64,000 bases of DNA from an uncultured Akkermansia sp. (GTDB lineage: Bacteria; Verrucomicrobiota; Kiritimatiellia; RFP12; JAAYNR01): the NCBI GenBank assembly GCA_964506575.1, contig CAZDLY010000003.1, positions 41,240 to 105,239 of the forward strand, given 5' to 3'. Position numbers and translations under genes: made by a program. Shown one piece after another: positions 1-64,000 of the stretch (positions are counted from its first letter, which is position 1; the number at the start of each line of letters is the position of its first letter). The notes beneath the pieces are model-generated. The model was not told where the DNA came from. It ran no database searches and saw only the letters and a list, made by a program, of their open reading frames with translations.

Positions 1-1309
1 GATTGTTCAGGTCCACCGGCGCCAGGCTGTTGTAGCCGCCGTCGGTCAGGCTGAGGTTCTTCCACTTCACCAGCCAGTCCGGATGCTTCCGCACGAGGGG
101 GGAATTCACCGAGAGGTGACAGGCGAACCAGTACCAGAGCTCGATCTTCGCCGCGTCGGCGCTGCGTTTCACCTCGCGCAGCGGCTCCGGCCCGCCGCGG
201 AAGTCGCTCGGCTCCCAGTCCCAGGTGTCGCACTTCCCCGACAGCCCGTGCGTCTTGCCGACCAGGTCCAGGCGTTCCATCTGCTCGCGGTCGGACGACC
301 AGATCGAGTCGTGGACCAGGAGCCGCGCGAACCCGAGCTTGGCCACGATTTCGGGGATCGGCGTGTAGTCCTCGAACCGATAGAACTCCCAGAAGACGTG
401 GTAGATCGTCGGCACCGGCTTGCGCGGCTGGATGCCCGTCGCGGCGCACCACCCGGCCTGGCTGTGCCGCTGCCACTCCAGCCAGCGGTTGGCGCGCGCG
501 TGCGGCTCGGCCACGGCCCCGGGCGCGTAGAGAATCCAGCAGGGCGCCCCGGCCGCCGTCTCCCCCAGCTCGAAGAGGTGCAGATCCAGGTGCTTGCAGA
601 CATCGTCGCCCGTGGCCTTGGAGAGGGAACTGCGGACCAGCGGCGCCGGCGGGTAGTACCTGACCAACGTGCCGTCCTGCCCGCACTGCAGGTCGAAGAC
701 CGCGTGCAGGCTGCCCCGGGCCCAGAGCTGTCCCGGCATCCCCGGCACCATCGGCCCGTAACTTGTGTAGGCGGCCGGCCGCGTCAGCTCCGTCACCGGC
801 GGCGAGGTCAGGGTGCGCGCCAGCAGGTAGTTGCCCCGGTCCATGGTCCCGCCCAGCTCCCAGGTGCCCCGCTCCAGCCCCCAGTGCACCGCCGCGCCGG
901 GACAGGCAAAGTCCCACTGCATGGAGAAGCCGGCGTAGCTCGTCCCTTCCACGGTTACCTCGCGGAAGGTCAATCGCAGGACGATGCCGGCCTCGGGGGA
1001 CGGGCCGGACCAGTCGGACTCGTTGATCATCCAGTCCTTCGAACAGTCAAACCACTCCTGGAAGGGCAACTGGACGCGGCCGCGGGCGCGGAACCGGATC
1101 TCCTGTCCGTCCGCGGTTTCCGCGGCCCCCTGCCACGTCAACCGGTCGAACAGCAGCCCGCCCGGGGTCGCCCACACCGGCTGGACCGGCAGGCGCGGAT
1201 TGCGCAGCGGCACGCCGTCCACCGTCACCTCGTGCAGCCCGCAACGGCCGTCCTCCGTCTCGCGGAACACCAGCCGGCAACGGCCCTTCAGGTCAATCGT
1301 ATGGTTCAT
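1..1309 (-). CDS. Hypothetical protein, 5' part only (gene runs off the window start); possibly a glycoside hydrolase co-operonic with the GH38 gene
   Basis: Minus-strand reading frame is open from the ATG at 1309-1307 (MNHTIDLKGRCRLVFRETEDGRCGLHEV...) to position 1 without a stop. It is missing from the ORF track only because it has no stop inside the window. A GAAGGG RBS-like motif lies upstream, and the gene starts 14 nt after the GH38 stop. The +strand ORF 83..1456 is the R/P/G-rich wrong frame of this gene. Confidence 0.55.
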   Translation of the reverse strand, partial: MNHTIDLKGRCRLVFRETEDGRCGLHEVTVDGVPLRNPRLPVQPVWATPGGLLFDRLTWQGAAETADGQEIRFRARGRVQLPFQEWFDCSKDWMINESDWSGPSPEAGIVLRLTFREVTVEGTSYAGFSMQWDFACPGAAVHWGLERGTWELGGTMDRGNYLLARTLTSPPVTELTRPAAYTSYGPMVPGMPGQLWARGSLHAVFDLQCGQDGTLVRYYPPAPLVRSSLSKATGDDVCKHLDLHLFELGETAAGAPCWILYAPGAVAEPHARANRWLEWQRHSQAGWCAATGIQPRKPVPTIYHVFWEFYRFEDYTPIPEIVAKLGFARLLVHDSIWSSDREQMERLDLVGKTHGLSGKCDTWDWEPSDFRGGPEPLREVKRSADAAKIELWYWFACHLSVNSPLVRKHPDWLVKWKNLSLTDGGYNSLAPVDLNN

Positions 1310-1322
1310 GATCTGCCGCCCT

Positions 1323-4300
1323 TCACGTGCCGCGAAAGGCGGCGATCTTTAACGTTCGGATTTCGTACGGTTTCAGTTCCAGCGGGATCGCATCGCCGGA
1401 GGTCTCCACGGCTTCGTCTTCGCGCTCCAGCAGGTTGCAGCGGCGCACATTCGTGACCGGCTGCGCGAAGCGGAGCCGGGCCTTCGAGCCGGCGCCGTGA
1501 CGTTCGACGAGGCGCACGATGATCTCGTCGCTCCGTTCGGCGCGTTTGACCGCTTCCAGCGTCACGGCGGGGTTGTCCACCTGCAGGAAGCGGTGGCCGG
1601 TGCGCAGCGCGCCGTCATGGCGCGGTTCGGCGATCACATCCACGGGATCGTTGAGGCAGGCGGCCTGCTGGATCGTGCCCGCCTCGCGCCAGACGCCGGC
1701 GTGCGGGTAGAGGGCGTAGGTGAACCGGTGCTCCTCCTGGTCGGAGCGCGGATCCGGGTTCCGCGGGCCGCGCAGCAGCGTCAGGGCCATCATGCCGTCG
1801 AAGGCCTCGTGCCCGTACTTGCAGTCGTTGAGCAGGCTGAGGCCGTTGTCCGGCTGGGAGAGGTCCATCCACTGGTGGGCGGGCACCTCGAACTTGGCGG
1901 CATCGAACGAATTGTTGCGGTAGGCGCTGCGCTCGATGTTGCCGTAGGCGATGTCGTAGGTTGCCGTGCGGGTGACGAAGGGGGTGTGGAAACGGACCTT
2001 GAGCAGCTTCTGCTGCTCGTGCCAGTCCACCCAGGTCTGGAAGACCAGGCAGCGCGCGCTCGCGCCGAGCAGGATGCGCTGGCGCCAGCGCGAAGCCCCG
2101 AAGCGGCGCGTCACCTCGAGGGCGGCGCACACCGGGCCCCGCGCCACGAGCCGGACCTCGGCGTCGGGAAGCGGGAACTCGACCTGGGTGTAGGTGGGCG
2201 CGATGTCCCATGCCTCGTACTTGCCGGGCACATCCTCGTAGAGCTTCAGCACATTGCCGCGGCGTCGGGGCGCGAAGATCTCGCACCCGGTCTGCTTGTT
2301 GAGCAGGCGGGTGAGCTCGCCGTTGCCGTCGAATTCGGCGCGGAGGAACTGGTTTTCCAGGACATTCACGCCAGCGGCGAGGGGGGCGGCGGCAACCGCG
2401 CCGCGTCCCTCCCGCACGTAATAGACCGCCGCCCCGGCGGGAGGCAGGGTGGCCTCGAACACGCGACGCGGCTCGCCGGTGGTGAAATCCTCGATGAGCT
2501 GGGACGGGACTTCCACGCCCTGCGCGTCCACGACATGCCCCGGTCGGCCGGTGCCGGGCAGCATGACCAGGTCGGTCCTGGCCTGCGGCAGGGCGTTGAA
2601 CAGCACATGGGGGGCACCATTCCCCGCGGTGTTGAATTTCCCCGCCAGCGCCCGCAGGGCTTCGGCGAGCACCGCCTCGCCGGTGGCGGTCGCCTCCGCA
2701 TAAGCATCCTGCAAATCCAGGTAAACCGGCGGAATGTGGCTACCCGGCAGGGAATCATGGAACTGGTTGGTCAGGACGTGCTTCCAGCCGGCATCCAGCC
2801 TTTCCCGCGGATACTCCACCCCGGCAAAGACCGACCACATCTCAGCCTTGCGATAGAGCATCTCGCAGTAGCGGTTCAGCTTCTTCAGTCGGGCCTTGGT
2901 GGTGTGCACGCCGCGGTGCTCTTCGAGATACAGTTCATCGTTGACGACGGGCAGGCCGGCCCGGCCGGCCTTCGCCTCGATCGACGCCAGCGCCCCCTCG
3001 ATGGTGATCGGTTTGGCCGGGGTGATGCCGGGAAACGCCTGGTAGCGCTTCATGTACTCGAGCATCTCCGGGTCGGGGCCGCCGCCGCCGTCGCCCCAGC
3101 CGTAGTTGTAGAGGCTCTCGCCGATGGTCTGCTTGTCGCTGAACGCGTTCCAGTGGGCCGTCATGTGGTCGGGCTCGACCGTGCCGATGAAGTGGGTGGG
3201 CGGCACCAGCGACAGGATCCGCGAACCGTCCGGCCCCTGCCACCAGAACGTGTGCTTGGTCCACGGATTGGTGTCGTTCCAGACCACCATCTTGTGGGTC
3301 ACAAAGTACTTCAAGCCGCACCGGGCCAGGATCTGCGGCATCGTCCACGTGTTGCCGAAGACGTCGGGACACCAGCAGGTCTTCGGGGTGATGCCGAATT
3401 CCTTTTCGATGAAGAGGATGCCGTGGAGGAACTGGCGCACAAAGGATTCGCCGCTGATCAGATTGCAGTCCGGCTCCACCCACGACGCCCCGATGACTTC
3501 CCAGCGCCCCTCCCGGACCCGCTGCTTGACCTCCTCATACATCGCCGGGTAGTTCGCCTTCATTTCCTCGTACATCAGGGGCTGGCTCTGGGAAAACACG
3601 TAGTCGGGATACTGTTCCATCAGGCGCAGGGTGGAGGCATGCGTCCGCGCGAGTTTGCGGACGAATTCGGCGTGGGTCCAGAGGAAGACCACGTCGAGAT
3701 GCGAATTGCCGCACAGATGCAGGAGCCCCTCCTTCTGGAAGCGATCGCTCTGGTAGATCTCGCGCCGGAGCACGTCGCGCGCGGCCCGGGCGCTGGCCCT
3801 GACCCGCGCCGGATCCGTTTCGTTCTGGTCGATCAGCCAGATGGCCTTCTGGAATCCGGCCTCGATGAAGGCCGCCAGGCCGGGTTCGAGCCCGTTCATC
3901 ACCAGCACATTGTAGGCGGCGCGGAAATCCCAGTAGATCTCCCACATCTCCGGGTCGAGAACCGCGAAGTGCGAACACTCGAACGTCTTGATCTCGCTCT
4001 CGCCGAAATGCCAGAAGATGTAGCTCTCGGCGCTCAGCGCATAGACCTCGTCGCCGGCGGCGCAGGCCGTCAGGGGCACGGTATCGCGGAACGGATCCAG
4101 GCCGTGGTAGGGCTTCCCGTTGACGGAGAGCAGGCCGTCACCGCTGAAATAGAGCTTCAGGACCACGTTCTTCCCGGCAAAAGCGGCGGGCATGCGGGCG
4201 GTGCAGCGGAACTCGGCGCTGCGGTCCGGCCCGCCCCACGCCCCGCCGACCGCGATGGGCGCCCAGTCGGTGTGGTACCGCCGGTCCCGCTTGCGCCCGT

Positions 4301-4481
4301 AGGTGAACTCGCGGCACTCCCAGCCGCCCAGCGGCGCGGTCTCCGGGTAGATCCACGGCTTGAGCGACTTGATCTTGATCTCGGCGGTTTCCTCGAACGA
4401 GATGATCCGGCGCTGCTTGGCCTTGATCTCCTGCCGCCACCGCCCCAGAATTTCGTCGATCCCGCTGACTGGATTGCTCAT
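1323..4481 (-). CDS. Glycoside hydrolase family 38 alpha-mannosidase
   Basis: 1052 aa from the internal ATG at 4481, which has a GGAGAAACAATCG RBS. The ORF track start at 4559 adds 26 unlikely residues. Long GH38-like architecture (WTMPQILARCGLKYFVTHKMVVWND...), recognised by family similarity from memory. Confidence 0.8.
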   Translation of the reverse strand: MSNPVSGIDEILGRWRQEIKAKQRRIISFEETAEIKIKSLKPWIYPETAPLGGWECREFTYGRKRDRRYHTDWAPIAVGGAWGGPDRSAEFRCTARMPAAFAGKNVVLKLYFSGDGLLSVNGKPYHGLDPFRDTVPLTACAAGDEVYALSAESYIFWHFGESEIKTFECSHFAVLDPEMWEIYWDFRAAYNVLVMNGLEPGLAAFIEAGFQKAIWLIDQNETDPARVRASARAARDVLRREIYQSDRFQKEGLLHLCGNSHLDVVFLWTHAEFVRKLARTHASTLRLMEQYPDYVFSQSQPLMYEEMKANYPAMYEEVKQRVREGRWEVIGASWVEPDCNLISGESFVRQFLHGILFIEKEFGITPKTCWCPDVFGNTWTMPQILARCGLKYFVTHKMVVWNDTNPWTKHTFWWQGPDGSRILSLVPPTHFIGTVEPDHMTAHWNAFSDKQTIGESLYNYGWGDGGGGPDPEMLEYMKRYQAFPGITPAKPITIEGALASIEAKAGRAGLPVVNDELYLEEHRGVHTTKARLKKLNRYCEMLYRKAEMWSVFAGVEYPRERLDAGWKHVLTNQFHDSLPGSHIPPVYLDLQDAYAEATATGEAVLAEALRALAGKFNTAGNGAPHVLFNALPQARTDLVMLPGTGRPGHVVDAQGVEVPSQLIEDFTTGEPRRVFEATLPPAGAAVYYVREGRGAVAAAPLAAGVNVLENQFLRAEFDGNGELTRLLNKQTGCEIFAPRRRGNVLKLYEDVPGKYEAWDIAPTYTQVEFPLPDAEVRLVARGPVCAALEVTRRFGASRWRQRILLGASARCLVFQTWVDWHEQQKLLKVRFHTPFVTRTATYDIAYGNIERSAYRNNSFDAAKFEVPAHQWMDLSQPDNGLSLLNDCKYGHEAFDGMMALTLLRGPRNPDPRSDQEEHRFTYALYPHAGVWREAGTIQQAACLNDPVDVIAEPRHDGALRTGHRFLQVDNPAVTLEAVKRAERSDEIIVRLVERHGAGSKARLRFAQPVTNVRRCNLLEREDEAVETSGDAIPLELKPYEIRTLKIAAFRGT

Positions 4482-4580
4482 CGATTGTTTCTCCAGGCCT
4501 CGATACGTAGCGCGCCCCCGCCAGCCCCAAAACGCGCGAAGGCGGCCCAGGCCCGTCATGGCAGCCTGGGTTCACATGCG

Positions 4581-4646
4581 AGGCGCTTGCAAAACGCCAC
4601 GCAAAACCGCGCCTGACGGCCTGTTTTGCGTGGCGTCTTGCAAACT
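4581..4646. repeat. REP-like palindromic element GGCGCTTGCAAAACGCCACGCAAAAC-15 nt-GTTTTGCGTGGCGTCTTGCAAAC
   Basis: Near-perfect 23-bp inverted repeat between gyrA and the GH38 gene. It shares the GCGCTTGCAA core with the elements at 34947 and 35859-35990 and is a likely terminator/insulator hairpin. Confidence 0.55.
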
Positions 4647-4839
4647 GAAAGCCCTGCCGCCCGGCCCCCCCACGGGCACGCGCGACGTTCCCATTGACGC
4701 GCCGCGCCGTGCTCACGGCGCCTGCCGAACCCCATGCGAACGCGGTGAGGATGGCACTTTTTGCCGACCTTGTCAATCCCCCGCAAAAACGAAAACACGG
4801 CCGGCCATTCTCAGGCTGCCAGCGCCTCCATCCCGGGGC

Positions 4840-7335
<2,496 letters not shown>

Positions 7336-7343
7336 GGCGTCCC

Positions 7344-10058
<2,715 letters not shown>

Positions 10059-10065
10059 CGACGCC

Positions 10066-10308
10066 ATGAAAGAGATTACCACGCACTATGCCAAGACCCA
10101 CTTGTCTGGGATCCTCAGGGAGGTTCGGGACGGCGAAACCGTCATCATTCTCCAAGGTCGCACGCCCGTGGGAAAACTGATCGCCGCCTCCACCACCCGG
10201 CCACCGCGCGGCCCGAAGGTTGGCCGTCCGACCTCCGCGCCCGTCCAACTCGCGCCAGACGCGTTTGCGCCGCTTTCCGTGGCGGAACTGAAAGCCTGGG
10301 GACTATGA
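10066..10308 (+). CDS. Type II antitoxin, Phd/YefM family
   Basis: 80 aa (MKEITTHYAKTHLSGILREVRDGETVIILQGRTPVGKLI...) with typical Phd/YefM length and N-terminal pattern. Its stop overlaps the toxin start (ATGA). Confidence 0.8.
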   Translation: MKEITTHYAKTHLSGILREVRDGETVIILQGRTPVGKLIAASTTRPPRGPKVGRPTSAPVQLAPDAFAPLSVAELKAWGL

Positions 10309-10691
10309 GAGTACTCCTCGACACCTGCACCTTCATCTGGTTGTGCGCGGAGCCCTCCCGCCTGTCGGCCAGCGTCACGCAGATCCTCGGCCGCCGGGAC
10401 ACGCAGCCGGTTCTCAGTCATGTGTCGATCTTGGAGATCACGCTCAAATGGACCGCAGGCAAGATCATCCTGCCCACGCCGCCCCGCCAGTGGATCGGCG
10501 AACAGGCCGCCATCTGGCAGATGGCGCTGCTGCCGATCACGCCCGACGATATCTACCGCGCCAGTGAACTTCCAACGTTGCACGCCGACCCTTTTGATCG
10601 CCTCCTCGTGGCGACCGCCATCGGCCGCCGCCTCAGCCTGCTGACGCCTGACGAGTGGATGAAACGCTACCCGGTGAGTTGCCTCTGGTAA
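10305..10691 (+). CDS. vapC: Type II toxin VapC (PIN domain ribonuclease)
   Basis: 128 aa with PIN-domain hallmarks (LLDTCTFIWL near the N-terminus; HADPFDRLLVATA near the C-terminus). There is a 4-nt overlap with the upstream antitoxin. Confidence 0.85.
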   Translation: MRVLLDTCTFIWLCAEPSRLSASVTQILGRRDTQPVLSHVSILEITLKWTAGKIILPTPPRQWIGEQAAIWQMALLPITPDDIYRASELPTLHADPFDRLLVATAIGRRLSLLTPDEWMKRYPVSCLW

Positions 10692-10709
10692 CCACCGTTC
10701 AGCGGCGGA

Positions 10710-12413
10710 CTACAGGTCGCCGACGTTGACGACGATGTCGTCATTCGGGCCTTTGGCGCTGGTCGCGCCGCCCGTGGTGATGCCGAACTCATCCAGGATC
10801 GCGGCGGCCTGGGTGGTCGGCAGGTTGCGGTAATAGACCATCAGTTGCAGCGCGGCGAGGCAGGTGTCCATCACCGGGCGGTCTCCATGCAGATCATCGT
10901 TCACCCAGTGTCCGATATCCTGGGCCTGGCCGAGGTGGTTGGTGTAGACACCCTTCTCGATCATCAGCGCCTTCAGATAGTTGGGTTTCATCTTGGCGTT
11001 CCAGGTCTCCCACAGCTTGCCGCCTTCGTGAAATTTGGCCTGCGTGGCGTAATAATAATAATACTGGGTGCAGCTGCTGATGACGACGCCCGCCTTGGCG
11101 GTCCCCTCGGGTACGCGAACATCCTGGTTGTTGGCGCCCGGCTTGACGATGACCCCCCCCTTGACCAGATCTTCATCCTTGGCGGTGATCACCGGAATCC
11201 ACGGCTCCATCACGGCCAGCGTGGCGCGAACCTCGGTTCCCTTGCCCGCCCCGAGAAGCTGGAGGCAGAGCGTACCGACCGCCGATAGCCCGCTGGCGCC
11301 TGGCTTGTCATAGTTGAACCCGCCGCCGCTCATGTAGTTGCACTGGAACCCCTTGATCGCCTTCTTGAGCGCCGTTTCGAGGGCCGGTTTGTTGGTGTAG
11401 GCATTGGACAAGGAGGCGGCCTTGAGCGCCTGCGCGCACCATCCCATGTAGGAGACGTCATTGCGTCCGGTGGGCTTGGCTTTATAGTCCCAGCCGCCCG
11501 ACGGGTTCTGGCCTTTAATCAGCGCGTCGATCGCCTTCCCGGCCGCCTCCTTGACATCCGGGTTCATGGTCATGCCATAGGCCTCGCACAGCGCGTAGGC
11601 GGCCATCGGCAGCGAATATTCGTTGCCATCGCTATTGACGAAGTGACCGTCGGGCCTCTGCGTGCTGATGAGATAGTCGATGGCTTTCTTGACCGTCTCG
11701 CCGAATTCGGGGCTGCTGGCGCCGGGTTTCTCGCCATGCGCCAGGAACGAAAGGAGGGCCAGCGCCGTCATGGCGGGCTTGACCTTGTTCCATGAACCGT
11801 CGGCATTCTGGTTCTTCTTGAGCCAGCGGAGGGCGGCCATCACCGCCGCCTCGGTCTTGGGGTCGCCGCCGAACTTGGTCATCAACTTGCCTCGCATGCC
11901 TGGATCCCGCGTCGTGCCGAAGATGCCCTGCATGATCACGGGGCTTTTGATCTGCAGAACCGCATCCACTGAGGCCGGCTGCTGGGTGATGGGCGCCGCG
12001 TGGGTGGTGGTGGTCGGCGTGTCGACCGGCACCGCCACATCGGTTTCGATCCGGATGTCGGTTTCGATGGGTTCCTGTTCGATCGGAGGTTCCTTTTCCT
12101 TCTCCAACTCCTGGAGCTCCTTGGTCTCCAGAATCTCGACCTTGACCTCGTAGGTGCTGCTGCCCGTGCCGGTGGCCAGAACGGCCATGAGGACAATCGA
12201 GACGAGCGGGATCAGCACCGCGCAGGCCGGCGCGGCGAGGCGCTGCGCCTCGATGCGGGCCGACTTGAACTCGCGGCTGTCGCGGGGGCAGGCAAACCCG
12301 CTGATCATCTTCCTGATCCGGGTGAGGTAGCCGTCCTCATGGAACAGGTTGTTGATCTCCTGAAGCGCCTGATCCTCCTTGGCGAGAATCGCATCTGCGA
12401 TGGGATCGTTCAT
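10710..12413 (-). CDS. Paralog A: membrane-anchored protein (about 60-aa cytoplasmic N-term, one TM helix, acidic/Thr-rich linker) with a C-terminal prenyltransferase/squalene-cyclase-repeat-like alpha/alpha-toroid domain
   Basis: 567 aa from the ATG at 12413 (strong GGAGGTGG RBS). The ORF track start at 12581 adds 56 aa that read through a relic exbD fragment. QW-type repeats are present (KNQNADGSW, TQRPDGHF, KGQNPSGGWDY, NYMSGGGFNY). The C-terminal 1.35 kb is nucleotide-identical to paralog C. Confidence 0.8.
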   Translation of the reverse strand: MNDPIADAILAKEDQALQEINNLFHEDGYLTRIRKMISGFACPRDSREFKSARIEAQRLAAPACAVLIPLVSIVLMAVLATGTGSSTYEVKVEILETKELQELEKEKEPPIEQEPIETDIRIETDVAVPVDTPTTTTHAAPITQQPASVDAVLQIKSPVIMQGIFGTTRDPGMRGKLMTKFGGDPKTEAAVMAALRWLKKNQNADGSWNKVKPAMTALALLSFLAHGEKPGASSPEFGETVKKAIDYLISTQRPDGHFVNSDGNEYSLPMAAYALCEAYGMTMNPDVKEAAGKAIDALIKGQNPSGGWDYKAKPTGRNDVSYMGWCAQALKAASLSNAYTNKPALETALKKAIKGFQCNYMSGGGFNYDKPGASGLSAVGTLCLQLLGAGKGTEVRATLAVMEPWIPVITAKDEDLVKGGVIVKPGANNQDVRVPEGTAKAGVVISSCTQYYYYYATQAKFHEGGKLWETWNAKMKPNYLKALMIEKGVYTNHLGQAQDIGHWVNDDLHGDRPVMDTCLAALQLMVYYRNLPTTQAAAILDEFGITTGGATSAKGPNDDIVVNVGDL

Positions 12414-12451
12414 AGCCACCTCCTCTGGACCCGGTCGGGGGGCGTCCACGT

Positions 12452-12527
12452 TCACGTGCCGAAGATCGCCAGATTCATCGTGTCCAGTGTATGACAAATA
12501 TCCAACGTTTGCACTAAATATTTGTGT
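12452..12527 (-). pseudogene. Relic 3' end of an exbD gene carried along with the duplication that created paralog A
   Basis: The minus strand encodes ..KYLVQTLDICHTLDTMNLAIFGT-stop, versus the genuine ExbD C-terminus KYLVQTLDICHKLQLTNLAIFSM-stop at 16137-16210. It sits at the same spacing (about 40 nt) from the downstream gene start, and no upstream ExbD body is present. Confidence 0.55.
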
Positions 12528-12737
12528 TCTCTCACCCGCGGGGGCGCATCCCCGTTTCACTGACTTGCGCATGAAAAGCAAGGTAGGGCGGGGCCGCCGG
12601 ACCCGCCGCTGGCTTGCGGCGCTGCGACGAGCACGCTCGCCGCAGAAGACGGCGGGTCCGGCGGCCCCGCCCTATCTTCGCCGCTGTGATCCATTGGTCG
12701 CAAGGTCAGTGAAACGGGGATGCGCCCCACCCGCGGC
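12528..12737. repeat. Nested palindrome at the duplication junction (30-bp arms CCGCGGGGGCGCATCCCCGTTTCACTGAC/reverse complement, with an inner GGCCGCCGGACCCGCCG/CGGCGGGTCCGGCGGCC pair)
   Basis: Outer arms at about 12531-12560 and 12700-12733, inner arms at about 12592-12608 and 12650-12666. It lies between the paralog B stop and the exbD relic and is a likely strong hairpin/terminator. Confidence 0.5.
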
Positions 12738-14369
12738 CTAGAGGTTTTCAATGTTGACCGGGATGTCGTCGTTCCGGGTCGCCGCGGCGGGACCGGCCTC
12801 GGCGGCGTCCGGCTTCACCGCGAGTGCGCGGGTGGTCGGCAGATTGCGGTAAGGGACCATGAGCTGGATCGCGGCGAGGCAGGTGTCCATCACCGGGCGG
12901 TCGGTGTTGGCGTCGGTGTTCACCCACCAGCCGATCTCCTGGGGCCGGCCCTGCGGGTCGGTGTAGGCGCCCTTCTCGATCTTCTGGGCCCGGACATAGA
13001 GCCGCCACAGCTTGTCCCACCACGAGGTCCATCGCTTGCCGCGGATGCCGGTGTGGCACTTCGCCTGGGTGGCGTAGTAGTAATAGTACTGGATGTTGCC
13101 GCCAAGCCCCTGGACGTCGCCCGTCAGGAAGGCGGGCGTCCACGCGTCCATCAGGGCGAGCGTCGCGCGCGTCTCGGATTCGCCGCCCGCGCCCAGAAGC
13201 TGCAGGCAGAGCACCCCTGCGGCTGAGAGGCCGCCGGCGCCGGGCTTGTCATAGCCGAACCCCCCGCCGGACTGGTAGTTCTGGCGGAACCCACGCACCG
13301 CCTTCTTCATGGCGGCGGCGAGGGCCGGCTTGTCGCGGTAGGCGTTGGCCAGATGCGCGGCCTTGAGCGCCTGGGCGCACCAGCTCATGACCGAGGTGTC
13401 GTTGCGTTCCGACCCCTTCATGTTGTAATCCCAGCCGCCCGAGGAGTTCTGCCCCGTGACCAGCACGTGGATCGCCCGGTCGGCGGCATCCTTGATGTCG
13501 GGGTTCTGAATCATGCAGTATGCCTCGCTCAGCGCATAGGCAGCGATCGGCAGCGAGTACTCATGGGCGTCGCTGTATTTGAAGCGGCCGTCGGCCTCCT
13601 GCGCGCTCATCAGGAATTGAATCCCTCGCTGAACCGTCTCGCCGAATTCGGGGCTGGTTGCGGGCGTCTCGCTGTGCGACAGGAAGGTGAGCACGGCCAG
13701 ACCCGTCATGGCCACCTTGTTCTGCGGCCAGGAGCCGTCGGCCTGCTGGTTCTTCTTGAGCCAGCGTAGGGCGCGCATCACCGCCCGTTCGGATTCCGTG
13801 ACGTCGATCGGCCCGTTGGTTGTGGATGGCGGAGGATCGTGGATCCAAGGTTTGTTGGTCGGAATATACACCCATATGTTGGTCTTGGGTCCCGGATTTT
13901 TGGGAGGCGGCGGCGGGGGATCGCCATGCGACGGCCCTTCCGGCGGCGGGATCGGTATCGGCGGCTCATCAGAAGGCCCGATGATCGGGCCGACATCCTT
14001 CGGCGTCGGCTGGAGGGGCTGGGGCGGCGTCGGCACAGGATCCAGAATGGGCTGTTCGGGAGGCGTGGGCTCCAGCGTGACCGTCAGCCCCGTGGGTTGA
14101 GGCGCGATCACATCGGCGGCCAGCAGGACGATCAGGACGATGGCGATCAGCGGAATGAGGACCGCGCAGAGGGGCGCGGCGAGGCGTTGCGCCTCGAGGC
14201 GCGCCTCCTTGAACTCCCGCGAGTCCCGCGGGCAGCCAAACCCCCGGATCATCTTCCTGATCCGGGTGTAATAGCCATCCTCGCGGAAGCGCTCGTCGAT
14301 CTCGGCGAGCGCCTGATCCTCCCTGGCGCGGATCGCGTCGGGGTCGTTGTCGCCCGCAGGGTCAGGCAT
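12738..14369 (-). CDS. Paralog B: membrane-anchored protein with a Pro-rich periplasmic linker and a prenyltransferase/squalene-cyclase-repeat-like toroid domain
   Basis: 543 aa, ATG at 14369 with a GGAGGA RBS. Same N-terminal module (REDGYYTRIRKMIRGFGCPRDSREFKEARLEAQRLAAP + TM), then a PTPPEQPILDPVPTPPQPLQPTPK...PPPPPPKNPGPK linker, then a divergent copy of the QW-repeat domain. Only 23 nt separate it from paralog C. Confidence 0.8.
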   Translation of the reverse strand: MPDPAGDNDPDAIRAREDQALAEIDERFREDGYYTRIRKMIRGFGCPRDSREFKEARLEAQRLAAPLCAVLIPLIAIVLIVLLAADVIAPQPTGLTVTLEPTPPEQPILDPVPTPPQPLQPTPKDVGPIIGPSDEPPIPIPPPEGPSHGDPPPPPPKNPGPKTNIWVYIPTNKPWIHDPPPSTTNGPIDVTESERAVMRALRWLKKNQQADGSWPQNKVAMTGLAVLTFLSHSETPATSPEFGETVQRGIQFLMSAQEADGRFKYSDAHEYSLPIAAYALSEAYCMIQNPDIKDAADRAIHVLVTGQNSSGGWDYNMKGSERNDTSVMSWCAQALKAAHLANAYRDKPALAAAMKKAVRGFRQNYQSGGGFGYDKPGAGGLSAAGVLCLQLLGAGGESETRATLALMDAWTPAFLTGDVQGLGGNIQYYYYYATQAKCHTGIRGKRWTSWWDKLWRLYVRAQKIEKGAYTDPQGRPQEIGWWVNTDANTDRPVMDTCLAAIQLMVPYRNLPTTRALAVKPDAAEAGPAAATRNDDIPVNIENL

Positions 14370-14392
14370 CGCGTCCTCCGTTCAGCCGGGGA

Positions 14393-16096
14393 CTACAGGT
14401 CGCCGACGTTGACGACGATGTCGTCATTCGGGCCTTTGGCGCTGGTCGCGCCGCCCGTGGTGATGCCGAACTCATCCAGGATCGCGGCGGCCTGGGTGGT
14501 CGGCAGGTTGCGGTAATAGACCATCAGTTGCAGCGCGGCGAGGCAGGTGTCCATCACCGGGCGGTCTCCATGCAGATCATCGTTCACCCAGTGTCCGATA
14601 TCCTGGGCCTGGCCGAGGTGGTTGGTGTAGACACCCTTCTCGATCATCAGCGCCTTCAGATAGTTGGGTTTCATCTTGGCGTTCCAGGTCTCCCACAGCT
14701 TGCCGCCTTCGTGAAATTTGGCCTGCGTGGCGTAATAATAATAATACTGGGTGCAGCTGCTGATGACGACGCCCGCCTTGGCGGTCCCCTCGGGTACGCG
14801 AACATCCTGGTTGTTGGCGCCCGGCTTGACGATGACCCCCCCCTTGACCAGATCTTCATCCTTGGCGGTGATCACCGGAATCCACGGCTCCATCACGGCC
14901 AGCGTGGCGCGAACCTCGGTTCCCTTGCCCGCCCCGAGAAGCTGGAGGCAGAGCGTACCGACCGCCGATAGCCCGCTGGCGCCTGGCTTGTCATAGTTGA
15001 ACCCGCCGCCGCTCATGTAGTTGCACTGGAACCCCTTGATCGCCTTCTTGAGCGCCGTTTCGAGGGCCGGTTTGTTGGTGTAGGCATTGGACAAGGAGGC
15101 GGCCTTGAGCGCCTGCGCGCACCATCCCATGTAGGAGACGTCATTGCGTCCGGTGGGCTTGGCTTTATAGTCCCAGCCGCCCGACGGGTTCTGGCCTTTA
15201 ATCAGCGCGTCGATCGCCTTCCCGGCCGCCTCCTTGACATCCGGGTTCATGGTCATGCCATAGGCCTCGCACAGCGCGTAGGCGGCCATCGGCAGCGAAT
15301 ATTCGTTGCCATCGCTATTGACGAAGTGACCGTCGGGCCTCTGCGTGCTGATGAGATAGTCGATGGCTTTCTTGACCGTCTCGCCGAATTCGGGGCTGCT
15401 GGCGCCGGGTTTCTCGCCATGCGCCAGGAACGAAAGGAGGGCCAGCGCCGTCATGGCGGGCTTGACCTTGTTCCATGAACCGTCGGCATTCTGGTTCTTC
15501 TTGAGCCAGCGGAGGGCGGCCATCACCGCCGCCTCGGTCTTGGGGTCGCCGCCGAACTTATCCCTCAACTTGCCTCGCATGCCCGGATCCCGCGTCGAGC
15601 CGAAGATGTTGCGCATGATCACGGGGCTTTTGACCTGCAGCACCGTATCCACGGAGGCCGGCTGCTGGGTGATGGGCGCTGCGGTGGTGGTGGTGATCGG
15701 CGTGTCAATTGGCACGGTCACATCGGTTTCGATCTGAATGTCGGTCTCGATGGGGTCCGTTTCGATCAGCTTTTCCTCTTCCTGTTCCAGCTCCTTGACC
15801 TCCTTGGTCTCCAGAATCTTGACCTCGACCTCGTAGGTGTTGCTGATCTTGCCGGTGGCCAGAACGGCCATGAGCACAATCGAAACCAGCGGGATCATCA
15901 CCGCACAGGCCGGTGCCGCGAGGCGTTGAACCTCGATGCGGGCCGACTTGAACTCACGGCTGTCGCGCGGGCAGCCAAACCCGCTGATCATTTTCCTGAT
16001 CCGGGTGAAGTAGCTGTCCTCGTTGAACAGATCGTTGATCTCTTTAAGCGCTTGATCCTCTTTGGCGAGGATTTCGTCTTTGATCGGATCGTTCAT
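14393..16096 (-). CDS. Paralog C: membrane-anchored toroid-domain protein, first gene after exbD in the ExbB-ExbD-ExbD operon
   Basis: 567 aa, ATG at 16096 with a GAAGGAGG RBS, 40 nt downstream of the exbD stop. The N-terminal 210 aa are about 85% identical to paralog A and the rest is 100% identical. Confidence 0.85.
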   Translation of the reverse strand: MNDPIKDEILAKEDQALKEINDLFNEDSYFTRIRKMISGFGCPRDSREFKSARIEVQRLAAPACAVMIPLVSIVLMAVLATGKISNTYEVEVKILETKEVKELEQEEEKLIETDPIETDIQIETDVTVPIDTPITTTTAAPITQQPASVDTVLQVKSPVIMRNIFGSTRDPGMRGKLRDKFGGDPKTEAAVMAALRWLKKNQNADGSWNKVKPAMTALALLSFLAHGEKPGASSPEFGETVKKAIDYLISTQRPDGHFVNSDGNEYSLPMAAYALCEAYGMTMNPDVKEAAGKAIDALIKGQNPSGGWDYKAKPTGRNDVSYMGWCAQALKAASLSNAYTNKPALETALKKAIKGFQCNYMSGGGFNYDKPGASGLSAVGTLCLQLLGAGKGTEVRATLAVMEPWIPVITAKDEDLVKGGVIVKPGANNQDVRVPEGTAKAGVVISSCTQYYYYYATQAKFHEGGKLWETWNAKMKPNYLKALMIEKGVYTNHLGQAQDIGHWVNDDLHGDRPVMDTCLAALQLMVYYRNLPTTQAAAILDEFGITTGGATSAKGPNDDIVVNVGDL

Positions 16097-16136
16097 GGTG
16101 ACCTCCTTCGAACCCGAACAGAGGACCTGTTTGGGC

Positions 16137-16544
16137 TCACATACTGAAGATTGCCAGATTCGTTAGTTGTAGTTTATGACAAATATCCAAAGTTTGCACT
16201 AAATATTTGTGGGGCGAGTCTCCGGTGCAGCGGAGCACCACGCTGACCTTCTTGTCATATTCAGCGATGCTGGTCAGTCGTCGCTCCAAAAGCGCCTTGG
16301 AGACCGGGGCGCCGCGGAAGATAAAGCCCGTTTTGTTGATCTCGATGTTCAACACATTGGGTTGCACCGTGGGCGAGGCGTTGGGATCCGCCGCTGGCGC
16401 GGAAGCGGAGAGCATGGAGTAGATGTCCTCCTGCTTGATGGTGACGATGAAGAAGATCAACAACTGGAACACGACGTCGATCATCGGCGTCATTTCAAGC
16501 TGGGGCTGGTCGTTGGTGATGCGTCGCTGTCTTTTGGCTTTCAT
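16137..16544 (-). CDS. exbD: Biopolymer transport protein ExbD/TolR
   Basis: 135 aa with an MTPMIDVVFQLLIFF N-terminal TM motif typical of the ExbD/TolR family, and an AAGGAGG RBS. Confidence 0.9.
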   Translation of the reverse strand: MKAKRQRRITNDQPQLEMTPMIDVVFQLLIFFIVTIKQEDIYSMLSASAPAADPNASPTVQPNVLNIEINKTGFIFRGAPVSKALLERRLTSIAEYDKKVSVVLRCTGDSPHKYLVQTLDICHKLQLTNLAIFSM

Positions 16545-16547
16545 GCA

Positions 16548-17006
16548 TCAGCCTCCTTTCTTCTTCCCCGTGTGATCAAAGATCGCCATAAACGACAGCT
16601 TCCAGATGCCGGCCTCGGTGCAGATCGACATGACGCGCCTGACTTCCCGGTGCGGCACCCGGTGATCGGCCCGGATGAGGACAGGGAAGTTGGTGTTGCG
16701 GTTTTTGTTGACGCGCCTCGCCAGAATGTCCCGCAATATCGACTCGCTCACCACTGCGTTGTTGATGGAGATGCGGTAGCCGCCAGCGAAGGGTAATCTG
16801 CGCCCCAGCTCGATGATCAGCGTTTGCGGGGGCATCTCCTTGACGATCGCGCCGTGCCGGCCATCCTCCAAGACGATGTCCTCGTACACGTTGTCGGTCA
16901 TCTTCATCGTGACGACGAAAAAGATGATCAACTGGAACACGACGTCGATCATCGGCGTCATGTTCAGATCGCAGCCGGCGGATCGGACTTTTCTAACTTT
17001 TCCCAT
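16548..17006 (-). CDS. exbD: Biopolymer transport protein ExbD/TolR
   Basis: 152 aa with the MTPMIDVVFQLIIFF motif and a GAGGTG RBS, 7 nt after the exbB stop. Confidence 0.9.
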   Translation of the reverse strand: MGKVRKVRSAGCDLNMTPMIDVVFQLIIFFVVTMKMTDNVYEDIVLEDGRHGAIVKEMPPQTLIIELGRRLPFAGGYRISINNAVVSESILRDILARRVNKNRNTNFPVLIRADHRVPHREVRRVMSICTEAGIWKLSFMAIFDHTGKKKGG

Positions 17007-17015
17007 CTCCGCACC

Positions 17016-17870
17016 TCAATCGTTCACGACCTCGACGTTGCGCAGATCCTTGATCAGCTCCATGGTCATGGCCTCCATGCGGAGGACGAGCTTGTTGGCA
17101 TTGTTGCGGATGCCATAGTAGAAGGTGATGGCCGGGATGGCGACGACCAAGCCGCCGGCGGTCGTCCACAGCGCCTGGGCAATGGCGAGGGCCAGCGCGC
17201 CGACGTCGGGGGCCGCCGTGGCGATGTTTCCGAAGGCCATGATCATGCCCTGCACCGTGCCGAGCAGCCCGAGCATCGGCGCGAGATTGGCGCAGACCGA
17301 GATCCAGGTGAGGCGCTGCATCAGCCGTTCCGTCTCGAGATCGGCCGCCGTGCCGACGCTCTCCTGGATGATGTCGTAGCCCTCCTCCACGTGCGAGAAA
17401 CCGGCCGACAGGATGTTGGCCATCGCGCCGGGCTCGCTCTCGCAGGCTTTCAGGGCCTTGAGGACATCCCCCTCGGCCATGGCGCTCTTGACCTGGTCGA
17501 TCAACGTGCCGGGCAGCATCTTATGGGGGCGCACGAGAATCGAGCAGTCCACGATGAAGTAGATGGCCGCCGCGCCGCTTCCGAACAAAGCAACCCACAG
17601 CAGGAAGCCCAGGATTCCCGATCCCATCATGATGTCGTAGAAATTGGTGGCGCTCCGCTTTCTTGCTGCGGTGACCGGTGCGCCGCTCGAGGCATCGACG
17701 ATCGGCGCGCTTTCCAGCGCCGGGCCGGCCGCCGGGGCCGGCGCCGGGGCAACCGCCGGGGCCGCCGCTGGGGCAGCCGCCGGGGCCGCCGCCGCGCCAT
17801 CCTGGGCCAGAAGCGCCGGAGCGCCCAGCAGCGTCGCAAGCATCACCGCATTCATCACTAGTTTCTTCAT
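17016..17870 (-). CDS. exbB: MotA/TolQ/ExbB proton-channel family protein with an N-terminal signal peptide and an Ala/Pro-rich periplasmic extension
   Basis: 284 aa. The C-terminal half matches the ExbB/TolQ core (LGLLGTVQGMIMAFGNIA....ALWTTAGGLVVAIPAITFYY). The N-terminus is MKKLVMNAVMLATLLGAPALLAQ followed by AAAPAAAPAVAPAPAPAAG. AGAGGA RBS. Confidence 0.9.
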   Translation of the reverse strand: MKKLVMNAVMLATLLGAPALLAQDGAAAAPAAAPAAAPAVAPAPAPAAGPALESAPIVDASSGAPVTAARKRSATNFYDIMMGSGILGFLLWVALFGSGAAAIYFIVDCSILVRPHKMLPGTLIDQVKSAMAEGDVLKALKACESEPGAMANILSAGFSHVEEGYDIIQESVGTAADLETERLMQRLTWISVCANLAPMLGLLGTVQGMIMAFGNIATAAPDVGALALAIAQALWTTAGGLVVAIPAITFYYGIRNNANKLVLRMEAMTMELIKDLRNVEVVND

Positions 17871-18016
17871 GGTATCCTCTCGCCTTTCGTCGTTCGGCCG
17901 TGTGCCGACTTCGCGTTGTTACCCCTGCGTCGTGCGCCGGGCGCCCCGCCCGGCTTCTCCAAACGTGTCTCTCCGCCACGGCCGATCGCCAGACCGGCCG
18001 CCGGTCGCTTTTCCGT

Positions 18017-18823
18017 TCAGGGCTTGTTGGCCCATTCGCTGCCCGGGAATTCCTTGCGGATCGTCTCGCGGCGCTCCTGCGCGCGGGCTGTCATGCCCAG
18101 CTTCTCCAGGCTTTTGGCGGCCTTGTAGTTCGCTTCGGGCTGGACCTCCTTGACGCTGCGGTAGAGCGTGACCACCCGCAGGTAGCCGTCCTTCAGCGCC
18201 CGGGTGTGGTACTCCTGCGTGTCGCCGCCCTTCAGAATCAGGTCGCCGCGGAGGATGAGCGCGGTCGCCGAGGCCAGGCGATTGCCGCTTTTCACGGCCT
18301 GCCCCAGCAGATCGTCGAGTTTCGAGGTGCGGTTCTCGCGGAGCAGAATGCGCCAGTACACCGTGGCCAGATCGCCGATATAGGCGGCATCGGGACGGGC
18401 GGCGGTGATGCGCTCGATCGCCCGGATCGCCTCGCCGCCGTTGTTCGCCTGCAGATAGGCCTCCGCCAGCCAGCGGGCCGCCTCCTCGTCGTGCTGCAGC
18501 ATGAAATAGTCGGTGACGATCTTGTTCAGCGGCCCGATGGCCTCCGCGCCCTTGTTCTCGCGGACGGCCTTGATCGCCGGATCCAGCTCCCGGGGCCTGA
18601 CCACCGACAATTTCACCACATCGGCCAGCGCGATGGTGAGGTCAAACCCCTTGTCGGTGAGCACGTAGGACTTGCTGCTGCTCATCCAGCGCAACATCCC
18701 GGACCGCGGGCCGCTTTTCAGCGTGATGGTCCCCTGAACCTGCGCCCGGGACTCCGGGGCCGTCGACAACACGGCGAGCGCGGCGATGATCAGCGCGCAG
18801 CCACGCAATTGCATCTGTTTCAT
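18017..18823 (-). CDS. Secreted TPR-like protein (signal peptide)
   Basis: 268 aa from the ATG at 18823 (AAGGAG RBS 9 nt upstream), N-terminus MKQMQLRGCALIIAALAVLSTAPESRAQ. It lies 26 nt after the upstream TPR gene and 146 nt before exbB. Confidence 0.6.
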   Translation of the reverse strand: MKQMQLRGCALIIAALAVLSTAPESRAQVQGTITLKSGPRSGMLRWMSSSKSYVLTDKGFDLTIALADVVKLSVVRPRELDPAIKAVRENKGAEAIGPLNKIVTDYFMLQHDEEAARWLAEAYLQANNGGEAIRAIERITAARPDAAYIGDLATVYWRILLRENRTSKLDDLLGQAVKSGNRLASATALILRGDLILKGGDTQEYHTRALKDGYLRVVTLYRSVKEVQPEANYKAAKSLEKLGMTARAQERRETIRKEFPGSEWANKP

Positions 18824-18849
18824 GTTGGGCACTCCTTAAATCCTATCCC

Positions 18850-21800
18850 TTATTTATTGGACGCCAGCTCGATGTTCGCCTGATTCAGCCACGTTCGAAC
18901 CTGAGGCGCGTTGGGGCTGCTGGCAAAAGCGGCCAGATACTTCGCGCACGCATCGGCGGCTCCCTGGAACTTCTTGTGCTCCAGCTCAAGCGGGATGCTC
19001 AGCAGATAGGCCTGTTCGAGCACGGGGTCGGAAACGGCGCTCCCGGGAGGAGTCGCATAGATGAGCTGCTTGAAGGCCACGATCGCCTGGCCGCGGGTGA
19101 TGCCGGCCTGCTCATTGAGGCCCAAGGCTTTTTCGGCATTCAGCTTGCGGATCATCGTCCGGCCGACCTGAATATCGAGCGCCATCATGTCCTTGTTTTC
19201 TTTGCGGTAGGCGCGGACGAACTTGAACGCCTCCACGGCGCGGGTGAACAGTTTCTGCCGCCGGCCGTTGTCCTTCTCGGTCTCACCCTCGGCGCTGGCC
19301 GCGTCGGCGAGCATCAGGTAGGCATCGACCACGAGCGCCGAATTGGTGTAGGTCGCGACAAACGTGTCGAGTTCCGCGCGCGCCTCGGCGTATTTCTTCA
19401 TGCCCACGAGCGCCTGGGTCCGGCCCAGGCGCGCCTGCGCCTGCATCGCGGGATCCCGGGTCGCGGCGAGCACCCGGGCGAACCCCTGCAGCGCGCTGTC
19501 GCTTTCGCCCGCATCCACCAGCGCGCGCGCCGCCGCGAGGAGCTGGTAATCGGGGTAGACGTCGGCGCCCGGGCCCGCGAACATCTCCTTGTATTTGGCG
19601 ACCGCCTCGCTGCGCAGCCCCATCTCCATCAGGCTGGCGGCGAGCATCGGCACCGAGCTGCGGGCCTCCTCGGAAGCGGGGTAGTCCTGGCGCAACCGGG
19701 CAAAAGCCCCCTGCGCCTTTTCGCTCTCCTGGAGGACGGTGTAAATCGTGCCGACCCGGATCAGGGCATGGGGCGCATACGGCGACTGGGGAAACTCCTT
19801 CACAAAGGCCAGATAGGTCTCGATCACCTGGGGCCGGAGCTTGGCCACCGTCTCGGCGGGCGCAACGACCTGGGACAGGCAGGCGGCCCTCTGCAGGATG
19901 GCCTGCTGGCGGATCAGCACCGCCTGATTCGTGTCGATGGCGACGGTGGCTGGTATGGCGGCGAGGTCTTTCAACACCTGGCTGAACGCGAGGGCGGCCT
20001 GGATCAACTGCTCCGACCCCGCGATGCGCTCGACGTCGTTCGTGGCGGCATGCACGCGCGCCAGCGCAATCGTGCGGCTGGCCTGCGCGATGCGGGAGCG
20101 GGCCGACGTAATAGCCAGGCCGGGCTTCCCGGCCTGGAGCAGATGGGCCATGTAGGTGGCGAGGGTGGCGAGCTCGTTGGTGTAGTTTTGCCGCTGGCTG
20201 TGGAGGGCGGCGATCCGGCTCAGCGTCTCGCCATAGTAGGCCGACGCGGGATAGGCCTCGACCAGGCGGTTGTAATAGGCGAGCGCCCCGGCGGCGTCTC
20301 CGCCTTCGGCGGCCTGCGCGCCGAAGATCATCAGCTTCAGCGGCGCATCGGGATGACCGGGGAAATGGAGGAAGAAGAGGTCATAGGCCTGCTTGCGCTT
20401 GTCGGCCATCTGTTTTTCGCCCATCAGATCGGCCAGCCGCTCCACCTCGCTGCCCGCCTCCAGGGCCTGGGGCGACAGGGAGAACCGCTCGGCGAGATGC
20501 GCGGTGATCGTGACGGCGAGCAGGTCCTCGTAGCCGTCCTCGCCCCGCGACTCGAGGCAGGCCCTGGCCAGCTCGCCCAGGGCGGGCACGGACTCGGCCG
20601 TCTCCGGGAAGTGATTCAGAACCACGAGATACACCGGAATGCTCGCCGCAAACTGATTGTTGGCGAAGAGCTGGCGGGCCTCCTGAAACTGCTTGCGCCG
20701 CATCCGGTCATAATCCTCGGGCGTGAACTCGGGCTTGAGCTCCACCTTGAAGCGATCCTGGATGAAGGCGCGTATCCGCTGCTCGCGTTCGCCCGCTTCC
20801 ATCGCCCATTGGCAGTCGGGGAATTTGCCGATGACGTTGACCAGGTGCTGGTAGGCGCCGTTGGGCTTGCGCTTGCCGTCGGTGCCGCGCTCGCCGAGCA
20901 GCAGGGTCTTGATCAGTTCGTTGTCGCCGGCGGGGTCCTTGGCGATCTTCATCGCCTCGTCCTCGAGCATGACGGCGATGAGGAAGCGGCACTGGGCCAT
21001 GGGGCTCAGCCGGACGAGGCCGGTGGCCCCCTCGTCCCGCTCCTGGGCGACCAGCGCATCGTGGATCTGCTGCAGCACGTCCCGGTGCTCATCGATGAGC
21101 GACTGCGCCTTCGCGGTCTCGCCCCTCAAGACCAGACTGTGCGCCCGGGTGACGATCGCCTTGCCGAACCACATGTCCTGATCCCACAGCAGCTGGCTCG
21201 CCAGCTTGTCGGCCTCGGCGAGGAGCGCGACCTTCGCGGCCTTGACGGTCTCGGCTTCGGCCACCTTGACGCACAATTCGGCCGTGTCGGACTGCACCTG
21301 GCGCAACGCCTCGCCCGGCAGCTTCACCTGCAACAGCCGCCGGTAGGCGTCGAGCGCCCGTTTCTCCTGCCGCACGGCCAGCAGCATTTGCGGATATTTG
21401 TAGGCGCTGTCGAGATAGAACGACTCCACCTCGGGCGTGGGCTGCGGAAACCGCTTGAAGAACCCATCGTACAGTCCGAACGCCTCTTCGCTGCGGCCGA
21501 AGGCGTAGAAGCCATCGGCCAGCGCCAGCTTCATCACCCACGCCTCGGCGCCGTCGGGAGTGGGGTGGCGGGCGATCAGATCCCGGACTTTTTCGAACTC
21601 GCCCTGCGAGAGCATGCCGCGCAATTCCAGGATTTTCAGCGTGATCGCGGCGTCGGGATACCGCTTCTTGAGATCCTCGATCACCTTCGCCGCAAAATCG
21701 GGCATCCGCAGATCATCCTGCAACTGCCGGATATACTGCGTCTCCTGGGCGATGAACGCCTCTTTCTCTTTTGCGGGGTCGCCGGTCTGCGCCGACGCCG

Positions 21801-21873
21801 AAAAAGCCAGTAACGCCGCCGTGCCGGCCAGCGCCCCCCAGCCACCCACCGATGTGCGCAGGAATGCATTCAT
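18850..21873 (-). CDS. Secreted tetratricopeptide-repeat protein (about 1007 aa)
   Basis: Start taken at the ATG at 21873 (MNAFLRTSVGGWGALAGTAALLAFSASAQ signal peptide, AAAGGGGGG RBS). Helical-repeat composition throughout. The antisense ORF 18976..21813 is an artifact. Confidence 0.75.
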   Translation of the reverse strand: MNAFLRTSVGGWGALAGTAALLAFSASAQTGDPAKEKEAFIAQETQYIRQLQDDLRMPDFAAKVIEDLKKRYPDAAITLKILELRGMLSQGEFEKVRDLIARHPTPDGAEAWVMKLALADGFYAFGRSEEAFGLYDGFFKRFPQPTPEVESFYLDSAYKYPQMLLAVRQEKRALDAYRRLLQVKLPGEALRQVQSDTAELCVKVAEAETVKAAKVALLAEADKLASQLLWDQDMWFGKAIVTRAHSLVLRGETAKAQSLIDEHRDVLQQIHDALVAQERDEGATGLVRLSPMAQCRFLIAVMLEDEAMKIAKDPAGDNELIKTLLLGERGTDGKRKPNGAYQHLVNVIGKFPDCQWAMEAGEREQRIRAFIQDRFKVELKPEFTPEDYDRMRRKQFQEARQLFANNQFAASIPVYLVVLNHFPETAESVPALGELARACLESRGEDGYEDLLAVTITAHLAERFSLSPQALEAGSEVERLADLMGEKQMADKRKQAYDLFFLHFPGHPDAPLKLMIFGAQAAEGGDAAGALAYYNRLVEAYPASAYYGETLSRIAALHSQRQNYTNELATLATYMAHLLQAGKPGLAITSARSRIAQASRTIALARVHAATNDVERIAGSEQLIQAALAFSQVLKDLAAIPATVAIDTNQAVLIRQQAILQRAACLSQVVAPAETVAKLRPQVIETYLAFVKEFPQSPYAPHALIRVGTIYTVLQESEKAQGAFARLRQDYPASEEARSSVPMLAASLMEMGLRSEAVAKYKEMFAGPGADVYPDYQLLAAARALVDAGESDSALQGFARVLAATRDPAMQAQARLGRTQALVGMKKYAEARAELDTFVATYTNSALVVDAYLMLADAASAEGETEKDNGRRQKLFTRAVEAFKFVRAYRKENKDMMALDIQVGRTMIRKLNAEKALGLNEQAGITRGQAIVAFKQLIYATPPGSAVSDPVLEQAYLLSIPLELEHKKFQGAADACAKYLAAFASSPNAPQVRTWLNQANIELASNK

Positions 21874-22038
21874 AAGCGCCCCCCTTTTACACCAAATCAT
21901 CCGCGAGGGTCAATCTGATTTATTGCCGTTGCCGGAATTTTTTGAAGGGCCCTCTTTTTCTTGTTGCATGATCCGATGGTTTTGCGCTACCTTTAAAACC
22001 GACTCGACGTGTTTTGATTACAGAAACGTGAGGAAGCT

Positions 22039-23199
22039 ATGGGTAAAGTCCTGAGAGTGTTGATTGTCCTGATTCTGGTTATTGGCGCCGGAGCTCTCTT
22101 CTTGGAGTTTCAAATCAGCGGCATGCGCGAGGCGCTCGTGGGCCGGGCGCACAAGTTCGAGGACGGCATCAAGCGTGTCGCCGGCACCATCGAGGCGCAG
22201 CCGCCGGTCGAGATGCCCGCGCGCACCCTTCCCGAACGCGACATCTCCCCGGTGACCGCCGTCGAGAACCCCAACCCGGACAGGAAGACGTTCTGGAACG
22301 GCTATCCCTTCCAACTGGAACAGGACAACCTGACACCGCTCGATTACAACACCGACGCGATGGCCAAACAGTTGCGCCAGTACTATTTCGAGGAGTTCGA
22401 TGCGGCGAAGAACAAGCCGGTGCGCGCGCGCGACCCGCGCGACCCGCGCAAATACGCAACCAGCGGCAAGGGTACCCTGCAGGAGGCACTGGATAATCTC
22501 TTCACCCGCGCCAAGGCGCAAAATGAGACGCTCAACACGACCCGCGCGCAGTTGAAGAAGACGGCGGAAGAGCTGGTCGACCTGATCAACGAGTTCAACC
22601 GCCTCAAGCAGAGCAGCCGCGCCGACAAGAAGTCGCTCGAAGAACGGCTGGCGGAAATCACCCGGCTCGCGGGCGAGGTGGCCGACCGCGAGGCCAAGAT
22701 CACCAAGTTGGATGCGAAGATTCTGGATCTGGAGACGGAAGAGGCCCGATTCAAGGCCGAGTTTGCAAAAATGCAAGACACGATCACCTCCCAGGAGTCG
22801 TCCCTCACGGCCCAGGCGAAGCAGATCGAAAAGCTGGAGCGGGAGTGCGGCCAGGGATCGGGACCGAGACCCGGAAAACCCGGCGTCCCCGAAAACCTCG
22901 AAAATATGCTGACCCCCGGCGACAAGGGCAAGGTCGTCGCCCACGACGACACGCTCAAGTTCGCAGTGGTCGAGTTGTCGCCCGCGTTTATGAAGGAGCT
23001 GCTCGGCACGAATCTGGACCAGGCGCTGCCCCCGATCGAGATGATGGTCCGGCGGCCTGCCTTGAAGTCCGCCACGGGCGATTTCGTCACCCGCATCCGC
23101 CTCCGTCAGGTCGTCCGCGGCCAGGGGCTTGTCGTCGCCGATGTCCTCATCGACTGGCAGCAGCACCCGCTGGAGAAGGGCGATGTGGTTTACTTCTAA
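22039..23199 (+). CDS. Membrane-anchored coiled-coil protein, hypothetical
   Basis: 386 aa with a GAGGAAG RBS. N-terminal TM (VLRVLIVLILVIGAGALFL), then a K/E/Q/L-rich coiled-coil segment (TRAQLKKTAEELVDLINEFNRLKQ...LDAKILDLETEEARFKAEFAKMQD). The antisense ORF 22018..23346 is R/G-rich junk. Confidence 0.65.
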   Translation: MGKVLRVLIVLILVIGAGALFLEFQISGMREALVGRAHKFEDGIKRVAGTIEAQPPVEMPARTLPERDISPVTAVENPNPDRKTFWNGYPFQLEQDNLTPLDYNTDAMAKQLRQYYFEEFDAAKNKPVRARDPRDPRKYATSGKGTLQEALDNLFTRAKAQNETLNTTRAQLKKTAEELVDLINEFNRLKQSSRADKKSLEERLAEITRLAGEVADREAKITKLDAKILDLETEEARFKAEFAKMQDTITSQESSLTAQAKQIEKLERECGQGSGPRPGKPGVPENLENMLTPGDKGKVVAHDDTLKFAVVELSPAFMKELLGTNLDQALPPIEMMVRRPALKSATGDFVTRIRLRQVVRGQGLVVADVLIDWQQHPLEKGDVVYF

Positions 23200-23359
23200 G
23201 GCCGCGCCTGCGAGCCTCTGGGCGGGCATCGCCCTGCTGGCCCTGTCGGCCCTCCTGTCGGGGTGCATGAGCGACCCGCACGAGGGCGACCTCCCGTGGT
23301 CGCCCACCGCGACGTGGGAGGGAACCCCCGCCCTTCCCGGCGGCATGATGAAGCCGTAG
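23183..23359 (+). CDS. Small lipoprotein, hypothetical
   Basis: 58 aa from the ATG at 23183 (GAGAAGGG RBS). It has a lipobox (MWFTSKAAPASLWAGIALLALSALLSGC | MSDPHEG...) and overlaps the upstream gene by 17 nt. Confidence 0.35.
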   Translation: MWFTSKAAPASLWAGIALLALSALLSGCMSDPHEGDLPWSPTATWEGTPALPGGMMKP

Positions 23360-23434
23360 GGGAGGGTTCGGGCCGGCCTGTTTTATCTTGAACCCGGAAC
23401 CTTTTCCAGTCGGGCCGCCGGCCGGCCCCGGCGC

Positions 23435-25120
23435 CTAATCGGCCGCCGGATAGTGCCGGACCAGGCGGCAGACATAGCCGTAGTCGCGCAGCACCTGCCA
23501 GGGGGAAAGCGTCGGGAAGCCGCGTTTGACGTTCAGCGCGCCGACCTCGTACAGGTGCCGGTGCTGCCACAACACCGCCTCGTAGGCGCCGCGCAGGGTC
23601 ATCTTTCCGTCCCACATGTGGATCGGCTCGGCGCCGGCGCCATTGACTTCGATGATGGTGAAGGCCTCGCCCCGGCGCAACTGGTCCAGCGAATCGTAGC
23701 GGATGTCGAAACGGCCGTAGTAAAACTCGCCCAGCGACCGGGCGATGCCGTCAAACACATCGGACATCCCGGGTGTGATCGCGTGGTTGCCGTTGATGAA
23801 GACGGTCCCCTGCGCATGGTTGCCGGCGAAGTTGAGCTGGCGCACCTCCCCCGCGGGCAGCACGTCGTCCAGCACCCCCTGCTGCTTGGCGAAATAGACA
23901 CGCGCCAGCTTGCGGCAGCGGTTGTCGGCCAGGATCAGTTGCCGCAGCGTGTGGATGCCGTCGCCGGTCACGCTCGGAAACGCCTTGAGCCCCAGCGACA
24001 CGACCCGGCCGCGCGCCTCGCCGGGCTTGCGCGCATAGAGCACGCCCGCCTCGTTCGGGCGGGTGATGAGCGTTTGCAGGATCACAGCCTGGTCCTTGGG
24101 GAACTGCCGGAAATAGGCGAGCAGATCCGCCTCGCACCCCATCCGCTTGACGCCCACGCCGCGCTGGCCGATGTCGGGCTTGGCCACCAGCGGGAAGCCG
24201 ACCCCCCGGGCCGCGAGCGCCTCGCGCGCCTGCGCCAGCCGTTCCTCGGCGCTCTGATGCCGGGCGATCGGCGGCGAGACCGCCACCCGGCCCAGCCAGC
24301 GCGCCGCGACCTCCGGCGGGAAAAGCGCGTAAATCTGCTGCTTCGACTCCCGCACCAGCCCCGAGGCGTACATGCACGGGTTGCTGGCCATGGTCACGCG
24401 CAAGCCGCGGAAGCGGATCGCCAGATAGACGATGTAGAAGAGCACGGGAAAGTAAAACACCCAGATCGGCCAGAACTCGAAGAAGGTTGTGGGCGTCTCG
24501 TGTTCGGGCAGCGCCTCGACATCCGGAACCGCCGCCTCCTCCTTCAGCCGGTGGCGCCGGGCGATCACGATGTTCAGCAGCACCACGCCCGCCAGCACCG
24601 CGCTCACCACCCCGAGCCGCAGCCAGAGGTTGTGCAGATAGGGCAGCATGGCCGAGCCGACCGTCAGCGCCAGTCCCAGATAGATGGCGGTCTGCAGGAA
24701 CGACGCCAGCACGGCCAGCACGAGGAACCGCCAGAACGGCGCGCCGAGCATCCCCGCCGCCACGAAGGTGACCGTCCGCGTCCCCGGCAGAAACCGGGCC
24801 ATGAAAATGGCCTTGGCCATGTGGCCGCTGAAATACTGCTCGGCCCACAGCAGCCGGCGGCGGCTGATCCAGTTGCGCTTGAAGACCTGCTTCGAGGCGA
24901 AACGGCCCGTCAGATACAGCGCGAAGTCGCCCGAGGCGATGCCGAGCGTCAGCGCCACCAGCACCACCTGCCAGCGCATGTCGCGGGAGGCCGCCAGCAT
25001 GGCGCAACCGATGCTGACGCCATCCTCGAAGATCCACGTTCCGGCGCCCGCCACCAGCCCCTGCAGGCCGGCGTTGTTCTGCAGCGTGTCCAGGAAGGTC
25101 CAGAACCACTCGGTCAGCAC
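23435..25120 (-). CDS. Fusion protein: N-terminal DedA/VTT-family membrane domain plus C-terminal ATP-grasp-like ligase domain
   Basis: 561 aa with a GTG start preceded by GAAGGGGGGG, 20 nt after the ileS stop. The N-terminal half is multi-TM DedA-like. The C-terminal half carries ATP-grasp signatures (FPLVAKPDIGQRGVGV, IIEVNGAGAEP). Confidence 0.75.
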   Translation of the reverse strand: MLTEWFWTFLDTLQNNAGLQGLVAGAGTWIFEDGVSIGCAMLAASRDMRWQVVLVALTLGIASGDFALYLTGRFASKQVFKRNWISRRRLLWAEQYFSGHMAKAIFMARFLPGTRTVTFVAAGMLGAPFWRFLVLAVLASFLQTAIYLGLALTVGSAMLPYLHNLWLRLGVVSAVLAGVVLLNIVIARRHRLKEEAAVPDVEALPEHETPTTFFEFWPIWVFYFPVLFYIVYLAIRFRGLRVTMASNPCMYASGLVRESKQQIYALFPPEVAARWLGRVAVSPPIARHQSAEERLAQAREALAARGVGFPLVAKPDIGQRGVGVKRMGCEADLLAYFRQFPKDQAVILQTLITRPNEAGVLYARKPGEARGRVVSLGLKAFPSVTGDGIHTLRQLILADNRCRKLARVYFAKQQGVLDDVLPAGEVRQLNFAGNHAQGTVFINGNHAITPGMSDVFDGIARSLGEFYYGRFDIRYDSLDQLRRGEAFTIIEVNGAGAEPIHMWDGKMTLRGAYEAVLWQHRHLYEVGALNVKRGFPTLSPWQVLRDYGYVCRLVRHYPAAD

Positions 25121-25139
25121 GCGCGCCCCCCCTTCGCCA

Positions 25140-28289
<3,150 letters not shown>

Positions 28290-28585
28290 GTGAACCTCGT
28301 TAAAATGAAGGCACAGCATAACGAAAGCTGCGGCGGAAAACAAGCGCCGCGTGGACCCGGTCAGGGCAAACGCATCTAAATTCAGCTTCTTTTTCATTTG
28401 CATAGGTTAGTTGTTAACAGCGTCTAAAAGGCAATCGGGGTCAGCGCGCGGCGGGTAGGGCTTCGCGCTTTTCCTTTGACATTCGCCCTTATCCTTCGGC
28501 GCGGCGGGACGCCGCCGCCCCCGCTTTCGCGCTTTCCCTGTCGCCAGCTACTGGCGATTTTCTCTGACACCCCCAATATCTTGAT

Positions 28586-28633
28586 CGTCGTCGTCCTCGT
28601 CCTCGATTTCACGATTCGAGGACGAGGACGATG
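28586..28633. repeat. Hairpin built from GTCCTC hexamer repeats (tcgtcctcgtcctcg-loop-cgaggacgaggacga)
   Basis: Perfect 15-bp inverted repeat with an 11-nt loop, upstream of the hypothetical gene at 29221. Confidence 0.7.
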
Positions 28634-28742
28634 TCTCAATCCTGCTTCCCATCCGGACGCAAGCCGGCGGTCCGACTGAACGCTGAACCCTTCTCTTCCC
28701 GTTTTCTACCACACCCCAATTATTGACCCATTGAGGAGGCGT

Positions 28743-28850
28743 ATGGCAGTTCTGATGAGGGTCGTTGATCCGTAATCTTAATCGTAATCGTAATCCGTTT
28801 TCCAACAGGAGATTAAGATCAGGATTAGGATTAAGATGGCAATAGCCCTT
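28743..28850 (+). repeat. Structured repeat element copy 1 (CGTAAT hexamer arrays in inverted orientation) beginning with a mini-ORF MAVLMRVVDP
   Basis: A GAGGAGG RBS sits 4 nt upstream of the ATG at 28743, encoding a 10-codon ORF. This is followed by cgtaatcttaatcgtaatcgtaatcc ... ggagattaagatcaggattaggattaag. It is related to the element at 30303-30443 and shares the ATGGCnGTTCTGATGAGG start. Confidence 0.6.
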
Positions 28851-28959
28851 TAACTTGGCGCCATTCAGACCCGTCTCTTGCCGATCTTCGTTCGAATGGT
28901 CTCCATGCTGGTCGGATTGTTGGCGGAAGAGAATGAGAAAGAACGAGCACTGTAAAATC

Positions 28960-29115
28960 GGGGTCGGGGTCGGTATCGGTATCGGGGTCGAAAGGGAACG
29001 GCGTCGTAGCGATGCTCACAAAACTCGGGCAACGGGGATATGCGGTTCACGAGGAAAACGGAAGCGTACCGGACGAATCAAGTCGACCCCGATACCGATA
29101 CCGACCCCGACCCCG
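28960..29115. repeat. Perfect 30-bp inverted repeat of hexamer units (GGGGTC GGGGTC GGTATC GGTATC GGGGTC ... GACCCC GATACC GATACC GACCCC GACCCC) separated by about 93 nt
   Basis: The arms at 28960-28989 and 29084-29113 are exact reverse complements, immediately upstream of the GGAGGCGGGC RBS of the gene at 29221. Confidence 0.7.
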
Positions 29116-29220
29116 ATGGTCCCATCTCCAAAATTAGAATGGCTGCGGACTCTTCTTCTCTTCTTGAGGCCGTCCTCCTGTTGGGGTATACTATTACCGT
29201 CGAACCAGCGGGAGGCGGGC

Positions 29221-30279
29221 ATGGAAAAGAAGACCACAGACAGAGGACGCATCGCGGGGGCGCCGGTCTCCGCGTGGCGGCGGCTGTACGATGTGGCCGC
29301 CCGCATCCGGGCCCTGGATCCGTGGCCGTGGATGAACCTCGGACACGTGTTCGGCGTCCAGCCGCACGGGTCGGCCGGACCGGGATTCGTGCTGTTCTCG
29401 GAGCAGGGCGATCCCCCGCGGCGCGCCGTCTCGGTCTATCCGGGCTGGGCGCCCTTCCGCGACGCGATCATGAGCCATGCCCACCCGGACGGACGGGCGC
29501 CGCTCGAGCGGACGGTCGAGGAGTCGTGGCTGCGGCTGATGTTCCTGCCCCAGGCCGGCCTGGGCCGGGGCGACCGCGCCGTGCTGGTCCGGCTCGGATG
29601 GGATCTGACGGGGGCGGACGAGTTTCCGGCGTTCTGCAGTCAGAAGGTGGGCTATTTCCCGGACCGGCTCGGGCCCTCCGAAGTGGTCTGGCTCCACGCC
29701 GTCCTCTATCAGGCCTATGGCATGGCCCTGCGGGTCGAGACGGCGCCCGACCTCACTCAGGAGCGGATGCCGCGAACCTTCCTGGTGCGGATGCAGGACG
29801 CCGCGGGCGGCTGGCGCGACGCCTGGGTGGACGAGCCGGCCGCGCGCACCGACGTGGACGTGAGCATCGACCTCGACCGCGTGCGGCGGGTCCGGTGCCA
29901 CCCGGCCGGCGCCGCCGTGCTGCAGGCCGATCTGGTGCTTTCGCCGCTCAAGATGAAGAGTGCCGAAGACCACCGCTCCGAGGCGGTCTTCACCCTGCTC
30001 CTGGTCAATGGCGAAACCCGCGTGATCATCCGCTGCGACGCGATGCAGGCGACCGAAGGGATCGAGACGATGTGGGCGCAGGTGCCCGGCGCGGTGCTCC
30101 GGGGCCTGGAGCAGCTCGACGCGCTCCCCGCCGTGATCGAGGTGCGCAGCGAACGGATGCTGAATGTGCTGCGCCCGCTCACCGAGCTGCTCCCCTTCAA
30201 GCTGACGCGGCGCGAGAACCTCGACGCCCTGGCCGTCGCTCGGGATTCGCTGAACGATCTGCTGCGCGTCAAGACCTGA
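29221..30279 (+). CDS. Hypothetical protein (352 aa) bracketed by hexamer-repeat hairpin elements
   Basis: ATG at 29221 with a strong GGAGGCGGGC RBS. The upstream in-frame extension of ORF 28855..30279 only translates the repeat DNA (GVGVGIGIGV, IPIPTPTP). No recognisable domain. Confidence 0.65.
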   Translation: MEKKTTDRGRIAGAPVSAWRRLYDVAARIRALDPWPWMNLGHVFGVQPHGSAGPGFVLFSEQGDPPRRAVSVYPGWAPFRDAIMSHAHPDGRAPLERTVEESWLRLMFLPQAGLGRGDRAVLVRLGWDLTGADEFPAFCSQKVGYFPDRLGPSEVVWLHAVLYQAYGMALRVETAPDLTQERMPRTFLVRMQDAAGGWRDAWVDEPAARTDVDVSIDLDRVRRVRCHPAGAAVLQADLVLSPLKMKSAEDHRSEAVFTLLLVNGETRVIIRCDAMQATEGIETMWAQVPGAVLRGLEQLDALPAVIEVRSERMLNVLRPLTELLPFKLTRRENLDALAVARDSLNDLLRVKT

Positions 30280-30302
30280 GGGCGCGTGCAGAACCTCCGG
30301 GC

Positions 30303-30443
30303 GCATGGCCGTTCTGATGAGGTCGTTGATTCGTAATCATAATCGTAATCATAATCGTAATCCATTCTCCGCCAGGAGATTAAGATCAAGATTACGATTA
30401 CGATTACGATTACGATTAAGGAGTAACCCTCATCAGAACTGCC
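30303..30443. repeat. Structured repeat element copy 2: long imperfect hairpin (GTTCTGATGAGG..CGTAAT/CATAAT arrays..loop..ATTACG x5..CCTCATCAGAAC)
   Basis: Outer 12-bp stem GTTCTGATGAGG/CCTCATCAGAAC plus about 40-bp inner stems of hexamer repeats. It lies between the convergent genes at 29221 (+) and 30448 (-). ORF 30305..30649 merely reads through it. Confidence 0.65.
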
Positions 30444-30447
30444 CGCG

Positions 30448-30789
30448 TCAATCCGGGTGCCGCGCACAGGCGACGGCGGGTTCGCCCACGGTGCCCGCGA
30501 TGGTGTACGCAGTGTTGCCCGCCTTGCAGAGGGGGATCTGGCCTGTCTTCGCGTATTCACCCAGGGCTGCCGGGTCAATCGCGTCGCCGGGCCCCTTGCT
30601 CGCAACCAGCGCCCACTGGCTGATCATGTCTTGGATCAGACGACGATGATAGAGGCACAGAGTGCGCTGGGTGTTTTCGCGCGCGCGGAGCAGGTTGGGG
30701 GCCACGATCATCGACAACAGGAACAACAGCGCGACCACGATCATGATCTCGATGAGCGTGAAACCGCCTCTGGCCATCAACCGTTTCAT
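30448..30789 (-). CDS. Prepilin-type N-terminal cleavage/methylation domain protein (pseudopilin-like)
   Basis: 113 aa from the ATG at 30789 (AGAGGGG RBS). N-terminus MKRLMARGGFTLIEIMIVVALLFLLSMIVAPNL with a GFTLIE prepilin motif. Confidence 0.75.
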   Translation of the reverse strand: MKRLMARGGFTLIEIMIVVALLFLLSMIVAPNLLRARENTQRTLCLYHRRLIQDMISQWALVASKGPGDAIDPAALGEYAKTGQIPLCKAGNTAYTIAGTVGEPAVACARHPD

Positions 30790-30920
30790 GGCGCCCCTCT
30801 GATCATCACGTGTACCCTCGTGACCAGGCGCGGCCGCTCCTCCGGCGGTCCGCCCACCCCATGACAACGGCGTGAGTATAGCACCTCGCTGGATAATCGT
30901 CAAGGCAAGGAAAACATAAA

Positions 30921-30943
30921 AGCAGGGCCGCGCCAGAGGCGCG
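30921..30943 (-). terminator. Intrinsic terminator after pilin copy 1 (GGGCCGCGCC-tctg-GGCGCGGCCC followed by TGCTTTTATGTTTTCC on the minus strand)
   Basis: Perfect GC-rich hairpin plus a U-rich tail, 40 nt downstream of the pilin stop at 30983. Confidence 0.6.
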
Positions 30944-30982
30944 GCCCTGTCTTCGCATGCACACCATCAAAGCCGATCTTCT

Positions 30983-31384
30983 TCAGGGCATGGGGAGGCC
31001 GCCTGAATTGGTGACGGTCCCGGTATTATGATCGGTAGCGCTCGACGTGCACAAGACCCAGGGGCCCTGGACTGTTCCACCCAAGGTGTAGTCCTTGTTG
31101 CCCGTCTTGCACGTGGGCATTGCACCGCCCTTGATGTAGGCGGCGATTGCATTCGTGTTGGTATCTCCATTTCCCTTGACGTCTGCCGTCGCATCCTTGT
31201 TATCGGCCAGCGCCCACTGGTCAATGGCGTCGTAGATCAGACGCTTGTTGTTATTGCAGGTGCTCTTCTGCGTCGATGTGCGAGCCTTGATCAGGTTCGG
31301 CACGGCAATGACCGCCAGCAACGCAATGATCGCGACAACGATCATGATTTCGACAAGCGTGAAACCTTTTCTGTTGATCTTCAT
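30983..31384 (-). CDS. Type IV pilin-like / pseudopilin protein (copy 1)
   Basis: 133 aa from the ATG at 31384 (GAAGGA RBS). MKINRKGFTLVEIMIVVAIIALLAVIAVPNLIKAR prepilin N-terminus. Identical to the protein at 31638..32039. Confidence 0.8.
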   Translation of the reverse strand: MKINRKGFTLVEIMIVVAIIALLAVIAVPNLIKARTSTQKSTCNNNKRLIYDAIDQWALADNKDATADVKGNGDTNTNAIAAYIKGGAMPTCKTGNKDYTLGGTVQGPWVLCTSSATDHNTGTVTNSGGLPMP

Positions 31385-31576
31385 GATGTGAATCCTTCTT
31401 TTTTTGCTCCCGTTCAACCCAGCACGTAGTGCCGTGTGCGCAACCACGCGCTCTCCTTTTACGCCCGACTGTCAACTAACCGCCCCGGAATGAGACGATC
31501 CAATCGAGCCTTCGGGTATGATTGTAAGCCGAACTCACGCCAAACACAAGAAAATAGTTATCCGGAAAAAATAATA

Positions 31577-31599
31577 ACAGGGCCGCGCCAGAGGCGCGG
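31577..31599 (-). terminator. Intrinsic terminator after pilin copy 2 (same hairpin, followed by TGTTATTATTTTTTCC)
   Basis: Duplicate of the hairpin at 30921-30943 with a T-rich tail. Confidence 0.6.
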
Positions 31600-31637
31600 C
31601 CCTGTCTTCGCATGCACACCATCAAAGCCGATCTTCT

Positions 31638-32039
31638 TCAGGGCATGGGGAGGCCGCCTGAATTGGTGACGGTCCCGGTATTATGATCGGTAGCGCTCGA
31701 CGTGCACAAGACCCAGGGGCCCTGGACTGTTCCACCCAAGGTGTAGTCCTTGTTGCCCGTCTTGCACGTGGGCATTGCACCGCCCTTGATGTAGGCGGCG
31801 ATTGCATTCGTGTTGGTATCTCCATTTCCCTTGACGTCTGCCGTCGCATCCTTGTTATCGGCCAGCGCCCACTGGTCAATGGCGTCGTAGATCAGACGCT
31901 TGTTGTTATTGCAGGTGCTCTTCTGCGTCGATGTGCGAGCCTTGATCAGGTTCGGCACGGCAATGACCGCCAGCAACGCAATGATCGCGACAACGATCAT
32001 GATTTCGACAAGCGTGAAACCTTTTCTGTTGATCTTCAT
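31638..32039 (-). CDS. Type IV pilin-like / pseudopilin protein (copy 2, 100% identical to copy 1)
   Basis: 133 aa identical in sequence. It is part of a roughly 478-bp exact tandem repeat (30923-31400 and 31579-32056) with a 656-bp period. Confidence 0.8.
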   Translation of the reverse strand: MKINRKGFTLVEIMIVVAIIALLAVIAVPNLIKARTSTQKSTCNNNKRLIYDAIDQWALADNKDATADVKGNGDTNTNAIAAYIKGGAMPTCKTGNKDYTLGGTVQGPWVLCTSSATDHNTGTVTNSGGLPMP

Positions 32040-32419
32040 GATGTGAATCCTTCTCTTTTTTGTTGTGTCTTATTGACCCAGCCACGCGCTGCCCTGTGCA
32101 GCCACGCGCCGTCTTTCCGCGTCCGATTGCTTCTTGACCGATGCCTCGTGCACCGGCCCAATCGGACATTTGCGGGTGATATAATGCAACACCCGTGCCA
32201 AAGGCAAAAATTATGCGTTTTGTCCGCGTTTGCATGAATTCACGCTCTTTTGTGCCGGGTTTTTATCTCCGGAAGAGAAAATTCTGTGAGAATGGCGTGT
32301 TTTCTTGCAAACGTGAGAATGGGCCGCGTCAGAAACGAAAACGGATGGCCTCAGAATTCTGCTTGTATTCGCGCAATCGAGATTCTACCATGGCGACGCG
32401 TTTACGGAAGTCACGTCCT

Positions 32420-33274
32420 ATGTTTAAGAGCATCCAGAAAGAGGTTTGGGCATTCGATTGCGAATGGGTTCCCGACCCGCACGCGGGGATCGTCCTCCAC
32501 GACCTGCCGCCCGCGACCCCGCCACAGCGGGTGCTGGAGGCGATGTGGGCGCACGGGGGCGCCACGGCCGAAGACCCGACCCCGTTCTTGAAGACCGTTC
32601 TCTGCCGCGTCGTCTCGATCGCCGCGGTGCGCCGCCGCGTCGTGAACAACGCGCGCAAGCTCGACCTCCTCTGGCTGCCGCGCAAACCCGAAGACCCCGG
32701 GGAGCAGACGGAGGCCGCCATCCTCTCCAAGTTCCTCGGCGCCGTGGGCAAGGGCAAGCCCCAGCTCGTGGGCTTCAACTCCCGATCGTCCGATCTCAAG
32801 ATCCTCGTCCAGCGGGCGGTGGTCAACGGCCTCGCCGTCCCCGACTTCTGCCGCCGCCCCGACAAGCCGTGGGAGGGGTGCGATTACTTCGCGCGGGACA
32901 ACGAGTGGCACATCGACATGATGGAGATCCTCGGGAGCTGGGGCGGCAAGAGCACCGTCTCGCTCAACGAGATCGCCCGGCTCTCCGGCATTCCGGGCAA
33001 GTTCGGCACCTGCGGCGACGATGTCGCCGGGCTCTGGCTGGCGGGCCGGTGGCGCGAGATCGTCGAATACAACTGCTTCGACGCCCTCACCACCTACCTC
33101 GTCTGGCTGCGCCTCGCCCATTTCGGCGGCCTCTTCACACCCGAACAGTACGCTGAGGAGGAGCAGGAGGTGCGCGACCTGATCTTCGAGCTGGCGGCCC
33201 AGCCGGAAACCGCATTTCTCGAACGCTATCTGGAGGAATGGGATCGGCTGCAGGAGTTGCTGCCGGGGAAATAA
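32420..33274 (+). CDS. Predicted 3'-5' exonuclease, PolB-exonuclease-domain-like (RNase H fold)
   Basis: 284 aa from the ATG at 32420 (GGAAG RBS). Motifs FDCEWVPD (Exo I-like), GFNSRSSDLKIL and YNCFDALTTYLVWLRL (Exo III-like YxxxD). The upstream in-frame extension of ORF 32195..33274 is an R/K/C-rich leader. A TATAAT box sits at 32181-32186. Confidence 0.65.
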   Translation: MFKSIQKEVWAFDCEWVPDPHAGIVLHDLPPATPPQRVLEAMWAHGGATAEDPTPFLKTVLCRVVSIAAVRRRVVNNARKLDLLWLPRKPEDPGEQTEAAILSKFLGAVGKGKPQLVGFNSRSSDLKILVQRAVVNGLAVPDFCRRPDKPWEGCDYFARDNEWHIDMMEILGSWGGKSTVSLNEIARLSGIPGKFGTCGDDVAGLWLAGRWREIVEYNCFDALTTYLVWLRLAHFGGLFTPEQYAEEEQEVRDLIFELAAQPETAFLERYLEEWDRLQELLPGK

Positions 33275-33283
33275 GGAGCGCCC

Positions 33284-33961
33284 ATGGAAGACCCCGCCGC
33301 AATCGCCCGCCTGATCGACCACGCCCTGCTGCAACCCAATCTGACGGACGCCGAGCTGGAGGCCGGCTGCCGCGAGGCGGCCGTGTGGCGCGTGGCCAGC
33401 GTCTGCATCCTCCCGCACGCCGTCGCCCGCTGCGCCGCGATCCTCCGCGGCAGCGGCGTCGCCACGAGCACGGTCATCGGATTCCCGCACGGAGCCCACA
33501 TGACCGTAATCAAGGCCGCCGAAGCCCGCCGCGCGTTGGACGACGGCGCGCAGGAGCTCGACATGGTGGTGAACATCTCCCGGGTGGTCTCCGGCGCCTG
33601 GCGCGACGTCCAAGCCGACATCCACGCCGTGCTCGCCGAAGTCCGCGAGCAGGGAGCCCGGCTCAAGGTGATCTTCGAGACCTGCTACCTCGACGAGACG
33701 CAGAAGATCCGCCTCTGCGAGATCTGTTCGGAACTCGGCGTCGACTGGGTCAAGACCTCGACCGGCTTCGGACCGGCCGGCGCGACCGAGGCCGACGTCC
33801 GCCTCATGCGCCGGCACAGCGCGCCGCAGGTGCAGATCAAGGCCTCGGGCGGCATCCGCGACCTCGCCGCCGTCCTCCGCTTCCGCGACCTCGGCTGCTC
33901 CCGCATCGGCTGCTCCCGCACCGGCGCGATCCTGCGAGCCTGCGGGGCGGGAGCCGGTTGA
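33284..33961 (+). CDS. deoC: Deoxyribose-phosphate aldolase
   Basis: 225 aa with IDHALLQP, VCILP, KVIFETCYL, VKTSTGF and KASGGIR motifs (class I aldolase DeoC). Confidence 0.9.
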   Translation: MEDPAAIARLIDHALLQPNLTDAELEAGCREAAVWRVASVCILPHAVARCAAILRGSGVATSTVIGFPHGAHMTVIKAAEARRALDDGAQELDMVVNISRVVSGAWRDVQADIHAVLAEVREQGARLKVIFETCYLDETQKIRLCEICSELGVDWVKTSTGFGPAGATEADVRLMRRHSAPQVQIKASGGIRDLAAVLRFRDLGCSRIGCSRTGAILRACGAGAG

Positions 33962-33993
33962 GTCTGCCGCGGTCCGTCATCATCGCTCGCTCT

Positions 33994-34758
33994 ATGGACA
34001 CCTCCACCCTCACATCCGCCACCTGGGCGCTTCTGTTTGCGGCGGCCTTCCTCCAGGGCCTCTCCAAGGGCGGCATGCCGGGGGTCTCGATCCTCGCCAT
34101 CCCGCTGGTCGCCATGGTCATCCCGGGCAAGGCCGCGAGCGGGCTGATCCTGCCCATGCTGATCCTGGGCGACCTGTTCGCGCTGGCCCACTGGCACCGC
34201 TCGGCGAGCTGGCGCGACCTGCGGCGCTCCCTGCCGTGGGCGGTGGCCGGCATTGTCGCGGGAACCGCGCTCATCGGACGCATCGACGACGGCCTCATGC
34301 GCCCGATCATCGGCTGGATCGTCCTCCTGATCCTTCTGGTGCACGTCTACCGGCTCTACCTAGCGCCCGGAAATCCCGGCGCCGATCCGACCGAACACCC
34401 GCTGCGGCGGCGGGCGATCGCCGCCTGCATGGGGACGCTGGGAGGCTTCACCACCATGCTGGCCAACGCCGCCGGACCCGTGATGGCCCTGCACTTCCTC
34501 GCACGGCGCCTGCCCAAGGAGACCTTCCTGGGCACCAGCGCCTGGTTCTTCTTCCTCGTCAACTGGATCAAGGTGCCGTTCATGCTCCACCTCCACATGA
34601 TCACCCTCCCCAGCCTGAAGGTGAACCTGCTCATGGTTCCCGCCCTCCTGGTCGGCGTCGCGGCAGGTGTCTTCATCGTGCGCCGGATCAATCAGCAGTC
34701 CTTCGACCTCGCCGTCATACTCCTCACCGCCCTCGCCTGCGTGCGATTGCTGTTGTAA
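33994..34758 (+). CDS. TauE/SafE (DUF81) family membrane exporter
   Basis: 254 aa from the ATG at 33994. Multi-TM protein with a duplicated 4-TM architecture and GxxxG-like motifs. The upstream part of ORF 33238..34758 is an alternate frame of deoC. Confidence 0.75.
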   Translation: MDTSTLTSATWALLFAAAFLQGLSKGGMPGVSILAIPLVAMVIPGKAASGLILPMLILGDLFALAHWHRSASWRDLRRSLPWAVAGIVAGTALIGRIDDGLMRPIIGWIVLLILLVHVYRLYLAPGNPGADPTEHPLRRRAIAACMGTLGGFTTMLANAAGPVMALHFLARRLPKETFLGTSAWFFFLVNWIKVPFMLHLHMITLPSLKVNLLMVPALLVGVAAGVFIVRRINQQSFDLAVILLTALACVRLLL

Positions 34759-34795
34759 GCCCGAGCCGCCTGCATAACCCTGTTTTACAGGCGGA

Positions 34796-34972
34796 GTGTT
34801 CAGGTTTCAGGTTTCAGGTTTCGGGTTTCAGGTTTCGGGTTTCAGGTTTCGGGTTTCGGGTTTCGGGTTTCAGGTTTCAGGTAGTAGCTCGCTCAACCAC
34901 AGTGAGTTGCGCGTTTTCTGAAACCTGAACACTGAAACCTGAAACCGGCGCTTGCAAGGGTTTGCAAGCGCC
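34796..34972. repeat. Heptamer tandem array (GTTTCAG/GTTTCGG x about 12) followed by the partial inverted complement (TGAAACC x4) and a GGCGCTTGCAA-GGG-TTTGCAAGCGCC hairpin
   Basis: Direct repeats at 34796-34882, complementary units at 34918-34946, and the REP-like palindrome at 34947-34972, immediately after the TauE stop. Confidence 0.75.
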
Positions 34973-34977
34973 TCAGC

Positions 34978-35120
34978 CCTTGTTATCAAGCACTTATCAA
35001 CAGTTGATAACAAGTTATTCATAACTATATAAACTATTGCATTGCAGATACTTAAGATGTTATAAATTTGTTCGTAACCTGTCAGTTCGCGGGTTGTTGA
35101 TAACGTGATGATAACTCGTT
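34978..35120. promoter_or_regulatory. AT-rich island (about 30% GC) with multiple TTATCAACA / GTTGATAA palindromic motifs; candidate operator cluster for the downstream XRE regulator, or a DnaA-box/DUE-like element
   Basis: cttgttatcaagcacTTATCAACAGTTGATAAcaagttattcataactatataaactattgcattgcagatacttaagatgttataaatttgttcgtaacc...ggTTGTTGATAAcgtgatgataactcg. There are two exact TTATCAACA motifs and two near-matches flanking an AT-rich stretch. Confidence 0.45.
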
Positions 35121-35318
35121 CTTGATTTGCAGGCCCGATATCGGCGATAGTGTGCGCAACCGGCGCCTCCCTGTTTCGTTGATTTACGCATTCTTGATGG
35201 AAGCGCGGGCGTCCCGCCCGCTTTGGGAAGCACGCGTAACTGCCAACGGTGTGGGCGGGACGCCCGCGCTCCCAGGAAAGCACCGAGACGGGGATGCGCC
35301 CGTGCACGCACGAAATCC

Positions 35319-35858
35319 ATGGAACGTTTATCTCCAGAACTGGCGGGGCGGCTGCGTGACGCGCGGCGTGTGAAGGGGCTGTCGCAGCATGCGCTGGCTC
35401 GTGAGGCCGGGTGCACGCAGTCGGCCGTGAGCATGATGGAGCTGGGGCGGCCGGATGCCGTGTCGCGCGAGACGTTGCGCAAAATCGGCGCGTTGCTGGA
35501 TGTCGAGGTGGGGGAGGCGGACGGCGCGCGGCCTGCGGGAGGGGAATGCCCGGCGGCGGGCGGGCGCGTCTGCTGTCCGCAGGCCGAGTGTCCCTCGAAC
35601 GTCCCGTTTGCGGTAGCCGGCTCGGTTGTTTTCCAGCCGCGGCCGCAGCCTGCGGGCCGCGCGGGGGTCTACTGCGGCTTTTGCGGCGAAGTGCTGCTGA
35701 CGGCCTGTCCTGTCTGCGCGCGGCCGCTGGGCGAAGGCGGCCATTGTCGCGAGTGCGGCGCGGCCTATGTGAATCCGCCCGCCGCTCCCGTCCTGACGCC
35801 CGCCGCCTGGGCCGCCGAACGGCGCAGGCAGATCGCCGAATGGCGCGCGTTGCTGTAA
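35319..35858 (+). CDS. XRE-family helix-turn-helix transcriptional regulator with a C-terminal Cys-rich (zinc-ribbon-like) region
   Basis: 179 aa from the ATG at 35319. HTH region LAGRLRDARRVKGLSQHALAREAGCTQSAVSMMELG, then CxxC..CP..C and CPVC..CREC clusters. Confidence 0.7.
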   Translation: MERLSPELAGRLRDARRVKGLSQHALAREAGCTQSAVSMMELGRPDAVSRETLRKIGALLDVEVGEADGARPAGGECPAAGGRVCCPQAECPSNVPFAVAGSVVFQPRPQPAGRAGVYCGFCGEVLLTACPVCARPLGEGGHCRECGAAYVNPPAAPVLTPAAWAAERRRQIAEWRALL

Positions 35859-35990
35859 GAGGCGCTTGCAAGAGAGGAGTCAGGAGTCAGAATACAGGAG
35901 TCAGAATAATCGAACACCCATTCTGAATACTGAATACTGGCTTCTGAATACTGCGCTTGCAAAACCGACGAAGGAGGTTTTGCAAGCGCC
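35859..35990. repeat. REP-like element: GGCGCTTGCAA, then heptamer repeats (GAGTCAG/AATACAG), their inverted complement (ATTCTGA/ATACTGA), then the GCGCTTGCAAAAC-12 nt-GTTTTGCAAGCGCC hairpin
   Basis: Sits exactly between the convergent XRE gene (stop 35858) and the 637-aa membrane protein gene (stop 35991) and is a probable bidirectional terminator. Confidence 0.7.
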
Positions 35991-37904
35991 TTATGGACCA
36001 CGCTGCCAGGTGAGGATGGACAGGTTGCCCTCTTCCGCCAGCTGGGCGAGGCGCGTCTGGAGGGCGGCATCGAGCGCTTCGTCGCGGTCCCAGACGATGA
36101 GGAGCGTCCGCTTTGAGACGGCGCCCGACTGGCGGCGCTCGCTCATGATAACGGCCATATCCTCGAGCATCGCGCGGCAGGGGGCGTCACCGCTGATGAC
36201 CGGAACGTAGCGGCCGAACCACGCGGCGTCGAAGGCGAACTCGCTGCCCGTCGGCAGCCTCGCCGCGCCATAGCGGAGGATCGGCACGCGCCACAGCGGA
36301 ATTTCGGCGAACGTGATTTTTCGCTCGCCGCGGCGGAGCAGGCGGACATAGCGGACCAGTTGCGGCGGCCAGGTGATCACTCCCTTGCCCAGCCACAGGC
36401 CCCCCGCGCCAAGCCCGCGCAGCCGCGCGCGGGTCCATCGGCCCAGGCGCGCCAGCGCGCGGGGCAGCCCGCGAAGCAGGACGGCTTCCCGGTCATCGAG
36501 CCACCGCGCGACGCGGGCCAGCCCCCGAGCCACGGCGCCCCGATGCTGCCACAGCCGCGGACCCAGACGCGCCAGCGCCAACGCCAGGGCCGCCGTTCCC
36601 ATCCAGAGGCTCCGTCCGGCGCCAGCCAGCCGCCGCGGGAGGGGCTGGCCGGCCGCCGCCCCTGCGGTTGCCCGGCTCAGACCGTCGTCCGGCCGCTTGG
36701 ACTGCCGCCCCAGGAACCGGGACAACTCGCCCAGTATCCGCTGCACATGATCATCCATCCGCTCCAGGAAGCGGGTTGTGACCTCCACACGCCGATGCCA
36801 CGACGGCGCGATCCGGCTCCACAGACCCGTCGCGAACCGGGCGCTCCGCGCGAGCCTCTCGCCCAGGGCCTGCCAGCGCCGCCGCAGATAAGCCCCGGCC
36901 TGGGGCCACACCGTGTCGGCATGGTCTCCGAACCACGGAATGAACAGGGAGAGCCGTGACACGGCGGACTTCGACGCCCAGAGCGGGCGCCGGCCGAAAT
37001 AGATCACGTTCTCGCCCTTGCGGATCGCGCGTCCGAGGAAGGCTTCGGGAGGCGCATACGGCTCGTCGCCCGGCCGCAGCGTCTGCGTGGGTCGCTTGGG
37101 CGAGAACGCATCGATCGACCCGCCCGACAGCGGCAGCGGCCACCACGTGTTCCACGGTGCGTTAAACGTCACGACGTAATTCCACAGGAGCGTCATCACT
37201 GCGGCGATCAACACCAGATTGATCAGCATCCGGGAGAGGCGATGGATCTGGCGGACGACGCGAAGCTGGGCCTCTTTCATGTAAACCACTTTTTTCTCGT
37301 GAGCCAGCCCCTCAGCCTCCGCGTCTGACCCCCCATTCTCGTCGAGCGACACCGGAGCGCCGGCGCCGTCCACCTGATTCGTCCCCCGGACCTTGGCCAC
37401 CTGATTCGTCCCCCGGACCTTGGCGCCCGGCTGGGTCGCGCCCGGAACGGTGCGGCTCTTTTTGCCTCTCTCGCGCCAGGTTGGCGTCGTCCCGGAATAG
37501 CCGCCCTGCACGAGATCCTCGGGAGTATCCTCCGCGAAGGTCACTCCGGCGGCGAGATCTTTCGTTTTTTTGGGGGTTGCGGCCGCCTCATCGCCGGTTT
37601 CGGCGTTCGGGGTCTGTTCCGCGGCGGCGGCCTCATCCGCCTTCTCTTCGGCTTCCAGCGCTTTCTCCGCCGCCATCTGTTTCCGCATCTCTTCGGCCCG
37701 GTCGAGTTTGATCCCCGAGAACCAGTAATCGTTCTTCAGTCCATAGAGCATCGAGGCGAGCAGCGCCAGCCCCACGGCGAGCAGGTAGACGCGCGGCCGC
37801 GAGGCCTGGCGCATCACCCGCACGAGGACATAGAGAGACCCCGCCCAGGCGATGAGCGCCAAGGCCCCCAGCAGACCCGTGTAGGGGAAGAGTTTGTCGA
37901 TCAT
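35991..37904 (-). CDS. Hypothetical membrane protein (637 aa)
   Basis: ATG at 37904 overlaps the upstream stop (ATGA). N-terminal TM helices, a central Lys/Ala/Glu-rich charged segment and a hydrophobic middle region. Last gene of cluster 2. Confidence 0.65.
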   Translation of the reverse strand: MIDKLFPYTGLLGALALIAWAGSLYVLVRVMRQASRPRVYLLAVGLALLASMLYGLKNDYWFSGIKLDRAEEMRKQMAAEKALEAEEKADEAAAAEQTPNAETGDEAAATPKKTKDLAAGVTFAEDTPEDLVQGGYSGTTPTWRERGKKSRTVPGATQPGAKVRGTNQVAKVRGTNQVDGAGAPVSLDENGGSDAEAEGLAHEKKVVYMKEAQLRVVRQIHRLSRMLINLVLIAAVMTLLWNYVVTFNAPWNTWWPLPLSGGSIDAFSPKRPTQTLRPGDEPYAPPEAFLGRAIRKGENVIYFGRRPLWASKSAVSRLSLFIPWFGDHADTVWPQAGAYLRRRWQALGERLARSARFATGLWSRIAPSWHRRVEVTTRFLERMDDHVQRILGELSRFLGRQSKRPDDGLSRATAGAAAGQPLPRRLAGAGRSLWMGTAALALALARLGPRLWQHRGAVARGLARVARWLDDREAVLLRGLPRALARLGRWTRARLRGLGAGGLWLGKGVITWPPQLVRYVRLLRRGERKITFAEIPLWRVPILRYGAARLPTGSEFAFDAAWFGRYVPVISGDAPCRAMLEDMAVIMSERRQSGAVSKRTLLIVWDRDEALDAALQTRLAQLAEEGNLSILTWQRGP

Positions 37905-39490
37905 TGTTTACGGAGCTTCCGCGTGAGTTCAAGGTAATTGGTGAACGAGTAATAGATGATGTTCACACCCATCTCCAGCGCGCCTTCGGCCTTCTGGGCG
38001 GAGAGGCCGCCGCGGTTGTTCTTCCAGGCGTCGTTGATATCGCCCGGATGGTAGAAGACCCCCCAGCGTCCCTTGTACTTGATGCCCAGGGCCCGCGTGC
38101 CGCCATGATGCCACAGAGGCGGGGCGCCGTTTCGGAACGCGAACGGAAGCTGGAAGATCACGTCATCGTCGGCGATATTCAGCAACGGCTCGCCGGGGAA
38201 GACCCGACGGATGAATCCCCGGAAATGCTGGTCCCATTGCGGACTCCCGCAATCGGCAAACAGCATGCCGCCGCCCTGGATGTACTCACGCAGGATTCTG
38301 ACATCCCGGTCCGAAACCCCGATGCCGCCATCCCCGGTCATGTAGACGAACGGCGGCGCAAACCCCTTGGGATAGCGGGCGAGCAGCGCGATGCTGTGGG
38401 CCTCGGTCTTGGTCGAGGTCTTGAACTGGGTCAGTTGACGGAAGTAGTCCAGGAAGTTCAGGTCTGCGCGCGTCGCGGTCTCCATCCCGTCATCCCAGCC
38501 GGAGCCGTCGTATTTTAACCGGATGAAGCGCACGAGACCCTCGTCCATGCCATCCGGCCAGCCGCCCGTGTTGCCGCCGCCCACACCCATCTTGCCCCCT
38601 TTTGAATGCACGCGGCTGGTATTGGTCTCGTAGGTCGAGCGGGACACTTTCTCGACCTCCTCCGAAACCGGGGAATCGTCCAGCTTCGGAAAGTTGAACG
38701 TGATCGGGGAGTATTTGTTGATGATCGGGCGTTTTTTGGGTTTCTTGACCTTGACCACCTGAATTTTTGTGGCAACGGCGAGATTCCCGCTCCCTTTCTT
38801 GATGCGGTAGGGGTTGACGCAACCGGGAACGAGCGTCAGAAGCCAGGGCAGGATGAAGATGATGAAAAAATGGAGGTGGCTGCTGGCCCACAGACTCTTG
38901 CGATAGCGCGGGTCGCCGCCGTGGGTTCGGATATTTTCGAGAAACCGGTCTCCCGTGGCCGGCTCGGTCTCGTCATTGCCGAGCCACTGGCGGATCGCCG
39001 CGCGCCGCCACGCGAGGAGGTACAGAGCGGCGATCACCGCGCTCGCGAGCAGGACCGGCCAGAGGAGCTCCCACCGCCACATGAACACGTCATACGCGGC
39101 GGCCTTCTTCCCGTCCAGGCTCAGCCCCTTCTTCATGATGACGCCGGTCGCCTGATGCGCGACCACCCCGCACATCAGCGCCAGGGCGTAGAAGAGCAGA
39201 CAGGCCTTGCGGTAGAGGCTGAGCGTGATCCGGTTCCGGAGGAAGACGCTGATGCCCGCCGTGGCCAGCAGCAGGGTCGCGGTCAGGCACGCGACCAGCG
39301 AGGTGAACAGGATCAGGCGGTCCACGCCCTCATAACCCAACATCTCCGCGACATCGGCATGGCGGAGGCTCCACAGAAAATAGCGATCCGGCAACTCCAG
39401 CGAAAAAGTCCCGCACACCCACGCTGCCAGACTCATCAAGAGACACAGCAGCGGCGGCCAGGTGAACAACTTATGTCGTCTGTTGGGCAT
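37901..39490 (-). CDS. DUF4159 domain-containing membrane protein
   Basis: 529 aa with a multi-TM N-terminal half and a C-terminal domain (RFIRLKYDGSGWDDG...MLFADCGSPQWDQHFRGFI...VNIIYYSFTNY) that matches my recollection of the DUF4159 family, which is common in PVC bacteria and Bacteroidetes. Confidence 0.75.
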   Translation of the reverse strand: MPNRRHKLFTWPPLLCLLMSLAAWVCGTFSLELPDRYFLWSLRHADVAEMLGYEGVDRLILFTSLVACLTATLLLATAGISVFLRNRITLSLYRKACLLFYALALMCGVVAHQATGVIMKKGLSLDGKKAAAYDVFMWRWELLWPVLLASAVIAALYLLAWRRAAIRQWLGNDETEPATGDRFLENIRTHGGDPRYRKSLWASSHLHFFIIFILPWLLTLVPGCVNPYRIKKGSGNLAVATKIQVVKVKKPKKRPIINKYSPITFNFPKLDDSPVSEEVEKVSRSTYETNTSRVHSKGGKMGVGGGNTGGWPDGMDEGLVRFIRLKYDGSGWDDGMETATRADLNFLDYFRQLTQFKTSTKTEAHSIALLARYPKGFAPPFVYMTGDGGIGVSDRDVRILREYIQGGGMLFADCGSPQWDQHFRGFIRRVFPGEPLLNIADDDVIFQLPFAFRNGAPPLWHHGGTRALGIKYKGRWGVFYHPGDINDAWKNNRGGLSAQKAEGALEMGVNIIYYSFTNYLELTRKLRKQ

Positions 39491-39540
39491 GTGGTATCAG
39501 CGTCCGTCGTTCGGAAACCATGCGGGTGGGGCGGGGTGCT

Positions 39541-40029
39541 TCACTTGCCGCCGAGATTGGGTTCGTCCAAAACCGTGCTCAGCTCGCTGCCCATCGTGGG
39601 CATATCCTCGGGGGCGGCGACGTCGGTCATCCGCCTGGCCACGGCCGAGTTGGTGGCGCCCGCGGGAAAACCCTCCAGATAGCGCGACTGGGCCGTGTTC
39701 GTGTTGGCGGGGGGTGCATTGGTGGTGGTGGCCGCGGCCGGCACGGTGTTGGTGGCGCCGGCCACGCCATTCGTGCCGATCACCGCCGCGGCGGCCGCGG
39801 CAGCCTGCGCCTTGGCCTGGCGCTTCTTTTCGGCCTCTGCCGCAGCCTTGCGCTCCACCGCCCCCTCCGGGTCGACATAGGTGTCGCGGATGTACGTGAG
39901 CGATGTCATGCCGACGACCACCACGTGGATGGCGATGGCGACAATCGTCCAGAAGGCGATGCGCTTGCCCGCGAAGTTGGAAAGCAGGCGGTCCAGGTTC
40001 TGCGTCGATTGCTCGGTTGTCTCATTCAT
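39541..40029 (-). CDS. TolA/TonB-like membrane anchor protein (short cytoplasmic N-term, one TM helix containing a His, Ala/Lys/Glu-rich periplasmic segment)
   Basis: 162 aa from the ATG at 40029 (AAGGAGAA RBS). The ORF track's GTG start at 40071 is less likely. TM helix FWTIVAIAIHVVVVGMTSL, then AAEAEKKRQAKAQAAAAAAA and a T/N/P-rich tail. It directly follows exbD-exbD. Confidence 0.55.
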   Translation of the reverse strand: MNETTEQSTQNLDRLLSNFAGKRIAFWTIVAIAIHVVVVGMTSLTYIRDTYVDPEGAVERKAAAEAEKKRQAKAQAAAAAAAVIGTNGVAGATNTVPAAATTTNAPPANTNTAQSRYLEGFPAGATNSAVARRMTDVAAPEDMPTMGSELSTVLDEPNLGGK

Positions 40030-40067
40030 GGCGGTCCTATTCTCCTTGTCCCGGTCAGTGATCCCTG

Positions 40068-40484
40068 TCACTCGTTCTTGCGTTTCTCGCCGATGGCTAC
40101 GATGACGCCCCCGGCGCTGGCGATGGCATCGAGCACCGGCTCGAAGACCCGTTTTGAGGCGAAGCGGTCACACTTGAACAGCACCATCCGCGCTTTCGGC
40201 GTGGTCTTGTTCTCGAGCGCCTTCTCGATCAGCAGCTTGACGGTCTGCACGTCATTGACCAGCTCCCCGTCCAGGAAGATGGCGCCCGCCTCATCGATCA
40301 CCACCGAGATTTTGGCATTCTCCACGGCCTTGAGGTCCACCGCATCGGCGGGCTTGTATTTGATCTTGCCCTCCTGGGCGAAGTTGCTGCACACCATGAA
40401 GAAGATGTTCAGCAGAAAGGCGATGTCGCCCATGCTGGTGGTCGGCACCGAGATGCCCATCTTCTTTCTGCGGCGCAGTTTCAC
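40068..40484 (-). CDS. exbD: Biopolymer transport protein ExbD/TolR
   Basis: 138 aa with an ExbD-like N-terminal TM (GDIAFLLNIFFMV) and periplasmic domain. GTG start 2 nt after the upstream stop; an alternative ATG lies at 40460. Confidence 0.8.
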   Translation of the reverse strand: MKLRRRKKMGISVPTTSMGDIAFLLNIFFMVCSNFAQEGKIKYKPADAVDLKAVENAKISVVIDEAGAIFLDGELVNDVQTVKLLIEKALENKTTPKARMVLFKCDRFASKRVFEPVLDAIASAGGVIVAIGEKRKNE

Positions 40485-40486
40485 GG

Positions 40487-40897
40487 CTATTTCGTCTCCG
40501 TCATGATGCCGACCACGCCGCCGGCTGCGGAAATGGCCGCCATGACCTCGTAATAGTTCTGATAATCGGTCTCCGGCGTGGCGTCCATCAAGATGACCTT
40601 GGCCGCATCCTTCCGGTCGGCCAGTTTCATTTCGGCCAGCTTGGCCTTGAACGCCTCCATCGAGACATCCGCTTCCAGGAACTTGATCTGGTTCGCCTTC
40701 AGCGTGACCGTCGGCGTCTTCTCCTCGGTTTTCTTCTCTTCTTCCTTGCTGGCGGGCAGCTCGGTCTCGAACCCGACGATGTTCTTGAGCGATGTCGTGA
40801 TGATAAAGAAGATGATGAGCAGGAAGGCGATGTCCGAGAACGAATCGGTCGGAACACCGCCGTCCGGCCGCCGCTTGATGAATGGCTTGAACGACAT
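40487..40897 (-). CDS. exbD: Biopolymer transport protein ExbD/TolR
   Basis: 136 aa with the SDIAFLLIIFFIIT TM motif and a GAGAGGGGAGGG RBS. Confidence 0.85.
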   Translation of the reverse strand: MSFKPFIKRRPDGGVPTDSFSDIAFLLIIFFIITTSLKNIVGFETELPASKEEEKKTEEKTPTVTLKANQIKFLEADVSMEAFKAKLAEMKLADRKDAAKVILMDATPETDYQNYYEVMAAISAAGGVVGIMTETK

Positions 40898-40917
40898 CGC
40901 GCCCTCCCCTCTCCGGC

Positions 40918-41577
40918 CTACGCCTTGGCCGGCGCCACGTGGTGCGTCAGGGAGACATGATCGAGAATCTCGGAACCGGCCTCAGCGGCCTCGATCTCGA
41001 TGGACTCCGAGCACCCCATGAAATAATGGTGCGGGATCACGGCCATCATGGCGATCAGCAGGCCGGCGGCCGTGGTGATGAGCGCCTCCGAAATACCGGA
41101 GGCCACGATCGCGGCGTCGACGTCGCCCGCGGCGGCGATGGCGCCGAACGACCGGATCATGCCGGTCACGGTGCCGGTCATCCCGAAGAGCGGCGCCGAC
41201 GTGCCGATGAACGAGAGGATGTTCATCCGTTTCTCGACGATGTTCATGGCCATCCGGGCGTAATCGGCCATCGCGTCCTGCATGATGGCGCGGAGCGTCT
41301 CGCCGTTGGAGGTGACCACCCGGTGCCGGATGTAGGATTGCAGCCCCGCGGCCATCACGGCCGACACCGGGCCCGGCGTCGTGAGGCAGATGGCCAGCGC
41401 GTCGGCATACTTGCCCGCGATCATCTGGTTCTGCACCTTGGCCCGGAGCGTCCGGACGTCCACGCGGCTGTTGGCGCGGAAGGCCATCCACCGATCCAGC
41501 GCCACGGCAACCGCCAGGACGCTTTCGGCCATCAGGATAATCATCAGGGGTCCGCCATCAATCAGTGTCTTTAACAT
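40918..41577 (-). CDS. exbB: MotA/TolQ/ExbB proton-channel family protein
   Basis: 219 aa with 3 TM helices and a conserved C-terminal core (FGMTGTVTGMIRSFGAIAAAG...EALITTAAGLLIAMMAVIPHHYF). AAGAGGA RBS. Confidence 0.9.
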   Translation of the reverse strand: MLKTLIDGGPLMIILMAESVLAVAVALDRWMAFRANSRVDVRTLRAKVQNQMIAGKYADALAICLTTPGPVSAVMAAGLQSYIRHRVVTSNGETLRAIMQDAMADYARMAMNIVEKRMNILSFIGTSAPLFGMTGTVTGMIRSFGAIAAAGDVDAAIVASGISEALITTAAGLLIAMMAVIPHHYFMGCSESIEIEAAEAGSEILDHVSLTHHVAPAKA

Positions 41578-41580
41578 AAC

Positions 41581-41991
41581 CTATCCTCTTCTCATTTGCG
41601 CCAGCGCCTGCGCCGCCTCCACAGGCGGCACGGCGACGGTCTGCACCGGCAATTCGGCCGGCACGAAAACCAGTTCCCCGGTTACGGTGTTATACTGCGT
41701 CTTCCTCAGTTCCGCCAGCGGGATCCGGCGGCAGAGCGGCCGGGGGCCCTGGGCCAGGATCACCAGGGCCGTCGGGGTGAACGCCAGCCAGATGCGCCCC
41801 TTGCCGAACCAACTGCCGGTGTCTATGGCGGTGGCGGTCCGGACAACCGCCAGCACCGCCTCCCCGCCGAGGTGGCGGAGGAGCAGCTCGAGCCGCCCCG
41901 GACCGAGGGCGCGCAACTCCGCGCCGGCGGGGTCCAGCGGCTGTGCGGCTGCGGGCGGCAGCGCGTCCGGTATGCGGCGGTTCGCTCTCAT
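41581..41991 (-). CDS. Hypothetical small protein (136 aa) between the giant gene and exbB
   Basis: ATG at 41991, 15 nt after the giant-protein stop and 3 nt before the exbB start. No recognised domain. Confidence 0.5.
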   Translation of the reverse strand: MRANRRIPDALPPAAAQPLDPAGAELRALGPGRLELLLRHLGGEAVLAVVRTATAIDTGSWFGKGRIWLAFTPTALVILAQGPRPLCRRIPLAELRKTQYNTVTGELVFVPAELPVQTVAVPPVEAAQALAQMRRG

Positions 41992-42006
41992 GGTCGTTGC
42001 GCGTTC

Positions 42007-45000
42007 CTATTCCATTTGCTTGAAAGCCCCGTCCGTCAGGCGGCCGCGGGCATAGCGGGCCCACTTGGATTCGGGATAGTCCCAGGTGCAGAGCCTGAAC
42101 ATGCGGTAGGCGCCGACCGGATTCATCGCCTGCATATAGGCGTCGCCGCACCAGTACATGGACTGCGCGATCAGGTCGGGCGCGCCCTTCTTTTCCGCGA
42201 TCACCGCCTCATAGGTGGTGATCGCCTTGTCGAACTCCTTGGCCCGGAGCCAGTTCTCGGCCGACAGCACCTTGGTGCTGGCCGCGAGCCTGTGATCGGG
42301 GAACCGCACCGACAACCGGCCGAACACCTGCGCCGCCGTACGGAAGAATTCCCGGGCCTGCAGCTTGCGCTTTCCAGCCGCAACGAGATCCGTCTCCTGG
42401 GCCGCCTCCGTCTCGAGGAGCCGGCCCTTGTTAAAGAAGAAGAGGCCGAGCCGGGAGATGGTCTCCGCGATCAGCTCGTGGTTGGGGTAGCGGTACGAGA
42501 GCTTGACGTACTCGTCGCAGGCCGTGTCGATCTCCCCCATCCGCTCGTAGACCAGCGCCTTCTTGAACTGCGCTTTCGGGGCGTACGCGCTGTCGGGGTA
42601 GCCGCTGATCACGTCGGCGAAGCGGTTGGCCGCATCCCGATAGAGCTGGTTGCGCTTCTCGGGTTGCGTGGTCTGCTCGCCCTCCTCGAACGCGAGGTTG
42701 GCCAGCAGGTAGTCGGCCTGGACGCGGAACTCGTTCTTCGGGAAGTCCCGAATCGCCTCCTCCAGCAGCTTCTTGCCTTGCGCGATCGTCCGGCGGGCGA
42801 CCTCATCCTCTTTGAGCCCGCGATATTTCTTGGCCATCTCGAAGTAGGACTCGGCCATCGTGAACTGGGTCTGGACCGCGATTTCGGCATCGTTGAAGCG
42901 CTTGCTGAACGGCGTGACGGTGGCATCGGCGCCCTTGAACACCGAGAGTGCGCGATCCAGCGTGCGCCCGTCCTGGGCCGTGTACCGGAGCACGACCGTG
43001 GCGCCGTAGGGAACGGCGATCTGGTCGGCCAGCCGCGTTTCGTTCGTCATGCCCTCGTAGACGAGCTGGAGGTTGCCCTTGAACACCCCGGAGTTCTCGA
43101 ACGTCTCGATCAGCGGAACCGTCTTGGCGGTCTGCGCGGCGCCATTGACGACAACCGACAGGGAGACCGTGTCCTTCTCCATCGTGAGATTGGACATCAG
43201 ATCGACGACGCGCAGATACAGCCGGTCCCCCACATAAAGCGCCGAGAGCGGCTCCCTGTACCGCTGGTCCATGACGTCAAAGATCGGATCGCCGAACAGG
43301 CTGACATCCCACACCTCCCACTTCGGCTCGGCCTCGGCAGGCGAGCTGTTCATCGCCACGCGCAGCCGGTCGCTGGGCCGCACCCGCAGCGTGGGCCACG
43401 GGAACGTGCGATTGATCGACGCCGACTGGCCATCCTCCGTGAGGCAGGCGACGTCAAACACGCCCATCTCCACGCCTTCTTCCTCCTTCTCCTGATACGT
43501 CGGCATCTTCATCTGCTCGAGCGAGCCGGGCGCGGTCGCGATGCTGAACACGTAGCGGCCGTCGTCCGCCACCGAGCCGGCGAACTTGTCGCCGACGAGC
43601 GTGGTCGAACCGTACGTCACCGGCATTTCGCCGGCGGCGCCGCCGCCCCGCAGCGCCCGGTAACGGATCGTTCCGGGCAGTTTCGGGTCGAAAGGCGCGC
43701 CATTGGTGACCACGGGCTTCATGCCCGCCGGCAGGATCTGAACGAATATCTCGGCCTCGCTGAGCGCGGAGAACGCGAGGGAGGGGTTGAGCAGCTCGGC
43801 CACCAAGAATCCGCCGTACGGAATTTTCACCGGCCCCTTCGGAACCGCGCTTTCCGGGCGCACGCCCGTCAGCGCGTATGCAGGCGCAATCGCCTCGAGG
43901 CTTTCGGCCGTCTTCTTGGACGCCGGGGCGCTCACGGCCACCGCCCGCCCGTCCGCGTTCAGGGGCCTCGACGTGAAATCATACACGCGCAACTGGGACT
44001 TCATCGGGCCCAGTGGCGGCTCGAGCTGCACCACCCGGTCCCAGGGCACGCCGAAATCGACGTTTTCCTTGTCGCGGTAGGTGATCACGAGATCGTCTTC
44101 CTGGGTCACGGTGATTTCCGCCGGCCGCTTGGCCTCGCCCAGGATCGGGAAGAACCGGCTGACGAACAAGCCGCTGGCCGGCTTGTTCTCCAGCATCACC
44201 AGGTCGGTCTTGCTGCCCGTGACCGTCGCGCGCACATGCACGGGGACCTTGTCCGGATTCGCGGTCTCGTCGGCGTCGGGGTCGTTGACCACGATGGCCA
44301 TCGGTTCGTCCGGCCGGAACCGGTTGTTCGGCAGCAACAACGCCCGGCGCTCGCCCGCCGGCGTCACATCGCTTTCGATCAGATAGGCCTTGAGCGACGC
44401 ATTGTAGAAGGTGGTGGACAGAAACGCCTCCAGTGTCTTGCGCGCCGGCGTGATCACGGTCCGGTCTTCGTAGGTGATCGTGATCTTGTCGCCCGGGACG
44501 ATCTCGAGGATATCGTTGCCGCGCATGGTGATGAGATCCTCCTTGGCGGGGAGGACCTGCTTGCCGGCCGCGTCGGTCAGCGCGATCTTCCGGATTTCAG
44601 GGGCGCCGGACTCGAAATCAAAGATCTTGAGACGCAGCACCCGGCCGCGGGTTTCGGGGGCGAACGCGACATCAAACACGGTCCCGTCCGGGTTGGCCTT
44701 GATTTCCGTGGGCTTGAACCCGGGCGGCGCCTGGTGCTCCGGCCACCCGGCGGGGGTGAAGACCGCCTCCGGCACGGGCGCGGTATAGGGGGCCGTCTCA
44801 ACGTCCCAGAGGAGCTGATAGCCCCCCTCCGCGCCGCTGGGAATCACCGCATACAGGTCGAGCGTGTGGTACCCGCGGGTCAGCGTGACGGTGTTGTTAC
44901 GGTCATTGCTGCCGGGGGGCGCCCCCTGTTGCGCGGCCCCCAGGGCTCCGTCAATGGCGAGGTAATAGGTCGGTTCGACCCGCTTCGCCGGATCCGACTT

Positions 45001-48000
45001 GGCATCCGCCTGGGGCTGGACGGTAAACGTGCGCTTCTGTCGTTTCTGAATGTAAAACGTCCCCTGCAGATGGGCCAGCGTCAGGCCGCTGGCGCTCTTC
45101 CCGCCCAACTTCGCCTCGGCCGCGCGGACCGCCTGGCTCAGATCGCCGGACACATGGCCGGGCGCGATCTCGATCGGATTATCGAACTGCAGCCGGCCGA
45201 CATCAAAGAACTCCTTCACCTGCGCCTGTCTATCGGTCGGCGTGAGCAGGCCGGCCGCAAGCGTCGACGCGGGCGGGCCATAATTGACCAGGCGCAGACG
45301 GAGGGAGCCGTCCCAGGCCGCCGTGGCGCCCGGCCACGAACCGACCATCGCGAACTCGGAGCCATTCATGGACGTTTGCAGCGCGAACCGCTTGAGCTTG
45401 CGGCCGGCCACGTCCGCCGTCATCGTGAGCTTGCCGAAGGCGACGCTGTCTTTCAAGTCAATGGAGAACGTCTTGTTCCGATTATCATCGGCCGACCCGG
45501 CCCACGGCAGCAGCTTCGGGTCGGCGACGATCACCGCCGTGGGGTCGCGCCCCTCCGCCGTATCGGAGGCGAATGCGGTGGCCGGCGCCGACAGCGTCGC
45601 CAGCTTGCCCTCGAACACGCCCGTGTGGGTGTCCGTTTCGGTCAGAACCACCCGTTTGACCGTGTCCCCGCTCGTCGCCGCGGCCCGGACGGTGAGCGTG
45701 TCTTTCTGGTGCGTCGTGTTGCCGTCCGGATCGATCACGCGGATATAGATGGGGTTGCCGGGTTTGATTTCGGTGCTGGAACGGACCGCGCTGAGCTTGA
45801 CCTCGGCGCCCTCTTTGGGCGCGTTCAGCAGTTGCAGGAGCTGCGCGCCTTCGGCCGATTGGGCGCCGGATCTCGCCAATTCGCGGCGCAGGCTCGCCTC
45901 CATCGCCATCCGTTCCTGATCCTCGCGCGTCGGTATGCTCCCGGAGGCCGCATACAGCTCGCCGTCGGTGATCACGCCCAGGGTGCCGATATCGTCACGG
46001 GTGATGTTGGCGACCTTGCGAAAGCGCTCGGACAGTCCAAAGTGAACCTTGTCCCCGCCGAGCACCTGCAGCAGATGGTCACCCTTGACCAGGGGCGCCA
46101 TCGTCGTGGGGATCTCCCCGCGGAAACGCGTCTTGGAGTCGCCGAAGGGGAACAGCTGGAAGAACTCTTCGTCGCCGGAGTCGGTCCAGGCGCGAATCTC
46201 GATATCCGCGGCCTTGCGCACGATCGACAGATTGCGATCTTCGAGATTCACCCGGAACGGCCGTCCGGGAATGATGGTCTGCTGATCGGCCGGAACGCCG
46301 ATCCGGATATCCGTGGCCTCGATCAGCTTGGCGGTCTTGAAGTTCACCTTGCCTTCGAGCAGGCCCGCCTCGCTGTGGTTCGGCGCGATGGCGAACACGC
46401 GCGCGACTTGTTCGCGCGCGCTGGCGTAATCCTCTTGGTCGAATTTGAGCAACGCGATCTGATAGCGCGCCTCGGCCTGGATGGAGGTGTCGCGGAGACG
46501 GTCGAGCTTCTCGAGCCGTTCGAGCGCGGCGTCGTACGAGCGCATCAACCGGTCCACTTCGGCGATCTTCAGTTCGGCGCGATAGCCGCCCGGGGTGTCG
46601 GCAAAGTCCTTCGACGAAACGATCCGGTCATACTGGGCCTTGGCCTGGGGATACTGCTGACGGGCGAAGGCGATGTCGGCGTAGGCGATCTGCACCTGGG
46701 CCCGGGTCCCCGTGTCGAAGCCCTGCGGGGCCGCCTCGATCCACTGGAGCAGCGTCTGCGCGAGTTTTTCGGCTTCCTCAAACCGGTCGAGCGCCGTGAG
46801 GCGCTGGACGATCCAGATGACGAAGCCCAGGTCCAGATCCTTGAATTCCGTGAGCGCCAGACCCGGATTCTGGGTGTACAGGTCCCACGCGCTGTCCGTC
46901 CGTCCGGCGTGGAAGAGCGCCTGGGCGGCCAGGATCGTGTACCGCCGGTCGCTCCGGCCGACCGTCAGGGATTCGCCCACCCGCGACTGCATCTTGGTGC
47001 GGATCGCGGTCAGCGCGTTGCGGATGTCATCCGGAAGCCGGGAACCCGCGACGGCCAGGCCGATCGTGCTGTGCGCCGCCGCCGGCACGGTCCGGTCCTC
47101 CTCGATCAGCTTGCCCGCGATGCCGCCGAGCAGCGCCATCGTTTCACCCCGGCCCAGGGCGATGCGCCACATCTCGGGGATCAGGGGCAGCAGCTCGGTG
47201 ATCTGGTCGCGCGCCAGCAGACCGTCGTTGACGAGCTGGATCAGCCGATAATCGGTCGGACTGTAGACGGCCCACCGGGTGTAACGCAGACACCCGGCCA
47301 GGGCCAGCACTTCGTCCTCCGTCAGCGGCGCGGTCCCCCCCAGTTGCAGGCTGTTGACCTGCTGCAGGGCGGGCATCGGGAACGGATACGGGGCGTTTTT
47401 GGCGAGCGCGGTGTAGGCGCGCAGCCGGTCGAAGAAGGCCTTGCGCTCGTCGGGCGTCTTGACCGGCATCACGGCGAGCGACCACAGGCCGGCCGCCGGC
47501 GGGTCAAACCGGGTCTTGCCGAATTCGGCCTCGATCTTCTTCTGATAGTCGCCGAACGCCGCGCCGGAGGCCGACCGGATCCGCTCCGCGGCCGCGAAGT
47601 AATCGTCGCGCGAAACCTGCGCCGGCTTGCCGGGCGCGCCCAGGAAAACCGCATACGACGTGTCGGCCGCATACTTCTCGGCGATCGCGTTGGCCACTTT
47701 CTTCTCGCCGTCGCCGGCGTAGTTCCAGTACGACTGATCGACCTTTCCCGTCCGCTTGATCTCGGCCGCCATGCGGTCATCAAACCACGACTGCTGCGGG
47801 TACTTGGCCTGCAGCGCGGGGAATTCGCGCACCATCGCCAGATAGCCGCAGACCGGGCTGGGGGCGTAATGGCCGCCGTTATTCTTGGTGAAGATGTCGC
47901 GGTCGATGATCTCCCCGAGGACCGCCTGCGCCTGTGCGCCCTCCGGCCGCGCCACCCCGCGGTACCAATTGAACACGTCTCCGTCCCACTGGTCTTTGGC

Positions 48001-50265
48001 GGAGCGCGCCTGGATCGCCTTGGCCAGCACCTCCGCGAGCTTGTCGCGCAGCGCATTGTCTTCCGCCCGCGGGCGGAGCACCACACCCCAGTCGAGCCGC
48101 CAGCCGTTGCGGGTCGCGAGCATCTGCGCACAGACCGCCGCGCCGCGGCGCTGCGCCGGGTCTTCCTGCCGCAGCGCGAGCTGGTCGGCGAACAGGCCGA
48201 TCTGGTGGTCCAGACAGGCCAGCGCGTCCGCGCGCGGCGTCATGAGGAGCGCGAGCAGCTTCTCGCCGAAGGGGGTCTTGTTCTTCTGGTACTCGCGAAC
48301 GGACGCATACAGGGACTTGGCCGCCGTCGCATACGCGGCGGCGTCGCCGGCCTCCACGGCCTTGAGCAGCGAGGCGACGTCCCGGCACTGCTGATTCGGC
48401 GCCTTCGCCGGGTCGGCCTTGGCCGCGATGGCCTGCTTGAAGGCCTCTTCGATCTTGGCGATCTGGGTCACGACGGCTTCCAGTTCCGCGCGGCGCCTGA
48501 CCTCCGCCTCGCCCGTCTTGCCGGCCAGGCTGTCGGCCTGCTTGCGCATCGTCTGGCTCCACGCGCGGAAGGCGGTCTGCGCGGCCTCGAACACCCGGTC
48601 GCGGCTCTCAACCCCCGCGTAGGGCACGAGGGGCGCCCAGTCCAGCTTGCCCAGCAGGACGATGAAGCGGTCCCGGCGCGCCGCGTCGGTGCTGCAATAA
48701 TTCCAGGCGTTGAGCAGCGCGTGGCGGATATGCTGGGGGGAGAAGGGCGTCATCACGCTGTTCAGGAGGGGGCCTTCCAGGAAGGCCAGATACGCCTCCT
48801 GGGCATAGGCGTCGCGATCGGCCGGCTGGGGCAACCCCTTCAGGTTGACCCAGGCGGGGATGATCTGGTTAAAGACCAGATACGGGAATACTTCGACGTC
48901 GCCCTGCGGGATGGGCCTCTGCACGGCTGCATCCCGGAAGGGCATGTACCACGACTCCTGCGCGAGCAGGTGCTGGATCGAACCGATGGGGTCGTTGGCG
49001 GCCGCCAGGGCGTTGATCACCGCGGCGATGTAAAACGTCTGGCCGGCCAGGAACGGAGCCTGGGCCTTGTAAACCGCCGGGTTGGTGGCCTGCGTGATCC
49101 ACGGCAACTGTCCCGTCGCCGCGGCCTTCTGGAACGCCTGCGGATGCTTGCCGCCGAGCGCGATCCACTGGTCGGGCGTGGCCAGCCCGGCGGGCAGCCC
49201 GGCCCACGACCAGTTGATGAAGGCGATCTGCTCGGCTTCGGGGAGCTTGCTGAAGGCGTAGGTGGCGAGGAACTCGCTCTTCTGCGCGGCGGCCGCGCTC
49301 CAGAGGCCCGAATCCGGCTGCCCGGCGCCGCGGCCGGGCGCGGCCGGCAGGTCGGGTCCGCCGGCGAAGGCCGCCATGATCTGGATCAGCGTCTGCGCCG
49401 TCGGCGCGGCGTCCAGGTAGGCCCGCGCGGCGGCGAGGACCGGGTCCAGGGCGCGGGCGAGCGCGGGGGCATCCCGCCCGACGCGGGTCTCATGAAACGC
49501 GATGTTCTCGATCAGGAAGGCGAGGCGCGCCTGGCGAATCGGATCCTCGCGGATGAGCGGGATCAGGGCGCGCGCCGGAATGATCGCCTCGGCGTTTCCG
49601 GGATAGACGGTCTCCAGCCGGTTGATCAGCCGGTCCAGATGGTGCCAGTAGATGAAACGCTCCTGCTCCAGCGGCAGTTTCTCGGAGAAGGCCGTCAGCA
49701 GCCGCTTGGCCATGGCGCCGGTGGCGCGGTTCTGGAAGCCGGTATCGAGATACCACCCGTCGTATTGCCTGGGCAGGGCCGCCAGACGGAATTTGTCGCC
49801 GAAGTCGTTGTTCGCGGCCCACGCCTCGACGCCCTTCCCGGCGTAGTCCGCCAGGACTTGGAAGCACTCGCCCGCCGCCTGGGATGAATCGGCGTCCACC
49901 GGCGCAATCTGGAGGAACTGCCGGTAGCGCGCGGCCGCGGCCTGATAATCGCCCGCCAGCTTCGCATTCTCCGCCGCCAGGCGCAGGATCCGGGGACCCG
50001 GATCGGCGCGCCGGGACAGGTAGCTGCGCACGACACTGGAGACCCGCTGGGGCTGGCCGAGGTCACGCCCCTCCTGCAGCAGGGCGATCAGCTCATCCGG
50101 CTGCAGGCCTTCCACCGAGCTTTGCGCGCGGCCCAGCAGCTCGTCAAATTTAGCCGTCCGCGGGTTTGCGGCCGCCGGGGCGGCTGCCGGGGCGGCTGCC
50201 GGGGTTTGCGCCACCGCCGTCCAGACCGACCCGAGAACGCACGTGACAAGCATGAATCGTTTCAT
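42007..50265 (-). CDS. Giant secreted protein (2752 aa) with a signal peptide and a C-terminal TPR-like region
   Basis: ATG at 50265 with an AGGAGAAA RBS (MKRFMLVTCVLGSVWTAVAQTP signal peptide). Ordinary amino-acid composition across 8.2 kb. The C-terminal roughly 350 aa are TPR-like (YFEMAKKY...YLLANLAFEEGE...ALVYERMGEIDTACDEY...). The antisense ORF 41596..49887 (2763 aa, R/G/L/P-rich) is rejected. Confidence 0.8.
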   Translation of the reverse strand: MKRFMLVTCVLGSVWTAVAQTPAAAPAAAPAAANPRTAKFDELLGRAQSSVEGLQPDELIALLQEGRDLGQPQRVSSVVRSYLSRRADPGPRILRLAAENAKLAGDYQAAAARYRQFLQIAPVDADSSQAAGECFQVLADYAGKGVEAWAANNDFGDKFRLAALPRQYDGWYLDTGFQNRATGAMAKRLLTAFSEKLPLEQERFIYWHHLDRLINRLETVYPGNAEAIIPARALIPLIREDPIRQARLAFLIENIAFHETRVGRDAPALARALDPVLAAARAYLDAAPTAQTLIQIMAAFAGGPDLPAAPGRGAGQPDSGLWSAAAAQKSEFLATYAFSKLPEAEQIAFINWSWAGLPAGLATPDQWIALGGKHPQAFQKAAATGQLPWITQATNPAVYKAQAPFLAGQTFYIAAVINALAAANDPIGSIQHLLAQESWYMPFRDAAVQRPIPQGDVEVFPYLVFNQIIPAWVNLKGLPQPADRDAYAQEAYLAFLEGPLLNSVMTPFSPQHIRHALLNAWNYCSTDAARRDRFIVLLGKLDWAPLVPYAGVESRDRVFEAAQTAFRAWSQTMRKQADSLAGKTGEAEVRRRAELEAVVTQIAKIEEAFKQAIAAKADPAKAPNQQCRDVASLLKAVEAGDAAAYATAAKSLYASVREYQKNKTPFGEKLLALLMTPRADALACLDHQIGLFADQLALRQEDPAQRRGAAVCAQMLATRNGWRLDWGVVLRPRAEDNALRDKLAEVLAKAIQARSAKDQWDGDVFNWYRGVARPEGAQAQAVLGEIIDRDIFTKNNGGHYAPSPVCGYLAMVREFPALQAKYPQQSWFDDRMAAEIKRTGKVDQSYWNYAGDGEKKVANAIAEKYAADTSYAVFLGAPGKPAQVSRDDYFAAAERIRSASGAAFGDYQKKIEAEFGKTRFDPPAAGLWSLAVMPVKTPDERKAFFDRLRAYTALAKNAPYPFPMPALQQVNSLQLGGTAPLTEDEVLALAGCLRYTRWAVYSPTDYRLIQLVNDGLLARDQITELLPLIPEMWRIALGRGETMALLGGIAGKLIEEDRTVPAAAHSTIGLAVAGSRLPDDIRNALTAIRTKMQSRVGESLTVGRSDRRYTILAAQALFHAGRTDSAWDLYTQNPGLALTEFKDLDLGFVIWIVQRLTALDRFEEAEKLAQTLLQWIEAAPQGFDTGTRAQVQIAYADIAFARQQYPQAKAQYDRIVSSKDFADTPGGYRAELKIAEVDRLMRSYDAALERLEKLDRLRDTSIQAEARYQIALLKFDQEDYASAREQVARVFAIAPNHSEAGLLEGKVNFKTAKLIEATDIRIGVPADQQTIIPGRPFRVNLEDRNLSIVRKAADIEIRAWTDSGDEEFFQLFPFGDSKTRFRGEIPTTMAPLVKGDHLLQVLGGDKVHFGLSERFRKVANITRDDIGTLGVITDGELYAASGSIPTREDQERMAMEASLRRELARSGAQSAEGAQLLQLLNAPKEGAEVKLSAVRSSTEIKPGNPIYIRVIDPDGNTTHQKDTLTVRAAATSGDTVKRVVLTETDTHTGVFEGKLATLSAPATAFASDTAEGRDPTAVIVADPKLLPWAGSADDNRNKTFSIDLKDSVAFGKLTMTADVAGRKLKRFALQTSMNGSEFAMVGSWPGATAAWDGSLRLRLVNYGPPASTLAAGLLTPTDRQAQVKEFFDVGRLQFDNPIEIAPGHVSGDLSQAVRAAEAKLGGKSASGLTLAHLQGTFYIQKRQKRTFTVQPQADAKSDPAKRVEPTYYLAIDGALGAAQQGAPPGSNDRNNTVTLTRGYHTLDLYAVIPSGAEGGYQLLWDVETAPYTAPVPEAVFTPAGWPEHQAPPGFKPTEIKANPDGTVFDVAFAPETRGRVLRLKIFDFESGAPEIRKIALTDAAGKQVLPAKEDLITMRGNDILEIVPGDKITITYEDRTVITPARKTLEAFLSTTFYNASLKAYLIESDVTPAGERRALLLPNNRFRPDEPMAIVVNDPDADETANPDKVPVHVRATVTGSKTDLVMLENKPASGLFVSRFFPILGEAKRPAEITVTQEDDLVITYRDKENVDFGVPWDRVVQLEPPLGPMKSQLRVYDFTSRPLNADGRAVAVSAPASKKTAESLEAIAPAYALTGVRPESAVPKGPVKIPYGGFLVAELLNPSLAFSALSEAEIFVQILPAGMKPVVTNGAPFDPKLPGTIRYRALRGGGAAGEMPVTYGSTTLVGDKFAGSVADDGRYVFSIATAPGSLEQMKMPTYQEKEEEGVEMGVFDVACLTEDGQSASINRTFPWPTLRVRPSDRLRVAMNSSPAEAEPKWEVWDVSLFGDPIFDVMDQRYREPLSALYVGDRLYLRVVDLMSNLTMEKDTVSLSVVVNGAAQTAKTVPLIETFENSGVFKGNLQLVYEGMTNETRLADQIAVPYGATVVLRYTAQDGRTLDRALSVFKGADATVTPFSKRFNDAEIAVQTQFTMAESYFEMAKKYRGLKEDEVARRTIAQGKKLLEEAIRDFPKNEFRVQADYLLANLAFEEGEQTTQPEKRNQLYRDAANRFADVISGYPDSAYAPKAQFKKALVYERMGEIDTACDEYVKLSYRYPNHELIAETISRLGLFFFNKGRLLETEAAQETDLVAAGKRKLQAREFFRTAAQVFGRLSVRFPDHRLAASTKVLSAENWLRAKEFDKAITTYEAVIAEKKGAPDLIAQSMYWCGDAYMQAMNPVGAYRMFRLCTWDYPESKWARYARGRLTDGAFKQME

Positions 50266-50298
50266 AAAATGTTTCTCCTGTTTCGTTCCGTACAACGG

Positions 50299-52584
50299 TT
50301 ACATCACCCGCGCCTCGATCTTGGGCAGAAGCTGTCGCGCGGTCTCGGCATGCGGACTGTCGGGGTATTCCAGCAGGAGCTTCTTGCACTTCTCCTGAGC
50401 TTTGGCAAAATCGCCCGTCTGGAAGGCGACCTTCACCCACTTGATCAGCATGGTGTCGAGGAAGGTGGCGTCGGGATAATCCTGGAACGTCTGTTCCAGC
50501 AGCGAATTGGCCTGCGCCAAATCGTTCTGGGCGATGTTGTAGTCGATCACCTTGCCCAGCGCGGGGCCGGCAAAGATGCTTTTGGGATACCGCTGCACGC
50601 ACGTCATGTACGACTGGATCGAGACGCTGTCGCCGGCTTTGAACATCGCCTCGCGAGCCTCGCCGCTCGCCTTGGCCAGCTTCGCCTGATAGCTGGCTTC
50701 CTGGGTCTTGGCGATCTCGAATTGGGCCTCGGCCTTGGCGTCCATGGCGGCGCTCGGCAATTGCGTGATCTGCTGAAACACCGCGATCGCCTCGCCATAC
50801 TGTTTTTCCTCCAGCCGGATCTTGCCCACGCCGAGCAGCGCGTCCCCGACCAGCGGCGAGTCGGGATAGAACCGGCTGAACGTCGCGCAGGTCGCCAGAG
50901 CCTCCGCAAGCTGGCCGGCCTCGATGTGCAGCTCCCACTTGACCTTGAAGGCATCCTGCTTGAGCGCTTCGCCAACGTCGCGGTTGTCGCTGCGGATGAC
51001 CGACTCGACACGCGTGATGCCTTCGGCGGCCCGGGCGACGGTGCCGTTCACCAGCCCCATGCTTTTGAAGATGCGGGCCAGCTCGAGATAGGCCGTGGCC
51101 TCGACCAGATTCTTTTTCGCCCGCAGCACGGGATCAAACACCACGTCCGTGGTCGATTTGACGGTGCTGTCGACCTCGCCCGCCACGGTCACGACGGCAT
51201 CGACGACGCGCGGCGCGTCGCCCTGAATGTGCTGATTGTCGGTGTAGGCGACGTACACGTCGTCTTCGACGCAGCAGGCGAGCTGGTTGTCCGACTGATC
51301 GGCCGGCAGGGACTCATCCGCGCGCACGATGTCGACCTTGCCCGCGAACCGTCCGCTGCGGAAGACCGTGTTGGTGCTCTGCTCGACGAGTTTCACGTCG
51401 ACGCGGTCGCGCGTCTGGTAGCGCGTGGCGCCGGCATCGGCAAACGCCGACTGGGCCTCGTCCTCCGCGCGGACCTTGTAGCGGGAGATCACGCTCAGGG
51501 TGACCGTTTCGGCCTTGTCGCTCGTGTCCAGATCGGCGTCAACCACCTGGATGAAGAGCGGCAGGGCGAGAAACGCGGCGGGCGCGCGCGTCTCGAGGTC
51601 GCCCATCATGAAGTCGATCGATCCGGTGGAGACCATGCGCACCGAGGCCGTGCGCGGGACATTGCCCGCGCCGTCCTTCGTGCTTTCATCGACGAACGTG
51701 GCGGTCACCTTCTGGCCGCCCACCACCTGAAGCACGCGGTCGCCCGGCACGGGAACGCCGATCGCCGTCGGCAGCGAGCCGATCAGGATTTGCGCATCGG
51801 GCGTCAGGAGCGCGCAGTCGACGGTCTCCTTGTCGCCCGCATCCGTCTCCAGCCTCAGCGTGATCTTCTTCCCCATCTTCAGCATGATGGGGAAGTCGGC
51901 GTCCTCGACCTTGACGTAGAAGCGCCGGCCGGCTTCGGCAAAGGCGATGGTCGGGCTGTCGGGGTCCAGAAAGGTGCCGACCAGGCTCAGCGCTTCGATC
52001 GCCTTGGTCCAGTTTTCCTGGGCGAAGTGGCACATGCCGATGTAATAATAGGCCTGGTTGGCCCACAGGGTGTTGGGATACTTGGTCGTGATATGGCGGA
52101 GCACGGGGAACGCCCGGGCGTACTGCCGGGTCTGAAAATAGGCGGTCCCCATGAGGTACATCGCCTCCAGAAACCACTCGCGATCCTCGCCCACGGCGAG
52201 TTTGTTTTCCGGTTCGAGTACCCGCAGCCGGTTCAGATAGCCGATCGCCTCCGGAATCTTTTCGTTGGCCTTGATGTAGTGCCGACCCAAGGCCAGGCAC
52301 GCGGGGAAGACCGAGCGGGAGCGCGGGAACTGCGCAAGCACCGTCTCGATCATCTTGATGCCGCGGTCGCGTTCGCCCGCATCGAGCAACTCCTTGCCGA
52401 GACCCAGCAACCGCCGCGCGTCGAGTTCGCCCGAAGCCGCCGCCGCCGTCCGGTCCGTGGCCGCCGTGCGCGACGCTTCGGGTTCGCCCGCCGCGGGCGC
52501 CGCGTTCGGCCACAGCCACACGCCCGCCCCCGCCATCAGGGTGACGACGGCCAAACGGGTGATTCGCTTGCTCTTAGGGTGCAT
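50299..52584 (-). CDS. Secreted tetratricopeptide-repeat protein (761 aa)
   Basis: ATG at 52584 with an AGGAGGAA RBS. N-terminal hydrophobic/signal region, then TPR-like repeats (AYFQTRQYARAFPVLRHITTKYPNTLWANQAYYYIGMCHFAQENWTKAIEAL...). Confidence 0.75.
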   Translation of the reverse strand: MHPKSKRITRLAVVTLMAGAGVWLWPNAAPAAGEPEASRTAATDRTAAAASGELDARRLLGLGKELLDAGERDRGIKMIETVLAQFPRSRSVFPACLALGRHYIKANEKIPEAIGYLNRLRVLEPENKLAVGEDREWFLEAMYLMGTAYFQTRQYARAFPVLRHITTKYPNTLWANQAYYYIGMCHFAQENWTKAIEALSLVGTFLDPDSPTIAFAEAGRRFYVKVEDADFPIMLKMGKKITLRLETDAGDKETVDCALLTPDAQILIGSLPTAIGVPVPGDRVLQVVGGQKVTATFVDESTKDGAGNVPRTASVRMVSTGSIDFMMGDLETRAPAAFLALPLFIQVVDADLDTSDKAETVTLSVISRYKVRAEDEAQSAFADAGATRYQTRDRVDVKLVEQSTNTVFRSGRFAGKVDIVRADESLPADQSDNQLACCVEDDVYVAYTDNQHIQGDAPRVVDAVVTVAGEVDSTVKSTTDVVFDPVLRAKKNLVEATAYLELARIFKSMGLVNGTVARAAEGITRVESVIRSDNRDVGEALKQDAFKVKWELHIEAGQLAEALATCATFSRFYPDSPLVGDALLGVGKIRLEEKQYGEAIAVFQQITQLPSAAMDAKAEAQFEIAKTQEASYQAKLAKASGEAREAMFKAGDSVSIQSYMTCVQRYPKSIFAGPALGKVIDYNIAQNDLAQANSLLEQTFQDYPDATFLDTMLIKWVKVAFQTGDFAKAQEKCKKLLLEYPDSPHAETARQLLPKIEARVM

Positions 52585-54325
52585 CTGTTGTTCCTCCTGA
52601 CGCTATTCCCAGGCGCTCCAGTTCGATATGCGCCGTGTTGGACTCCCCAGACTCTGGGTATTTCTTCATGACATCCCGCAACGCGCCAATGAAATTGGCC
52701 TGCTCGTTCGCGCCCCGATAGACATACGCAATTCGCAACGCCGCCCGTGAAGCCGATCCCGGAAAGAACTTCTCGATCCCGCGCAATTCCGCCAGCGCCG
52801 GATCCTTCTGCTTCAGGCGCAGCAGATTCTCGGCGATCCGGAAGTATTTCTCCGGCTCGTTGGATGAGATCTTGTAGCACTCGTTCGCTTCCGCGAATTT
52901 GCCGGACACCTCGAAAAGTTCAGCCCGCTGCCACTGAGCCCGGTCCGCGTACACGGGCATCTTGATCACCTCTTCGGAGACCTTCAGCCCCTTTTCGGTG
53001 AAACGTCTGGCATGGTAAGCCCAAAGCAGCGTGGCGCGTCCAAGATCGTGGTCCTTCATGCTCTGGCAGGCGCTGACGAACAGTTCTTCATCAACCCCGA
53101 TGGCCCAGCCGACGAATGCGGCGCGGTCCTGGTCGGTCCACTGGTCCTGCTTGATGTTGCCGTAGGCGTTCTTCGCCATCGAAATGTCTTTGAGCGAGTT
53201 CACCATGACCTTCATCAGCCGGAAAACCCCCGCATTGTCCATCTGGCCGAAGTTGATCTTGCCGTAGTATTCCTTGATCTTCGCTTTCTGGTCTTTCTTG
53301 CCGAACTCCTCCATGAAACGGAACACGAGATCGAAGAGGCCGGGCTTGTAGGTCGCCGCAAACTGCCGGTCCAGGCGCGCCACCCACTTGTCGATGTCGC
53401 CCTCCTCGCGATAGCGAAACTCGGCCCAGACCAGGCGGAACTCGTTGTCGGCGAGGAAACGGCCCTCCATGGCGTCGGCCCAGTACCGGTAGTACGCGAT
53501 GCGCTGGGCGTCTTCCTCCTTCGCAAAGGCGCCGAACCGGTCGATCAGGCGGCACATGTCCTGCCAGTACTTGGTCTCGTCCGGCGCTTCCGGGTTCTGC
53601 CGCGTGGTCTTGGCGCGGGTGTAGAAGTCGCTCATCTTCTGGTTGTCGGGCAGCAGCCGGATGTAGATGTAAGCCACCCGCTCGATCGCCTGCCGCGCCG
53701 ATTCGGGGTGGAGCGAGCGAAAATCAACGGCGGCCTGGTCGTAATATTTGAGCGCATCGGCATACTTCTCCTCGCGATACAGCTCGTTCGCAATGCCGAC
53801 GCGCGCCGGTCCGGCAAGTGCCTGCTTCGCATAGCCGGGGTCCTCCACCATCTTCCTCCACGCGGTCACGGCGTACCTCTTGTTGCCGTTCTCGAAATGA
53901 CACGCCCCCTGATAGTACAGCGCGGCCGCGGCATACGGCACGTCATCCGGGAAATAATCGACCACTTCCTTGAACGTCTGCACCGCCTCGTTCCGCTTGT
54001 TGTCCAACATCTGGCTGCGCCCTTTGCGCAGCAGCGCGTAGGCCACCGCGGGCGAGCGGGGGTTCGCCACGACAAAGGCATTGTACTCGACGACGGCCGT
54101 CCGATATTCCTTCGCGAGGAACACCTTGTCGGCCTTGCTCAACGTGGTCGCCTCAAAGGTGTCCAGCTTCTTGAAATCAGCCTCGGAAATGGTGACCTCG
54201 TCCCGGGGGGATTGGGCGCGGACGAGGCCGACGGCCAACACCCCGACGCACAACAGCCACACGCCCAGACGGCCTGCGCGCCGCCCGTCCCGTTGATCCG
54301 CAAATGGCCTTTCGATCCCCCGCAT
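52574..54325 (-). CDS. Secreted tetratricopeptide-repeat protein (about 583 aa)
   Basis: Start taken at the ATG at 54325 (MRGIERPF..GVWLLCVGVLAVGLVRAQSP signal-like). TPR-like helical repeats. Overlaps the next gene start by 11 nt. Confidence 0.65.
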   Translation of the reverse strand: MRGIERPFADQRDGRRAGRLGVWLLCVGVLAVGLVRAQSPRDEVTISEADFKKLDTFEATTLSKADKVFLAKEYRTAVVEYNAFVVANPRSPAVAYALLRKGRSQMLDNKRNEAVQTFKEVVDYFPDDVPYAAAALYYQGACHFENGNKRYAVTAWRKMVEDPGYAKQALAGPARVGIANELYREEKYADALKYYDQAAVDFRSLHPESARQAIERVAYIYIRLLPDNQKMSDFYTRAKTTRQNPEAPDETKYWQDMCRLIDRFGAFAKEEDAQRIAYYRYWADAMEGRFLADNEFRLVWAEFRYREEGDIDKWVARLDRQFAATYKPGLFDLVFRFMEEFGKKDQKAKIKEYYGKINFGQMDNAGVFRLMKVMVNSLKDISMAKNAYGNIKQDQWTDQDRAAFVGWAIGVDEELFVSACQSMKDHDLGRATLLWAYHARRFTEKGLKVSEEVIKMPVYADRAQWQRAELFEVSGKFAEANECYKISSNEPEKYFRIAENLLRLKQKDPALAELRGIEKFFPGSASRAALRIAYVYRGANEQANFIGALRDVMKKYPESGESNTAHIELERLGIASGGTTDAP

Positions 54326-54539
54326 AACCCACCGCCCCTGATGCTCACCGCGCACACCCAATATGCGCCGGCCGGGTAAAAGCAACAAACATGCCAGATC
54401 CGAAACATCCGCCGGGCCGCACGGAAGCCCCATTCAGACAATCAAGCCGGTGATCATACTGCATTTCCGCCCCGGCGGTCAACGATTCCTTCGGGGCGTG
54501 TCGTAATCGGCAAGGTTCCTCCCGCGCCGGAAGCGCTGG

Positions 54540-54600
54540 CAAAAAACCGCCATCCCCCCCGGGGCCGTTCCCGGCCCGGCGATGAATGGCGGTTCCTGCA
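54540..54600 (-). terminator. Putative intrinsic terminator after kamA (AACCGCCAT...ATGGCGGTT stem followed by TTTTTTG on the minus strand)
   Basis: Minus strand reads ggaaccgccattcatcgccgggccgggaacggccccgggggggatggcggttttttg. Confidence 0.4.
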
Positions 54601-54622
54601 TACTCGATGATGCAGCCCCCGA

Positions 54623-55756
<1,134 letters not shown>

Positions 55757-56130
55757 CACCCGCTTCGCAACCGGCGCGGTGGCCGGTGCGGATATCCACT
55801 CATTCGCCGCCCCGAAGAACGACGAAATACAACTCGGAGGCTCATCGTCTTGGTCAATCAAGACGAATGGAGCCGCTCCCTCGTGCTGTGAAACTGTGTT
55901 CACTGCACCTCTCCTGCCTGTTGGGGTCTGTACCGGACCGGCGTCGACCCTGAATACGCCAACGGCCGGGCGCATCGCGCCACGGCCCTAGTGCCTGCCT
56001 CCGAAGCAGAACATGCCTTGAAACCACTGTGTCGTGTTTCCCCGCATGGTCGCTGCATGCTTCGCCCAGCCAGCCCTTGCCAACCGCCACACTCGGACGG
56101 TCGAAACCAAGGGGTCCTTTGTTAAGTACG

Positions 56131-56158
56131 CGTATAGAGGGTCGCGCGGACACTGTCA
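56131..56158 (-). promoter_or_regulatory. Sigma70-like promoter (TTGACA-17-TATACG on the minus strand) downstream of mnmG, possibly driving kamA with a long 5' UTR
   Basis: Minus strand reads TTGACAgtgtccgcgcgaccctcTATACG, about 370 nt upstream of the kamA ATG. Confidence 0.3.
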
Positions 56159-56195
56159 AGCGGAAATTTTTAAAAATGTTAAGTCGCATAATTAA

Positions 56196-58313
56196 TCATA
56201 AGAAACCTCGCTTGAGAACCACGCTCAACACTGCCAGATCGGCCGGCGTCACGCCGGGAACACGGCCGGCCTGGCCCAAATTGACCGGACGCACCCGGCT
56301 GAGCTTCTCCCGGCACTCATACCCCAGCGCCGGGATCTTCCCATAGTCCACCCACGACGGGATCACATCGGCCTCCATCCGCAACGCCCGCTCCGCCTGC
56401 CGCCGCTCCTGCTCGATGTACCCGCGATACGCGATTTCCAACTCCACCTGTTCGACAACGACCGCGGGAAGCGCGGGATCGGCACACGGCAGATCCGCAT
56501 ACCGCGCCCCGGGGCGGGCCAGATGCCGCGACGCCGCGGCGCCATCGGCGAGATGACGTGCATCGAGCCGCGCACATTCAGCCGCGATCAACCGGGCATA
56601 CCGCTCCGTCTCATCCCGAAACACCGGATCGGCCAGCCCCAACCGCTGCGCATGGGCAAGCATCCGAAACCGCGCATTGTCCTGCCGCAGCAACAGCCGC
56701 CGCTCCGCCCGCGACGTGAACATGCGATACGGCTCGTTCGTCCCCTTCGTCACCAGATCGTCAATCATCACGCCGATGTACGACTCCTGGCGGCCGAGCA
56801 GCAGCGGATTCTCATCCCGGACACGCATCGCCGCATTGACTCCGGCAACAAAACCCTGGGCCGCCGCCTCCTCATAACCGGTCGTGCCGTTAATCTGCCC
56901 CGCAAAGAACAAGCCCGCATGCCGTTTGGACTCCAGCCCGTGCGTCAGCTCGCGGGCGTCGATAGCGTCGTACTCGATCGCGTAGGCGTACGCCAGAAAC
57001 CGGGCCTGCTCCAAACCGGGTATCAGCCGGACCAGACGCTCCTGAACCTCGCGAGGCAGGCTGTTGGATATCCCGTTCGGGTAAATCCAGGCTGAGTCGC
57101 CCCGCCCCTCAGGCTCCAAAAAGACATGATGGCTCTCCTTGTCGCCAAATTTGACGATCTTGTCCTCCAGCGAGGGGCAATACCGCACCCCCGTCCCGCT
57201 GATCCCGCCGCCATACAACGCGCTGCGCGCGAGGTTTTCCCGAATCACCTGATGACAGGCGGACGTCGTGTGGGTCAGCCAGCAGGAGACCTGCCGGGCG
57301 CCCCCCAGGACGCTATCGTGTGGCGGGCTGATGCCAGCCGCGCGATGATCCGCCGCTGGCGACTCCGGATACGCCCTGTTCCACGTGGAACATTCATTCG
57401 GCGCTCCGCCGCGGCTCGTCTCCGAGCCCGGGCACACATCCGCCGCTGGTGACGACGGGAACGCCGTGTTCCACGTGGAACATTCACCCGGCGCCCCGCC
57501 GGGGTCCGTCTCCGAGCACACATCCGCCGCTGGCGTCGCCGGGAACGCCCTGCTCCGCGTGTAACCATCGGCCCGCGCTGCCCGCACACGCGCGCCACGC
57601 CACGAAAAGAGCGGCGGCGGCTCGTCGCCCGCCTGCTCCTGGGTCTGGCAAAAATCAATGGAGGCCGGGTCGAGGCGCGGGGGTGTTCCGGTTTTCAACC
57701 GAAGCCTTTCATATCCGGCGTCGCGCAGGCTATCGGAGAGGGCCTGGGCGGCGGCGCGCCCGTCGCCTCCGCCCGGCGAGACCTCATGCCCGACATGAAT
57801 CGCCCCCCCCAGCGCCGTCCCGGTTGTCAGCACGACGCAACGACCGGCGATGCGCCCGTGTCCGGCTGTCTCGACGCCGGCCAGCCGCCGCTGCGGTCCG
57901 GTGTCCGCAAAGGCCAGCGCGATGACCTCATCCTCCATCACCCAAAGATTCGGCGTGGATTCGACGACCGCCCGCAGGCGCGCCGTGTAGGCGGCCTTGT
58001 CGCATTGCACCCGCGTGGCCCGCACGGCGGGGCCGCGGCTTACATTGAGCACCCGGAACTGGATGCCGGTGCAATCCGCGTTGAAACCCATCTCGCCGCC
58101 CAGTGCATCCAGTTCATAGACCAAGTGGGATTTAGCCAGGCCGCCGATGGCCGGGTTGCAGGGCATTCGACCGATCGCGTCTCGGTGAGCGGTGATCAGC
58201 AGGGTTTTGCAGGTCATCCGGGCGGCGGCAAGCGCCGCCTCGGACCCGGCATGTCCGCCGCCGACGACAATCACATCCCACCCGTCCCCGCTGGTCCGAC
58301 CGATGCTTTTCAT
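56196..58313 (-). CDS. mnmG: tRNA uridine 5-carboxymethylaminomethyl modification enzyme MnmG (GidA), carrying an internal minisatellite-encoded insertion of about 90 aa
   Basis: GidA signatures ([38 protein letters not shown]-terminal [14 protein letters not shown]). Start at the ATG at 58313. Residues encoded at about 57348-57567 are 2.5 tandem copies of an 87-nt unit. Confidence 0.92.
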
Positions 58314-58448
58314 GGCCGATAGGATAACGCGTCTTCCGCCGTTCGTCCAGCCCCGTATGATCCTCGATCCGGGGGAGTTATGCACAACACGACCCAACCG
58401 CTCCGGAAACCAGATTCACTCCTTAACTATCGATAGCGCCGCGTGTTT

Positions 58449-58491
58449 ATGTATTCATAAACTGTTGTAGTCGTTGTATTTATGAATACAT
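58449..58491. promoter_or_regulatory. Perfect 13-bp inverted repeat ATGTATTCATAAA-17 nt-TTTATGAATACAT in the AT-rich mnmE-mnmG intergenic region
   Basis: Lies in the 285-nt intergenic region, which is AT-rich by eye, and a TTATCAACA motif sits at about 58544. Candidate regulator-binding site or hairpin. Confidence 0.4.
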
Positions 58492-58598
58492 CAAATGGGG
58501 AGCCCCGTCACGCCGATGCGTTCATGGGGGGTTGATGTCGACCGGATATTGACTACTTATCAACAAGTTATGATTGGAGTCTAAGTGCTGATTCACAA

Positions 58599-59981
58599 TT
58601 ACTTACCGACACAGAAGCGCGCGAACACCGTATCCAGCAGGTCGTCGCTGTAAATGGTTCCGGTAATCCGCCCCAGCGCTTCCGCCGCTTCGCGCAGGGG
58701 AATCGCGGCGAGGACCAGTTCGTCCGGGTGTGCGAGGAGGCCGGTCGCCCGCCGGATCGCGGCATTCGCGGTTGTCAGCTCCACGGCGTGCCGCTGGCTG
58801 ATCGCCACCGCCTCGTGTGTTCCCGCGCAGGCCTCCAGTTTGGCCTGCAGCGCCTCCGCAACGGGCCTCGCCCCGTCAGGCGTGAGGGCCGAACAGCGGA
58901 CCCTGGCGACGGCGGCGGGGAGGTTCCAGGCGGCGGCCAGCGCCGCATTCCCGGCACAGTCGGGGCGGTCGGCTTTGTTGACTGCCACAATCGTCCGTTC
59001 AACCGGGAGCGCGGCGATCGCCTCCCGGTCCGCCGCGTCGGGAGGCGCCGTCCCGTCCACGACATAGATGACCCAGTCGGCCGCCTCTGTCAGTTGGCGG
59101 GCCCGGGCGATTCCTTCGCGTTCCACGGCGCACGCGGCGTCGCGCAGGCCGGCGGTGTCGGCCAGCCGCAACGGAATGCCGTTGAGGGTGTAACCCTCCT
59201 CGATCGTGTCGCGCGTGGTGCCGGGGGATTCGGAGACGATGGCGCGCGGATGCCCCAGCAGCGCATTCAGGAGCGACGACTTGCCGGCATTGACCCGGCC
59301 CGCGATCACCGTCAGCGCCCCGTCGCGCAGCAGTTGCCCTTCGCCCCAGGTCGCGAGCAGCGCCTGAATCCCGGTGACGACCGCGCCCAGCTCGGTTCGC
59401 GCGGTCTCCAGGAACGGAGGGGGAATCTCCCCCTCCTCGAAGTCGAGCAGGGTCTCGATGTCGGCGCACACGGCGGTCAGGCGCCCGTAAAGCGCCTCCA
59501 CGCGCCGCCGCAGCCCGCCCGCCGCCTGTTCCCTCGCCGCCCGCGCCGCCCGCGCCGTCTGGGCCTGGATCACATCGAGCACCGCCTCGGCCTGCGTCAG
59601 GTCGAGGCGTCCATTGAGGAAGGCCCTCCGCGTGAACTCGCCGGGCCCCGCCGGCTCCGCGCCGGCGTGAAACACGGCCTGCAGCACCTGGCGCGCGACG
59701 ACCGCACCGCCATGGCCCTGCAGCTCGACCGTGTCCTCGCCGGTATAGCTGCGGGGGGCCCGGAAAATCAGCACGATTCCGTCGTCCAGCGCCGCCCCCG
59801 CCGCGCCGTCCGCAAACGTGGCGTGAAAAAACGTCCCGGCCGGCCGCTGCGACGGCGGCCGGCCCGCGCACCGCGCCACGCGGTCGGCCACGGCCAGCGC
59901 CTCCGGCCCGGAGATCCGCACGACGGCCACACCCGCCGGCCCCGCCGCCGTCGCCAGAGCTGCAATGGTTGATCCGGGCAT
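58599..59981 (-). CDS. mnmE: tRNA modification GTPase MnmE (TrmE)
   Basis: G-domain motifs (GRVNAGKSSLLNAL, DTAGLR, NKAD) and a C-terminal FCVGK (CxGK) motif. AGGGGGA RBS. Confidence 0.93.
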   Translation of the reverse strand: MPGSTIAALATAAGPAGVAVVRISGPEALAVADRVARCAGRPPSQRPAGTFFHATFADGAAGAALDDGIVLIFRAPRSYTGEDTVELQGHGGAVVARQVLQAVFHAGAEPAGPGEFTRRAFLNGRLDLTQAEAVLDVIQAQTARAARAAREQAAGGLRRRVEALYGRLTAVCADIETLLDFEEGEIPPPFLETARTELGAVVTGIQALLATWGEGQLLRDGALTVIAGRVNAGKSSLLNALLGHPRAIVSESPGTTRDTIEEGYTLNGIPLRLADTAGLRDAACAVEREGIARARQLTEAADWVIYVVDGTAPPDAADREAIAALPVERTIVAVNKADRPDCAGNAALAAAWNLPAAVARVRCSALTPDGARPVAEALQAKLEACAGTHEAVAISQRHAVELTTANAAIRRATGLLAHPDELVLAAIPLREAAEALGRITGTIYSDDLLDTVFARFCVGK

Positions 59982-59990
59982 GCCGTCCCC

Positions 59991-61988
59991 CTAGTCGAAA
60001 TAAACCGGCCGATCGGTCAGCCGCAGCCGCGGCGCGGGGAGCAGCGGCGCCGTGCGGCCCAGCAGGTCGCAGGCCCGCGCGGCGGCGACCGCGGCCGTCA
60101 CGATCTGCGGGCCGCCGTCGTTCCAGCCCAGCCACACCGGCCTCCCGGCGGCGTCCTCGAACCGCAAGAGCCAGGCCGATCCGCCGCCCGCAGCCGGCTC
60201 CCGCCGGACAAACCGGCCGCCGGCGCCCAGGCGACCCATGAAGAGCCGCCAGGCCTCCTGCCGCGCGGCCTGTTGCGGCCCGTCGCCGGAAAGGGCCGGC
60301 TGCATCAGGACGACCTGCTCGATCAGCCCCGAACAGACGGCCAGCACCGTCCGTCTCACGAAACGCGCGAGCCGCCCTTCGGCCGCCTCGGAGGATTCGG
60401 CGCCGCCCGTCCGATCCTTCCCGCCGTCCGGGGCCGCCTCCACGATCAGAATCGGCCGTGCCTGCGCCTGCGCCCCGCCCCGCGCCGCGCGGCAGAACCG
60501 GGCCAGCCGCCCCAGCCACGCCGCGTCGCTGACCGCGGCCGATTCCAGCCATGCCGCGTGCGTCCGGCAGACACAGGACTCCCATCCGCCGACACGGGCC
60601 AGCGCATGGGTCGTGCGCGACAGAAACCGGTGATTGCCCTCCGCGCACGCCGGCCCGGAAAACACGACCCCCGGAAAGGCGTCGCGCACCTTCTGCAGCG
60701 GCTCCAGGAACCGCCGGTACTCCGCCGCCGACCGGAATCCCCACGCCGCCTCATCCGGGGCAAACCCGTACACCGCCCGCCGCACCTGCCAGCCGACCGG
60801 CTCCAGGGCGCGCGTGACAAAGGTCACCCACCGCTCCGGATCCCGGACCGCCCGCCGGTCTTGAACCAGCAGCACCGACACGCACGACCCGTCCTTCACC
60901 AGATGCTGCACGGCGGTCAGCGCCGCCGCCCGCTGTTCGTCCGAGTCGTGGCAGCACAGACGCACCCAGACATCGCGGATGCCCGCCTCGCCCGGGGCCG
61001 CGAGGTCCCGCGCCTGCGTCTCCGAAACGGCGCGCACCCCAACCGCCAGCCGATGCGGCAGCGGCACCGGCCCGGCAAACAACCCGTCGCCCGAAAACCA
61101 ACCGGGCCGCAGCGGGAGCCCGCCGGCCGGAGGCGTCACGCGCCGCCCGCCCGCGCGTTCGAGGTCCACCGCCTCCTCGCGCGCCGCATCCCAGAGAAAC
61201 GCCGCGGCGGTGTCGGCCGGCGGCGGCGCCGCCGCCCCGCACAGGCGCCGCCACGCGCGGAGGCCGCGCTGATGCGCCCGCAGGAAACGCATCGCCGGCG
61301 AATCGGGCGCCTCTCCCTGACCCGCCGCCCGCGCCTCCGCCAGCAGCCGGGGCGGCAGATCGAGCGCGGCCCAGTCGCGCATCCGCGCCCAGGGCCCCGG
61401 CGCCGCCCCGATCACACACCGCTCCAGTCCGGTGAAGCAAATGCCCCCGCGGGGCGCGCGCCGGGTGTCGACCCACACGCTCCAGCCGTCGAGGGCGCCA
61501 TGAAACACGCCCGCCTCGTGCAGGTCGCGGATCGCCGCGCCGACCGCGCGCACCCACTCGCGGACGAGGCCGAAATCGTTCTGCTCCGCCAGCAGATGCG
61601 CGAGCCACTCCTGCAACGGGCAGAGGCCGGGGTGCATCTGAAACACCGCCAGTCCCTCCCAGCGCCGCGGCCCCGCGGGGCGCACCAGGCACGCAATCGG
61701 CCCGGGCGTCTGAACGGCGCGCCCCAGCAGCCGCCGGGCCGACTCCACCGCGCGCACGGCCTGGGCGCCACCGCCGGCGGCGGGAAACCCCTGGATCAGA
61801 AAGTGGGGGCCGCGCCCCCCCGGCTGCCCCGCCGCCCGAAACGTGAACAGACGCCCGCGGCGCACCCAGTCCGCATCCCCGCCCTCCGCCAGCTCGGCCA
61901 GCGACCGCCGCATCTCATCGGTGCGGAACGCCTCCTCCAGACGCGCGCGATAGGCGCCAACCGGCTCCCATCCTTCTGTAAAATCCAT
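59991..61988 (-). CDS. Hypothetical protein with an N-terminal lipopolysaccharide-kinase-like (Kdo/WaaP-type) fold, possibly a pseudokinase
   Basis: 665 aa from the ATG at 61988 (AGGA RBS, TATAAT box just upstream). The segment LHEAGVFHGALDGWSVWVD resembles the HxxGxxHGDL catalytic loop with Asp replaced by Ala. It lies 9 nt upstream of mnmE. Confidence 0.55.
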   Translation of the reverse strand: MDFTEGWEPVGAYRARLEEAFRTDEMRRSLAELAEGGDADWVRRGRLFTFRAAGQPGGRGPHFLIQGFPAAGGGAQAVRAVESARRLLGRAVQTPGPIACLVRPAGPRRWEGLAVFQMHPGLCPLQEWLAHLLAEQNDFGLVREWVRAVGAAIRDLHEAGVFHGALDGWSVWVDTRRAPRGGICFTGLERCVIGAAPGPWARMRDWAALDLPPRLLAEARAAGQGEAPDSPAMRFLRAHQRGLRAWRRLCGAAAPPPADTAAAFLWDAAREEAVDLERAGGRRVTPPAGGLPLRPGWFSGDGLFAGPVPLPHRLAVGVRAVSETQARDLAAPGEAGIRDVWVRLCCHDSDEQRAAALTAVQHLVKDGSCVSVLLVQDRRAVRDPERWVTFVTRALEPVGWQVRRAVYGFAPDEAAWGFRSAAEYRRFLEPLQKVRDAFPGVVFSGPACAEGNHRFLSRTTHALARVGGWESCVCRTHAAWLESAAVSDAAWLGRLARFCRAARGGAQAQARPILIVEAAPDGGKDRTGGAESSEAAEGRLARFVRRTVLAVCSGLIEQVVLMQPALSGDGPQQAARQEAWRLFMGRLGAGGRFVRREPAAGGGSAWLLRFEDAAGRPVWLGWNDGGPQIVTAAVAAARACDLLGRTAPLLPAPRLRLTDRPVYFD

Positions 61989-62079
61989 TCCTGTCTTGCG
62001 ATTCATAAGTTTGTCATTATAGCGCATTCTGCCGCCGCCTGAGGTCAAAAATAAATCTGAATTTTGACCGAATTTTGAA

Positions 62080-62107
62080 TTGACTAATTTTTTACCCCCG
62101 CTACACT
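62080..62107 (+). promoter_or_regulatory. Sigma70-like promoter TTGACT-16-TACACT in a divergent AT-rich intergenic region, with GGTCAAAA/TTTTGACC inverted repeats
   Basis: ggtcaaaaataaatctgaattttgaccgaattttgaaTTGACTaattttttacccccgcTACACT, upstream of the GTG at 62212. Confidence 0.35.
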
Positions 62108-62211
62108 GGCGCTCATCCATGTGAGCCGGTCCCGCACTTTTCTCACGCAGATGGAGAAGGTCCGGGTTTTCGATGCCGGGAGAGCGGCCGAGCAATCGGA
62201 CCTCTTAAGAT

Positions 62212-62694
62212 GTGTCTGATGATGGGGTATTCTATAACGCCGTGACTCATACAGGTAAAAGGATTGGACGGGCACCCAAAGGATTGCGCCGCGTGCGTCA
62301 AGCGTGCGTGTGTGCGCTTGTGCTGCTCGTAACGTGCGCGGCGTTGGTTGTGTTGCGGCGCGCACCCACGCCACAGGCACAGGATCTGCCTGCTTCGTCT
62401 GTCATGCCCAGCCCCACCACCACCAACCAACCCCCGGTAGGGTGGCGCTCACCGCAACGCCGCGCACAAGATTCAACAAGAGGATTGCTGTCTGCGGCTT
62501 CGCTGTCGCAGCCCACGAATGCAAATCCCGGCCAGGTGCTCTATCTTCGCCAAATGGATGCGCTGCGGGCCTTGCCGGCGCAGCTTGATCCGACTCAAAT
62601 AGAGGCGTTGCGGGATCTGTTGGCCCTGCCGTTCGACGGCGCGTTCGGGCTCGAACCGCTGGCTTTTATACGGCATCAAAAACGGGGCCGCTGA
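62212..62694 (+). CDS. Hypothetical membrane protein (one TM helix), possibly the 5' part of a frameshifted longer gene
   Basis: 160 aa with a GTG start and TM helix ACVCALVLLVTCAALVVL. It ends 4 nt before the next ORF, which lies in another frame and lacks an ATG. Confidence 0.4.
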   Translation: MSDDGVFYNAVTHTGKRIGRAPKGLRRVRQACVCALVLLVTCAALVVLRRAPTPQAQDLPASSVMPSPTTTNQPPVGWRSPQRRAQDSTRGLLSAASLSQPTNANPGQVLYLRQMDALRALPAQLDPTQIEALRDLLALPFDGAFGLEPLAFIRHQKRGR

Positions 62695-62698
62695 CCTG

Positions 62699-63298
62699 TT
62701 GCTGCGTCAGGAGCTTTTCCCGCCCGACTTGGCTTACGACTTCGCCGCGATGTTCGACGATTCGGCCTATGACGAGGTGTGGCGCGATTATTGCCTCCAG
62801 ATGCTGGCCGATTGTCATCAAAAACTCGCGCATCGAGAGGGCCCCGAATCCCTGGCTGCGCGCGCGGTGGCGCTGGACACGCTGCGCGGGGCCGCGCGCC
62901 TGCATATCCATACCTGGCCGGGCACGGCGCTGTTGGGCCTCGATGCCATCGCCCGATCCAAAACGGGCGATGTGACCGACACGGAGGTCGACGAAATCGC
63001 GTCGGCGCTGGCGCTGGACCCTGGGGCTTCGGAAGCGGGGCGGATCACGGCACTGCGCATCGCGGGCGAACGGCAATTGCCCGGCGTCGCCGAAATCGCG
63101 CGCGATCTCGCCCAAACCGCTCGGACCGAGACGCTGCGCGCAGCGGCCATCGCGACCCTCGGCGAACTGGGCGTTGCGTCCGATGCCGAATTGCTCGAAA
63201 GCCTTTCTGCCGAGCGTGACCCGTTTTTGGCTCAGATCGCCCATGCTGCCAGCAGAAAACTCGCCGAACGTCACCCAGAAGCGGGAGGGGCGTTATGA
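62699..63298 (+). CDS. Hypothetical HEAT/armadillo-like helical repeat protein
   Basis: 199 aa with a TTG start and helical-repeat composition (..ALRIAGERQLPGVAEIARDLAQTARTETLRAAAIATLGELGVASDAELLESL..). Overlaps the next gene by 4 nt (ATGA). Confidence 0.45.
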   Translation: MLRQELFPPDLAYDFAAMFDDSAYDEVWRDYCLQMLADCHQKLAHREGPESLAARAVALDTLRGAARLHIHTWPGTALLGLDAIARSKTGDVTDTEVDEIASALALDPGASEAGRITALRIAGERQLPGVAEIARDLAQTARTETLRAAAIATLGELGVASDAELLESLSAERDPFLAQIAHAASRKLAERHPEAGGAL

Positions 63299-64000
63299 AT
63301 GAGGCGCTTCGCTTCGTGGCGATCCTGTCTGCCGCCGTCGTCACCGCGCACGCGGCTCCGACCGTCCGCTGTGTGAGCCCGCAATTTGATTTCGGCACAC
63401 AGACGCCGGGTGCTACGGTCGTCCATCGCTTCCCGGTCACGAATGCAGGGGATGCGCCGCTGACACTCACGGTCGCGCATGCGTGTTGTGGCGCGTCAAT
63501 GGAGATCGCCCGCTCGCCGGTGCCTCCGGGTGAAACCACGGAGATCATGATCCTCCTGACCCTGACGCATCAACCGGGCTCGGTGCTTCGCGCGCTCTAT
63601 GTCAAAACCAACGACCCTGCCGTCCCTTTTCTGCGCCTGGCGCTCAACGGAAAGGTCGCCAATCGTGACCCGGCATCAGCCCCGATGGCGCACGAAGAGC
63701 CAGCCGTGATGGCGTATCCGTCAGAAATCGTGCTGGCTGATTCGTCGAGCACCACCGGGGTGGATCGCGTCGTGGATGTGCACCCAATCAACGGACGCGC
63801 CTTCTCCGTGCGCGCGGTCAAATTCAATGGGGTCACCGGACGCGTGAGTATGAACCGCGCACCCGATGGGGTGTGGCGGCTGACGCTCAAGGCCCTGCTG
63901 CCGGTAACCGCTTCGCAGGTTGTCCCCAGTGTGGTGGTGGAAACCGATCTTCCGGGTCACCCCAAAGTCGTGATCCCGATCCGTATAATCTCAGAAAAAA
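63295..64000 (+). CDS. DUF1573 domain-containing secreted protein (3' end outside the window)
   Basis: ATG at 63295 with a GGGAGGGG RBS. Signal peptide MNEALRFVAILSAAVVTAHA, then FDFGTQTPGATVVHRFPVTNAGDAPLTLTVAHACCGAS, the DUF1573 hallmark. Open to the window end. Confidence 0.7.
   Translation, partial: MNEALRFVAILSAAVVTAHAAPTVRCVSPQFDFGTQTPGATVVHRFPVTNAGDAPLTLTVAHACCGASMEIARSPVPPGETTEIMILLTLTHQPGSVLRALYVKTNDPAVPFLRLALNGKVANRDPASAPMAHEEPAVMAYPSEIVLADSSSTTGVDRVVDVHPINGRAFSVRAVKFNGVTGRVSMNRAPDGVWRLTLKALLPVTASQVVPSVVVETDLPGHPKVVIPIRIISEK

Follow-up and report, generated by a model that had tools for sequence, protein, structure and literature searches.

Two paralogous genes, A and C, of an uncultured Kiritimatiellia-like bacterium are, as assembled, identical over the part encoding their toroid domain and diverged on both sides of it. 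Segmental duplication, the older event, and then recent interlocus gene conversion between the two genes probably produced this pattern. We regard it as a real, well-documented and ordinary case in which part of one gene copy has been overwritten by the other, a known phenomenon in a new gene family.

Organization of the locus

The genes lie in a stretch of 64 kb (the window), in which duplicated genes for membrane-anchored toroid proteins adjoin an ExbB/ExbD motor operon. Three such paralogs, A, B and C, are encoded on the minus strand (Table 1), and the synteny of the exbB-exbD1 operon is kept in the related loci L003, L004, L007, L086 and L087. A TTG at 12581 was rejected as the start of A; orthologs of A begin with MNDP, and the true start is the ATG at 12413.

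Table 1. Features of the locus, with positions in the window
Feature	Position	Strand	Basis or remark
phd/vapC toxin-antitoxin pair	10066..10691	+	Pfam PIN, PhdYeFM; convergent with A; bounds the insertion on the downstream side
Diverged 3' end of the duplicated unit	10692..10706	-	copy of the C-B spacer; abuts the vapC stop codon
Identical tract in A (converted segment)	10707..11876	-	codons 180-567, stop and 3 further nt; exact match; 0 synonymous differences
Paralog A, 567 aa	10710..12413	-	ORF with ATG/RBS; Pfam SQHop_cyclase_C/N above cut-off
Unconverted 5' part of A	11877..12413	-	codons 1-179; 85.8% identical to C
Spacer 5' of A	12414..12451	-	GGAGG ribosome-binding site; 58% identical to the exbD2-C spacer
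exbD2 relic, non-functional fragment	12452..12526	-	last 24 codons + stop; 62/75 identical to 16137-16211 (83%)
Nested palindrome	12527..12743	.	inverted repeats separating the B stop codon from the relic; forms the upstream insertion junction
Paralog B, 543 aa	12738..14369	-	~70% nucleotide identity to A/C; outside conversion
Identical tract in C	14390..15559	-	exact match to A
Paralog C, 567 aa	14393..16096	-	first paralog, directly 3' of exbD2; locus from which the unit was duplicated
exbD2	16137..16544	-	Pfam ExbD, E = 1.9e-19; relic derived from its last 75 nt (16137-16211)
exbD1	16548-17006	-	Pfam ExbD; operon with exbD2 and the exbB/tolQ-like gene
exbB/tolQ-like gene	17016-17870	-	Pfam MotA_ExbB; operon with exbD1 and exbD2

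An identical tract between diverged flanks

A and C match exactly over 1,170 nt, the copies being offset by a constant 3683 nt. An earlier note on this DNA had described a 1.35-kb exact duplication from 10693 to about 12050; the long exact repeat was confirmed, but its extent had been overestimated. At the 5' boundary of the tract (11876/11877), identity drops from 100% to 85.8% over the next 537 coding nt, with 76 mismatches from 11877 upward. The diverged N-terminal part comprises 179 codons and not the 210 given in the earlier note. Four mismatches clustered within 5 nt (MT versus RD codons) mark this limit, which lies at the boundary between linker and toroid. Within the tract, no synonymous difference was found at ~268 synonymous sites, as against a pS of 0.26 in the 5' part (P ~1e-36), and with the 14.2% divergence of that part, 1,170 identical sites would be expected with P ~1e-78. 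The tract and the predicted (alpha/alpha) toroid both start at residue 180, and the tract coincides with the folded toroid of the structural model (residues 171-540, pLDDT above 90). This agrees with the proposal that the toroid domain was homogenised while the N-terminal and linker parts diverged. The antisense open reading frames at 10845-11288 and 14528-14971 are indeed identical, as had been pointed out, but trivially so, because the repeat contains both of them, on the non-coding strand of GC-rich genes.

On the 5' side, homology between A and C continues for 650 nt at 14-17% divergence, with a dS of 0.33 and dN/dS of 0.35 for the 5' part of the gene, and 0.58 and 0.13, respectively, for the cytoplasmic segment. 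The diverged flank on the 3' side is short, comprising the last 15-19 nt with 2-4 mismatches (A and C differ at 10694, 10704 and 10706). Comparison with orthologous spacers showed that A is ancestral and C derived at two of these sites. Because diverged homology flanks the tract on both sides, the tract is not merely the end of a young duplication, although the 3' evidence is thin. The longest exact match between B and C is 33 nt, and B shows no conversion.

An exbD relic marks a lineage-specific insertion

Homology between A and C stops abruptly at 12526/12527, at the end of the exbD2 relic. That the leader of A contains an exbD 3' end, as the earlier note had proposed, proved correct: the fragment is in frame and reads (H)KYLVQTLDICHTLDTMNLAIFGT-stop. 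It deviates at positions that every functional ExbD2 C-terminus conserves (final SM to GT, L to T), and these non-conservative changes at invariant positions therefore point to a period of decay.

The duplicated unit consists of the last 75 nt of exbD2, the spacer, the first paralog and ~15 nt of the C-B spacer, and its insertion junctions lie at 12733-12737 and 10692-10699. A third paralog copy was looked for in L004, L007, L084 and L086 and not found; these relatives have only exbB-exbD-exbD-first paralog-B. In L086 the site is empty, the B stop being followed by TGTGGG, a truncated vapC remnant and gyrB. Since these relatives lack the third copy and the L086 site is empty, the palindrome, the relic and A together represent a ~2 kb lineage-specific insertion. 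It lies between the B and vapC stop codons, and the claim that the exbD 3' end and the paralog were copied as one unit is supported.

The absence of the third copy from every sampled relative would also fit horizontal acquisition of A, in which an exbD 3' end and first paralog came from a related lineage, integrated downstream of B and were later partly homogenised with C by conversion. The N-terminus of A and the relic are 81-87% identical to all known first-position orthologs, roughly equidistant from each, and the junction palindrome has relatives in other genomes. However, CTGAACGG, a motif specific to this lineage, occurs both in the 3' flank of A and in the resident C-B spacer, and other lineages carry CCGAAAGG in its place. 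Moreover, the N-terminus of A is slightly closer to the group of window C and L004 (86%) than to L007, L084, L086 and L087 (81-82%), and a search for donor-like sequence found none. We therefore consider a horizontal origin very improbable.

The junction itself is occupied by a nested palindrome. Its location where the similarity ends had been correctly noted, but its anatomy is not that of 30-bp arms 130 nt apart plus a 17-bp pair. Instead, the outer arms comprise 24 perfect nt (12541-12564 / 12705-12728) with an imperfect extension to 12529-12743, and the inner arms 29 nt at 97% (12580-12608 / 12650-12678), together with a small central hairpin. The RNA fold has an energy of -164.6 kcal/mol (z = -12 versus shuffles). 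The arms occur nowhere else in the 64-kb window, and no Rfam family matched the palindrome. Related motifs are present in L009, a distant genome with a 26-nt exact match to the arm motif, and in L086, which has a similar copy. The palindrome probably belongs to a family of dispersed palindromic elements and would not simply have arisen as a by-product of the duplication. With REP/MITE-like elements it shares its length, GC-richness, nested hairpin structure and intergenic position at a rearrangement junction. It differs from them in having one copy in 64 kb and few in ~1 Mb of related loci; neither a target-site duplication nor a transposase association was seen at it.

A sister strain differs in the extent of homogenisation

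A near-identical strain is represented in an independent metagenome assembly (JGI 3300045131, contigs L001 and L003) and is identical to the window over kilobases of flanking sequence. Its layout is the same, with three paralogs, relic, palindrome and near-identical A and C toroids; the two contigs both end inside the inner hairpin of the palindrome, with a 76-nt overlap. C of this strain differs from window C at only 2 nt (14824, 14786). A has 30 A-specific nucleotide differences, in two patches within the tract (11829-11778 and 11043-10787). Polarized against six outgroup orthologs, the states in the first patch are absent from all orthologs and those in the second are ancestral. As A of this strain differs from C in these two patches, homogenisation is recent and strain-dependent. 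Over a stretch of 734 nt, the JGI A and C are alike but for 2 differences, as opposed to an N-terminus diverged by 14%, and the conversion signal is thus independent of the window assembly.

The 30 differences, found in a strain with identical flanks, could also mean that the perfect identity in the window is an artefact of assembly or polishing, in which C-type sequence spread into A or a consensus was built, and that the true A resembles the JGI A. Differences of this kind form bubbles between long shared stretches, which assemblers often mis-thread, and the perfect identity of the tract could be exaggerated in this way. Such an artefact is nevertheless quite improbable: two proteins of 567 aa each (P0124 and P0125), encoded on one 111,755-nt NCBI contig, align with window A and C, and the JGI genes show the near-identical 734 nt as well. 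The simple form of such an error, a duplicated contig, which the earlier note had named as a finding that would overturn its reading, is excluded by the unique junctions and diverged flanks.

Paralog and ortholog relationships are discordant

In the toroid, A and C are 100% identical, and the nearest ortholog reaches at most 87%. Over the N-terminal part, the identity of C is 97.7% to L004/L002 and only 85.8% to A. This close similarity is itself local: codons 1-179 of C and the exbD2 3' end match L004/L002 at 97.7-100%, as compared with 88-90% for the flanking TPR genes, 82% for the B N-terminus and 80% for the C toroid. The anomalous stretch (97-100%) ends within ~50 nt of the tract boundary. 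Other patches at the locus point to exchange between lineages, namely 16373-16236 in exbD2, where near-identical strains differ by inter-lineage recombination, and L007 versus L084, which are discordant between N-terminal part and toroid. Inter-lineage recombination is therefore frequent here and could account for part of the pattern.

We also weighed a very recent duplication of the whole unit without any conversion. The toroid identity would then reflect youth, and homologous recombination with DNA of an L004/L002-like lineage would have replaced the exbD2 3' end, the spacer and the 179 N-terminal codons at the C locus, with the relic and the N-terminus of A keeping the native allele. The local similarity of C to L004/L002, its end close to the A/C boundary, the commonness of between-strain patches and the 86% identity of the A N-terminus to L004, near background divergence, all accord with such a replacement. 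It is still unlikely, since the 3' end of the unit carries old differences, unexpected next to 1,170 nt without a change, the relic has decayed at invariant ExbD2 positions, and the two patches of JGI A are better explained as remnants of old A sequence than as two fresh imports. Under duplication followed by conversion, the end of the L004/L002 similarity near the tract boundary would be explained if the toroid part of A had overwritten that of C at an earlier step, so that conversion may also have run from A to C. The diverged flanks and the paralog/ortholog discordance support A/C conversion, and the two A patches of the JGI strain support the suggestion that it is ongoing.

A model for the history of A and C

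From these comparisons we infer the following order of events. The ancestral locus would have read exbB-exbD1-exbD2-C-B, then convergent vapC-phd, then gyrB-gyrA. A 1.83-kb segment, from 75 nt before the exbD2 stop across C and ~15 nt into the C-B spacer, would have been copied and inserted between the B and vapC stop codons, giving rise to A, and the ~210-nt palindromic element may have arrived with it at the upstream junction. A and C would then have diverged to a dS of ~0.3-0.6 in the N-terminal part, with the cytoplasmic/TM module presumably under purifying selection and the linker under relaxed constraint. Because A and C remained at least 86% identical, recombination between them was possible, and RecA-type homologous recombination may have repeatedly copied sequence non-reciprocally between them, that is, by interlocus gene conversion. 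The latest event or events in the window genome would have made the whole toroid-coding part identical. Judged from the sister strain, this last step would most simply have run from C to A.

Protein architecture and comparison with known systems

The predicted architecture of A comprises a cytoplasmic N-terminus, one TM helix, a disordered linker and an (alpha/alpha) toroid; the AF2 model has a helix at residues 47-81 and disorder at 84-170 ahead of the folded toroid. The paralogs resemble TonB in lying immediately 3' of exbB-exbD-exbD, a gene order kept in relatives. They are also alike in their predicted short cytoplasmic N-terminus, single TM helix, long disordered Pro/Glu/Thr-rich linker and folded, predicted periplasmic C-terminal domain. 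The C-terminal domain of TonB has ~90 residues, whereas that of the paralogs is predicted to be an (alpha/alpha) toroid of ~370, and no TonB family, including TonB_C and TonB_2, was among the Pfam matches at E <= 0.01.

Like class II terpene cyclases and prenyltransferase beta subunits, which are squalene-hopene cyclase repeat proteins, the paralogs match Pfam SQHop_cyclase_C/N above the gathering score, and their predicted fold matches (alpha/alpha)6 barrels. Sequence matches in the PDB are to squalene-hopene cyclase (E = 3e-10, residues 239-313). Squalene-hopene cyclases have two domains, however, while the paralogs have one toroid, predicted to be periplasmic. A full-length two-domain cyclase was rejected (TIGR01507, 29.5 bits versus a cut-off of 431; TIGR01787, 32.7 versus 322.7): NCBIfam cyclase scores are at least 10-fold below the cut-offs, and only repeat-level Pfam matches remain. 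Foldseek gave equally good matches to GH76 mannanases, epimerases and the complement thioester-containing domain. At residues 317-321, the window paralogs have RNDVS or RNDTS and the family consensus RDDTS, which may be the counterpart of the catalytic DxDD motif of cyclases. On the predicted structures, the likeness to terpene cyclases is one of fold only, and the paralogs form a previously uncharacterised gene family in uncultured Kiritimatiellia/Lentisphaerae.

Interlocus (ectopic) conversion and concerted evolution of bacterial paralogs are known from tufA/tufB and rRNA operons (review PMC6002687). Conversion among PE/PPE and other repeat genes of Mycobacterium tuberculosis is described in two further papers (PMC12046097, PMC13061034). 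Unlike in the known cases, the A/C tract coincides with one structural domain, and the two copies, in direct orientation, are ~3.7 kb apart and enclose a diverged third paralog. In other respects A and C behave likewise: older diverged homology surrounds a tract of identity, the paralogs are closer to each other than to their orthologs in the tract only, and the extent of the tract varies between strains. Known conversion also needs residual identity, and here A and C convert at 86% whereas B, at 70%, does not.

Organisation of the locus

The three toroid-protein paralogs lie beside the exbB-exbD-exbD operon, with C in first and B in second position, and A is separated from B by a palindromic spacer and an exbD fragment (the relic). 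The features are collected in the table below. Translation of paralog A starts at an ATG directly preceded by GGAGG (position 12413), and MNDP is the N-terminus in all orthologs. A 623-aa ORF for A that opens at TTG 12581 (10710-12581) was rejected as an artefact, its open frame spanning the relic and part of the palindrome; gene callers may mis-annotate this TTG as the start in place of the conserved ATG. In the 5' region of exbB (17718-17802), five 12-nt tandem repeats resembling CGCCGGGGCCGC code for an Ala/Pro-rich stretch after a signal-like N-terminus.

Features of the toroid-paralog locus and divergent patches in paralog A of the sister strain (window coordinates)
Feature	Position	Strand	Remark
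TPR proteins, two	18850-21900 and 18017-18832	-	
exbB/tolQ-like gene	17016-17870	-	
exbD1	16548-17006	-	
exbD2	16137-16544	-	
Paralog C	14393-16096	-	567 aa
Paralog B	12738-14369	-	543 aa
Palindromic spacer	12527-12743		
exbD fragment (relic)	12452-12526	-	75 nt
Paralog A	10710-12413	-	567 aa
vapC/phd toxin-antitoxin pair	10066-10691	+	convergent with A
gyrB			beyond vapC/phd
Patch 1 in sister-strain A	11829-11778		6 nt differ
Patch 2 in sister-strain A	11043-10787		24 nt differ

Paralogs A and C share an exact tract confined to the toroid domain

A and C were exactly identical at 10707-11876 and 14390-15559, a tract of 1,170 nt with a constant offset of 3,683 nt, and the first mismatches past it fell at 11877-11879 and 11881. 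The earlier note had rightly seen a long exact repeat here, and its length of ~1.35 kb was overstated by ~180 nt. Sliding windows of 50 nt matched at 50/50 positions across the tract, at 39-46/50 in the remaining upstream coding region and at 41/50 across the relic, and were random beyond 12526/12527. The diverged N-terminal part comprised 179 codons, not the 210 proposed, with 76/537 nt differing between A and C (85.8% identity; dS 0.33, dN 0.11). Codons 180-567 showed no difference at ~268 synonymous and ~896 non-synonymous sites; the absence of synonymous differences has P ~1e-36 at pS = 0.26. Purifying selection was ruled out as the cause of the identity, because the synonymous sites are identical too. 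The tract starts at residue 180, which is where the toroid starts, and the statement that the toroid domain is the homogenised part was therefore right.

The repeat is probably real. A collapsed or duplicated contig was excluded by the unique, diverged flanks of the two copies and by an independent assembly with the same layout, from a near-identical sister strain (JGI 3300045131). Its 58-kb contig L003 runs from exbB to B and terminates in the inner hairpin of the palindrome, and its 60-kb contig L001 begins in that hairpin and continues to gyrB by way of the relic, A and vapC. A 76-nt stretch at the hairpin is common to both contigs (L003 13433-13508 and L001 1-76; window ~12590-12665); the break in the short-read assembly lay in the palindrome and not in the 1.17-kb repeat. 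Three paralogs, the relic and both palindrome halves were thus reproduced independently. Repeat resolution or polishing could possibly have produced the perfect identity of A and C in the window, as against ~97% in the sister strain; two 567-aa proteins matching A and C are, however, found on one 111,755-nt NCBI contig in the cluster listing. Identical stretches in paralogs of MAGs like this one may be real, but their annotation calls for checks at the level of reads.

Probable gene conversion, recent and different between strains

Interlocus gene conversion between bacterial paralogs is a textbook mechanism. Within the tract A equals C, and identity to orthologs is 87% for the nearest (L084) and 81-82% for those of L004 and L002. 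The N-terminal part of C is 97.7% identical to L004 and L002, against 85.8% to A, and the N-terminal part of A is 81-86% identical to all orthologs. Such discordance between tract and N-terminal part is a classical signature of conversion.

The sister strain allowed the extent of homogenisation to be compared between close relatives. Kilobases of flank are 100% identical between the two strains, and their C copies differ by 2 nt. The A copies differ by 30 nt, all within the tract and in two patches only, and in both patches the window's A, the window's C and the sister strain's C agree. At patch 2 the sister strain's A mostly has the state on which the six outgroup orthologs agree, and several of its patch 1 states are found nowhere else. 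In the simplest reading, A would have started from an older toroid sequence of its own. The greater part of this would have been replaced before the two strains split, and the leftover A patches would then have been overwritten with C sequence in the window strain. The patches in which the sister strain's A still differs from C support the earlier suggestion that conversion is ongoing, and they support C to A as the direction of its last step. Ortholog distances gave an ambiguous direction of conversion, their signal being scrambled by recombination between lineages.

B is ~70% identical to A and C. No conversion involving B was detected in the window and four relatives, where no 60-nt window exceeded ~87% identity and no exact match was longer than 33 nt. 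The lack of conversion at ~70% identity fits the idea that recombination needs a minimum of homology. Separately, the first paralog of L007 contains an apparent B-like motif.

An older, lineage-specific duplication probably preceded conversion

A relic exbD 3' end upstream of A, as the earlier note had proposed, was borne out by a 62/75 match of 12452-12526 to 16137-16211 and by its in-frame translation, (H)KYLVQTLDICHTLDTMNLAIFGT-stop. The relic carries non-conservative changes at positions that are invariant in functional ExbD2 C-termini. The closest sampled genomes, the Kiritimatiellia MAG L004 together with L007, L084 and L086, all have the order exbB-exbD-exbD-first paralog-B, and a third paralog copy is absent from these four loci. 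A metagenome scan with protein A gave at least two loci. In L086, 6 nt separate the B stop from the remnant of a truncated vapC, and gyrB-gyrA come next; this neighbourhood equals that of the window minus palindrome, relic and A. The toxin-antitoxin pair, intact in the window, is decayed in L086, with vapC reduced to its 3' third right after the B stop (5310-5510) and phd lost.

Comparison of the junctions showed that the inserted DNA lies between the TAGGCCG that follows B and the GTGGTTA of the vapC stop. The insertion of ~2.04 kb consists of ~0.2 kb of palindrome and a copied unit of 1.83 kb, which comprises the last 75 nt of exbD2, the spacer, C and ~15 nt of the C-B spacer. The 3' flank of A (TCCGCCGCTGAACGG) and the resident C-B spacer both carry CTGAACGG, where other lineages have CCGAAAGG; at the level of sequence, this shared motif points to a duplication within the lineage and not to import from a distant donor. 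The A flank keeps the ancestral base at both positions where the resident C-B spacer is derived, which makes the copy older than the identical tract.

A nested palindrome marks the upstream junction

The upstream junction coincides exactly with a palindrome that begins at the B stop codon. The nested palindrome described in the earlier note was present at the junction as stated, with arms that differ in detail. The outer arms are perfect over 24 nt (12541-12564 and 12705-12728) and can be extended imperfectly, reaching 12529 at one end and the B stop codon at the opposite end; the inner arms match at 97% over 29 nt (12580-12608 and 12650-12678), and there is a small central hairpin. At the RNA level the palindrome has a folding energy of -164.6 kcal/mol (z = -12). 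It is followed by no T-run and matched no Rfam family, giving only microRNA- or VA-like hairpin matches far below threshold. A consensus scan found no promoter or terminator at the palindrome or relic, its few promoter-like matches lying inside the repeated coding tract.

The outer-arm motif AAGTCAGTGAAACGGGGATGCGCCC has a 26-nt exact match in L009 (10314-10348), a Lentisphaerales MAG whose paralogs have only ~50% protein identity. In L009 the motif makes up a hairpin with a 10-bp stem downstream of the B-type paralog, beside a GC-rich hairpin with 30-nt arms that opens with GGTAGGGC, as does the window's inner arm. L086 has a similar single copy between the vapC remnant and gyrB (5523-5547). 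Across the window and ~1 Mb of related loci, related motifs occurred in L009 and L086 only. This distribution of sequence matches suggests a putative family of dispersed palindromic elements at rearrangement points, and not filler made by the duplication. The conserved motif, shared with an order-level relative, is of interest in its own right.

Recombination between lineages and alternative readings

The whole operon is shaped by frequent homologous recombination with diverged alleles. At 16236-16373 in exbD2, the window and the sister strain differ by ~30 nt in 137 nt (~22%), and identity between L002 and the window alternates between ~100% and ~83%. Similar patches between the two strains lie in exbB (17100-17547) and B (13413-13701). 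The first paralogs of L007 (8001-9683) and L084 (359-2071) share 95% identity across the N-terminal part and 79% across the toroid, and C of the window (14393-16096) and its L004 counterpart (8001-9689) are 98% and 80% identical in these modules. Such discordance suggests that, throughout the family, recombination has recurred close to the boundary between linker and toroid. The records of L007 and L028 (CAMBQN010000005.1 and CAMBQV010000128.1) are titled 'Akkermansia muciniphila' and carry a Kiritimatiellia/Lentisphaerae-type operon with 88-96% nucleotide identity to the window; these labels look wrong.

Between the window and L004, the block from exbB to the C N-terminus has an unusually high identity of 94-100%; the TPR genes have 88-90% and the B N-terminus 82%. 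The L004-like block ends at most ~50 nt from the boundary of the A/C tract, which allows two readings. An earlier A-to-C conversion may have overwritten an L004-like toroid in C, or the duplication may be very recent and the 5' part of C later replaced by an imported allele. Against recent duplication with import, however, the 3' end of the unit carries old differences, the sister strain has A-specific patches, and the relic has changed non-conservatively where functional ExbD2 is invariant. The earlier interpretation, an older unit duplication followed by gene conversion, was upheld by the empty site, the diverged flanks, the discordance and the strain difference. It is essentially correct that the duplication of the exbD-3'-end and first-paralog unit was segmental, lineage-specific and older than conversion, and that recent, strain-variable interlocus gene conversion then homogenised the toroid-coding 1.17 kb.

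In a joint reading that we consider improbable, one toroid would be kept on two anchor/linker modules, N-terminal and toroid cassettes would be exchanged between lineages, and the palindrome would be mobile or recombinogenic and would have mediated the duplication. Purifying selection acts on the N-terminal modules (dN/dS 0.13), which are nevertheless kept distinct between the copies, so that in this reading one ExbBD motor would drive identical effectors via two couplings. If true, domain-limited homogenisation would be more than a mechanical by-product.

The toroid proteins and comparison with known systems

A, B and C all match Pfam SQHop_cyclase_C/N above the gathering score. They match PDB squalene-hopene cyclase chains across only ~75 residues, and fall short of the score cut-offs of curated cyclase models by an order of magnitude. 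An AlphaFold model of paralog C, from an alignment of 62 sequences, has N-terminal helices, a long TM helix (47-81), a disordered linker (84-170) and a confident (alpha/alpha) toroid (residues 171-540). Foldseek returned generic (alpha/alpha)6 barrels only: GH76, prenyltransferase beta subunits, terpene cyclases and the complement thioester-containing domain. A ~28-residue toroid insertion (DLVKGGVIVKPGANNQDVRVPEGTAKAG) at residues ~414-445 of A and C (window 10980-11070 and 14660-14750) occurs only in A and C of the window and sister strain and in the lineage of L084 and protein P0002; L004, L002 and other orthologs are without it. It was modelled, at low confidence, as a beta-hairpin excursion.

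Among 8,000 candidates scored, the family had >900 homologs at E <= 1e-10, abundant in Kiritimatiellia/Lentisphaerae MAGs, and a literature search on the ExbBD-toroid system returned nothing relevant. Its members are widespread, uncharacterised PVC-group proteins, (alpha/alpha) toroids with a TonB-like anchor downstream of exbB-exbD-exbD. Trees of toroid genes mislead unless the N-terminal and toroid modules are analysed separately.

The value of the locus is that conversion is caught in progress, with two near-identical strains differing in homogenised extent. Gene conversion between bacterial paralogs is well known, rRNA operons and the repeat genes of M. tuberculosis being examples (PMC6002687, PMC12046097, PMC13061034). 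The toroid proteins resemble TonB in architecture and in their conserved place after exbB-exbD-exbD, but they lack its C-terminal domain; they are TonB-like in layout and stand outside the TonB family.

Follow-up and report, generated by a model that had tools for sequence, protein, structure and literature searches.

To our knowledge, the 5:2 proton motors (ExbBD, TolQR, MotAB, GldLM, and AglRQS) are the only means by which energy is delivered to the outer membrane of diderm bacteria. The task that each of these motors performs depends on the identity of its third partner. The closest precedent for the locus described here is the group of force transducers with a vWA head, which sit behind TPR-tolQ-tolR-tolR in PVC bacteria and were first noticed in a Kiritimatiellota species without discernible TonB or TolA (Williams-Jones 2025, Mol Biol Evol, PMC12204202). 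TolA and TonB were not discernible in Tichowtungia (PMC12204202), and the supplement to that work records tolB-pal in Kiritimatiella glycovorans with the remark "unable to annotate TolA" and enters a Lentisphaerae MAG as "tolQ-tolR-???- No TolA found" (PMC12204202 supplement).

We analyzed a window of 64 kb (the whole stretch of DNA, 64,000 nucleotides) from a freshwater Kiritimatiellia bacterium. In this bacterium and most of its relatives, a conserved, proton-driven ExbB-ExbD-ExbD motor operon has, in the slot usual for TonB/TolA, membrane-anchored proteins with a terpene-cyclase-like toroid head, a family that is specific to Kiritimatiellota and Lentisphaerota and whose paralogs are bitopic inner-membrane proteins. 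The minus-strand gene string of the original prediction, TPR-TPR-ExbB-ExbD-ExbD-paralog C-B-A, was present as described in the ORF list (Table 1), and Pfam matches to TPRs were found in both of the secreted proteins said to precede the motor. The length of 1007 aa given earlier for the larger of these corresponds to an internal ATG at 21873, which is the likely start within a full ORF of 1016 aa.

Table 1. Features of the ExbB-ExbD-ExbD-toroid block and its surroundings, in window coordinates.
Feature	Position	Strand	Basis or remark
Toroid protein paralog A, 567 aa from MNDPIAD (ORF extends to 12581)	10710..12413	-	ORF list, Pfam
Relic of ExbD2 3' end	12452..12515	-	80% identical to 16137-16200
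Nested inverted repeat at duplication junction	12541..12728	.	Unique in window
Toroid protein paralog B, 543 aa, Pro-rich TonB-like linker	12738..14369	-	ORF list, Pfam
Toroid protein paralog C, 567 aa, motor-adjacent copy	14393..16096	-	ORF list, Pfam, structure prediction
Extreme C-terminal acidic strand-like tail of paralog C	14396..14431	-	DDIxVxxG[DN]L-COOH
(alpha/alpha)6 toroid head of paralog C, residues 185-530, QW-type repeats	14507..15544	-	Structure prediction
Post-TM strand-like segment of paralog C, candidate "motor box"	15800..15838	-	Family alignment; TYEVEVKILETKE
TM helix of paralog C, residues ~59-82	15851..15922	-	Family motif RL-x-AP-x6-P
ExbD/TolR paralog 2 (ExbD2), 135 aa	16137..16544	-	PF02472, 70.4 bits; immediately upstream of toroid gene
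ExbD/TolR paralog 1, 152 aa	16548..17006	-	PF02472, 72.6 bits
ExbB/TolQ-family proton-channel subunit, 284 aa	17016..17870	-	PF01618 (MotA_ExbB), 95.6 bits
Small secreted TPR protein, 271 aa from GTG / 268 from ATG	18017..18832	-	TPR_19, 28.7 bits
Secreted TPR protein, 1016 aa	18850..21900	-	ORF list; first gene of conserved block
Coiled-coil membrane protein, 386 aa, divergently transcribed	22039..23199	+	Neighbor clustering

The motor genes are recognizable members of their families but fell short of every equivalog cut-off. ExbB is of the "long" type: its N-terminus resembles a signal peptide, and after it comes an Ala/Pro-rich extension containing a AAAPAAAPAAAPAVAPAPAPAA stretch; its best NCBIfam match was TolQ (71.3 bits vs a cut-off of 221), and its identity across loci ranged from 57 to 96%. 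The best NCBIfam match of the first ExbD paralog was TolR (43 bits vs a cut-off of 127.3). The ExbB family domain and the ExbD transmembrane aspartate (MTPMIDVVFQL in paralog 1) are both present, which speaks for an intact motor. Upstream, the large TPR protein carries several CpoB/YbgF-like and BamD/YfiO-like TPR units (tol_pal_ybgF, 85.3 bits, cut-off 90.1; OM_YfiO, 66.6 bits). It keeps its position in the block in more than 40 loci, and the small TPR protein, whose gene is separated from the ExbB gene by 146 nt, is also syntenic in more than 40 loci. A conserved coiled-coil membrane protein (cluster c8), which matched no significant Pfam family, is encoded upstream of and divergently from the block in at least 14 loci; this regular neighbor may be an associated component. 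Housekeeping genes (gyrBA, ileS) surround the block, and many Kiritimatiellia have lolCE-lolD immediately downstream of it. The window also contains a second ExbB-ExbD-ExbD cluster, which is accompanied by a TolA-like anchor that contains His.

To evaluate conservation, we collected 80 Kiritimatiellia and Lentisphaerae loci with 21-kb flanks, among which 67 toroid gene copies had a determinable context. The toroid gene directly followed ExbD in the order TPR-TPR-ExbB-ExbD-ExbD for 47 of these 67, with a median gap of 47 nt between the second exbD and the toroid gene and with protein identities of 38-96% among loci sharing the order. The order was confirmed independently from called genes and precomputed Pfam matches. 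Because it recurs so often in other genomes, chance is far from sufficient to account for the arrangement; the adjacency of exbBD and toroid genes, on which the original prediction had staked itself, is conserved, and accidental adjacency was ruled out. Motor-linked copies usually occur once per locus. The remaining 20 copies (~30%) are orphans encoded away from a motor, and ECF sigma and zf-HC2 anti-sigma genes come after many of these (at least 12 loci). In some loci, ExbD2 travels with toroid genes in the absence of ExbB: L068 and L076 each have an ExbD2-like gene paired with a toroid gene and no ExbB on the part of the contig examined, and L014 is a further case.

The history of the tandem copies can be partly read from the window. 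Three tandem paralogs were predicted and three are present, but the triplet is specific to this genome: the nearest genomes (L001 and L002) carry C and B and lack A. Paralogs A and C are 99-100% identical over their 3' ~1.1 kb and 88% identical over the 5' part. The palindrome and relic noted earlier between B and A are real, consisting of nested inverted repeats (outer arms 12541-12564/12705-12728, 24 nt, 100%; inner arms 12580-12608/12650-12678, 29 nt, 97%) and a remnant of the ExbD2 3' end. This remnant marks paralog A as a copy of the ExbD2 tail plus paralog C, so that A is, judging from its sequence, a recent local duplicate. Paralog B, in turn, is a second tandem copy that is kept in the nearest genomes and forms a separate clade. 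The duplication units include ExbD2, as seen both in the relic and in the ExbD2-like and toroid gene pairs of L068 and L076.

Next we considered the fold of the head. SQHop_cyclase_C matched all three paralogs above its gathering cut-off of 26.1 bits (A, 34.2; B, 30.8; C, 33.3 bits), and SQHop_cyclase_N was above cut-off in A and C. Structure prediction and fold search gave, with confidence, an all-helical single barrel of ~350 residues. The QW-repeat toroid domains, whose absence would have counted against the original prediction, were thus upheld by HMM, structure prediction, and fold search. The head resembles class II terpene cyclases, SHC, and prenyltransferase beta subunits (PF13243, PF13249, PF00432) in being an (alpha/alpha)6 barrel with QW repeats; however, class II terpene cyclases and SHC have two barrels (beta-gamma) and a catalytic DxDD, whereas the toroid head is one barrel, periplasmic and tethered. 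A conserved DxDD acid was absent (where DxDD did occur, in 23 of the 71 members, it was confined to two variable columns of the alignment), as was a conserved DDxxD, and no glycoside-hydrolase family matched above cut-off in Pfam or NCBIfam. NCBIfam cyclase models scored the toroid proteins at 20-38 bits against cut-offs of 322-851. A true terpene cyclase was therefore ruled out by the single barrel, the periplasmic tether, the lack of a conserved DxDD, and these low scores, and the annotation "terpene cyclase/mutase family protein" in these genomes is functionally misleading. A thioester (alpha-2-macroglobulin-like) domain was also ruled out, since the WCAQ motif is not CxEQ and CxEQ occurred in none of the 71 members; TED structures ranked only in the middle of the fold neighbors. 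These neighbors include terpene cyclases, GH76, GH88, GH8, cellobiose and AGE epimerases, and MmpH, and many carbohydrate-active enzymes likewise contain toroids of such shape. The invariant residues of the head cluster in aromatic and acidic motifs (WCAQALK, GGFGY, QYYYYYATQ, and DRPVMDTC). The putative exported protein YPO2471 of Yersinia pestis (PDB 7tem), one of the nearest known counterparts, is, in contrast to the membrane-anchored toroid family, a soluble exported protein of unknown function; we know of no N-terminal anchor or motor module for it, and it was not among the sequence-profile matches at E<=1.

The N-terminal module consists of cytoplasmic helices, the TM helix, and a post-TM strand-like segment; its conserved cytoplasmic domain of ~60 aa bears the motif PRDSREYKxAxIExQRL, and the TM region has invariant R58, L59, A61, P62, and P69 (paralog C numbering). 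The conserved post-TM segment, which has an alternating residue pattern, follows the TM by 5-10 residues and reads [DE]R[IV]IETQ[IV][LM]E in relatives and QPTGLTVTLEP in paralog B. As a candidate it resembles the "motor box" of TonB/TolA, as defined in PMC12204202, at the motif level only and without statistical support, and AF2 gave no strand there in the monomer model. The linker of ~100 residues is predicted to be disordered and is acidic, or Pro-rich in paralog B; like the tail, it is of low confidence in the predicted model. A BLASTP comparison of the paralog B linker with E. coli TonB, using an approximate TonB sequence, returned nothing significant, and homology between the two was dropped. 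In the tail, D559, I560, and L567 are invariant.

A search with the N-module matched 263 representatives among 1.84 billion (E<=0.001), always at the protein N-terminus, and the module is conserved in motor-linked and orphan toroid copies alike. We inspected 148 newly retrieved proteins among the best 150 of the 263 matches. Those of at least 200 aa either had a toroid or a PA14 head or were fragments from the ends of contigs, and no fusion of the N-module to TonB_C was seen among them. The PA14-headed proteins form a sister subfamily with the same N-module, a sugar-binding PA14 head, and the same kind of C-terminal tail (DDVxVDVDI / ITVDFGNL), and they too are placed after ExbD-ExbD. Because the N-module also occurs in this position with a PA14 head, the N-module and tail look like a motor-linked chassis with swappable heads.

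Compared with TonB and TolA, the toroid proteins share both setting and architecture. Their genes directly follow exbB-exbD; the proteins are N-in and bitopic, with one TM, a short candidate strand-like segment, a long linker predicted to be disordered, and a globular head; a genome can have several paralogs, not all of them next to the motor genes; and TPR accessory genes lie in the block, which is also the case in Tol-Pal (CpoB) and in Ton clusters with two ExbDs. Unlike TonB and TolA, the family lacks TonB_C and TolA_C and has no SHLS/His in the TM, and it possesses a ~60-aa cytoplasmic domain, a toroid head of ~350 aa, and an invariant C-terminal tail. The prediction of a TonB/TolA topology without TonB_C or SxxxH was correct: paralogs A, B, and C had no Pfam match to TonB_C (PF03544) or TolA at E<=0.01, SxxxH (SHLS) is absent from the TM helix, and His occurred in the TM columns of only 4 of 71 aligned family members. 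TonB_C and TBDT domains (Plug, TonB_dep_Rec) were found in no gene of the window, and neither tolB nor pal was among the conserved block neighbors in the 80 loci. The vWA transducers have in common with the toroid family a TM, a disordered linker, a non-TonB head, and the slot behind TPR-tolQ-tolR-tolR; they keep SHLS/His, however, whereas the toroid family dispenses with it and has its own N-module and C-tail with a toroid or PA14 head. For vWA heads, the general idea of non-TonB heads in this slot was already published in 2025 (PMC12204202) and so has a precedent. The claim that the combination had no described function therefore needs narrowing: it appears to hold for the toroid family, which is not mentioned in PMC12204202, and not for non-TonB heads as such, given the vWA transducers described there. 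Our literature search found no report linking ExbB/TolA or ExbD with squalene cyclase, prenyltransferase, or squalene oxidase repeats, and the toroid-type motor partner appears to be undescribed.

We consider that the toroid proteins most likely, at somewhat better than an even chance, substitute for TonB/TolA as the third subunit, the one that transduces force, in a Ton/Tol-like ExbB5-ExbD1/ExbD2 proton motor. The N-module (two cytoplasmic helices, the TM with RLxAPx6P, and the post-TM strand) would dock on the motor, the post-TM strand taking the role of a "motor box" captured by the ExbD periplasmic domains. The ~100-residue acidic or Pro-rich linker would span the periplasm, and the single toroid head, presumably derived from the terpene-cyclase/prenyltransferase fold, would bind a partner or ligand. 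The acidic strand at the C-terminus, which is invariant, may dock through strand addition or in the manner of a terminal peptide, with the co-encoded TPR proteins or a partner in the outer membrane as possible docking sites. Anything bound by the head would thereby be pulled or moved as protons flow, and the extra paralogs, tandem and orphan, could share one motor as multiple TonBs share ExbBD. The analysis itself shows the domain content, the fold, the conserved synteny, and the modular exchange of heads, whereas motor binding, force transduction, a glycan ligand, and the function of the tail belong to the proposed model. Several observations weigh against this model. The SHLS/His of TonB, TolA, and the vWA transducers is absent from the toroid TM, so any docking on the motor would work differently. 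The conserved cytoplasmic domain is without counterpart in TonB/TolA and suggests signaling, and about 30% of copies are orphans, many of them adjoining ECF sigma/anti-sigma genes. In addition, at least one member of the Kiritimatiellales, Pontiella agarivorans, is reported to have canonical TonB/TBDT genes in its genome.

An unlikely variant is that the block is a diverged Tol system in which the toroid protein is the missing TolA of Kiritimatiellota and Lentisphaerota, with tolB-pal elsewhere and a role in outer-membrane stabilization and constriction. The transducer mechanism would be the same, with its output fixed as housekeeping. The TolQ and TolR best matches, a large TPR protein just under the tol_pal_ybgF cut-off, the lack of an annotated TolA in Kiritimatiella glycovorans and a Lentisphaerae MAG (PMC12204202 supplement), the genomic surroundings (gyrBA, ileS, and often lolCE-lolD), and the rule of one motor-linked copy per locus are all consistent with it. 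Yet every Tol-model score was below its equivalog cut-off, there are two heterologous ExbDs and not one TolR, and tolB and pal are absent from the conserved neighborhood in the 80 loci. The paralog expansion, sigma-linked orphans, and PA14 variant resemble TonB-style diversification more than a single-copy TolA, and the second ExbB-ExbD-ExbD cluster of the window could itself be the Tol motor.

The sigma-linked orphans raise instead the idea of a transmembrane glycan sensor of the RsgI/anti-sigma type, in which the head binds polysaccharide and the highly conserved N-domain signals to a sigma factor or another regulator; exbBD adjacency would then reflect energized trans-envelope signaling or mere co-regulation and not force on a load. 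We regard this as improbable. The N-domain had no Pfam match to RsgI_N, zf-HC2, or another anti-sigma family, the sigma-linked loci already have their own zf-HC2 anti-sigma factor, and no sigma factor is encoded close to the motor-linked copies, which are the majority. The RsgI-type carbohydrate sensors of Clostridium thermocellum differ further in that the toroid family has a diderm host and most of its copies belong to a motor operon. Nor does a sensor explain why the toroid gene follows ExbD so closely and was duplicated together with ExbD2. Conserved ExbD adjacency and the N-module likewise go unaccounted for if the protein is an anchored periplasmic enzyme, acting on glycan or on an isoprenoid or lipid carrier, that is co-transcribed with the motor and mechanically uncoupled from it. 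The many enzymes among the fold neighbors, the many invariant residues in aromatic and acidic motifs, and the existence of orphans would fit such an enzyme. It is nonetheless very improbable in our assessment, as the head has neither a conserved DxDD/DDxxD nor a glycoside-hydrolase match above cut-off, the same chassis bears a non-catalytic PA14 lectin head, and a disordered tether of ~100 residues with a conserved terminal strand is unusual for a simple anchored enzyme.

Returning to the force-transducer model, the ligand of the head is, by analogy, most likely an envelope or nutrient glycan, because a sugar-binding PA14 head occurs on the same chassis and toroids are common in carbohydrate-active enzymes. 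Kiritimatiellota and Lentisphaerota are glycan specialists largely without SusC/D-type TonB-dependent uptake. A more specific proposal, possible but on balance doubtful, is that a head-swappable, motor-driven transducer (toroid or PA14 head with TPR partners) grabs polysaccharide, or a partner in the outer membrane that bears glycan, and pulls it along or through the envelope, or else that the family is the TolA replacement. If the glycan-pulling reading is true, the block would be a new energized envelope machine, distinct from Ton and Tol. Non-TonB transducers, a class that was opened only recently, would gain new members in the phylum-wide toroid partner and its PA14 sister. The toroid protein would be a concrete candidate for the "tolQ-tolR-???" gap in Kiritimatiella and Lentisphaerae, as well as a testable starting point for understanding how these abundant polysaccharide degraders energize their envelope without classical TonB/SusCD systems.

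The motor operon of the window is an unbroken minus-strand string of open reading frames (ORFs), in which three membrane-anchored toroid proteins (paralogs A, B, and C) follow an ExbB-ExbD-ExbD motor preceded by two TPR proteins. Together, the ORF list and Pfam bear out the originally predicted order TPR-TPR-ExbB-ExbD-ExbD-C-B-A, and the 1007-aa TPR protein of that prediction starts at an internal ATG of a longer ORF. The ExbB gene is separated from the shorter TPR gene by a 146-nt gap, and codon-position GC favours the operon frames over the antisense ORFs. The ExbD pair scored 72.6 and 70.4 bits against Pfam ExbD. The best NCBIfam matches were TolQ/TolR for the motor genes, below cut-off, and CpoB/YbgF for the large TPR protein, also below (85.3 versus 90.1). 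Domain searches found no TonB_C, Plug, or TBDT barrel domain in any gene of the 64-kb window.

Features of the motor operon, the second motor cluster, and their neighbours (L, loci from other genomes; P, sister-subfamily proteins)
Feature	Position or loci	Strand	Evidence or remark
TPR protein, 1016 aa	18850-21900	minus	ORF list; internal ATG at 21873 gives 1007 aa
TPR protein, 271 aa	18017-18832	minus	ORF list
ExbB	17016-17870	minus	ORF list; Pfam MotA_ExbB, 95.6 bits
ExbD, first	16548-17006	minus	Pfam ExbD
ExbD, second (ExbD2)	16137-16544	minus	Pfam ExbD
Paralog C	14393-16096	minus	Pfam SQHop_cyclase_C
Paralog B	12738-14369	minus	Pfam SQHop_cyclase_C
Nested inverted repeat	12541-12728		24-nt outer and 29-nt inner arms, perfect or near-perfect
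ExbD2 relic	12452-12515		80% identity to 16137-16200
Paralog A	10710-12413	minus	Pfam SQHop_cyclase_C
Phd/PIN toxin-antitoxin pair	10066-10691		
Coiled-coil membrane-anchored protein, ~380 aa	22039-23199	plus	divergent from TPR-motor block
Three small genes, prepilin-type N-terminal methylation motifs	30448-32039	minus	pseudopilin or type IV pilin-like
Second motor cluster, whole	35991-54433	minus	
TPR protein, 619 aa	52574-54433	minus	
TPR protein, 761 aa	50299-52584	minus	
Giant protein, 2762 aa	42007-50295	minus	BamD/YfiO-like TPRs
136-aa ORF	between 2762-aa gene and second-cluster ExbB	minus	
ExbB, second cluster	40918-41577	minus	
Two ExbDs, second cluster	40487-40897, 40068-40484	minus	
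176-aa protein	39541-40071	minus	His-containing TM helix IAFWTIVAIAIHVVVVGM; Ala/Lys-rich TolA-like stretch
DUF4159 membrane protein	37901-39490	minus	polytopic
637-aa protein	35991-37904	minus	no family matched
Sister subfamily	L082-L086; P0135, P0148, P0153, P0171, P0189, P0202, P0212, P0221, P0241, P0255, P0256		
Orphan toroid gene with ECF sigma/zf-HC2 sub-operon	L026, L035, L040, L041, L042, L047, L052, L054, L062, L065, L070, L072, L077		downstream of toroid gene
lolC/E-like (MacB_PCD+FtsX) and lolD-like ABC genes	L007, L010, L019, L021, L023-L031, L037, L038, L050, L053, L056, L066, L067, L081		downstream of toroid gene

The predicted adjacency of exbBD and toroid genes is kept across related genomes. 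Scanning species-representative genomes yielded 80 loci, none of them from outside Kiritimatiellia, Lentisphaerae, and mislabelled PVC MAGs, and these loci we compared by tblastn with the window's eight proteins. The second exbD directly precedes the toroid gene in 47 of the 67 loci with enough upstream DNA (median gap 47 nt; the count takes in L074, with a gap of 468 nt), and the whole TPR-TPR-ExbB-ExbD-ExbD block is visible in 40 of these 47. An independent look-up of called genes and precomputed Pfam matches showed the block again, on a 3.8-Mb contig. Two loci (L068, L076) have an ExbD2-like gene beside the toroid gene and no ExbB on the part of the contig examined. Toroid genes away from a motor (orphans) occur at 20 loci and interleave with motor-linked copies in a neighbour-joining tree, which implies repeated duplication. 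The operon also appears in MAGs titled "Akkermansia muciniphila" or "uncultured Akkermansia sp." (L002, L020, L039, L040); such titles on Kiritimatiellia/Lentisphaerae-type loci probably reflect mis-binning or mislabelling in public records.

The predicted toroid nature of the periplasmic globular domain (head) was supported by profile searches and structure prediction. All three paralogs exceeded the gathering score of SQHop_cyclase_C (34.2, 30.8, and 33.3 bits versus 26.1), with weaker Pfam matches to other toroid families (Pec_lyase, Cobalamin_bind, LANC_like) and none to TonB_C or TolA, in agreement with the prediction that this is not a TonB C-terminal domain. An AF2 model of paralog C, made from a 20-sequence alignment, begins with two helices and a long one in which the TM segment lies; disorder at residues 82-182 is followed by a confident all-helical domain at residues 185-530 (pLDDT 85-96) and then a disordered tail. 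When PDB sequences were searched with a profile, squalene-hopene cyclase was matched via the QW repeats only (E 1.6e-9). Against NCBIfam cyclase models the paralogs scored 20-38 bits, far under cut-offs of 322-851, and we therefore rejected them as cyclase equivalogs. A conserved DxDD general acid is the defining feature of class II cyclases. Because neither a conserved DxDD nor a CxEQ thioester was present across 71 full-length family members, the DxDD result means that the head has a terpene-cyclase-type fold without the class II general acid. Histidine occupies TM columns in just 4 of the 71, as expected from the predicted lack of SxxxH.

A word-indexed homologue search returned 974 relatives, full-length at 520-590 aa. 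Most come from MAGs of Kiritimatiellia and Lentisphaerae, and automatic annotation calls them, for example, "terpene cyclase/mutase family protein". Conservation runs end to end in the alignment. The cytoplasmic segment closes with PRDSREYKxAxIExQRLxAP, and R58, L59, A61, P62, and P69 of the TM helix are invariant. A strand-like segment follows (TYEVEVKILETKE in paralog C, [DE]R[IV]IETQ[IV][LM]E in most relatives, and QPTGLTVTLEP before a Pro-rich run in paralog B). Beyond it come a variable acidic or Pro-rich linker and another conserved stretch (VKSPVILKNIYG). The toroid is next, and a variable spacer separates it from the terminal DDIxVDxGNL-COOH, which is invariant. The post-TM strand occupies the position of the "motor box" of TonB/TolA (PMC12204202); since BLASTP against E. 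coli TonB gave nothing significant, the likeness is at the level of the motif only.

An 86-residue profile of the N-module (cytoplasmic helices, TM helix, and post-TM strand) matched just 263 proteins among 1.84 billion representatives (E<=0.001); in almost every one of the best 150 the match lies at the N-terminus or close to it. Among the matches listed, the N-module, SPV segment, and C-terminal tail (…DDVxVDVDI or …ITVDFGNL) recur in about 13 representatives of 420-490 aa that carry another middle domain; the remainder are toroid proteins and contig-end fragments. This domain gave only faint PA14/GLEYA Pfam matches and a confident beta-rich AF2 model, and is predicted to be a PA14 sugar-binding domain in the toroid's place. 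One sister-subfamily gene lies directly after ExbD-ExbD (L085), another after one ExbD at a contig end (L082), and the third placed gene is an orphan. With N-module and tail common to different heads, both found beside ExbD, the family is built on a common chassis of N-module, linker, and tail, whose periplasmic head has been exchanged without loss of the motor-adjacent position.

Three tandem paralogs are present in the window as predicted, but the closest genomes (L001, L002; 72-96% identity) carry C and B only. From its sequence, paralog A is a recent copy of the ExbD2 3' end plus paralog C: A and C are 99-100% identical over the 3' ~1.1 kb and 88% identical in the 5' part. The predicted palindrome and relic were both located, the inverted repeat, unique in the window, sitting exactly in the interval that separates paralog B from the ExbD2 relic 5' of paralog A. 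The repeat may serve as a terminator, or it may have been left by the element or event behind the duplication.

Directly 3' of the block, many Kiritimatiellia carry lolCE-lolD, whereas the window has the toxin-antitoxin pair and then gyrB-gyrA, with no lol genes there. The coiled-coil protein is kept divergent, 5' of the block, in at least 14 loci (cluster c8); it has a conserved C-terminal domain ending …KGDVVYF and no significant Pfam family, and may belong to the motor system. In the second motor cluster (TPR-TPR-giant TPR-ExbB-ExbD-ExbD), TonB_C is again absent and the 176-aa protein has no globular head. The prepilin-motif genes sit between the two clusters.

Within computational reach, these results support the original prediction that toroid proteins fill the energy-transducer slot, and on balance we favour the reading that they are non-canonical force transducers of a Ton/Tol-like motor and that their head is probably of a glycan type. 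That the protein substitutes specifically for TolA is suggested by the Tol-flavoured HMM matches of the block genes and by a gap in the literature: the supplement of PMC12204202 lists tolB-pal and no annotatable TolA for Kiritimatiella glycovorans, and "tolQ-tolR-???- No TolA found" for one Lentisphaerae MAG. Paralog expansion and head swapping speak against such a substitution, which we consider unlikely. At least 12 loci have an orphan toroid gene with an ECF sigma factor (Sigma70_r2/r4) and a zf-HC2 anti-sigma encoded after it, often together with an alpha-acetolactate-decarboxylase-like gene. This conserved sub-operon, along with the conserved cytoplasmic domain, would fit an RsgI-like glycan sensor, a role that nonetheless seems quite improbable. 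We give only a slim chance to an anchored enzyme uncoupled from the motor.

The force-transducer reading has a close parallel. Williams-Jones et al. (2025) sought TolA/TonB in genomes without discernible ones, starting from the Kiritimatiellota species Tichowtungia aerotolerans (PMC12204202). Their non-TonB transducers occupy the same operon slot but keep an SHLS/His helix, which the toroid family lacks, and the words toroid, squalene, terpene, and prenyl are absent from that paper. The K. glycovorans genome paper reported TonB-dependent polysaccharide uptake genes to be absent; PF00593/PF03544 are listed near some sulfatases in a Pontiella genome. We found no literature combining ExbB/ExbD with a cyclase or prenyltransferase. 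The toroid proteins would extend the recently recognised class of non-TonB transducers, to which they would add a previously undescribed toroid head, N-module, and tail, and evidence of head swapping.

Follow-up and report, generated by a model that had tools for sequence, protein, structure and literature searches.

BOX, REP/REPIN and Correia-type repeats are short, abundant, hairpin-forming intergenic sequences of bacteria; the number of internal modules is variable in BOX, whose module measures 45 nt, and REPINs depend on a RAYT transposase and leave no target duplication. We know of none among them with microsatellite arms or with a four-helix-bundle (4HB) gene as cargo. The STRR heptamers of cyanobacteria are intergenic arrays of short units, akin to those of the Xanthomonas and Nostoc type. 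Tandem heptamers in inverted pairs, known from Xanthomonas (GGGAATC) and Nostoc, have been treated as G-quadruplex-forming simple repeats, with no link to a gene or transposon reported (PMC4692102). In the 23S rRNA intervening sequences of Leptospira and Coxiella a 4HB ORF lies in the loop of a long inverted-repeat stem (PMC4990558); they are sporadically distributed and suspected to be selfish. Their origin has been unsettled since about 1990, transposition having been put forward only as a hypothesis (PMC4990558). Bacterial MITEs, finally, have ends identical to those of an autonomous IS, generate a target duplication of fixed length (9 bp in the present case), lack a transposase and occur as many dispersed copies with short deletion derivatives, and copies that hold a passenger gene are termed MICs (usage as in PMC4337579 and PMC6199540).

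The hairpins analysed here, from a 64,000-nucleotide stretch of an uncultured Akkermansia sp. (the window, meaning that whole stretch), share traits with each of these systems. [quoted passage not shown] With the Xanthomonas and Nostoc heptamers they have in common intergenic arrays of 6-8-nt units, typically with some four units each, often arranged as convergent pairs that can form stem-loops near gene ends, transcribed and differing in unit number between relatives, but in the window hexamer units occur besides heptamer ones, few of them are G-rich, and they lie within elements of defined ends. One genuine intervening sequence (L133) likewise has a stem of ~7-nt tandem units. Intervening sequences are recognised by insertion in helix 9, 25 or 45 of the 23S rRNA, whereas the window holds no rRNA and its copies are intergenic between protein-coding genes, with the ORF absent or reduced to a remnant; moreover, the elements of the PVC group have transposon ends and target duplications, for which we found no report among intervening sequences.

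Our analysis very probably identifies the region 28560-30445 as a resident DUF7309/DUF6930 gene whose two flanking intergenic regions were colonised independently by small non-autonomous mobile elements. The features concerned are the following.

28468-29146, no strand assigned: run of repeat elements, nested or side by side, separating ileS from the DUF7309 gene
28584-28633, no strand assigned: element 1, a hexamer-armed hairpin with units TCGTCC/CGAGGA
28634-28700, + strand: 3' flank of the element-1 family, non-repetitive, GATGTCTCAATCC..CCATCCGG..GCCGGC.., conserved beside the hairpin in L087 and L074
28737-28760, + strand: left terminal repeat of element 2 (MITE copy 1), AGGCGTATGGCAGTTCTGATGAGG, with two mismatches to the family consensus GGGCGCATGGCAGTTCTGATGAGG; holds the ATG of MAVLMR
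28771-28837, + strand: internal hairpin of element 2 (left array, tip, right array)
28846-28872, + strand: presumed remnant of a promoter-like region, CCCTTTAACTTGGCGCCATTCAGACCC, which precedes the 4HB gene in related elements; recognised by eye
28896-28955, + strand: 3' remnant of the 4HB gene, 19 codons, MVSMLVGLLAEENEKERAL and then the stop codon TAA (28953-28955)
28957-29117, no strand assigned: element 3, a hairpin with GGGGTC/GGTATC arms and a 91-nt loop
29118-29150, + strand: element-3 family, terminal repeat of the right end, GGTCCCATCTCCAAAATTAGAATGGCTGCGG (family consensus ..CCATCTCCAAAATGAGAATTGCTG)
29164-29192, + strand: promoter-like site of the host for the DUF7309 gene, TTGAGG-17-TATACT, outside the elements and conserved in L112
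29221-30279, + strand: DUF7309 + DUF6930 gene (Pfam), read as a resident gene and not as cargo
30280-30298, + strand: 19-nt stretch, GGGCGCGTGCAGAACCTCC, also missing from the empty site of L112
30299-30447, + strand: element 4 (MITE copy 2), 149 nt, 88-94% identical to L036, L040 and L059
34762-34990, + strand: heptamer hairpin, TTCAGGT/TTCGGGT x12 opposed to CTGAAAC x4, termini GAGCCGCCTGCA.. and ..TTGCAAGCGCCTC
35860-35995, + strand: heptamer hairpin, AGGAGTC/AGAATAC opposed to TTCTGAA/TACTGAA, with GAGGCGCTTGCAA termini

The four hexamer-armed hairpins reported by the first-pass annotation were all found at their positions, with every feature described for them. Each consists of two convergent, intergenic arrays of 6-8-nt units, and all were much more stable than shuffled sequence (minimum free energy on the + strand, z = -8.0, -2.6, -9.6 and -11.1 for elements 1, 2, 3 and 4). 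The arms of element 1 (28591-28606 and 28616-28631) form a perfect 16-bp stem. Those of element 2, a left array of CGTAAT/CTTAAT (28771-28795) and a right array of GATTAA/GATCAG/GATTAG (28810-28837) around the tip 28796-28809, are 86% complementary over 21 nt. In element 3 the arms (28957-28991 and 29083-29117) pair at 35 of 35 positions across 91 nt, and the unit order GGGGTC GGGGTC GGTATC GGTATC GGGGTC is mirrored exactly in the opposite arm. This perfect, order-preserving complementarity is not what free slippage predicts, and implies that one arm was recently copied from its partner or that pairing is under selection. Element 4 has an outer stem GGCCGTTCTGATGAGG/CCTCATCAGAACTGCC (30307-30322 and 30428-30443). 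Its left terminal repeat (30299-30322) matches the consensus at 23 of 24 positions and is followed by the linker TCGTTGATT, a left array (30331-30362), the tip CCATTCTCCGCCAGGAG, a right array (30378-30418) and GGAGTAAC; the right terminal repeat (30428-30447) is without the ATG, with 3 nt missing and a degenerate end. The string GGCNGTTCTGATGAGG occurs three times in the window against 0.17 expected.

Elements 2 and 4 are copies of one dispersed MITE family. Its 24-bp terminal inverted repeat, of consensus GGGCGCATGGCAGTTCTGATGAGG, was present at both ends of 30 distinct copies, and linkers that differ between the two sides (TCGTTGATT and GGAGTAAC) enclose a pair of hexamer microsatellites in opposed orientation, (NTAATC)n and (GATTAN)n, and a variable centre. 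Among the copies counted each arm had 3 to ~19 units; in many copies the arms are very unequal, with a mismatch at every sixth position. Element 4 is a short copy, and element 2 (28737 to ~28872, plus the gene remnant to 28955) a longer, decayed one, which retains only the left terminal repeat (22/24) and whose internal hairpin is 86-92% identical to the corresponding parts of element 4. The family was recovered from about 85 loci in PVC-group MAGs and metagenomes. In metagenomes the pattern GTTCTGATGAGG(N)TCGTTGAT occurred in 40 loci, ~36 of them true members. A 20-mer of the terminal repeat was found in 52 genome loci, of which at least five look like chance matches (~47 members); ~35 fell in a single MAG and others in MAGs of Kiritimatiellia, Lentisphaerae, Verrucomicrobiia and Terrimicrobiaceae. 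Many family members lay at contig ends. The distinct elements recovered with paired ends numbered 32 and measured 39-2369 nt, copies lacking a transposase being of 39-711 nt.

The first-pass annotation had listed a MITE-like mobile family among several readings, and this one gains support from the terminal repeats, the 9-bp duplications, the dozens of dispersed copies, the occurrence of these ends on an insertion sequence, the nesting of elements within one another and the empty orthologous sites. A 9-bp target duplication with at least 8 of 9 positions matching flanked 13 of the 30 distinct copies (for instance TAGCGATTT and ATGCCGCCA), and several further copies fitted an 8-bp or shifted duplication. 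Two loci (L080 and L088) contain an insertion sequence of 2,037 bp, terminal repeats included, with the same 24-nt ends, these reaching ~55 nt; its ORF encodes a 456-aa protein scoring 207.1 bits against the NCBIfam ISKra4 model (cut-off 205), and in L088 the 9-bp duplication TGCAAAAGA stands on either side of it. Only two occurrences of this element were seen, in two MAGs and with identical sequence, and none in the window or in loci from the MITE-rich MAGs. From the shared ends and the equal duplication length we infer that it is the partner of the MITEs and that a transposase of the L080 type would move them: an ISKra4-family DDE transposase, supplied in trans, would cut at the terminal repeats, and integration would create the 9-bp duplication. 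The arrays would then change length by slippage after insertion, and in the proposed explanation nothing beyond slippage would account for them; the insertion sequence itself has no hexamer arrays, which are thus not explained by transposase recognition. Elements 2 and 4 show no recognisable target duplication and both have damaged ends, so that their own transposition is deduced from the family. The window copies are presumably neutral relics now.

Three related elements of 566-578 nt (L029, L039 and L041) hold, between the hexamer arrays and with no transposase, an intact 135-aa 4HB ORF with more than 8000 homologs carrying PF05635, the Pfam 23S rRNA intervening sequence protein; the best 120 of these are all at least 75% identical. 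In the 3' array, the initial GATTAA unit supplies the TAA with which this gene stops. Intact ORFs of this type occur in relatives only: element 4 has none, and element 2, far from being a free-standing decayed hairpin, runs on into the remnant at 28896-28955. The latter matches the 4HB 3' region of L029, L026, L039, L041 and L042 over 32 nt at 94-97% (blastn), and over 13 aa at 77% in tblastn, where E is 0.47 if taken alone. By eye, stretches resembling 28846-28872 were recognised in L066, where the position is the same, and in L096/L099, where they precede the 4HB ATG. A sister family, found on 10 different contigs, combines another terminal repeat (GGGCGCATATGACCTCCATAGGGG) with the same arrays and an 83%-identical 4HB gene. 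Short MITE copies would have lost the 4HB gene or never had one. Neither the cargo gene nor the window's other families built on this plan had been noticed by the first-pass annotation.

Nor are such hairpins restricted to the surroundings of the gene at 29221: two more, armed with heptamers, were found at 34799-34946 and 35875-35958, again as convergent, intergenic pairs of arrays. Elements 1 and 3 and these two hairpins are other dispersed families of the same design, whose unit counts differ among the many loci of the element-1 and element-3 families. The element-1 hairpin recurs with other unit numbers in L087, L074 and L078. Element-3 family members with ~20-nt loops were found in L036, L040, L068, L007, L010, L004 and L116; the terminal repeat at 29118-29150 matches L036/L040 over 60 nt at 93% and L061 and L054 over 53-54 nt at ~92%, and the window copy has no matching left terminus (CAGCAATTCTCA..). 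Nesting was seen for the GTCCTC hairpin, inside L069, and for the family of 34762-34990, which lies within a MITE array in L055 and adjoins one in L072. The 17-mer GGAGTCAGGAGTCAGAA of 35860-35995 is identical to an array directly upstream of 4HB genes on plasmids of Nostoc punctiforme and Aulosira. We take elements 1 and 3, together with the heptamer hairpins, to be probable relatives of similar 4HB cassettes that lack an ORF; for elements 1 and 3 this is indicated by the arm-loop junction TCGAAAACC, common to L007 and the element-3 family, by a common periodic (NNNTCG)n pattern and by co-occurrence, and no continuous intermediates linking them to 4HB cassettes were found.

The DUF7309 gene has orthologs at 86%, 74% and 66% protein identity, and in the loci of the 86% and 74% orthologs it still has the ileS and pilin genes beside it. 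In the 86% ortholog (L112), which keeps synteny and the DUF7309 promoter, the elements are absent: upstream of the gene there are 17 nt (ATGTGCTGCCGTCGCAC) against 679 nt in the window, between the common flanks ...GGGTAGGGCTTCGCG and GGACTCTTCTTGAGGCC..., and downstream 6 nt against 168 nt, the empty site reading TGAGGGGCGTCAATCC. The 19 nt at 30280-30298 may be a piece of terminal repeat that an earlier event left behind. This comparison, which the first-pass annotation had proposed, leads us to reject its suggestion of insulator or terminator hairpins flanking a horizontally acquired cassette; the hairpins are no device centred on the gene at 29221. An integron attC site or gene cassette was also rejected, as the ends read GTTCTGA...TCAGAAC with no GTTRRRY and the gene has its own conserved promoter and synteny. 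As the first-pass annotation had held, CUGAUGAG is no hammerhead core: no known RNA family matched in the window at Rfam gathering scores, in 28400-30600 only weak microRNA/sRNA chance matches (E 0.15-0.8) appeared and no hammerhead at E up to 1, and GUAA stands in place of GAAA.

That the hairpins might serve the DUF7309 gene and its neighbours as host regulatory structures (bidirectional terminators, mRNA stabilisers or a leader-peptide attenuator) appears very improbable. Element 4 does lie exactly between two convergent stop codons, at 30279 and 30448, with no other terminator-like site found near it, yet the 86% ortholog has 6 nt between the same convergent genes and no upstream block, its promoter region being otherwise conserved, and dozens of loci have the same elements beside unrelated genes. 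The attenuator draws on GAGGAGG (28734-28740) followed by ATG (28743) and the 10-codon ORF MAVLMRVVDP in element 2, all readable in the window. The ATG, however, is part of the terminal repeat, to which the supposedly conserved start MAVLMR simply corresponds; the consensus 5' of it is GGGCGC, preceded by the variable target duplication with no ribosome-binding site, and the copies differ in reading frame through a 1-nt indel that follows GAGG (GAGGTCG versus GAGGGTCG), so that nothing past MAVLMR is conserved. The leader-peptide attenuator was therefore rejected, neither peptide nor ribosome-binding site being conserved in the family. Locus-specific low-complexity DNA or an artefact can be practically dismissed: simple-repeat arrays assemble poorly, and the frequent position at contig ends would agree with this, but 28400-30500 is identical in four independent assemblies, with zero differences to contigs from other samples (L001-L003, 99.0-99.6% identical overall), which rules out an assembly artefact, and ~85 other loci hold homologous elements with conserved non-repetitive parts. 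The two outcomes that would have spoken against a mobile family, lack of other copies and an artefact, were thus not observed.

Two further readings concern the design of the arms. According to one, the hairpins are RNA elements like 23S intervening sequences, in which the transcribed arrays form a stem and RNase III excises the cassette or its relic. We regard it as a tentative proposal with appreciably less than even chances; it does not conflict with the MITE explanation, and may account for why the elements are built as hairpins. In its favour, 12 of 16 plasmid 4HB genes (Cyanobacteria, Gemmatimonadota, Azospirillum) are enclosed by inverted 7-8-mer arrays, and one of these twelve (L133, Azospirillum) is a genuine 23S rRNA intervening sequence (Rfam LSU, 486 bits) with a 36-nt, 86% complementary stem of ~7-nt units. 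The Coxiella intervening sequence, a 28-bp stem which RNase III cleaves and whose loop contains an S23p ORF (PMC4990558), also speaks for it. Unit sequence varies by cassette while arm complementarity is kept (499 of 593 Watson-Crick pairs in 18 cassettes), and many cassettes lie within operons (cas6|cas4, cmr2|cmr3, hsdM|hsdS), in which excision from the RNA would make a difference. Against it, many MITE copies have very unequal arms mismatched at every sixth position, two cassettes (L126 and L135) have direct instead of inverted arrays, and sense-strand G.U and A.C mismatches number 29 and 28, so that nothing favours RNA over DNA, or one strand. The other reading, that each tandem unit is a putative binding site for a pentameric 4HB protein encoded by the element or for a transposase, comparable to the subterminal repeats of some eukaryotic transposons, seems to us rather unlikely. 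The arrays accompany 4HB genes across phyla, beside intact genes they often have ~4-6 units (4.3-5.7 in Nostoc punctiforme; five per arm in element 3), and Avd of diversity-generating retroelements, related to the 4HB protein, is a nucleic-acid-binding pentamer; but related proteins go with completely different unit sequences between cassettes, the ISKra4 element has no arrays, and units per arm range from 3 to ~19 in the copies counted. In the main explanation, too, the complementary arms would matter as a structure, most likely as an RNase III-type stem removing the cassette from host transcripts in the manner of 23S rRNA intervening sequences.

The hairpins around the DUF7309 gene would thus be transposon litter rather than a regulatory device or a cassette boundary, and the gene should be annotated as a resident one with its own promoter. 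No description of an ISKra4-family MITE or MIC was found in the literature, and the association appears to be without precedent there. In each of the phyla sampled, 4HB-family genes tend to be enclosed by complementary tandem arrays, which offers a testable explanation for at least part of the Nostoc-type intergenic heptamer arrays of cyanobacteria, and perhaps for those of Xanthomonas. It also calls for caution, since 4HB genes in cas and restriction-modification operons (PMC3936711) may be insertions and not functional partners. Beyond this, it is conceivable, at a likelihood only somewhat short of even, that the window hairpins, the STRR-type inverted heptamers of cyanobacteria and the stems of those 23S intervening sequences that bear an ORF all represent the arms of a single class of selfish cassettes, ancient and widely transferred, with a 4HB gene between complementary microsatellites as its core and the ORF-less hairpins as its abundant relics, the PVC cassette having been fitted with ISKra4-type ends. 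The PVC cassettes, through their duplications and empty sites, provide direct evidence of how such a cassette can move and, if the single-class reading is true, it would explain both the origin of intervening sequences and the nature of many enigmatic bacterial intergenic arrays of 6-8-nt units.

The four hexamer-armed hairpins that the first-pass annotation had described around a hypothetical gene (28560–30445) could all be read directly in the window sequence, together with the remains of a four-helix-bundle (4HB) gene of family PF05635 and two hairpins with heptamer arms.

Hairpins and associated features of the window
28591–28606 and 28616–28631: element 1, a 16-bp perfect stem of units TCGTCC and CGAGGA
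28771–28795 and 28810–28837: element 2, a CGTAAT-type array opposed to a GATTAA/GATTAG array
28846–28872: promoter-region-like stretch after element 2
28896–28955: remnant of a 4HB gene, last 19 codons
28957–28991 and 29083–29117: element 3, arms of 35 nt each, 100% complementary, 91 nt between them
29221–30279, plus strand: DUF7309/DUF6930 gene
30299–30447: element 4, outer stem GGCCGTTCTGATGAGG with CCTCATCAGAACTGCC, enclosing two hexamer arrays
34762–34990: heptamer hairpin, TTCAGGT x12 against CTGAAAC x4, with GAGSCGCTTGCAA termini that are small hairpins themselves
35860–35995: heptamer hairpin, AGGAGTC/AGAATAC against TTCTGAA/TACTGAA, with GAGSCGCTTGCAA-type termini that are likewise small hairpins

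The hairpins are real structures of the sequence, while their reading as a regulatory or cassette-defining arrangement did not hold: in 28560–30445, MITEs and hairpin relics akin to them surround a resident gene. Folding energies lay 8.0, 2.6, 9.6 and 11.1 standard deviations below those of shuffled sequence for elements 1, 2, 3 and 4, respectively; GGCNGTTCTGATGAGG occurs three times in the window vs 0.17 expected, and the order of unit variants in element 3 (GGGGTC, GGGGTC, GGTATC, GGTATC, GGGGTC) is exactly mirrored in the opposite arm. An assembly artefact, envisaged by the first-pass annotation, is contradicted by near-identical contigs from three other samples (L001–L003), which encode exactly the same 29221–30279 gene product and differ from the window at 58–79 positions elsewhere and at none in 28400–30500; for the same reason, these contigs are uninformative on variation of unit number in the population. 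Since the window holds two further hairpins of the same design with heptamer arms (34799–34946 and 35875–35958), tandem-repeat arms are a property of the genome and not of the DUF7309 gene. Repeats were also observed at 12541–12728, where nested inverted repeats lie between two genes (24 nt, 100% complementary and 140 nt apart, enclosing 29 nt, 97% and 41 nt apart), and at 57348–57565, a 90-nt tandem repeat of 2.5 copies with 81% matches that contains the palindrome TGTTCCACGTGGAACA.

Elements 2 and 4 belong to one mobile family, of which further copies were found in both searches made. Scanning metagenome contigs for GTTCTGATGAGG(N)TCGTTGAT gave 40 loci, of which about 36 are clear homologs, with the consensus left end GGGCGCATGGCAGTTCTGATGAGG-TCGTTGATT-(CGTAAT/CATAAT)n and right end (GATTAA/GATTAC)n-GGAGTAAC-CCTCATCAGAACTGCCATGCGCCC; the ends thus form a 24-nt terminal inverted repeat with asymmetric linkers. 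The 20-mer GCATGGCAGTTCTGATGAGG was found at 52 loci when one genome per species was scanned, about 35 of them in a single MAG and five in one Kiritimatiellia MAG, sampled in the lake series that also yielded the window's samples. The remaining loci were in MAGs labelled Lentisphaerae, Verrucomicrobiia and Terrimicrobiaceae, and at least five of the 52 hits are apparent chance matches in unrelated taxa (L052, L062, L073, L094; the degenerate hairpin of L064 aside). MITE-bearing MAGs from Lake Mendota are labelled Kiritimatiellia. Many hits lie at contig ends, as expected of a repeat that breaks assemblies, and pairing forward with reverse ends yielded 32 distinct elements of 39 to 2369 nt, the 2,369-nt one in L028 being a MITE split by an unrelated IS1634-family element. 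A 9-bp direct duplication with at least 8/9 matches surrounds 13 of 30 distinct copies (e.g. TAGCGATTT, ATGCCGCCA and GGTGATCTG), and several more fit an 8-bp or shifted duplication.

By definition, a small element is a MITE if an autonomous insertion sequence has the same ends and makes duplications of the same length. Such a partner is present in L080 and L088 as identical 2,037-bp elements (terminal repeats included) with the same 24-nt ends, their complementarity reaching about 55 nt; the encoded protein of 456 aa scores 207.1 bits and so passes the NCBIfam ISKra4-family cut-off of 205, and a 9-bp duplication, TGCAAAAGA, flanks the L088 copy. Because ends and duplication length are shared with this ISKra4-type insertion sequence, the family is one of MITEs, and the MITE-like nature suggested by the first-pass annotation is supported. 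Within the window and all fetched loci, ISKra4-type transposases occurred only in L080 and L088. The two are identical at 456/456 residues though their MAGs are labelled Lentisphaerae and Verrucomicrobia, which reflects either a very recent transfer or faulty binning or labelling. The ISKra4 element has no hexamer arrays, and these are therefore not its recognition sites.

Several other readings of the hairpins were examined. A leader-peptide attenuator had been proposed from a short reading frame starting MAVLMR behind a ribosome-binding site, and the family alignment speaks against it: the ATG is bases 7–9 of the terminal repeat, with GGGCGC before it and, further out, the target sequence of the respective copy, and the frame past GAGG differs by one base between copies, so neither a conserved peptide nor a ribosome-binding site is kept. 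The view that no hammerhead is involved proved correct, as Rfam gave no match at gathering scores anywhere in the window and, with E up to 1 allowed in 28400–30600, nothing beyond hairpin matches of chance level. Integron attC sites were likewise considered and rejected, their core sites being absent from the element ends.

The first-pass annotation also considered hairpins flanking a horizontally acquired cassette. The outer ends of elements 2 and 4, 18/18 complementary (inverted-repeat pair I14), could in principle mobilise the gene as a composite transposon. This complementarity arises only because both are near-consensus terminal repeats, and no copy of the gene was found outside the syntenic locus. 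Orthologs of the DUF7309/DUF6930 protein reach 86%, 74% and 66% identity (the nearest named relative is labelled Lentisphaerae), and the order VTT-domain gene, ileS, DUF7309, pilin is preserved in the loci of the first two, L112 and L116. The comparison with related loci recommended by the first-pass annotation revealed the gene without the elements in L112, where 6 nt (TGAGGGGCGTCAATCC) separate the stops of DUF7309 and the convergent pilin gene (168 nt in the window, of which element 4 makes up 149), and 17 nt stand in place of 28468–29146. These 679 nt of the window comprise a short dispersed repeat, element 1, element 2, the 4HB remnant and element 3; their flanks on both sides align with L112, including a promoter-like TTGAGG-17-TATACT and the gene leader. 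Elsewhere in the same spacer L112 carries other repeats (a GGGTTCA x4 array), and L116 holds a member of the element-3 family with both termini and a triplicated arm. Colonisation of the two sides of the gene was thus independent and repeated, and the bracketing is fortuitous, two permissive intergenic regions happening to flank the gene. In the same neighbourhood, the ileS leader (GGCACAGCATAACGAAAG.TGCGGCGGAAAACAAGCGCCGCGTGG) has stayed conserved at each of the three divergence levels (window 28310–28365; L112:4680–4740; L116:4610–4660), with no Rfam family match at 28310–28365, and two tandem pseudopilin genes with an N_methyl motif (30983–31447 and 31638–32039) encode identical 133-aa products within a duplication of about 655 nt, their copies differing slightly between samples.

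The cargo of full-length MITE copies is a 4HB gene. In L029, L039 and L041 (566–578 nt) a promoter-like stretch, TTGCTTTGRCC...TACACT, lies between the arrays, and an ATG about ten bases past it opens an ORF of 135 aa. [quoted passage not shown] The gene stops at the TAA contained in the first GATTAA unit of its 3' array; most homologs end in D, and a few continue through GATTAC units to end in SDYDYDYD. An 83% identical homolog (P0044), in ten different contigs, belongs to a sister element that shares arrays and promoter with the MITE and differs in its terminal repeat, GGGCGCATATGACCTCCATAGGGG; the array-gene-array core is therefore the persistent unit, and the transposon ends are exchangeable. 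In shorter copies the gene is absent or replaced by nested small repeats; element 4 is such a short copy, with the tip CCATTCTCCGCCAGGAG. Over 32 nt, the remnant at 28896–28955 is 94–97% identical to the 3' ends of the 4HB genes of L029, L026 and L039. One reading of element 2, as an entire MITE whose right terminal repeat is the variant CCCTTTAACTTGGCGCCATTCAGACCC (seen in L066 too), was set aside upon finding this stretch upstream of the 4HB ATG in L096 and L099; it may instead be a promoter-like region of the 4HB gene. Some MITEs (L004, L010, L014, L070, L006 and L093) hold, where the 4HB gene would be, one to three tandem copies of a dispersed repeat of about 110 nt (..GAGAGCGGTGTCGCGCGGAATACCGCTTGCCACCGCACTCCAAAATGGCTGGCGCGGCGTCCCGAAGCCCTCCGTCCCGGCGGCAGC..), and a related stretch occupies 28493–28539 of the window.

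Element 1, element 3 and the heptamer hairpins have homologs elsewhere, with conserved non-repetitive parts and differing numbers of units. Element 1 recurs with its 3' flank in L087, where the hairpin has four units per arm vs two in the window, and in L074, as a hairpin alone in L078, and nested inside a MITE in L069. Members of the element-3 family measure about 130 nt, are bounded by terminal repeats of their own (CAGCAATTCTCA... and ...GAGAATTGCTG) and have loops about 20 nt long; in the window copy the right terminus (29118–29150) is retained, the left one is missing and the loop is 91 nt long. Because its arm-loop junction, TCGAAAACC, also links the 5' array to the start codon of the 4HB gene in L007, the element-3 family could be an ORF-less derivative of a 4HB cassette, a reading that the junction suggests without proving. 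Relatives of the heptamer hairpin at 34762–34990 sit inside a MITE hexamer array in L055 and next to a MITE in L072.

All hexamer arrays observed fit (NNNTCG)n in one arm and (CGANNN)n in the other, namely CGTAAT/GATTAC, GGGGTC/GGTATC, TCGTCC/CGAGGA and NNATCG (L007, L019), and in the frame of the 4HB gene they read Asp/Glu-X; the 53% identical 4HB product of L007 has an end, ...GDPDPDSDLDE..., encoded by its own 3' array. MITE arms consist mostly of GTAATC or ATAATC units vs, in the other arm on the same strand, TTAATC, GTAATC, TTGATC or CTAATC, and in most copies five of every six array positions pair and the sixth is mismatched. Among the copies counted, arms hold from 3 to about 19 units and are often very unequal within one copy, as in L005 (about 3 vs more than 20). 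Slippage explains this variation in length, not the existence of the array design. A layout of 5' array, complementary array, promoter, 4HB gene and second complementary array was seen repeatedly (window 28771–28955; L096:1040–1680; L128:445–1006), in PVC elements and in Gemmatirosa; its 5' array could pair with the near or the far partner.

Since complementary arrays enclose the cargo gene in three PVC element types, 16 loci of 4HB genes on annotated plasmids were examined by tblastn (L119–L135; Nostoc, Calothrix, Anabaena, Picosynechococcus, Geminocystis, Stanieria, Leptolyngbya, Aulosira, Gemmatirosa and Azospirillum). Twelve of them carry complementary arrays of 7–8-nt units directly before the start and after the stop, two have arrays in direct orientation (Pseudanabaena L126, Oscillatoria L135), and L124 and L130 fall clearly in neither class. 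The units (5' arm/3' arm) are GGGTGTG/CACACCC in Nostoc punctiforme and Calothrix, GAAGTCG/CGACTTC at a second N. punctiforme gene (L129), GGTGACA/TGTCACC in Anabaena sp. 90, of the GGGAAAA/CCCTTTT type in Nostoc ATCC 53789 and Geminocystis, CAGGAGT/ACTCCTG in N. punctiforme and Aulosira, the octamers GGCAGGAG/CTCCTGCC in Gemmatirosa, and CAGAGGA or CGGAGGA with their complement in Azospirillum lipoferum. The last of these (L133, strain 4B plasmid AZO_p2, 14007–15130) is a classical intervening sequence, as its 4HB ORF lies inside 23S rRNA (Rfam LSU, 486 bits), in a stem of 36 nt that is 86% complementary and built of tandem units of about 7 nt. Several cassettes are found inside operons, between cas6 and cas4, cmr2 and cmr3, or hsdM and hsdS (L096). 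In 100 kb of N. punctiforme pNPUN01 (L129 and L136; 135000–234999), TRF detected 11 short-period arrays, of which the six best (4.3–5.7 copies, 76–96% matches) are without exception next to or inside the two 4HB genes; 50 kb devoid of a 4HB gene held only four weak, unpaired arrays. The 17-mer GGAGTCAGGAGTCAGAA of the second heptamer hairpin (35876–35892) recurs unchanged in two Nostocales plasmids, of N. punctiforme and Aulosira (L121:543; L127:557), as the array immediately before the 4HB start. Its presence there and in this PVC-group window hints at a transfer of such cassettes between phyla. In 18 cassettes whose unit sequences are unrelated, 499 of 593 arm positions form Watson-Crick pairs, which argues that complementarity itself is generated or selected. 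In the strand test on the same cassettes G.U-type and A.C-type mismatches were equally frequent (29 vs 28), so the data give no choice between an RNA and a DNA structure.

The Coxiella intervening sequence has been characterised as selfish; its 28-bp terminal stem is cut by RNase III and carries an S23p ORF in the loop, and transposition is among the hypotheses for its unknown origin (PMC4990558). Genes of the 4HB family have been noted in rRNA insertions of CPR bacteria (bioRxiv 10.1101/2024.02.27.582315) and in cas loci, where they were read as possible functional partners (PMC3936711). Pairs of inverted GGGAATC arrays, mostly of four units, have been reported near gene ends in Xanthomonas, where they are transcribed and have no known function, and over-representation of heptamers was noted in Nostoc (PMC4692102). 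In a literature search of incomplete coverage, which offers absence of evidence only, we found no description of these repeat-armed elements and no link of 4HB genes to tandem-array hairpins or to an ISKra4-type MITE. The MITEs described here are a new family, set apart by microsatellite arms and 4HB cargo, in which transposon ends appear to have become attached to an array-closed 4HB cassette. Tentatively, given a modest sample, the 4HB "intervening sequence" gene may generally travel as a cassette closed by two complementary tandem arrays, and this lead is the most interesting outcome of the analysis.

Follow-up and report, generated by a model that had tools for sequence, protein, structure and literature searches.

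The closest described systems are the bacterial MITEs, such as Correia/NEMIS of Neisseria, ERIC, Nezha of the Nostocales and Chunjie of Geobacter (reviewed in PMC3184786 and PMC10969869). Like these elements, the repeat family considered here is small (about 120-250 bp) and non-coding, carries terminal inverted repeats and short direct repeats, has very stable predicted hairpins and is present in several copies per genome. It is also intergenic, lies beside gene ends and would be co-transcribed with its neighbours, as bacterial MITEs are. Correia transcripts are cleaved by RNase III. Unlike the described MITEs, the present family has terminal repeats that are each perfectly palindromic and subterminal arms made of heptamer microsatellites whose length varies; there is no known parent IS, and conservation of the resident copies far exceeds that of neutral DNA.

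Another kind of dispersed repeat is the REP, with its BIME and REPIN-RAYT arrangements (PMC3116915, PMC3733652). The resemblance lies in the extragenic palindromes of about 30 nt, the inverted doublets that give longer hairpins, the mosaic clusters, the sites after stop codons and between convergent genes, and the long persistence within a lineage. The present family differs in lacking the GTAG/CGTC tag, in having target-site duplications and in sharing its termini with distant genomes; moreover, no RAYT is seen in the window, i.e., the whole 64-kb stretch of DNA that was analysed.

Internal tandem units of variable number are known from the pneumococcal BOX, a small dispersed element of the form boxA-boxB(n)-boxC (PMC3049150), and from a minisatellite-containing MITE of P. 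gingivalis, in which the number varies between copies and strains (PMC4596501). The units of both are 22-45 nt long, whereas those described here are 7 nt and are set out as a pair of complementary arrays, which together make up the stem. Cyanobacterial heptamer sequences, termed STRR, were reportedly described by Mazel et al. in 1990. A heptanucleotide-repeat stem, P6b, is found in the Nostoc tRNA-Leu intron (PMC4476775). The present arrays share with the cyanobacterial repeats the 7-nt period, units ending in TCAG (reverse complement CTGA), variable copy number, an intergenic tandem arrangement and hairpin stems built by paired inverted arrays. The cyanobacterial arrays, however, were seen without GGCGCTTGCAA terminal hairpins and belong to another phylum. 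Kiritimatiellia/Lentisphaerota-type bacteria are known chiefly through metagenomes; to our knowledge, hardly any work has been done on their small mobile elements, and we know of no MITEs described from these PVC bacteria.

In the window, the exact 11-mer GGCGCTTGCAA occurs five times, at 4582, 34947, 34962 (minus strand), 35861 and 35980 (minus strand), all within three intergenic sites. The chance expectation from dinucleotide shuffles (n = 100) is 0.04, and none of the 100 shuffles held five or more copies. One further copy with a single mismatch lies at 35952, and seven of the nine TTGCAA hexamers of the window fall inside the three sites. A sequence-only reading had proposed a dispersed repeat-hairpin family with this core and had suggested counting the motif and testing its intergenic bias. 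That count, made within the window, finds the motif enriched and present in intergenic sites exclusively, and the family is real. The same reading had described heptamers within the stems and two blocks on either side of an XRE gene, and both descriptions hold for the elements E6 and E7, as detailed below.

E6 occupies the spacer between the TauE and XRE genes. A putative left target-site duplication, AGCCC (34758..34762), directly abuts its terminus and takes in the final base of the TauE stop codon. On the plus strand, this is followed by the left terminal hairpin (34763..34796), whose degenerate core GAGCCGCCTGCATAACCCTGTTTTACAGGCGGAG was recognised by alignment with the intact left cores GAGACGCTTGCAAAACTCTGTTTTGCAAGCGGAG of L144 and GAGCCGATTGCAAAAC... 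of L153. Next comes the left heptamer array (34797..34882, plus strand), with 12 units of TGTTCAG, GTTTCAG or GTTTCGG; TRF, which was used for all period-7 arrays, places it at 34799-34882 with period 7, 12.0 copies and 92% matches. The central loop (34883..34917, plus strand) has a small apical hairpin and then TTTT; it is identical in the orthologous locus L022 and conserved in L044 and L144, and its hairpin is the sole terminator-like match in the region. The right array (34918..34946, plus strand) consists of four units, CTGAAAC or CTGAACA, complementary to the left array (4.1 copies over the same interval by TRF). The right terminal core hairpin CCGGCGCTTGCAAGGGTTTGCAAGCGCCTC (34945..34974, plus strand), identified by core-motif match and copy alignment, completes the element and is directly abutted by the putative right duplication AGCCC (34975..34979).

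E7 lies between the XRE gene and a convergent gene of 637 aa. Its left terminus, GAGGCGCTTGCAAGAGAG (35859..35876, plus strand), is a left core hairpin from which the loop and second arm have been deleted, as judged against L080, where the full version, GAGGCTCTTGCAAAACCCTTCTGGGGTGTTTGCAAGAGAG, stands at 5975-6012. The left array (35877..35908, plus strand) reads GAGTCAG GAGTCAG AATACAG GAGTCAG AATA (TRF: 35875-35904, 4.3 copies), the central loop lies at 35909..35922 (plus strand), and the right array (35923..35951, plus strand) reads CTGAATA CTGAATA CTGGCTT CTGAATA C (TRF: 35923-35953, 4.4 copies). The right terminal core hairpin, TGCGCTTGCAAAACCGACGAAGGAGGTTTTGCAAGCGCCTT (35952..35992, plus strand), was placed by the core motif and copy alignment, and shares its final 2 nt with the stop codon of the convergent gene. 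A perfect core hairpin of 13 bp had been claimed here; it in fact has 14 perfect pairs, GCGCTTGCAAAACC / GGTTTTGCAAGCGC. Both blocks fill the intergenic space right up to the neighbouring stop codons, and their predicted RNA folding energies are -107.9 kcal/mol (z = -8.9) and -56.1 kcal/mol (z = -7.3).

The third site, E1 (4580..4651, plus strand), lies between the gyrA stop and the start of a GH38 mannosidase gene. Its left terminus, GAGGCGCTTGCAAAAC, is intact and is followed by an inverted repeat of 21 bp that is unrelated, then by GTCTTGCAAA and one CTGAAAG unit. The family terminus is present in the left arm only, the right arm being GTCTTGCAAAC, and the two GCAAAAC motifs that had been read as tandem are not so, the order being TTGCAAAAC-GCCAC-GCAAAAC. 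Judging from this structure, E1 is a partial or decayed member of the family, a mere relic.

The full layout is seen in copies from other genomes: a GAG-GCGCTTGCAAAAC hairpin, then nnnTCAG heptamers in an array, a loop (15-150 nt), complementary CTGAnnn heptamers and a second core hairpin ending in GCGCCTC. In all full copies, the terminal inverted repeats are GAGGCGCTTGCAAAAC... and, at the opposite end, ...GTTTTGCAAGCGCCTC. Each terminus is palindromic by itself and the two are inverted repeats of each other; therefore, a copy, whether as DNA or as RNA, can fold either into a pair of small hairpins plus an extended heptamer stem or into a single giant hairpin. The copies are 119-251 bp in size, and gene calling finds no gene in them.

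The same termini and layout are found at unrelated loci (L044, L080 and L085 with two copies each, L058, L004, L111, L116, L132, L144, L153, L124 and L013), in at least four genomes. CAMBQN01 has at least three copies, two in L022, orthologous to E6 and E7, and an inverted E6-type copy on another contig (L044) with 91-92% identity over about 140 nt. Similarly, JBIJDW01 has at least four E7-type copies (two each in L080 and L085), and CAZQKI01 at least three (L004, L111 and L116). The family had been taken for genome-specific; its termini instead recur in several Kiritimatiellia/Lentisphaerota-type MAGs and in termite-gut contigs, and several uncultured bacteria of this type are, as far as sequence comparison can tell, carriers of the candidate MITE.

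Direct repeats at the ends of the copies point to transposition. Exact direct repeats of 4-5 bp flank six of ten independent two-core copies, directly abutting GAG...CTC (AGCCC, AACA, TGAG, TCTG, GTTT and GAAG), and one further copy has 3 bp. Among 90 mismatched flank pairs taken as a control, not one has as much as 3 bp (binomial P = 7e-13). The length is uneven, 3-5 bp, with no target consensus, and no duplication is found at three of the ten two-core copies, E7 among them, nor at any solo core hairpin. No clean filled-versus-empty pair emerged for the family; at the kinase locus of L044, considered for this purpose, the orthologues are not collinear and have different downstream genes, and L184 retains only TGAGGCGCTTGAAAACCC after the stop codon.

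We therefore favour, with a probability of about two in three, a MITE family with palindromic terminal repeats and slipping heptamer stems, whose copies resident at this locus are retained by the host. A MITE-like origin had been offered as one alternative for these repeats, and it fits their terminal inverted repeats, their 4-5 bp target-site duplications, their several copies per genome and their lack of coding capacity. A transposase encoded elsewhere would recognise the GAGGCGCTTGCAAAAC ends, and the element would insert via a staggered cut of 4 bp, occasionally 5 bp, usually within a few bases of a stop codon. After insertion, the heptamer tracts lengthen and shorten, mostly on the G/T-rich arm, and the host would keep the resident copies, as their rate of change suggests.

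No autonomous IS or transposase with the family termini was found among the window ORFs, and no pair of termini 0.4-4 kb apart in any fetched locus encloses an ORF of transposase size. The IS5 family, which we take to have GAG ends and 3-4 bp duplications, was considered as the parent and set aside as a misfit with the IS5 target preference. The core motif has no match in PLSDB, and Rfam gives just sub-threshold miRNA-like hairpin matches at gathering and permissive thresholds. The elements hold no tRNA or tmRNA genes. A viral origin was rejected (0 IMG/VR matches), as were a sigma-54 promoter (wrong spacing for -24/-12), a DNA uptake sequence in inverted pairs (coding DNA lacks the motif, which is also much too rare) and an integron attC (no R''/R' core-site pattern and no cassette array). 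A hammerhead ribozyme was likewise rejected: within the hexamer elements E3 and E5, CUGAUGAG simply forms one stem arm, and Rfam finds no hammerhead.

The arrays vary much as the proposed slippage would predict. E6-type left arms have 12 units in the window, 4 in the orthologue L022, 6 in L044, 23 in L144 and 4 in L153, i.e., 4-23 units, versus 3-4 on the right arm. The E7 right array is one unit shorter in each of L022, L175 and L176 than in the window. The microsatellites that the sequence-only reading placed inside the stems are thus borne out, with copy numbers that differ among orthologues and paralogues. The pattern fits replication slippage.

Between the window and L022, E6 differs at 3/156 sites and E7 at 2/127, together 1.8%, as against 108/521 (20.7%) at four-fold degenerate sites and 18/73 (24.7%) in the adjacent spacer (Fisher P = 2e-16). 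Base pairing is maintained too. In the E7-type core, the stem and the loop, GACGAAGGA, are conserved in nine copies from at least four genomes; the stem shows one compensatory U-A to G-C change, and all four one-sided changes give G-U on the strand with nnnTCAG in the 5' arm. In 12 of 15 copies, this strand gives a better fold than the complementary one. The resident copies change about ten times slower than neutral DNA, which is not expected for purely selfish MITEs; therefore, the host probably puts E6 and E7 to use. They may perhaps act as 3'-end hairpins. The most likely role would be that of stable hairpins between TauE, XRE and the convergent 637-aa gene, which might end or insulate transcription, or else serve in mRNA protection or processing. 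With this roughly ten-fold conservation, the locus offers a clear, testable case of a transposon remnant in host service.

A reading without mobility deserves to be weighed here. The hairpins could have evolved in the host as terminators or mRNA stabilisers, in which case their likeness would stem from local duplication, recombination or convergence, and slippage would have produced the heptamers, with selection acting on these only for stem length. The strong purifying selection on the resident copies suits this proposal, as do the position of all closely examined copies, right after or overlapping a stop codon, and the TTTT after the E6 apical hairpin. In L169, moreover, this position 3' of XRE is taken by a different, hexamer-type hairpin element, as though a strong hairpin of any kind would suffice. 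Function alone, however, leaves unexplained the terminal sequence of 13-16 nt and the loops that are conserved exactly across unrelated loci and genomes, and the flanking direct repeats as well. Copies are also found in either orientation with respect to the upstream gene. The core hairpins lack a U-tract, the next bases being CTCAGCCC and CTTATGG, and canonical U-tract terminators are used elsewhere in the window (31560-31600 and 54540-54600). This proposal fares best among the rivals, yet we consider it unlikely.

The REP/BIME-like reading, which had also been put forward, sees the core hairpins as extragenic palindromes in inverted pairs (REPINs), spread by a single-copy RAYT (Y1/HUH) via single-stranded intermediates. 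The palindromic units of about 30 nt are indeed strictly extragenic, tight on stop codons and often between convergent genes, inverted pairs form the larger hairpins, resident copies are conserved and long-lived, and solo cores without duplications are common. The better folding of one strand, noted above, would suit a single-strand mechanism. Yet IS200/IS605-type and RAYT mobility produces no target duplications, and six of the ten two-core copies have exact ones. The foot of the palindrome carries no GTAG or CGTC tag, the defining feature of the two REP superfamilies (PMC3733652), its termini being GAGGCGC...GCGCCTC. No Y1_Tnp domain was found among the ORFs of the window, and the termini are common to distant genomes of 39-67% GC, unlike vertically inherited REPIN-RAYT pairs. 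This reading is thus decidedly unlikely, and because the tag is absent and target duplications are present, it is concluded that the family is best described as a MITE with palindromic terminal repeats, not a REP/RAYT system.

A further reading makes the heptamer arrays the functional part, either as periodic nnnTCAG protein sites or as a length-variable (phase-variable) switch on XRE, with the core hairpins as mere boundaries. The TCAG/CTGA part is retained in all subfamilies (GTTTCAG, GGGTTCA-G, GAGTCAG, AATACAG), Nostocales plasmids contain the E7 unit series in inverted arrays, Beggiatoaceae, Cyanobacteria and Bacteroidetes have arrays of the heptamer TAACTGA (PMC4679880), and close relatives differ in array length. 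However, the termite-gut copies L124 and L013 have termini and target-site duplications but no arrays. The upstream array lies about 440 nt before the XRE start codon, outside the conserved operator region; XRE orthologues function with no array at all; and metagenome copies from two samples show no array-length polymorphism. We hold this reading to be highly improbable. A broader proposal is doubtful: the nnnTCAG arms may be a conserved functional module and not just debris of slippage, common to the PVC elements, the Nostocales plasmid arrays and the TAACTGA arrays of Beggiatoaceae and Bacteroidetes, which would mark a cross-phylum superfamily of mobile hairpins or a common heptamer-reading protein, hosts having domesticated copies as conserved gene-boundary RNA/DNA structures. 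The heptamer vocabulary shared with the Nostocales is also a concrete handle on the old question of why 7-nt repeats abound in some bacteria.

Chance clustering of low-complexity repeats and GC-rich palindromes without a common origin has a negligible probability and may be taken as already refuted: the 20-base palindromic pattern does give, among the matches listed, many single ones in unrelated taxa that resemble ordinary terminators, but five exact 11-mers against 0.04 expected, whole elements 85-98% identical at other loci and an architecture common to the copies speak against it.

With the MITE reading preferred, there remains the gene that the two blocks bracket. The XRE-family HTH regulator gene, with its Cys-rich C-terminal tail (35319..35858, plus strand), is not cargo of the elements. 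The outer termini of E6 and E7, 1230 bp apart, have the correct orientation for a composite transposon, but this was rejected, as XRE orthologues are found both without elements and with different ones. Around orthologues of 54-73% identity such elements are absent, though the neighbouring genes also differ in these distant cases, and an orthologue of 77% identity is preceded by a solo core and followed by a hexamer-type element. A special link to the XRE gene, as had been suggested, thus does not stand, and the bracketing is, by comparison of orthologues, lineage-specific. Upstream of all XRE orthologues, regardless of their neighbours, and outside E6 lies a conserved AT-rich promoter/operator region of XRE with TTATCAACAGTTGATAA palindromes (34980..35130, plus strand). 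The TTATCAACA cluster was considered as oriC or DnaA boxes and rejected; the boxes travel with the XRE gene in every orthologue and are therefore its operators.

No population polymorphism is seen in two further metagenome contigs of this organism, which are the same base for base throughout the region. Between L175 and L176, which have an identical XRE protein and flanks that differ at 1 of about 355 bases, the TauE-XRE spacer holds an E6-type element in L176 and an inverted E7-type element in L175, one strain having exchanged its upstream element for a different member of the family. The putative MITE family generates length-variable tracts, sits precisely at gene ends and breaks assemblies; the contig of L176, for instance, terminates inside a heptamer array.

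The core motif and hairpin sites described in the sequence-only reading are present in the window, a metagenome contig (JGI 3300044991/3300044990) with a G+C content of 65%. The motif GGCGCTTGCAA is found five times exactly, against an expectation of 0.04, and is confined to three intergenic sites, which also hold seven of the window's nine TTGCAA hexamers. Two of them, E6 (34763-34974) and E7 (35859-35992), flank the gene of an XRE regulator (35319-35858). TRF assigns 12.0 heptamers to the left array of E6 (34799-34882), 4.1 complementary units to its right array (34918-34946), and about 4.3 and 4.4 units to the arrays of E7 (35875-35953). Both blocks fold well beyond their shuffles (z = -8.9 for the E6 block and -7.3 for the E7 block). 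The third site, E1 (4580-4651), had been counted among the members of the family; it has one intact terminus and nothing else in common, and its two GCAAAAC units are not in tandem. E1 is, at 4580, a relic.

Species-representative genomes were scanned with the pattern GCGCTTGCAA-N(0-30)-TTGCAAGCGC. Among the matches listed, the majority were scattered single palindromes, and one set was clearly related to the window. A syntenic orthologue (L022) shows 81-92% identity across window positions 32996-41009, and a different contig of the same MAG (L044) carries an inverted E6-type copy. Several E7-type copies are present in a Kiritimatiellia MAG from the same lake series (L080, L085), copies with CCTGAAC heptamers in a ‘Lentisphaerales’ MAG (L004, L111, L116), and one more related copy at L058; a metagenome scan added further copies, including L132, L144, L153 and L124. 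Side-by-side comparison revealed a single architecture: a left core hairpin, GAG-nCGCTTGCAAAAC...GTTTTGCAAGCG-GAG, is followed by tandem nnnTCAG heptamers, a 15-150 nt loop, three or four CTGAnnn units complementary to the heptamers, and a right core hairpin ending in GCGCCTC. The left core of E6 is degenerate, and that of E7 is shortened to GAGGCGCTTGCAAGAGAG, its intact version being found at L080 5975-6012. The nearest named relatives of the window proteins belong to ‘Lentisphaerae/Lentisphaerota’ and ‘Kiritimatiellia’ MAGs; its housekeeping genes include gyrB, gyrA, ileS, mnmG and mnmE. A plus-strand PIN-domain ORF (10044-10688) separates the gyrB start region from three successive squalene-cyclase-like repeat proteins.

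Several observations support the movement of these elements. When the conserved GAG...CTC termini are taken as the boundaries, six of the ten independent copies with two cores lie between exact direct repeats (AGCCC, AACA, TGAG, TCTG, GTTT and GAAG), and one further such copy has a 3-bp target-site duplication. None of 90 mismatched pairings of left and right flanks reached 3 bp (binomial probability 7e-13), and no direct repeats flank the solo core hairpins. Copies occur at unrelated loci within single MAGs, indicating dispersal, and a 119-bp version without the array occupies two loci with differing duplications on termite-gut contigs (L124, L013). The XRE proteins encoded at the loci L175 and L176 are identical, and about 355 bases of flanking DNA show a single difference; in the gap between XRE and the upstream TauE gene, L176 carries an E6-type element and L175 an inverted E7-type element, the latter with a compensatory T-A to G-C change in its core. 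The neighbours of the E6-type copy at L044 2980-3172 are a nucleoside kinase gene on one side and, on the other, the U-tract terminator belonging to a 5S rRNA gene on the minus strand; at L184, where the kinase orthologue is 92% identical and the genes beyond it differ, just TGAGGCGCTTGAAAACCC is left after the stop codon.

The family had been suggested to be ‘REP/BIME-like or MITE-like’, and the second label fits better. Like MITEs, the elements are small and non-coding, end in inverted repeats, show target duplications and occur in several copies, whereas the palindromic nature of the terminal repeats, the heptamer-microsatellite arms and the strong conservation of resident copies are unusual for MITEs. 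The GAG ends and 3-4 bp duplications would at most hint at the IS5 family, whose target preference does not fit; searches of the window, the fetched loci and PLSDB turned up no parent IS. In shape and position the elements do resemble REPINs. They lack, however, the GTAG/CGTC tag that defines REP/REPIN-RAYT systems (PMC3733652), they have target duplications, and no Y1 domain was seen among the window ORFs; therefore, the family is not filed under REP/REPIN-RAYT.

That the stems accumulate unit-length microsatellites is borne out, as unit number varies among both orthologues and paralogues. The left arm of E6 has 12 heptamers in the window versus 4 in L022; the E7 copies of L022, L175 and L176 are each one unit shorter than E7 itself. 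Among paralogues, the left arm has 4, 6 or 23 heptamers and the right arm 3-4. Growth is nearly always on the G/T-rich arm, and the pattern fits what replication slippage would give. The TCAG/CTGA portion is retained in all subfamilies. In 12 of 15 copies, G-U pairs give the strand whose 5' arm bears the nnnTCAG heptamers a better fold than its complement has. A blastn search of PLSDB with E7 matched 47 plasmids, nearly all of them Nostocales plasmids, the matching segment being the array GAGTCAG GAGTCAG AATACAG GAGTCAG. These plasmid arrays form inverted pairs around interiors of 100-250 nt and are devoid of GGCGCTTGCAA cores. On Nostocales plasmids (L165-L168), the inverted arrays consist of AGGAGTC, AGAATTC and AGAAGTC heptamers, which the unit series of the E7 left arm matches by up to 93-94% across 36-44 nt; the interior between the arrays of Nostoc N6 contains a gene for a ‘four helix bundle protein’. 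The likeness may reflect either common origin or convergence. Comparable repeats in the literature are the P6b stem of a Nostoc tRNA-Leu intron, made of heptanucleotide repeats (PMC4476775), and TAACTGA arrays (PMC4679880).

The resident copies are strongly conserved between the window and L022. With loops counted, E6 differs at 3 of 156 positions (1.9%) and E7 at 2 of 127 (1.6%), as against 108 of 521 four-fold degenerate sites (20.7%) in TauE, XRE and the convergent 637-aa gene beyond E7, and 18 of 73 positions (24.7%) in the non-operator spacer at 35017-35089 (Fisher P = 2e-16). The window and L022 have the same degenerate E6 left core, which shows the copies to be orthologous by descent rather than products of re-insertion. 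Within the core stem of the E7 type, each one-sided change preserves a G-U pair on the strand that bears nnnTCAG. Such conservation is unexpected for selfish copies and suggests that E6 and E7 are used by the host. The start of E6 lies four bases past the stop codon of TauE, and E7 fits exactly into the gap between two convergent stop codons, contributing two bases of one. In the window (35991-35993), in L080 (about 7488-7492) and in L085 (about 170-175), the right terminus runs into the stop codon of the convergent gene and supplies part of it. The positions of E6 and E7 point to a putative role at transcript 3' ends. The core hairpins have no U-tracts; canonical U-tract terminators are present elsewhere in the window (31560-31600 and 54540-54600).

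At least two more hairpin-repeat families are present in the genome. Hexamer-arm hairpins (E2-E5) occur at 28585-28631, 28745-28840, 28957-29117 and 30305-30440, with arms of TCGTCC, CGTAAT/GATTAC and TCGGGG/TCGGTA, the last with perfect arms of 35 bp. E3 and E5, two copies of a single family, stand on either side of a DUF7309 gene. Relatives were found at L080 3880-4110 and 4798-4820, L116 about 600-650 and L169 3525-3640. A third, MITE-like family with GGGGCGCATCCCCGTTTC termini (12541-12728 and 35160-35305) has 24-nt termini, GGGGCGCATCCCCGTTTCACTGAC, and a G+C-rich inner hairpin. Its second copy, upstream of XRE, is shared with L175 and L176 and missing from the orthologous site of L022, a clean empty site. 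Thus, the XRE neighbourhood is an accumulation zone for small elements. Two near-identical prepilin-type (N_methyl) genes stand in tandem at 30983-31384 and 31638-32039, with identical stretches of at least 55 nt.

At L169, the XRE orthologue (77% identity) has a solo core upstream, a hexamer-type element downstream, in the position of E7, and nothing more. Orthologues at 54-73% identity are without such elements and retain the operator TTATCAACAGTTGATAA. From this presence and absence, together with the turnover of the elements, it follows that the bracketing of XRE is a local and recent state, which stems from a pair of gene boundaries prone to insertion or favouring hairpins and not from a property of the XRE gene. 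The TTATCAACAGTTGATAA-type palindromes upstream of XRE (34980-35130), kept in all its orthologues despite differing neighbours, probably serve as operators for the regulator itself. A further exact box of this type lies at 58557-58565, between mnmE and mnmG. The latter gene (GidA) carries an in-frame 90-nt tandem repeat at 57348-57565 (2.5 copies, 81% matches), and its GIDA Pfam domain falls in two separate stretches.
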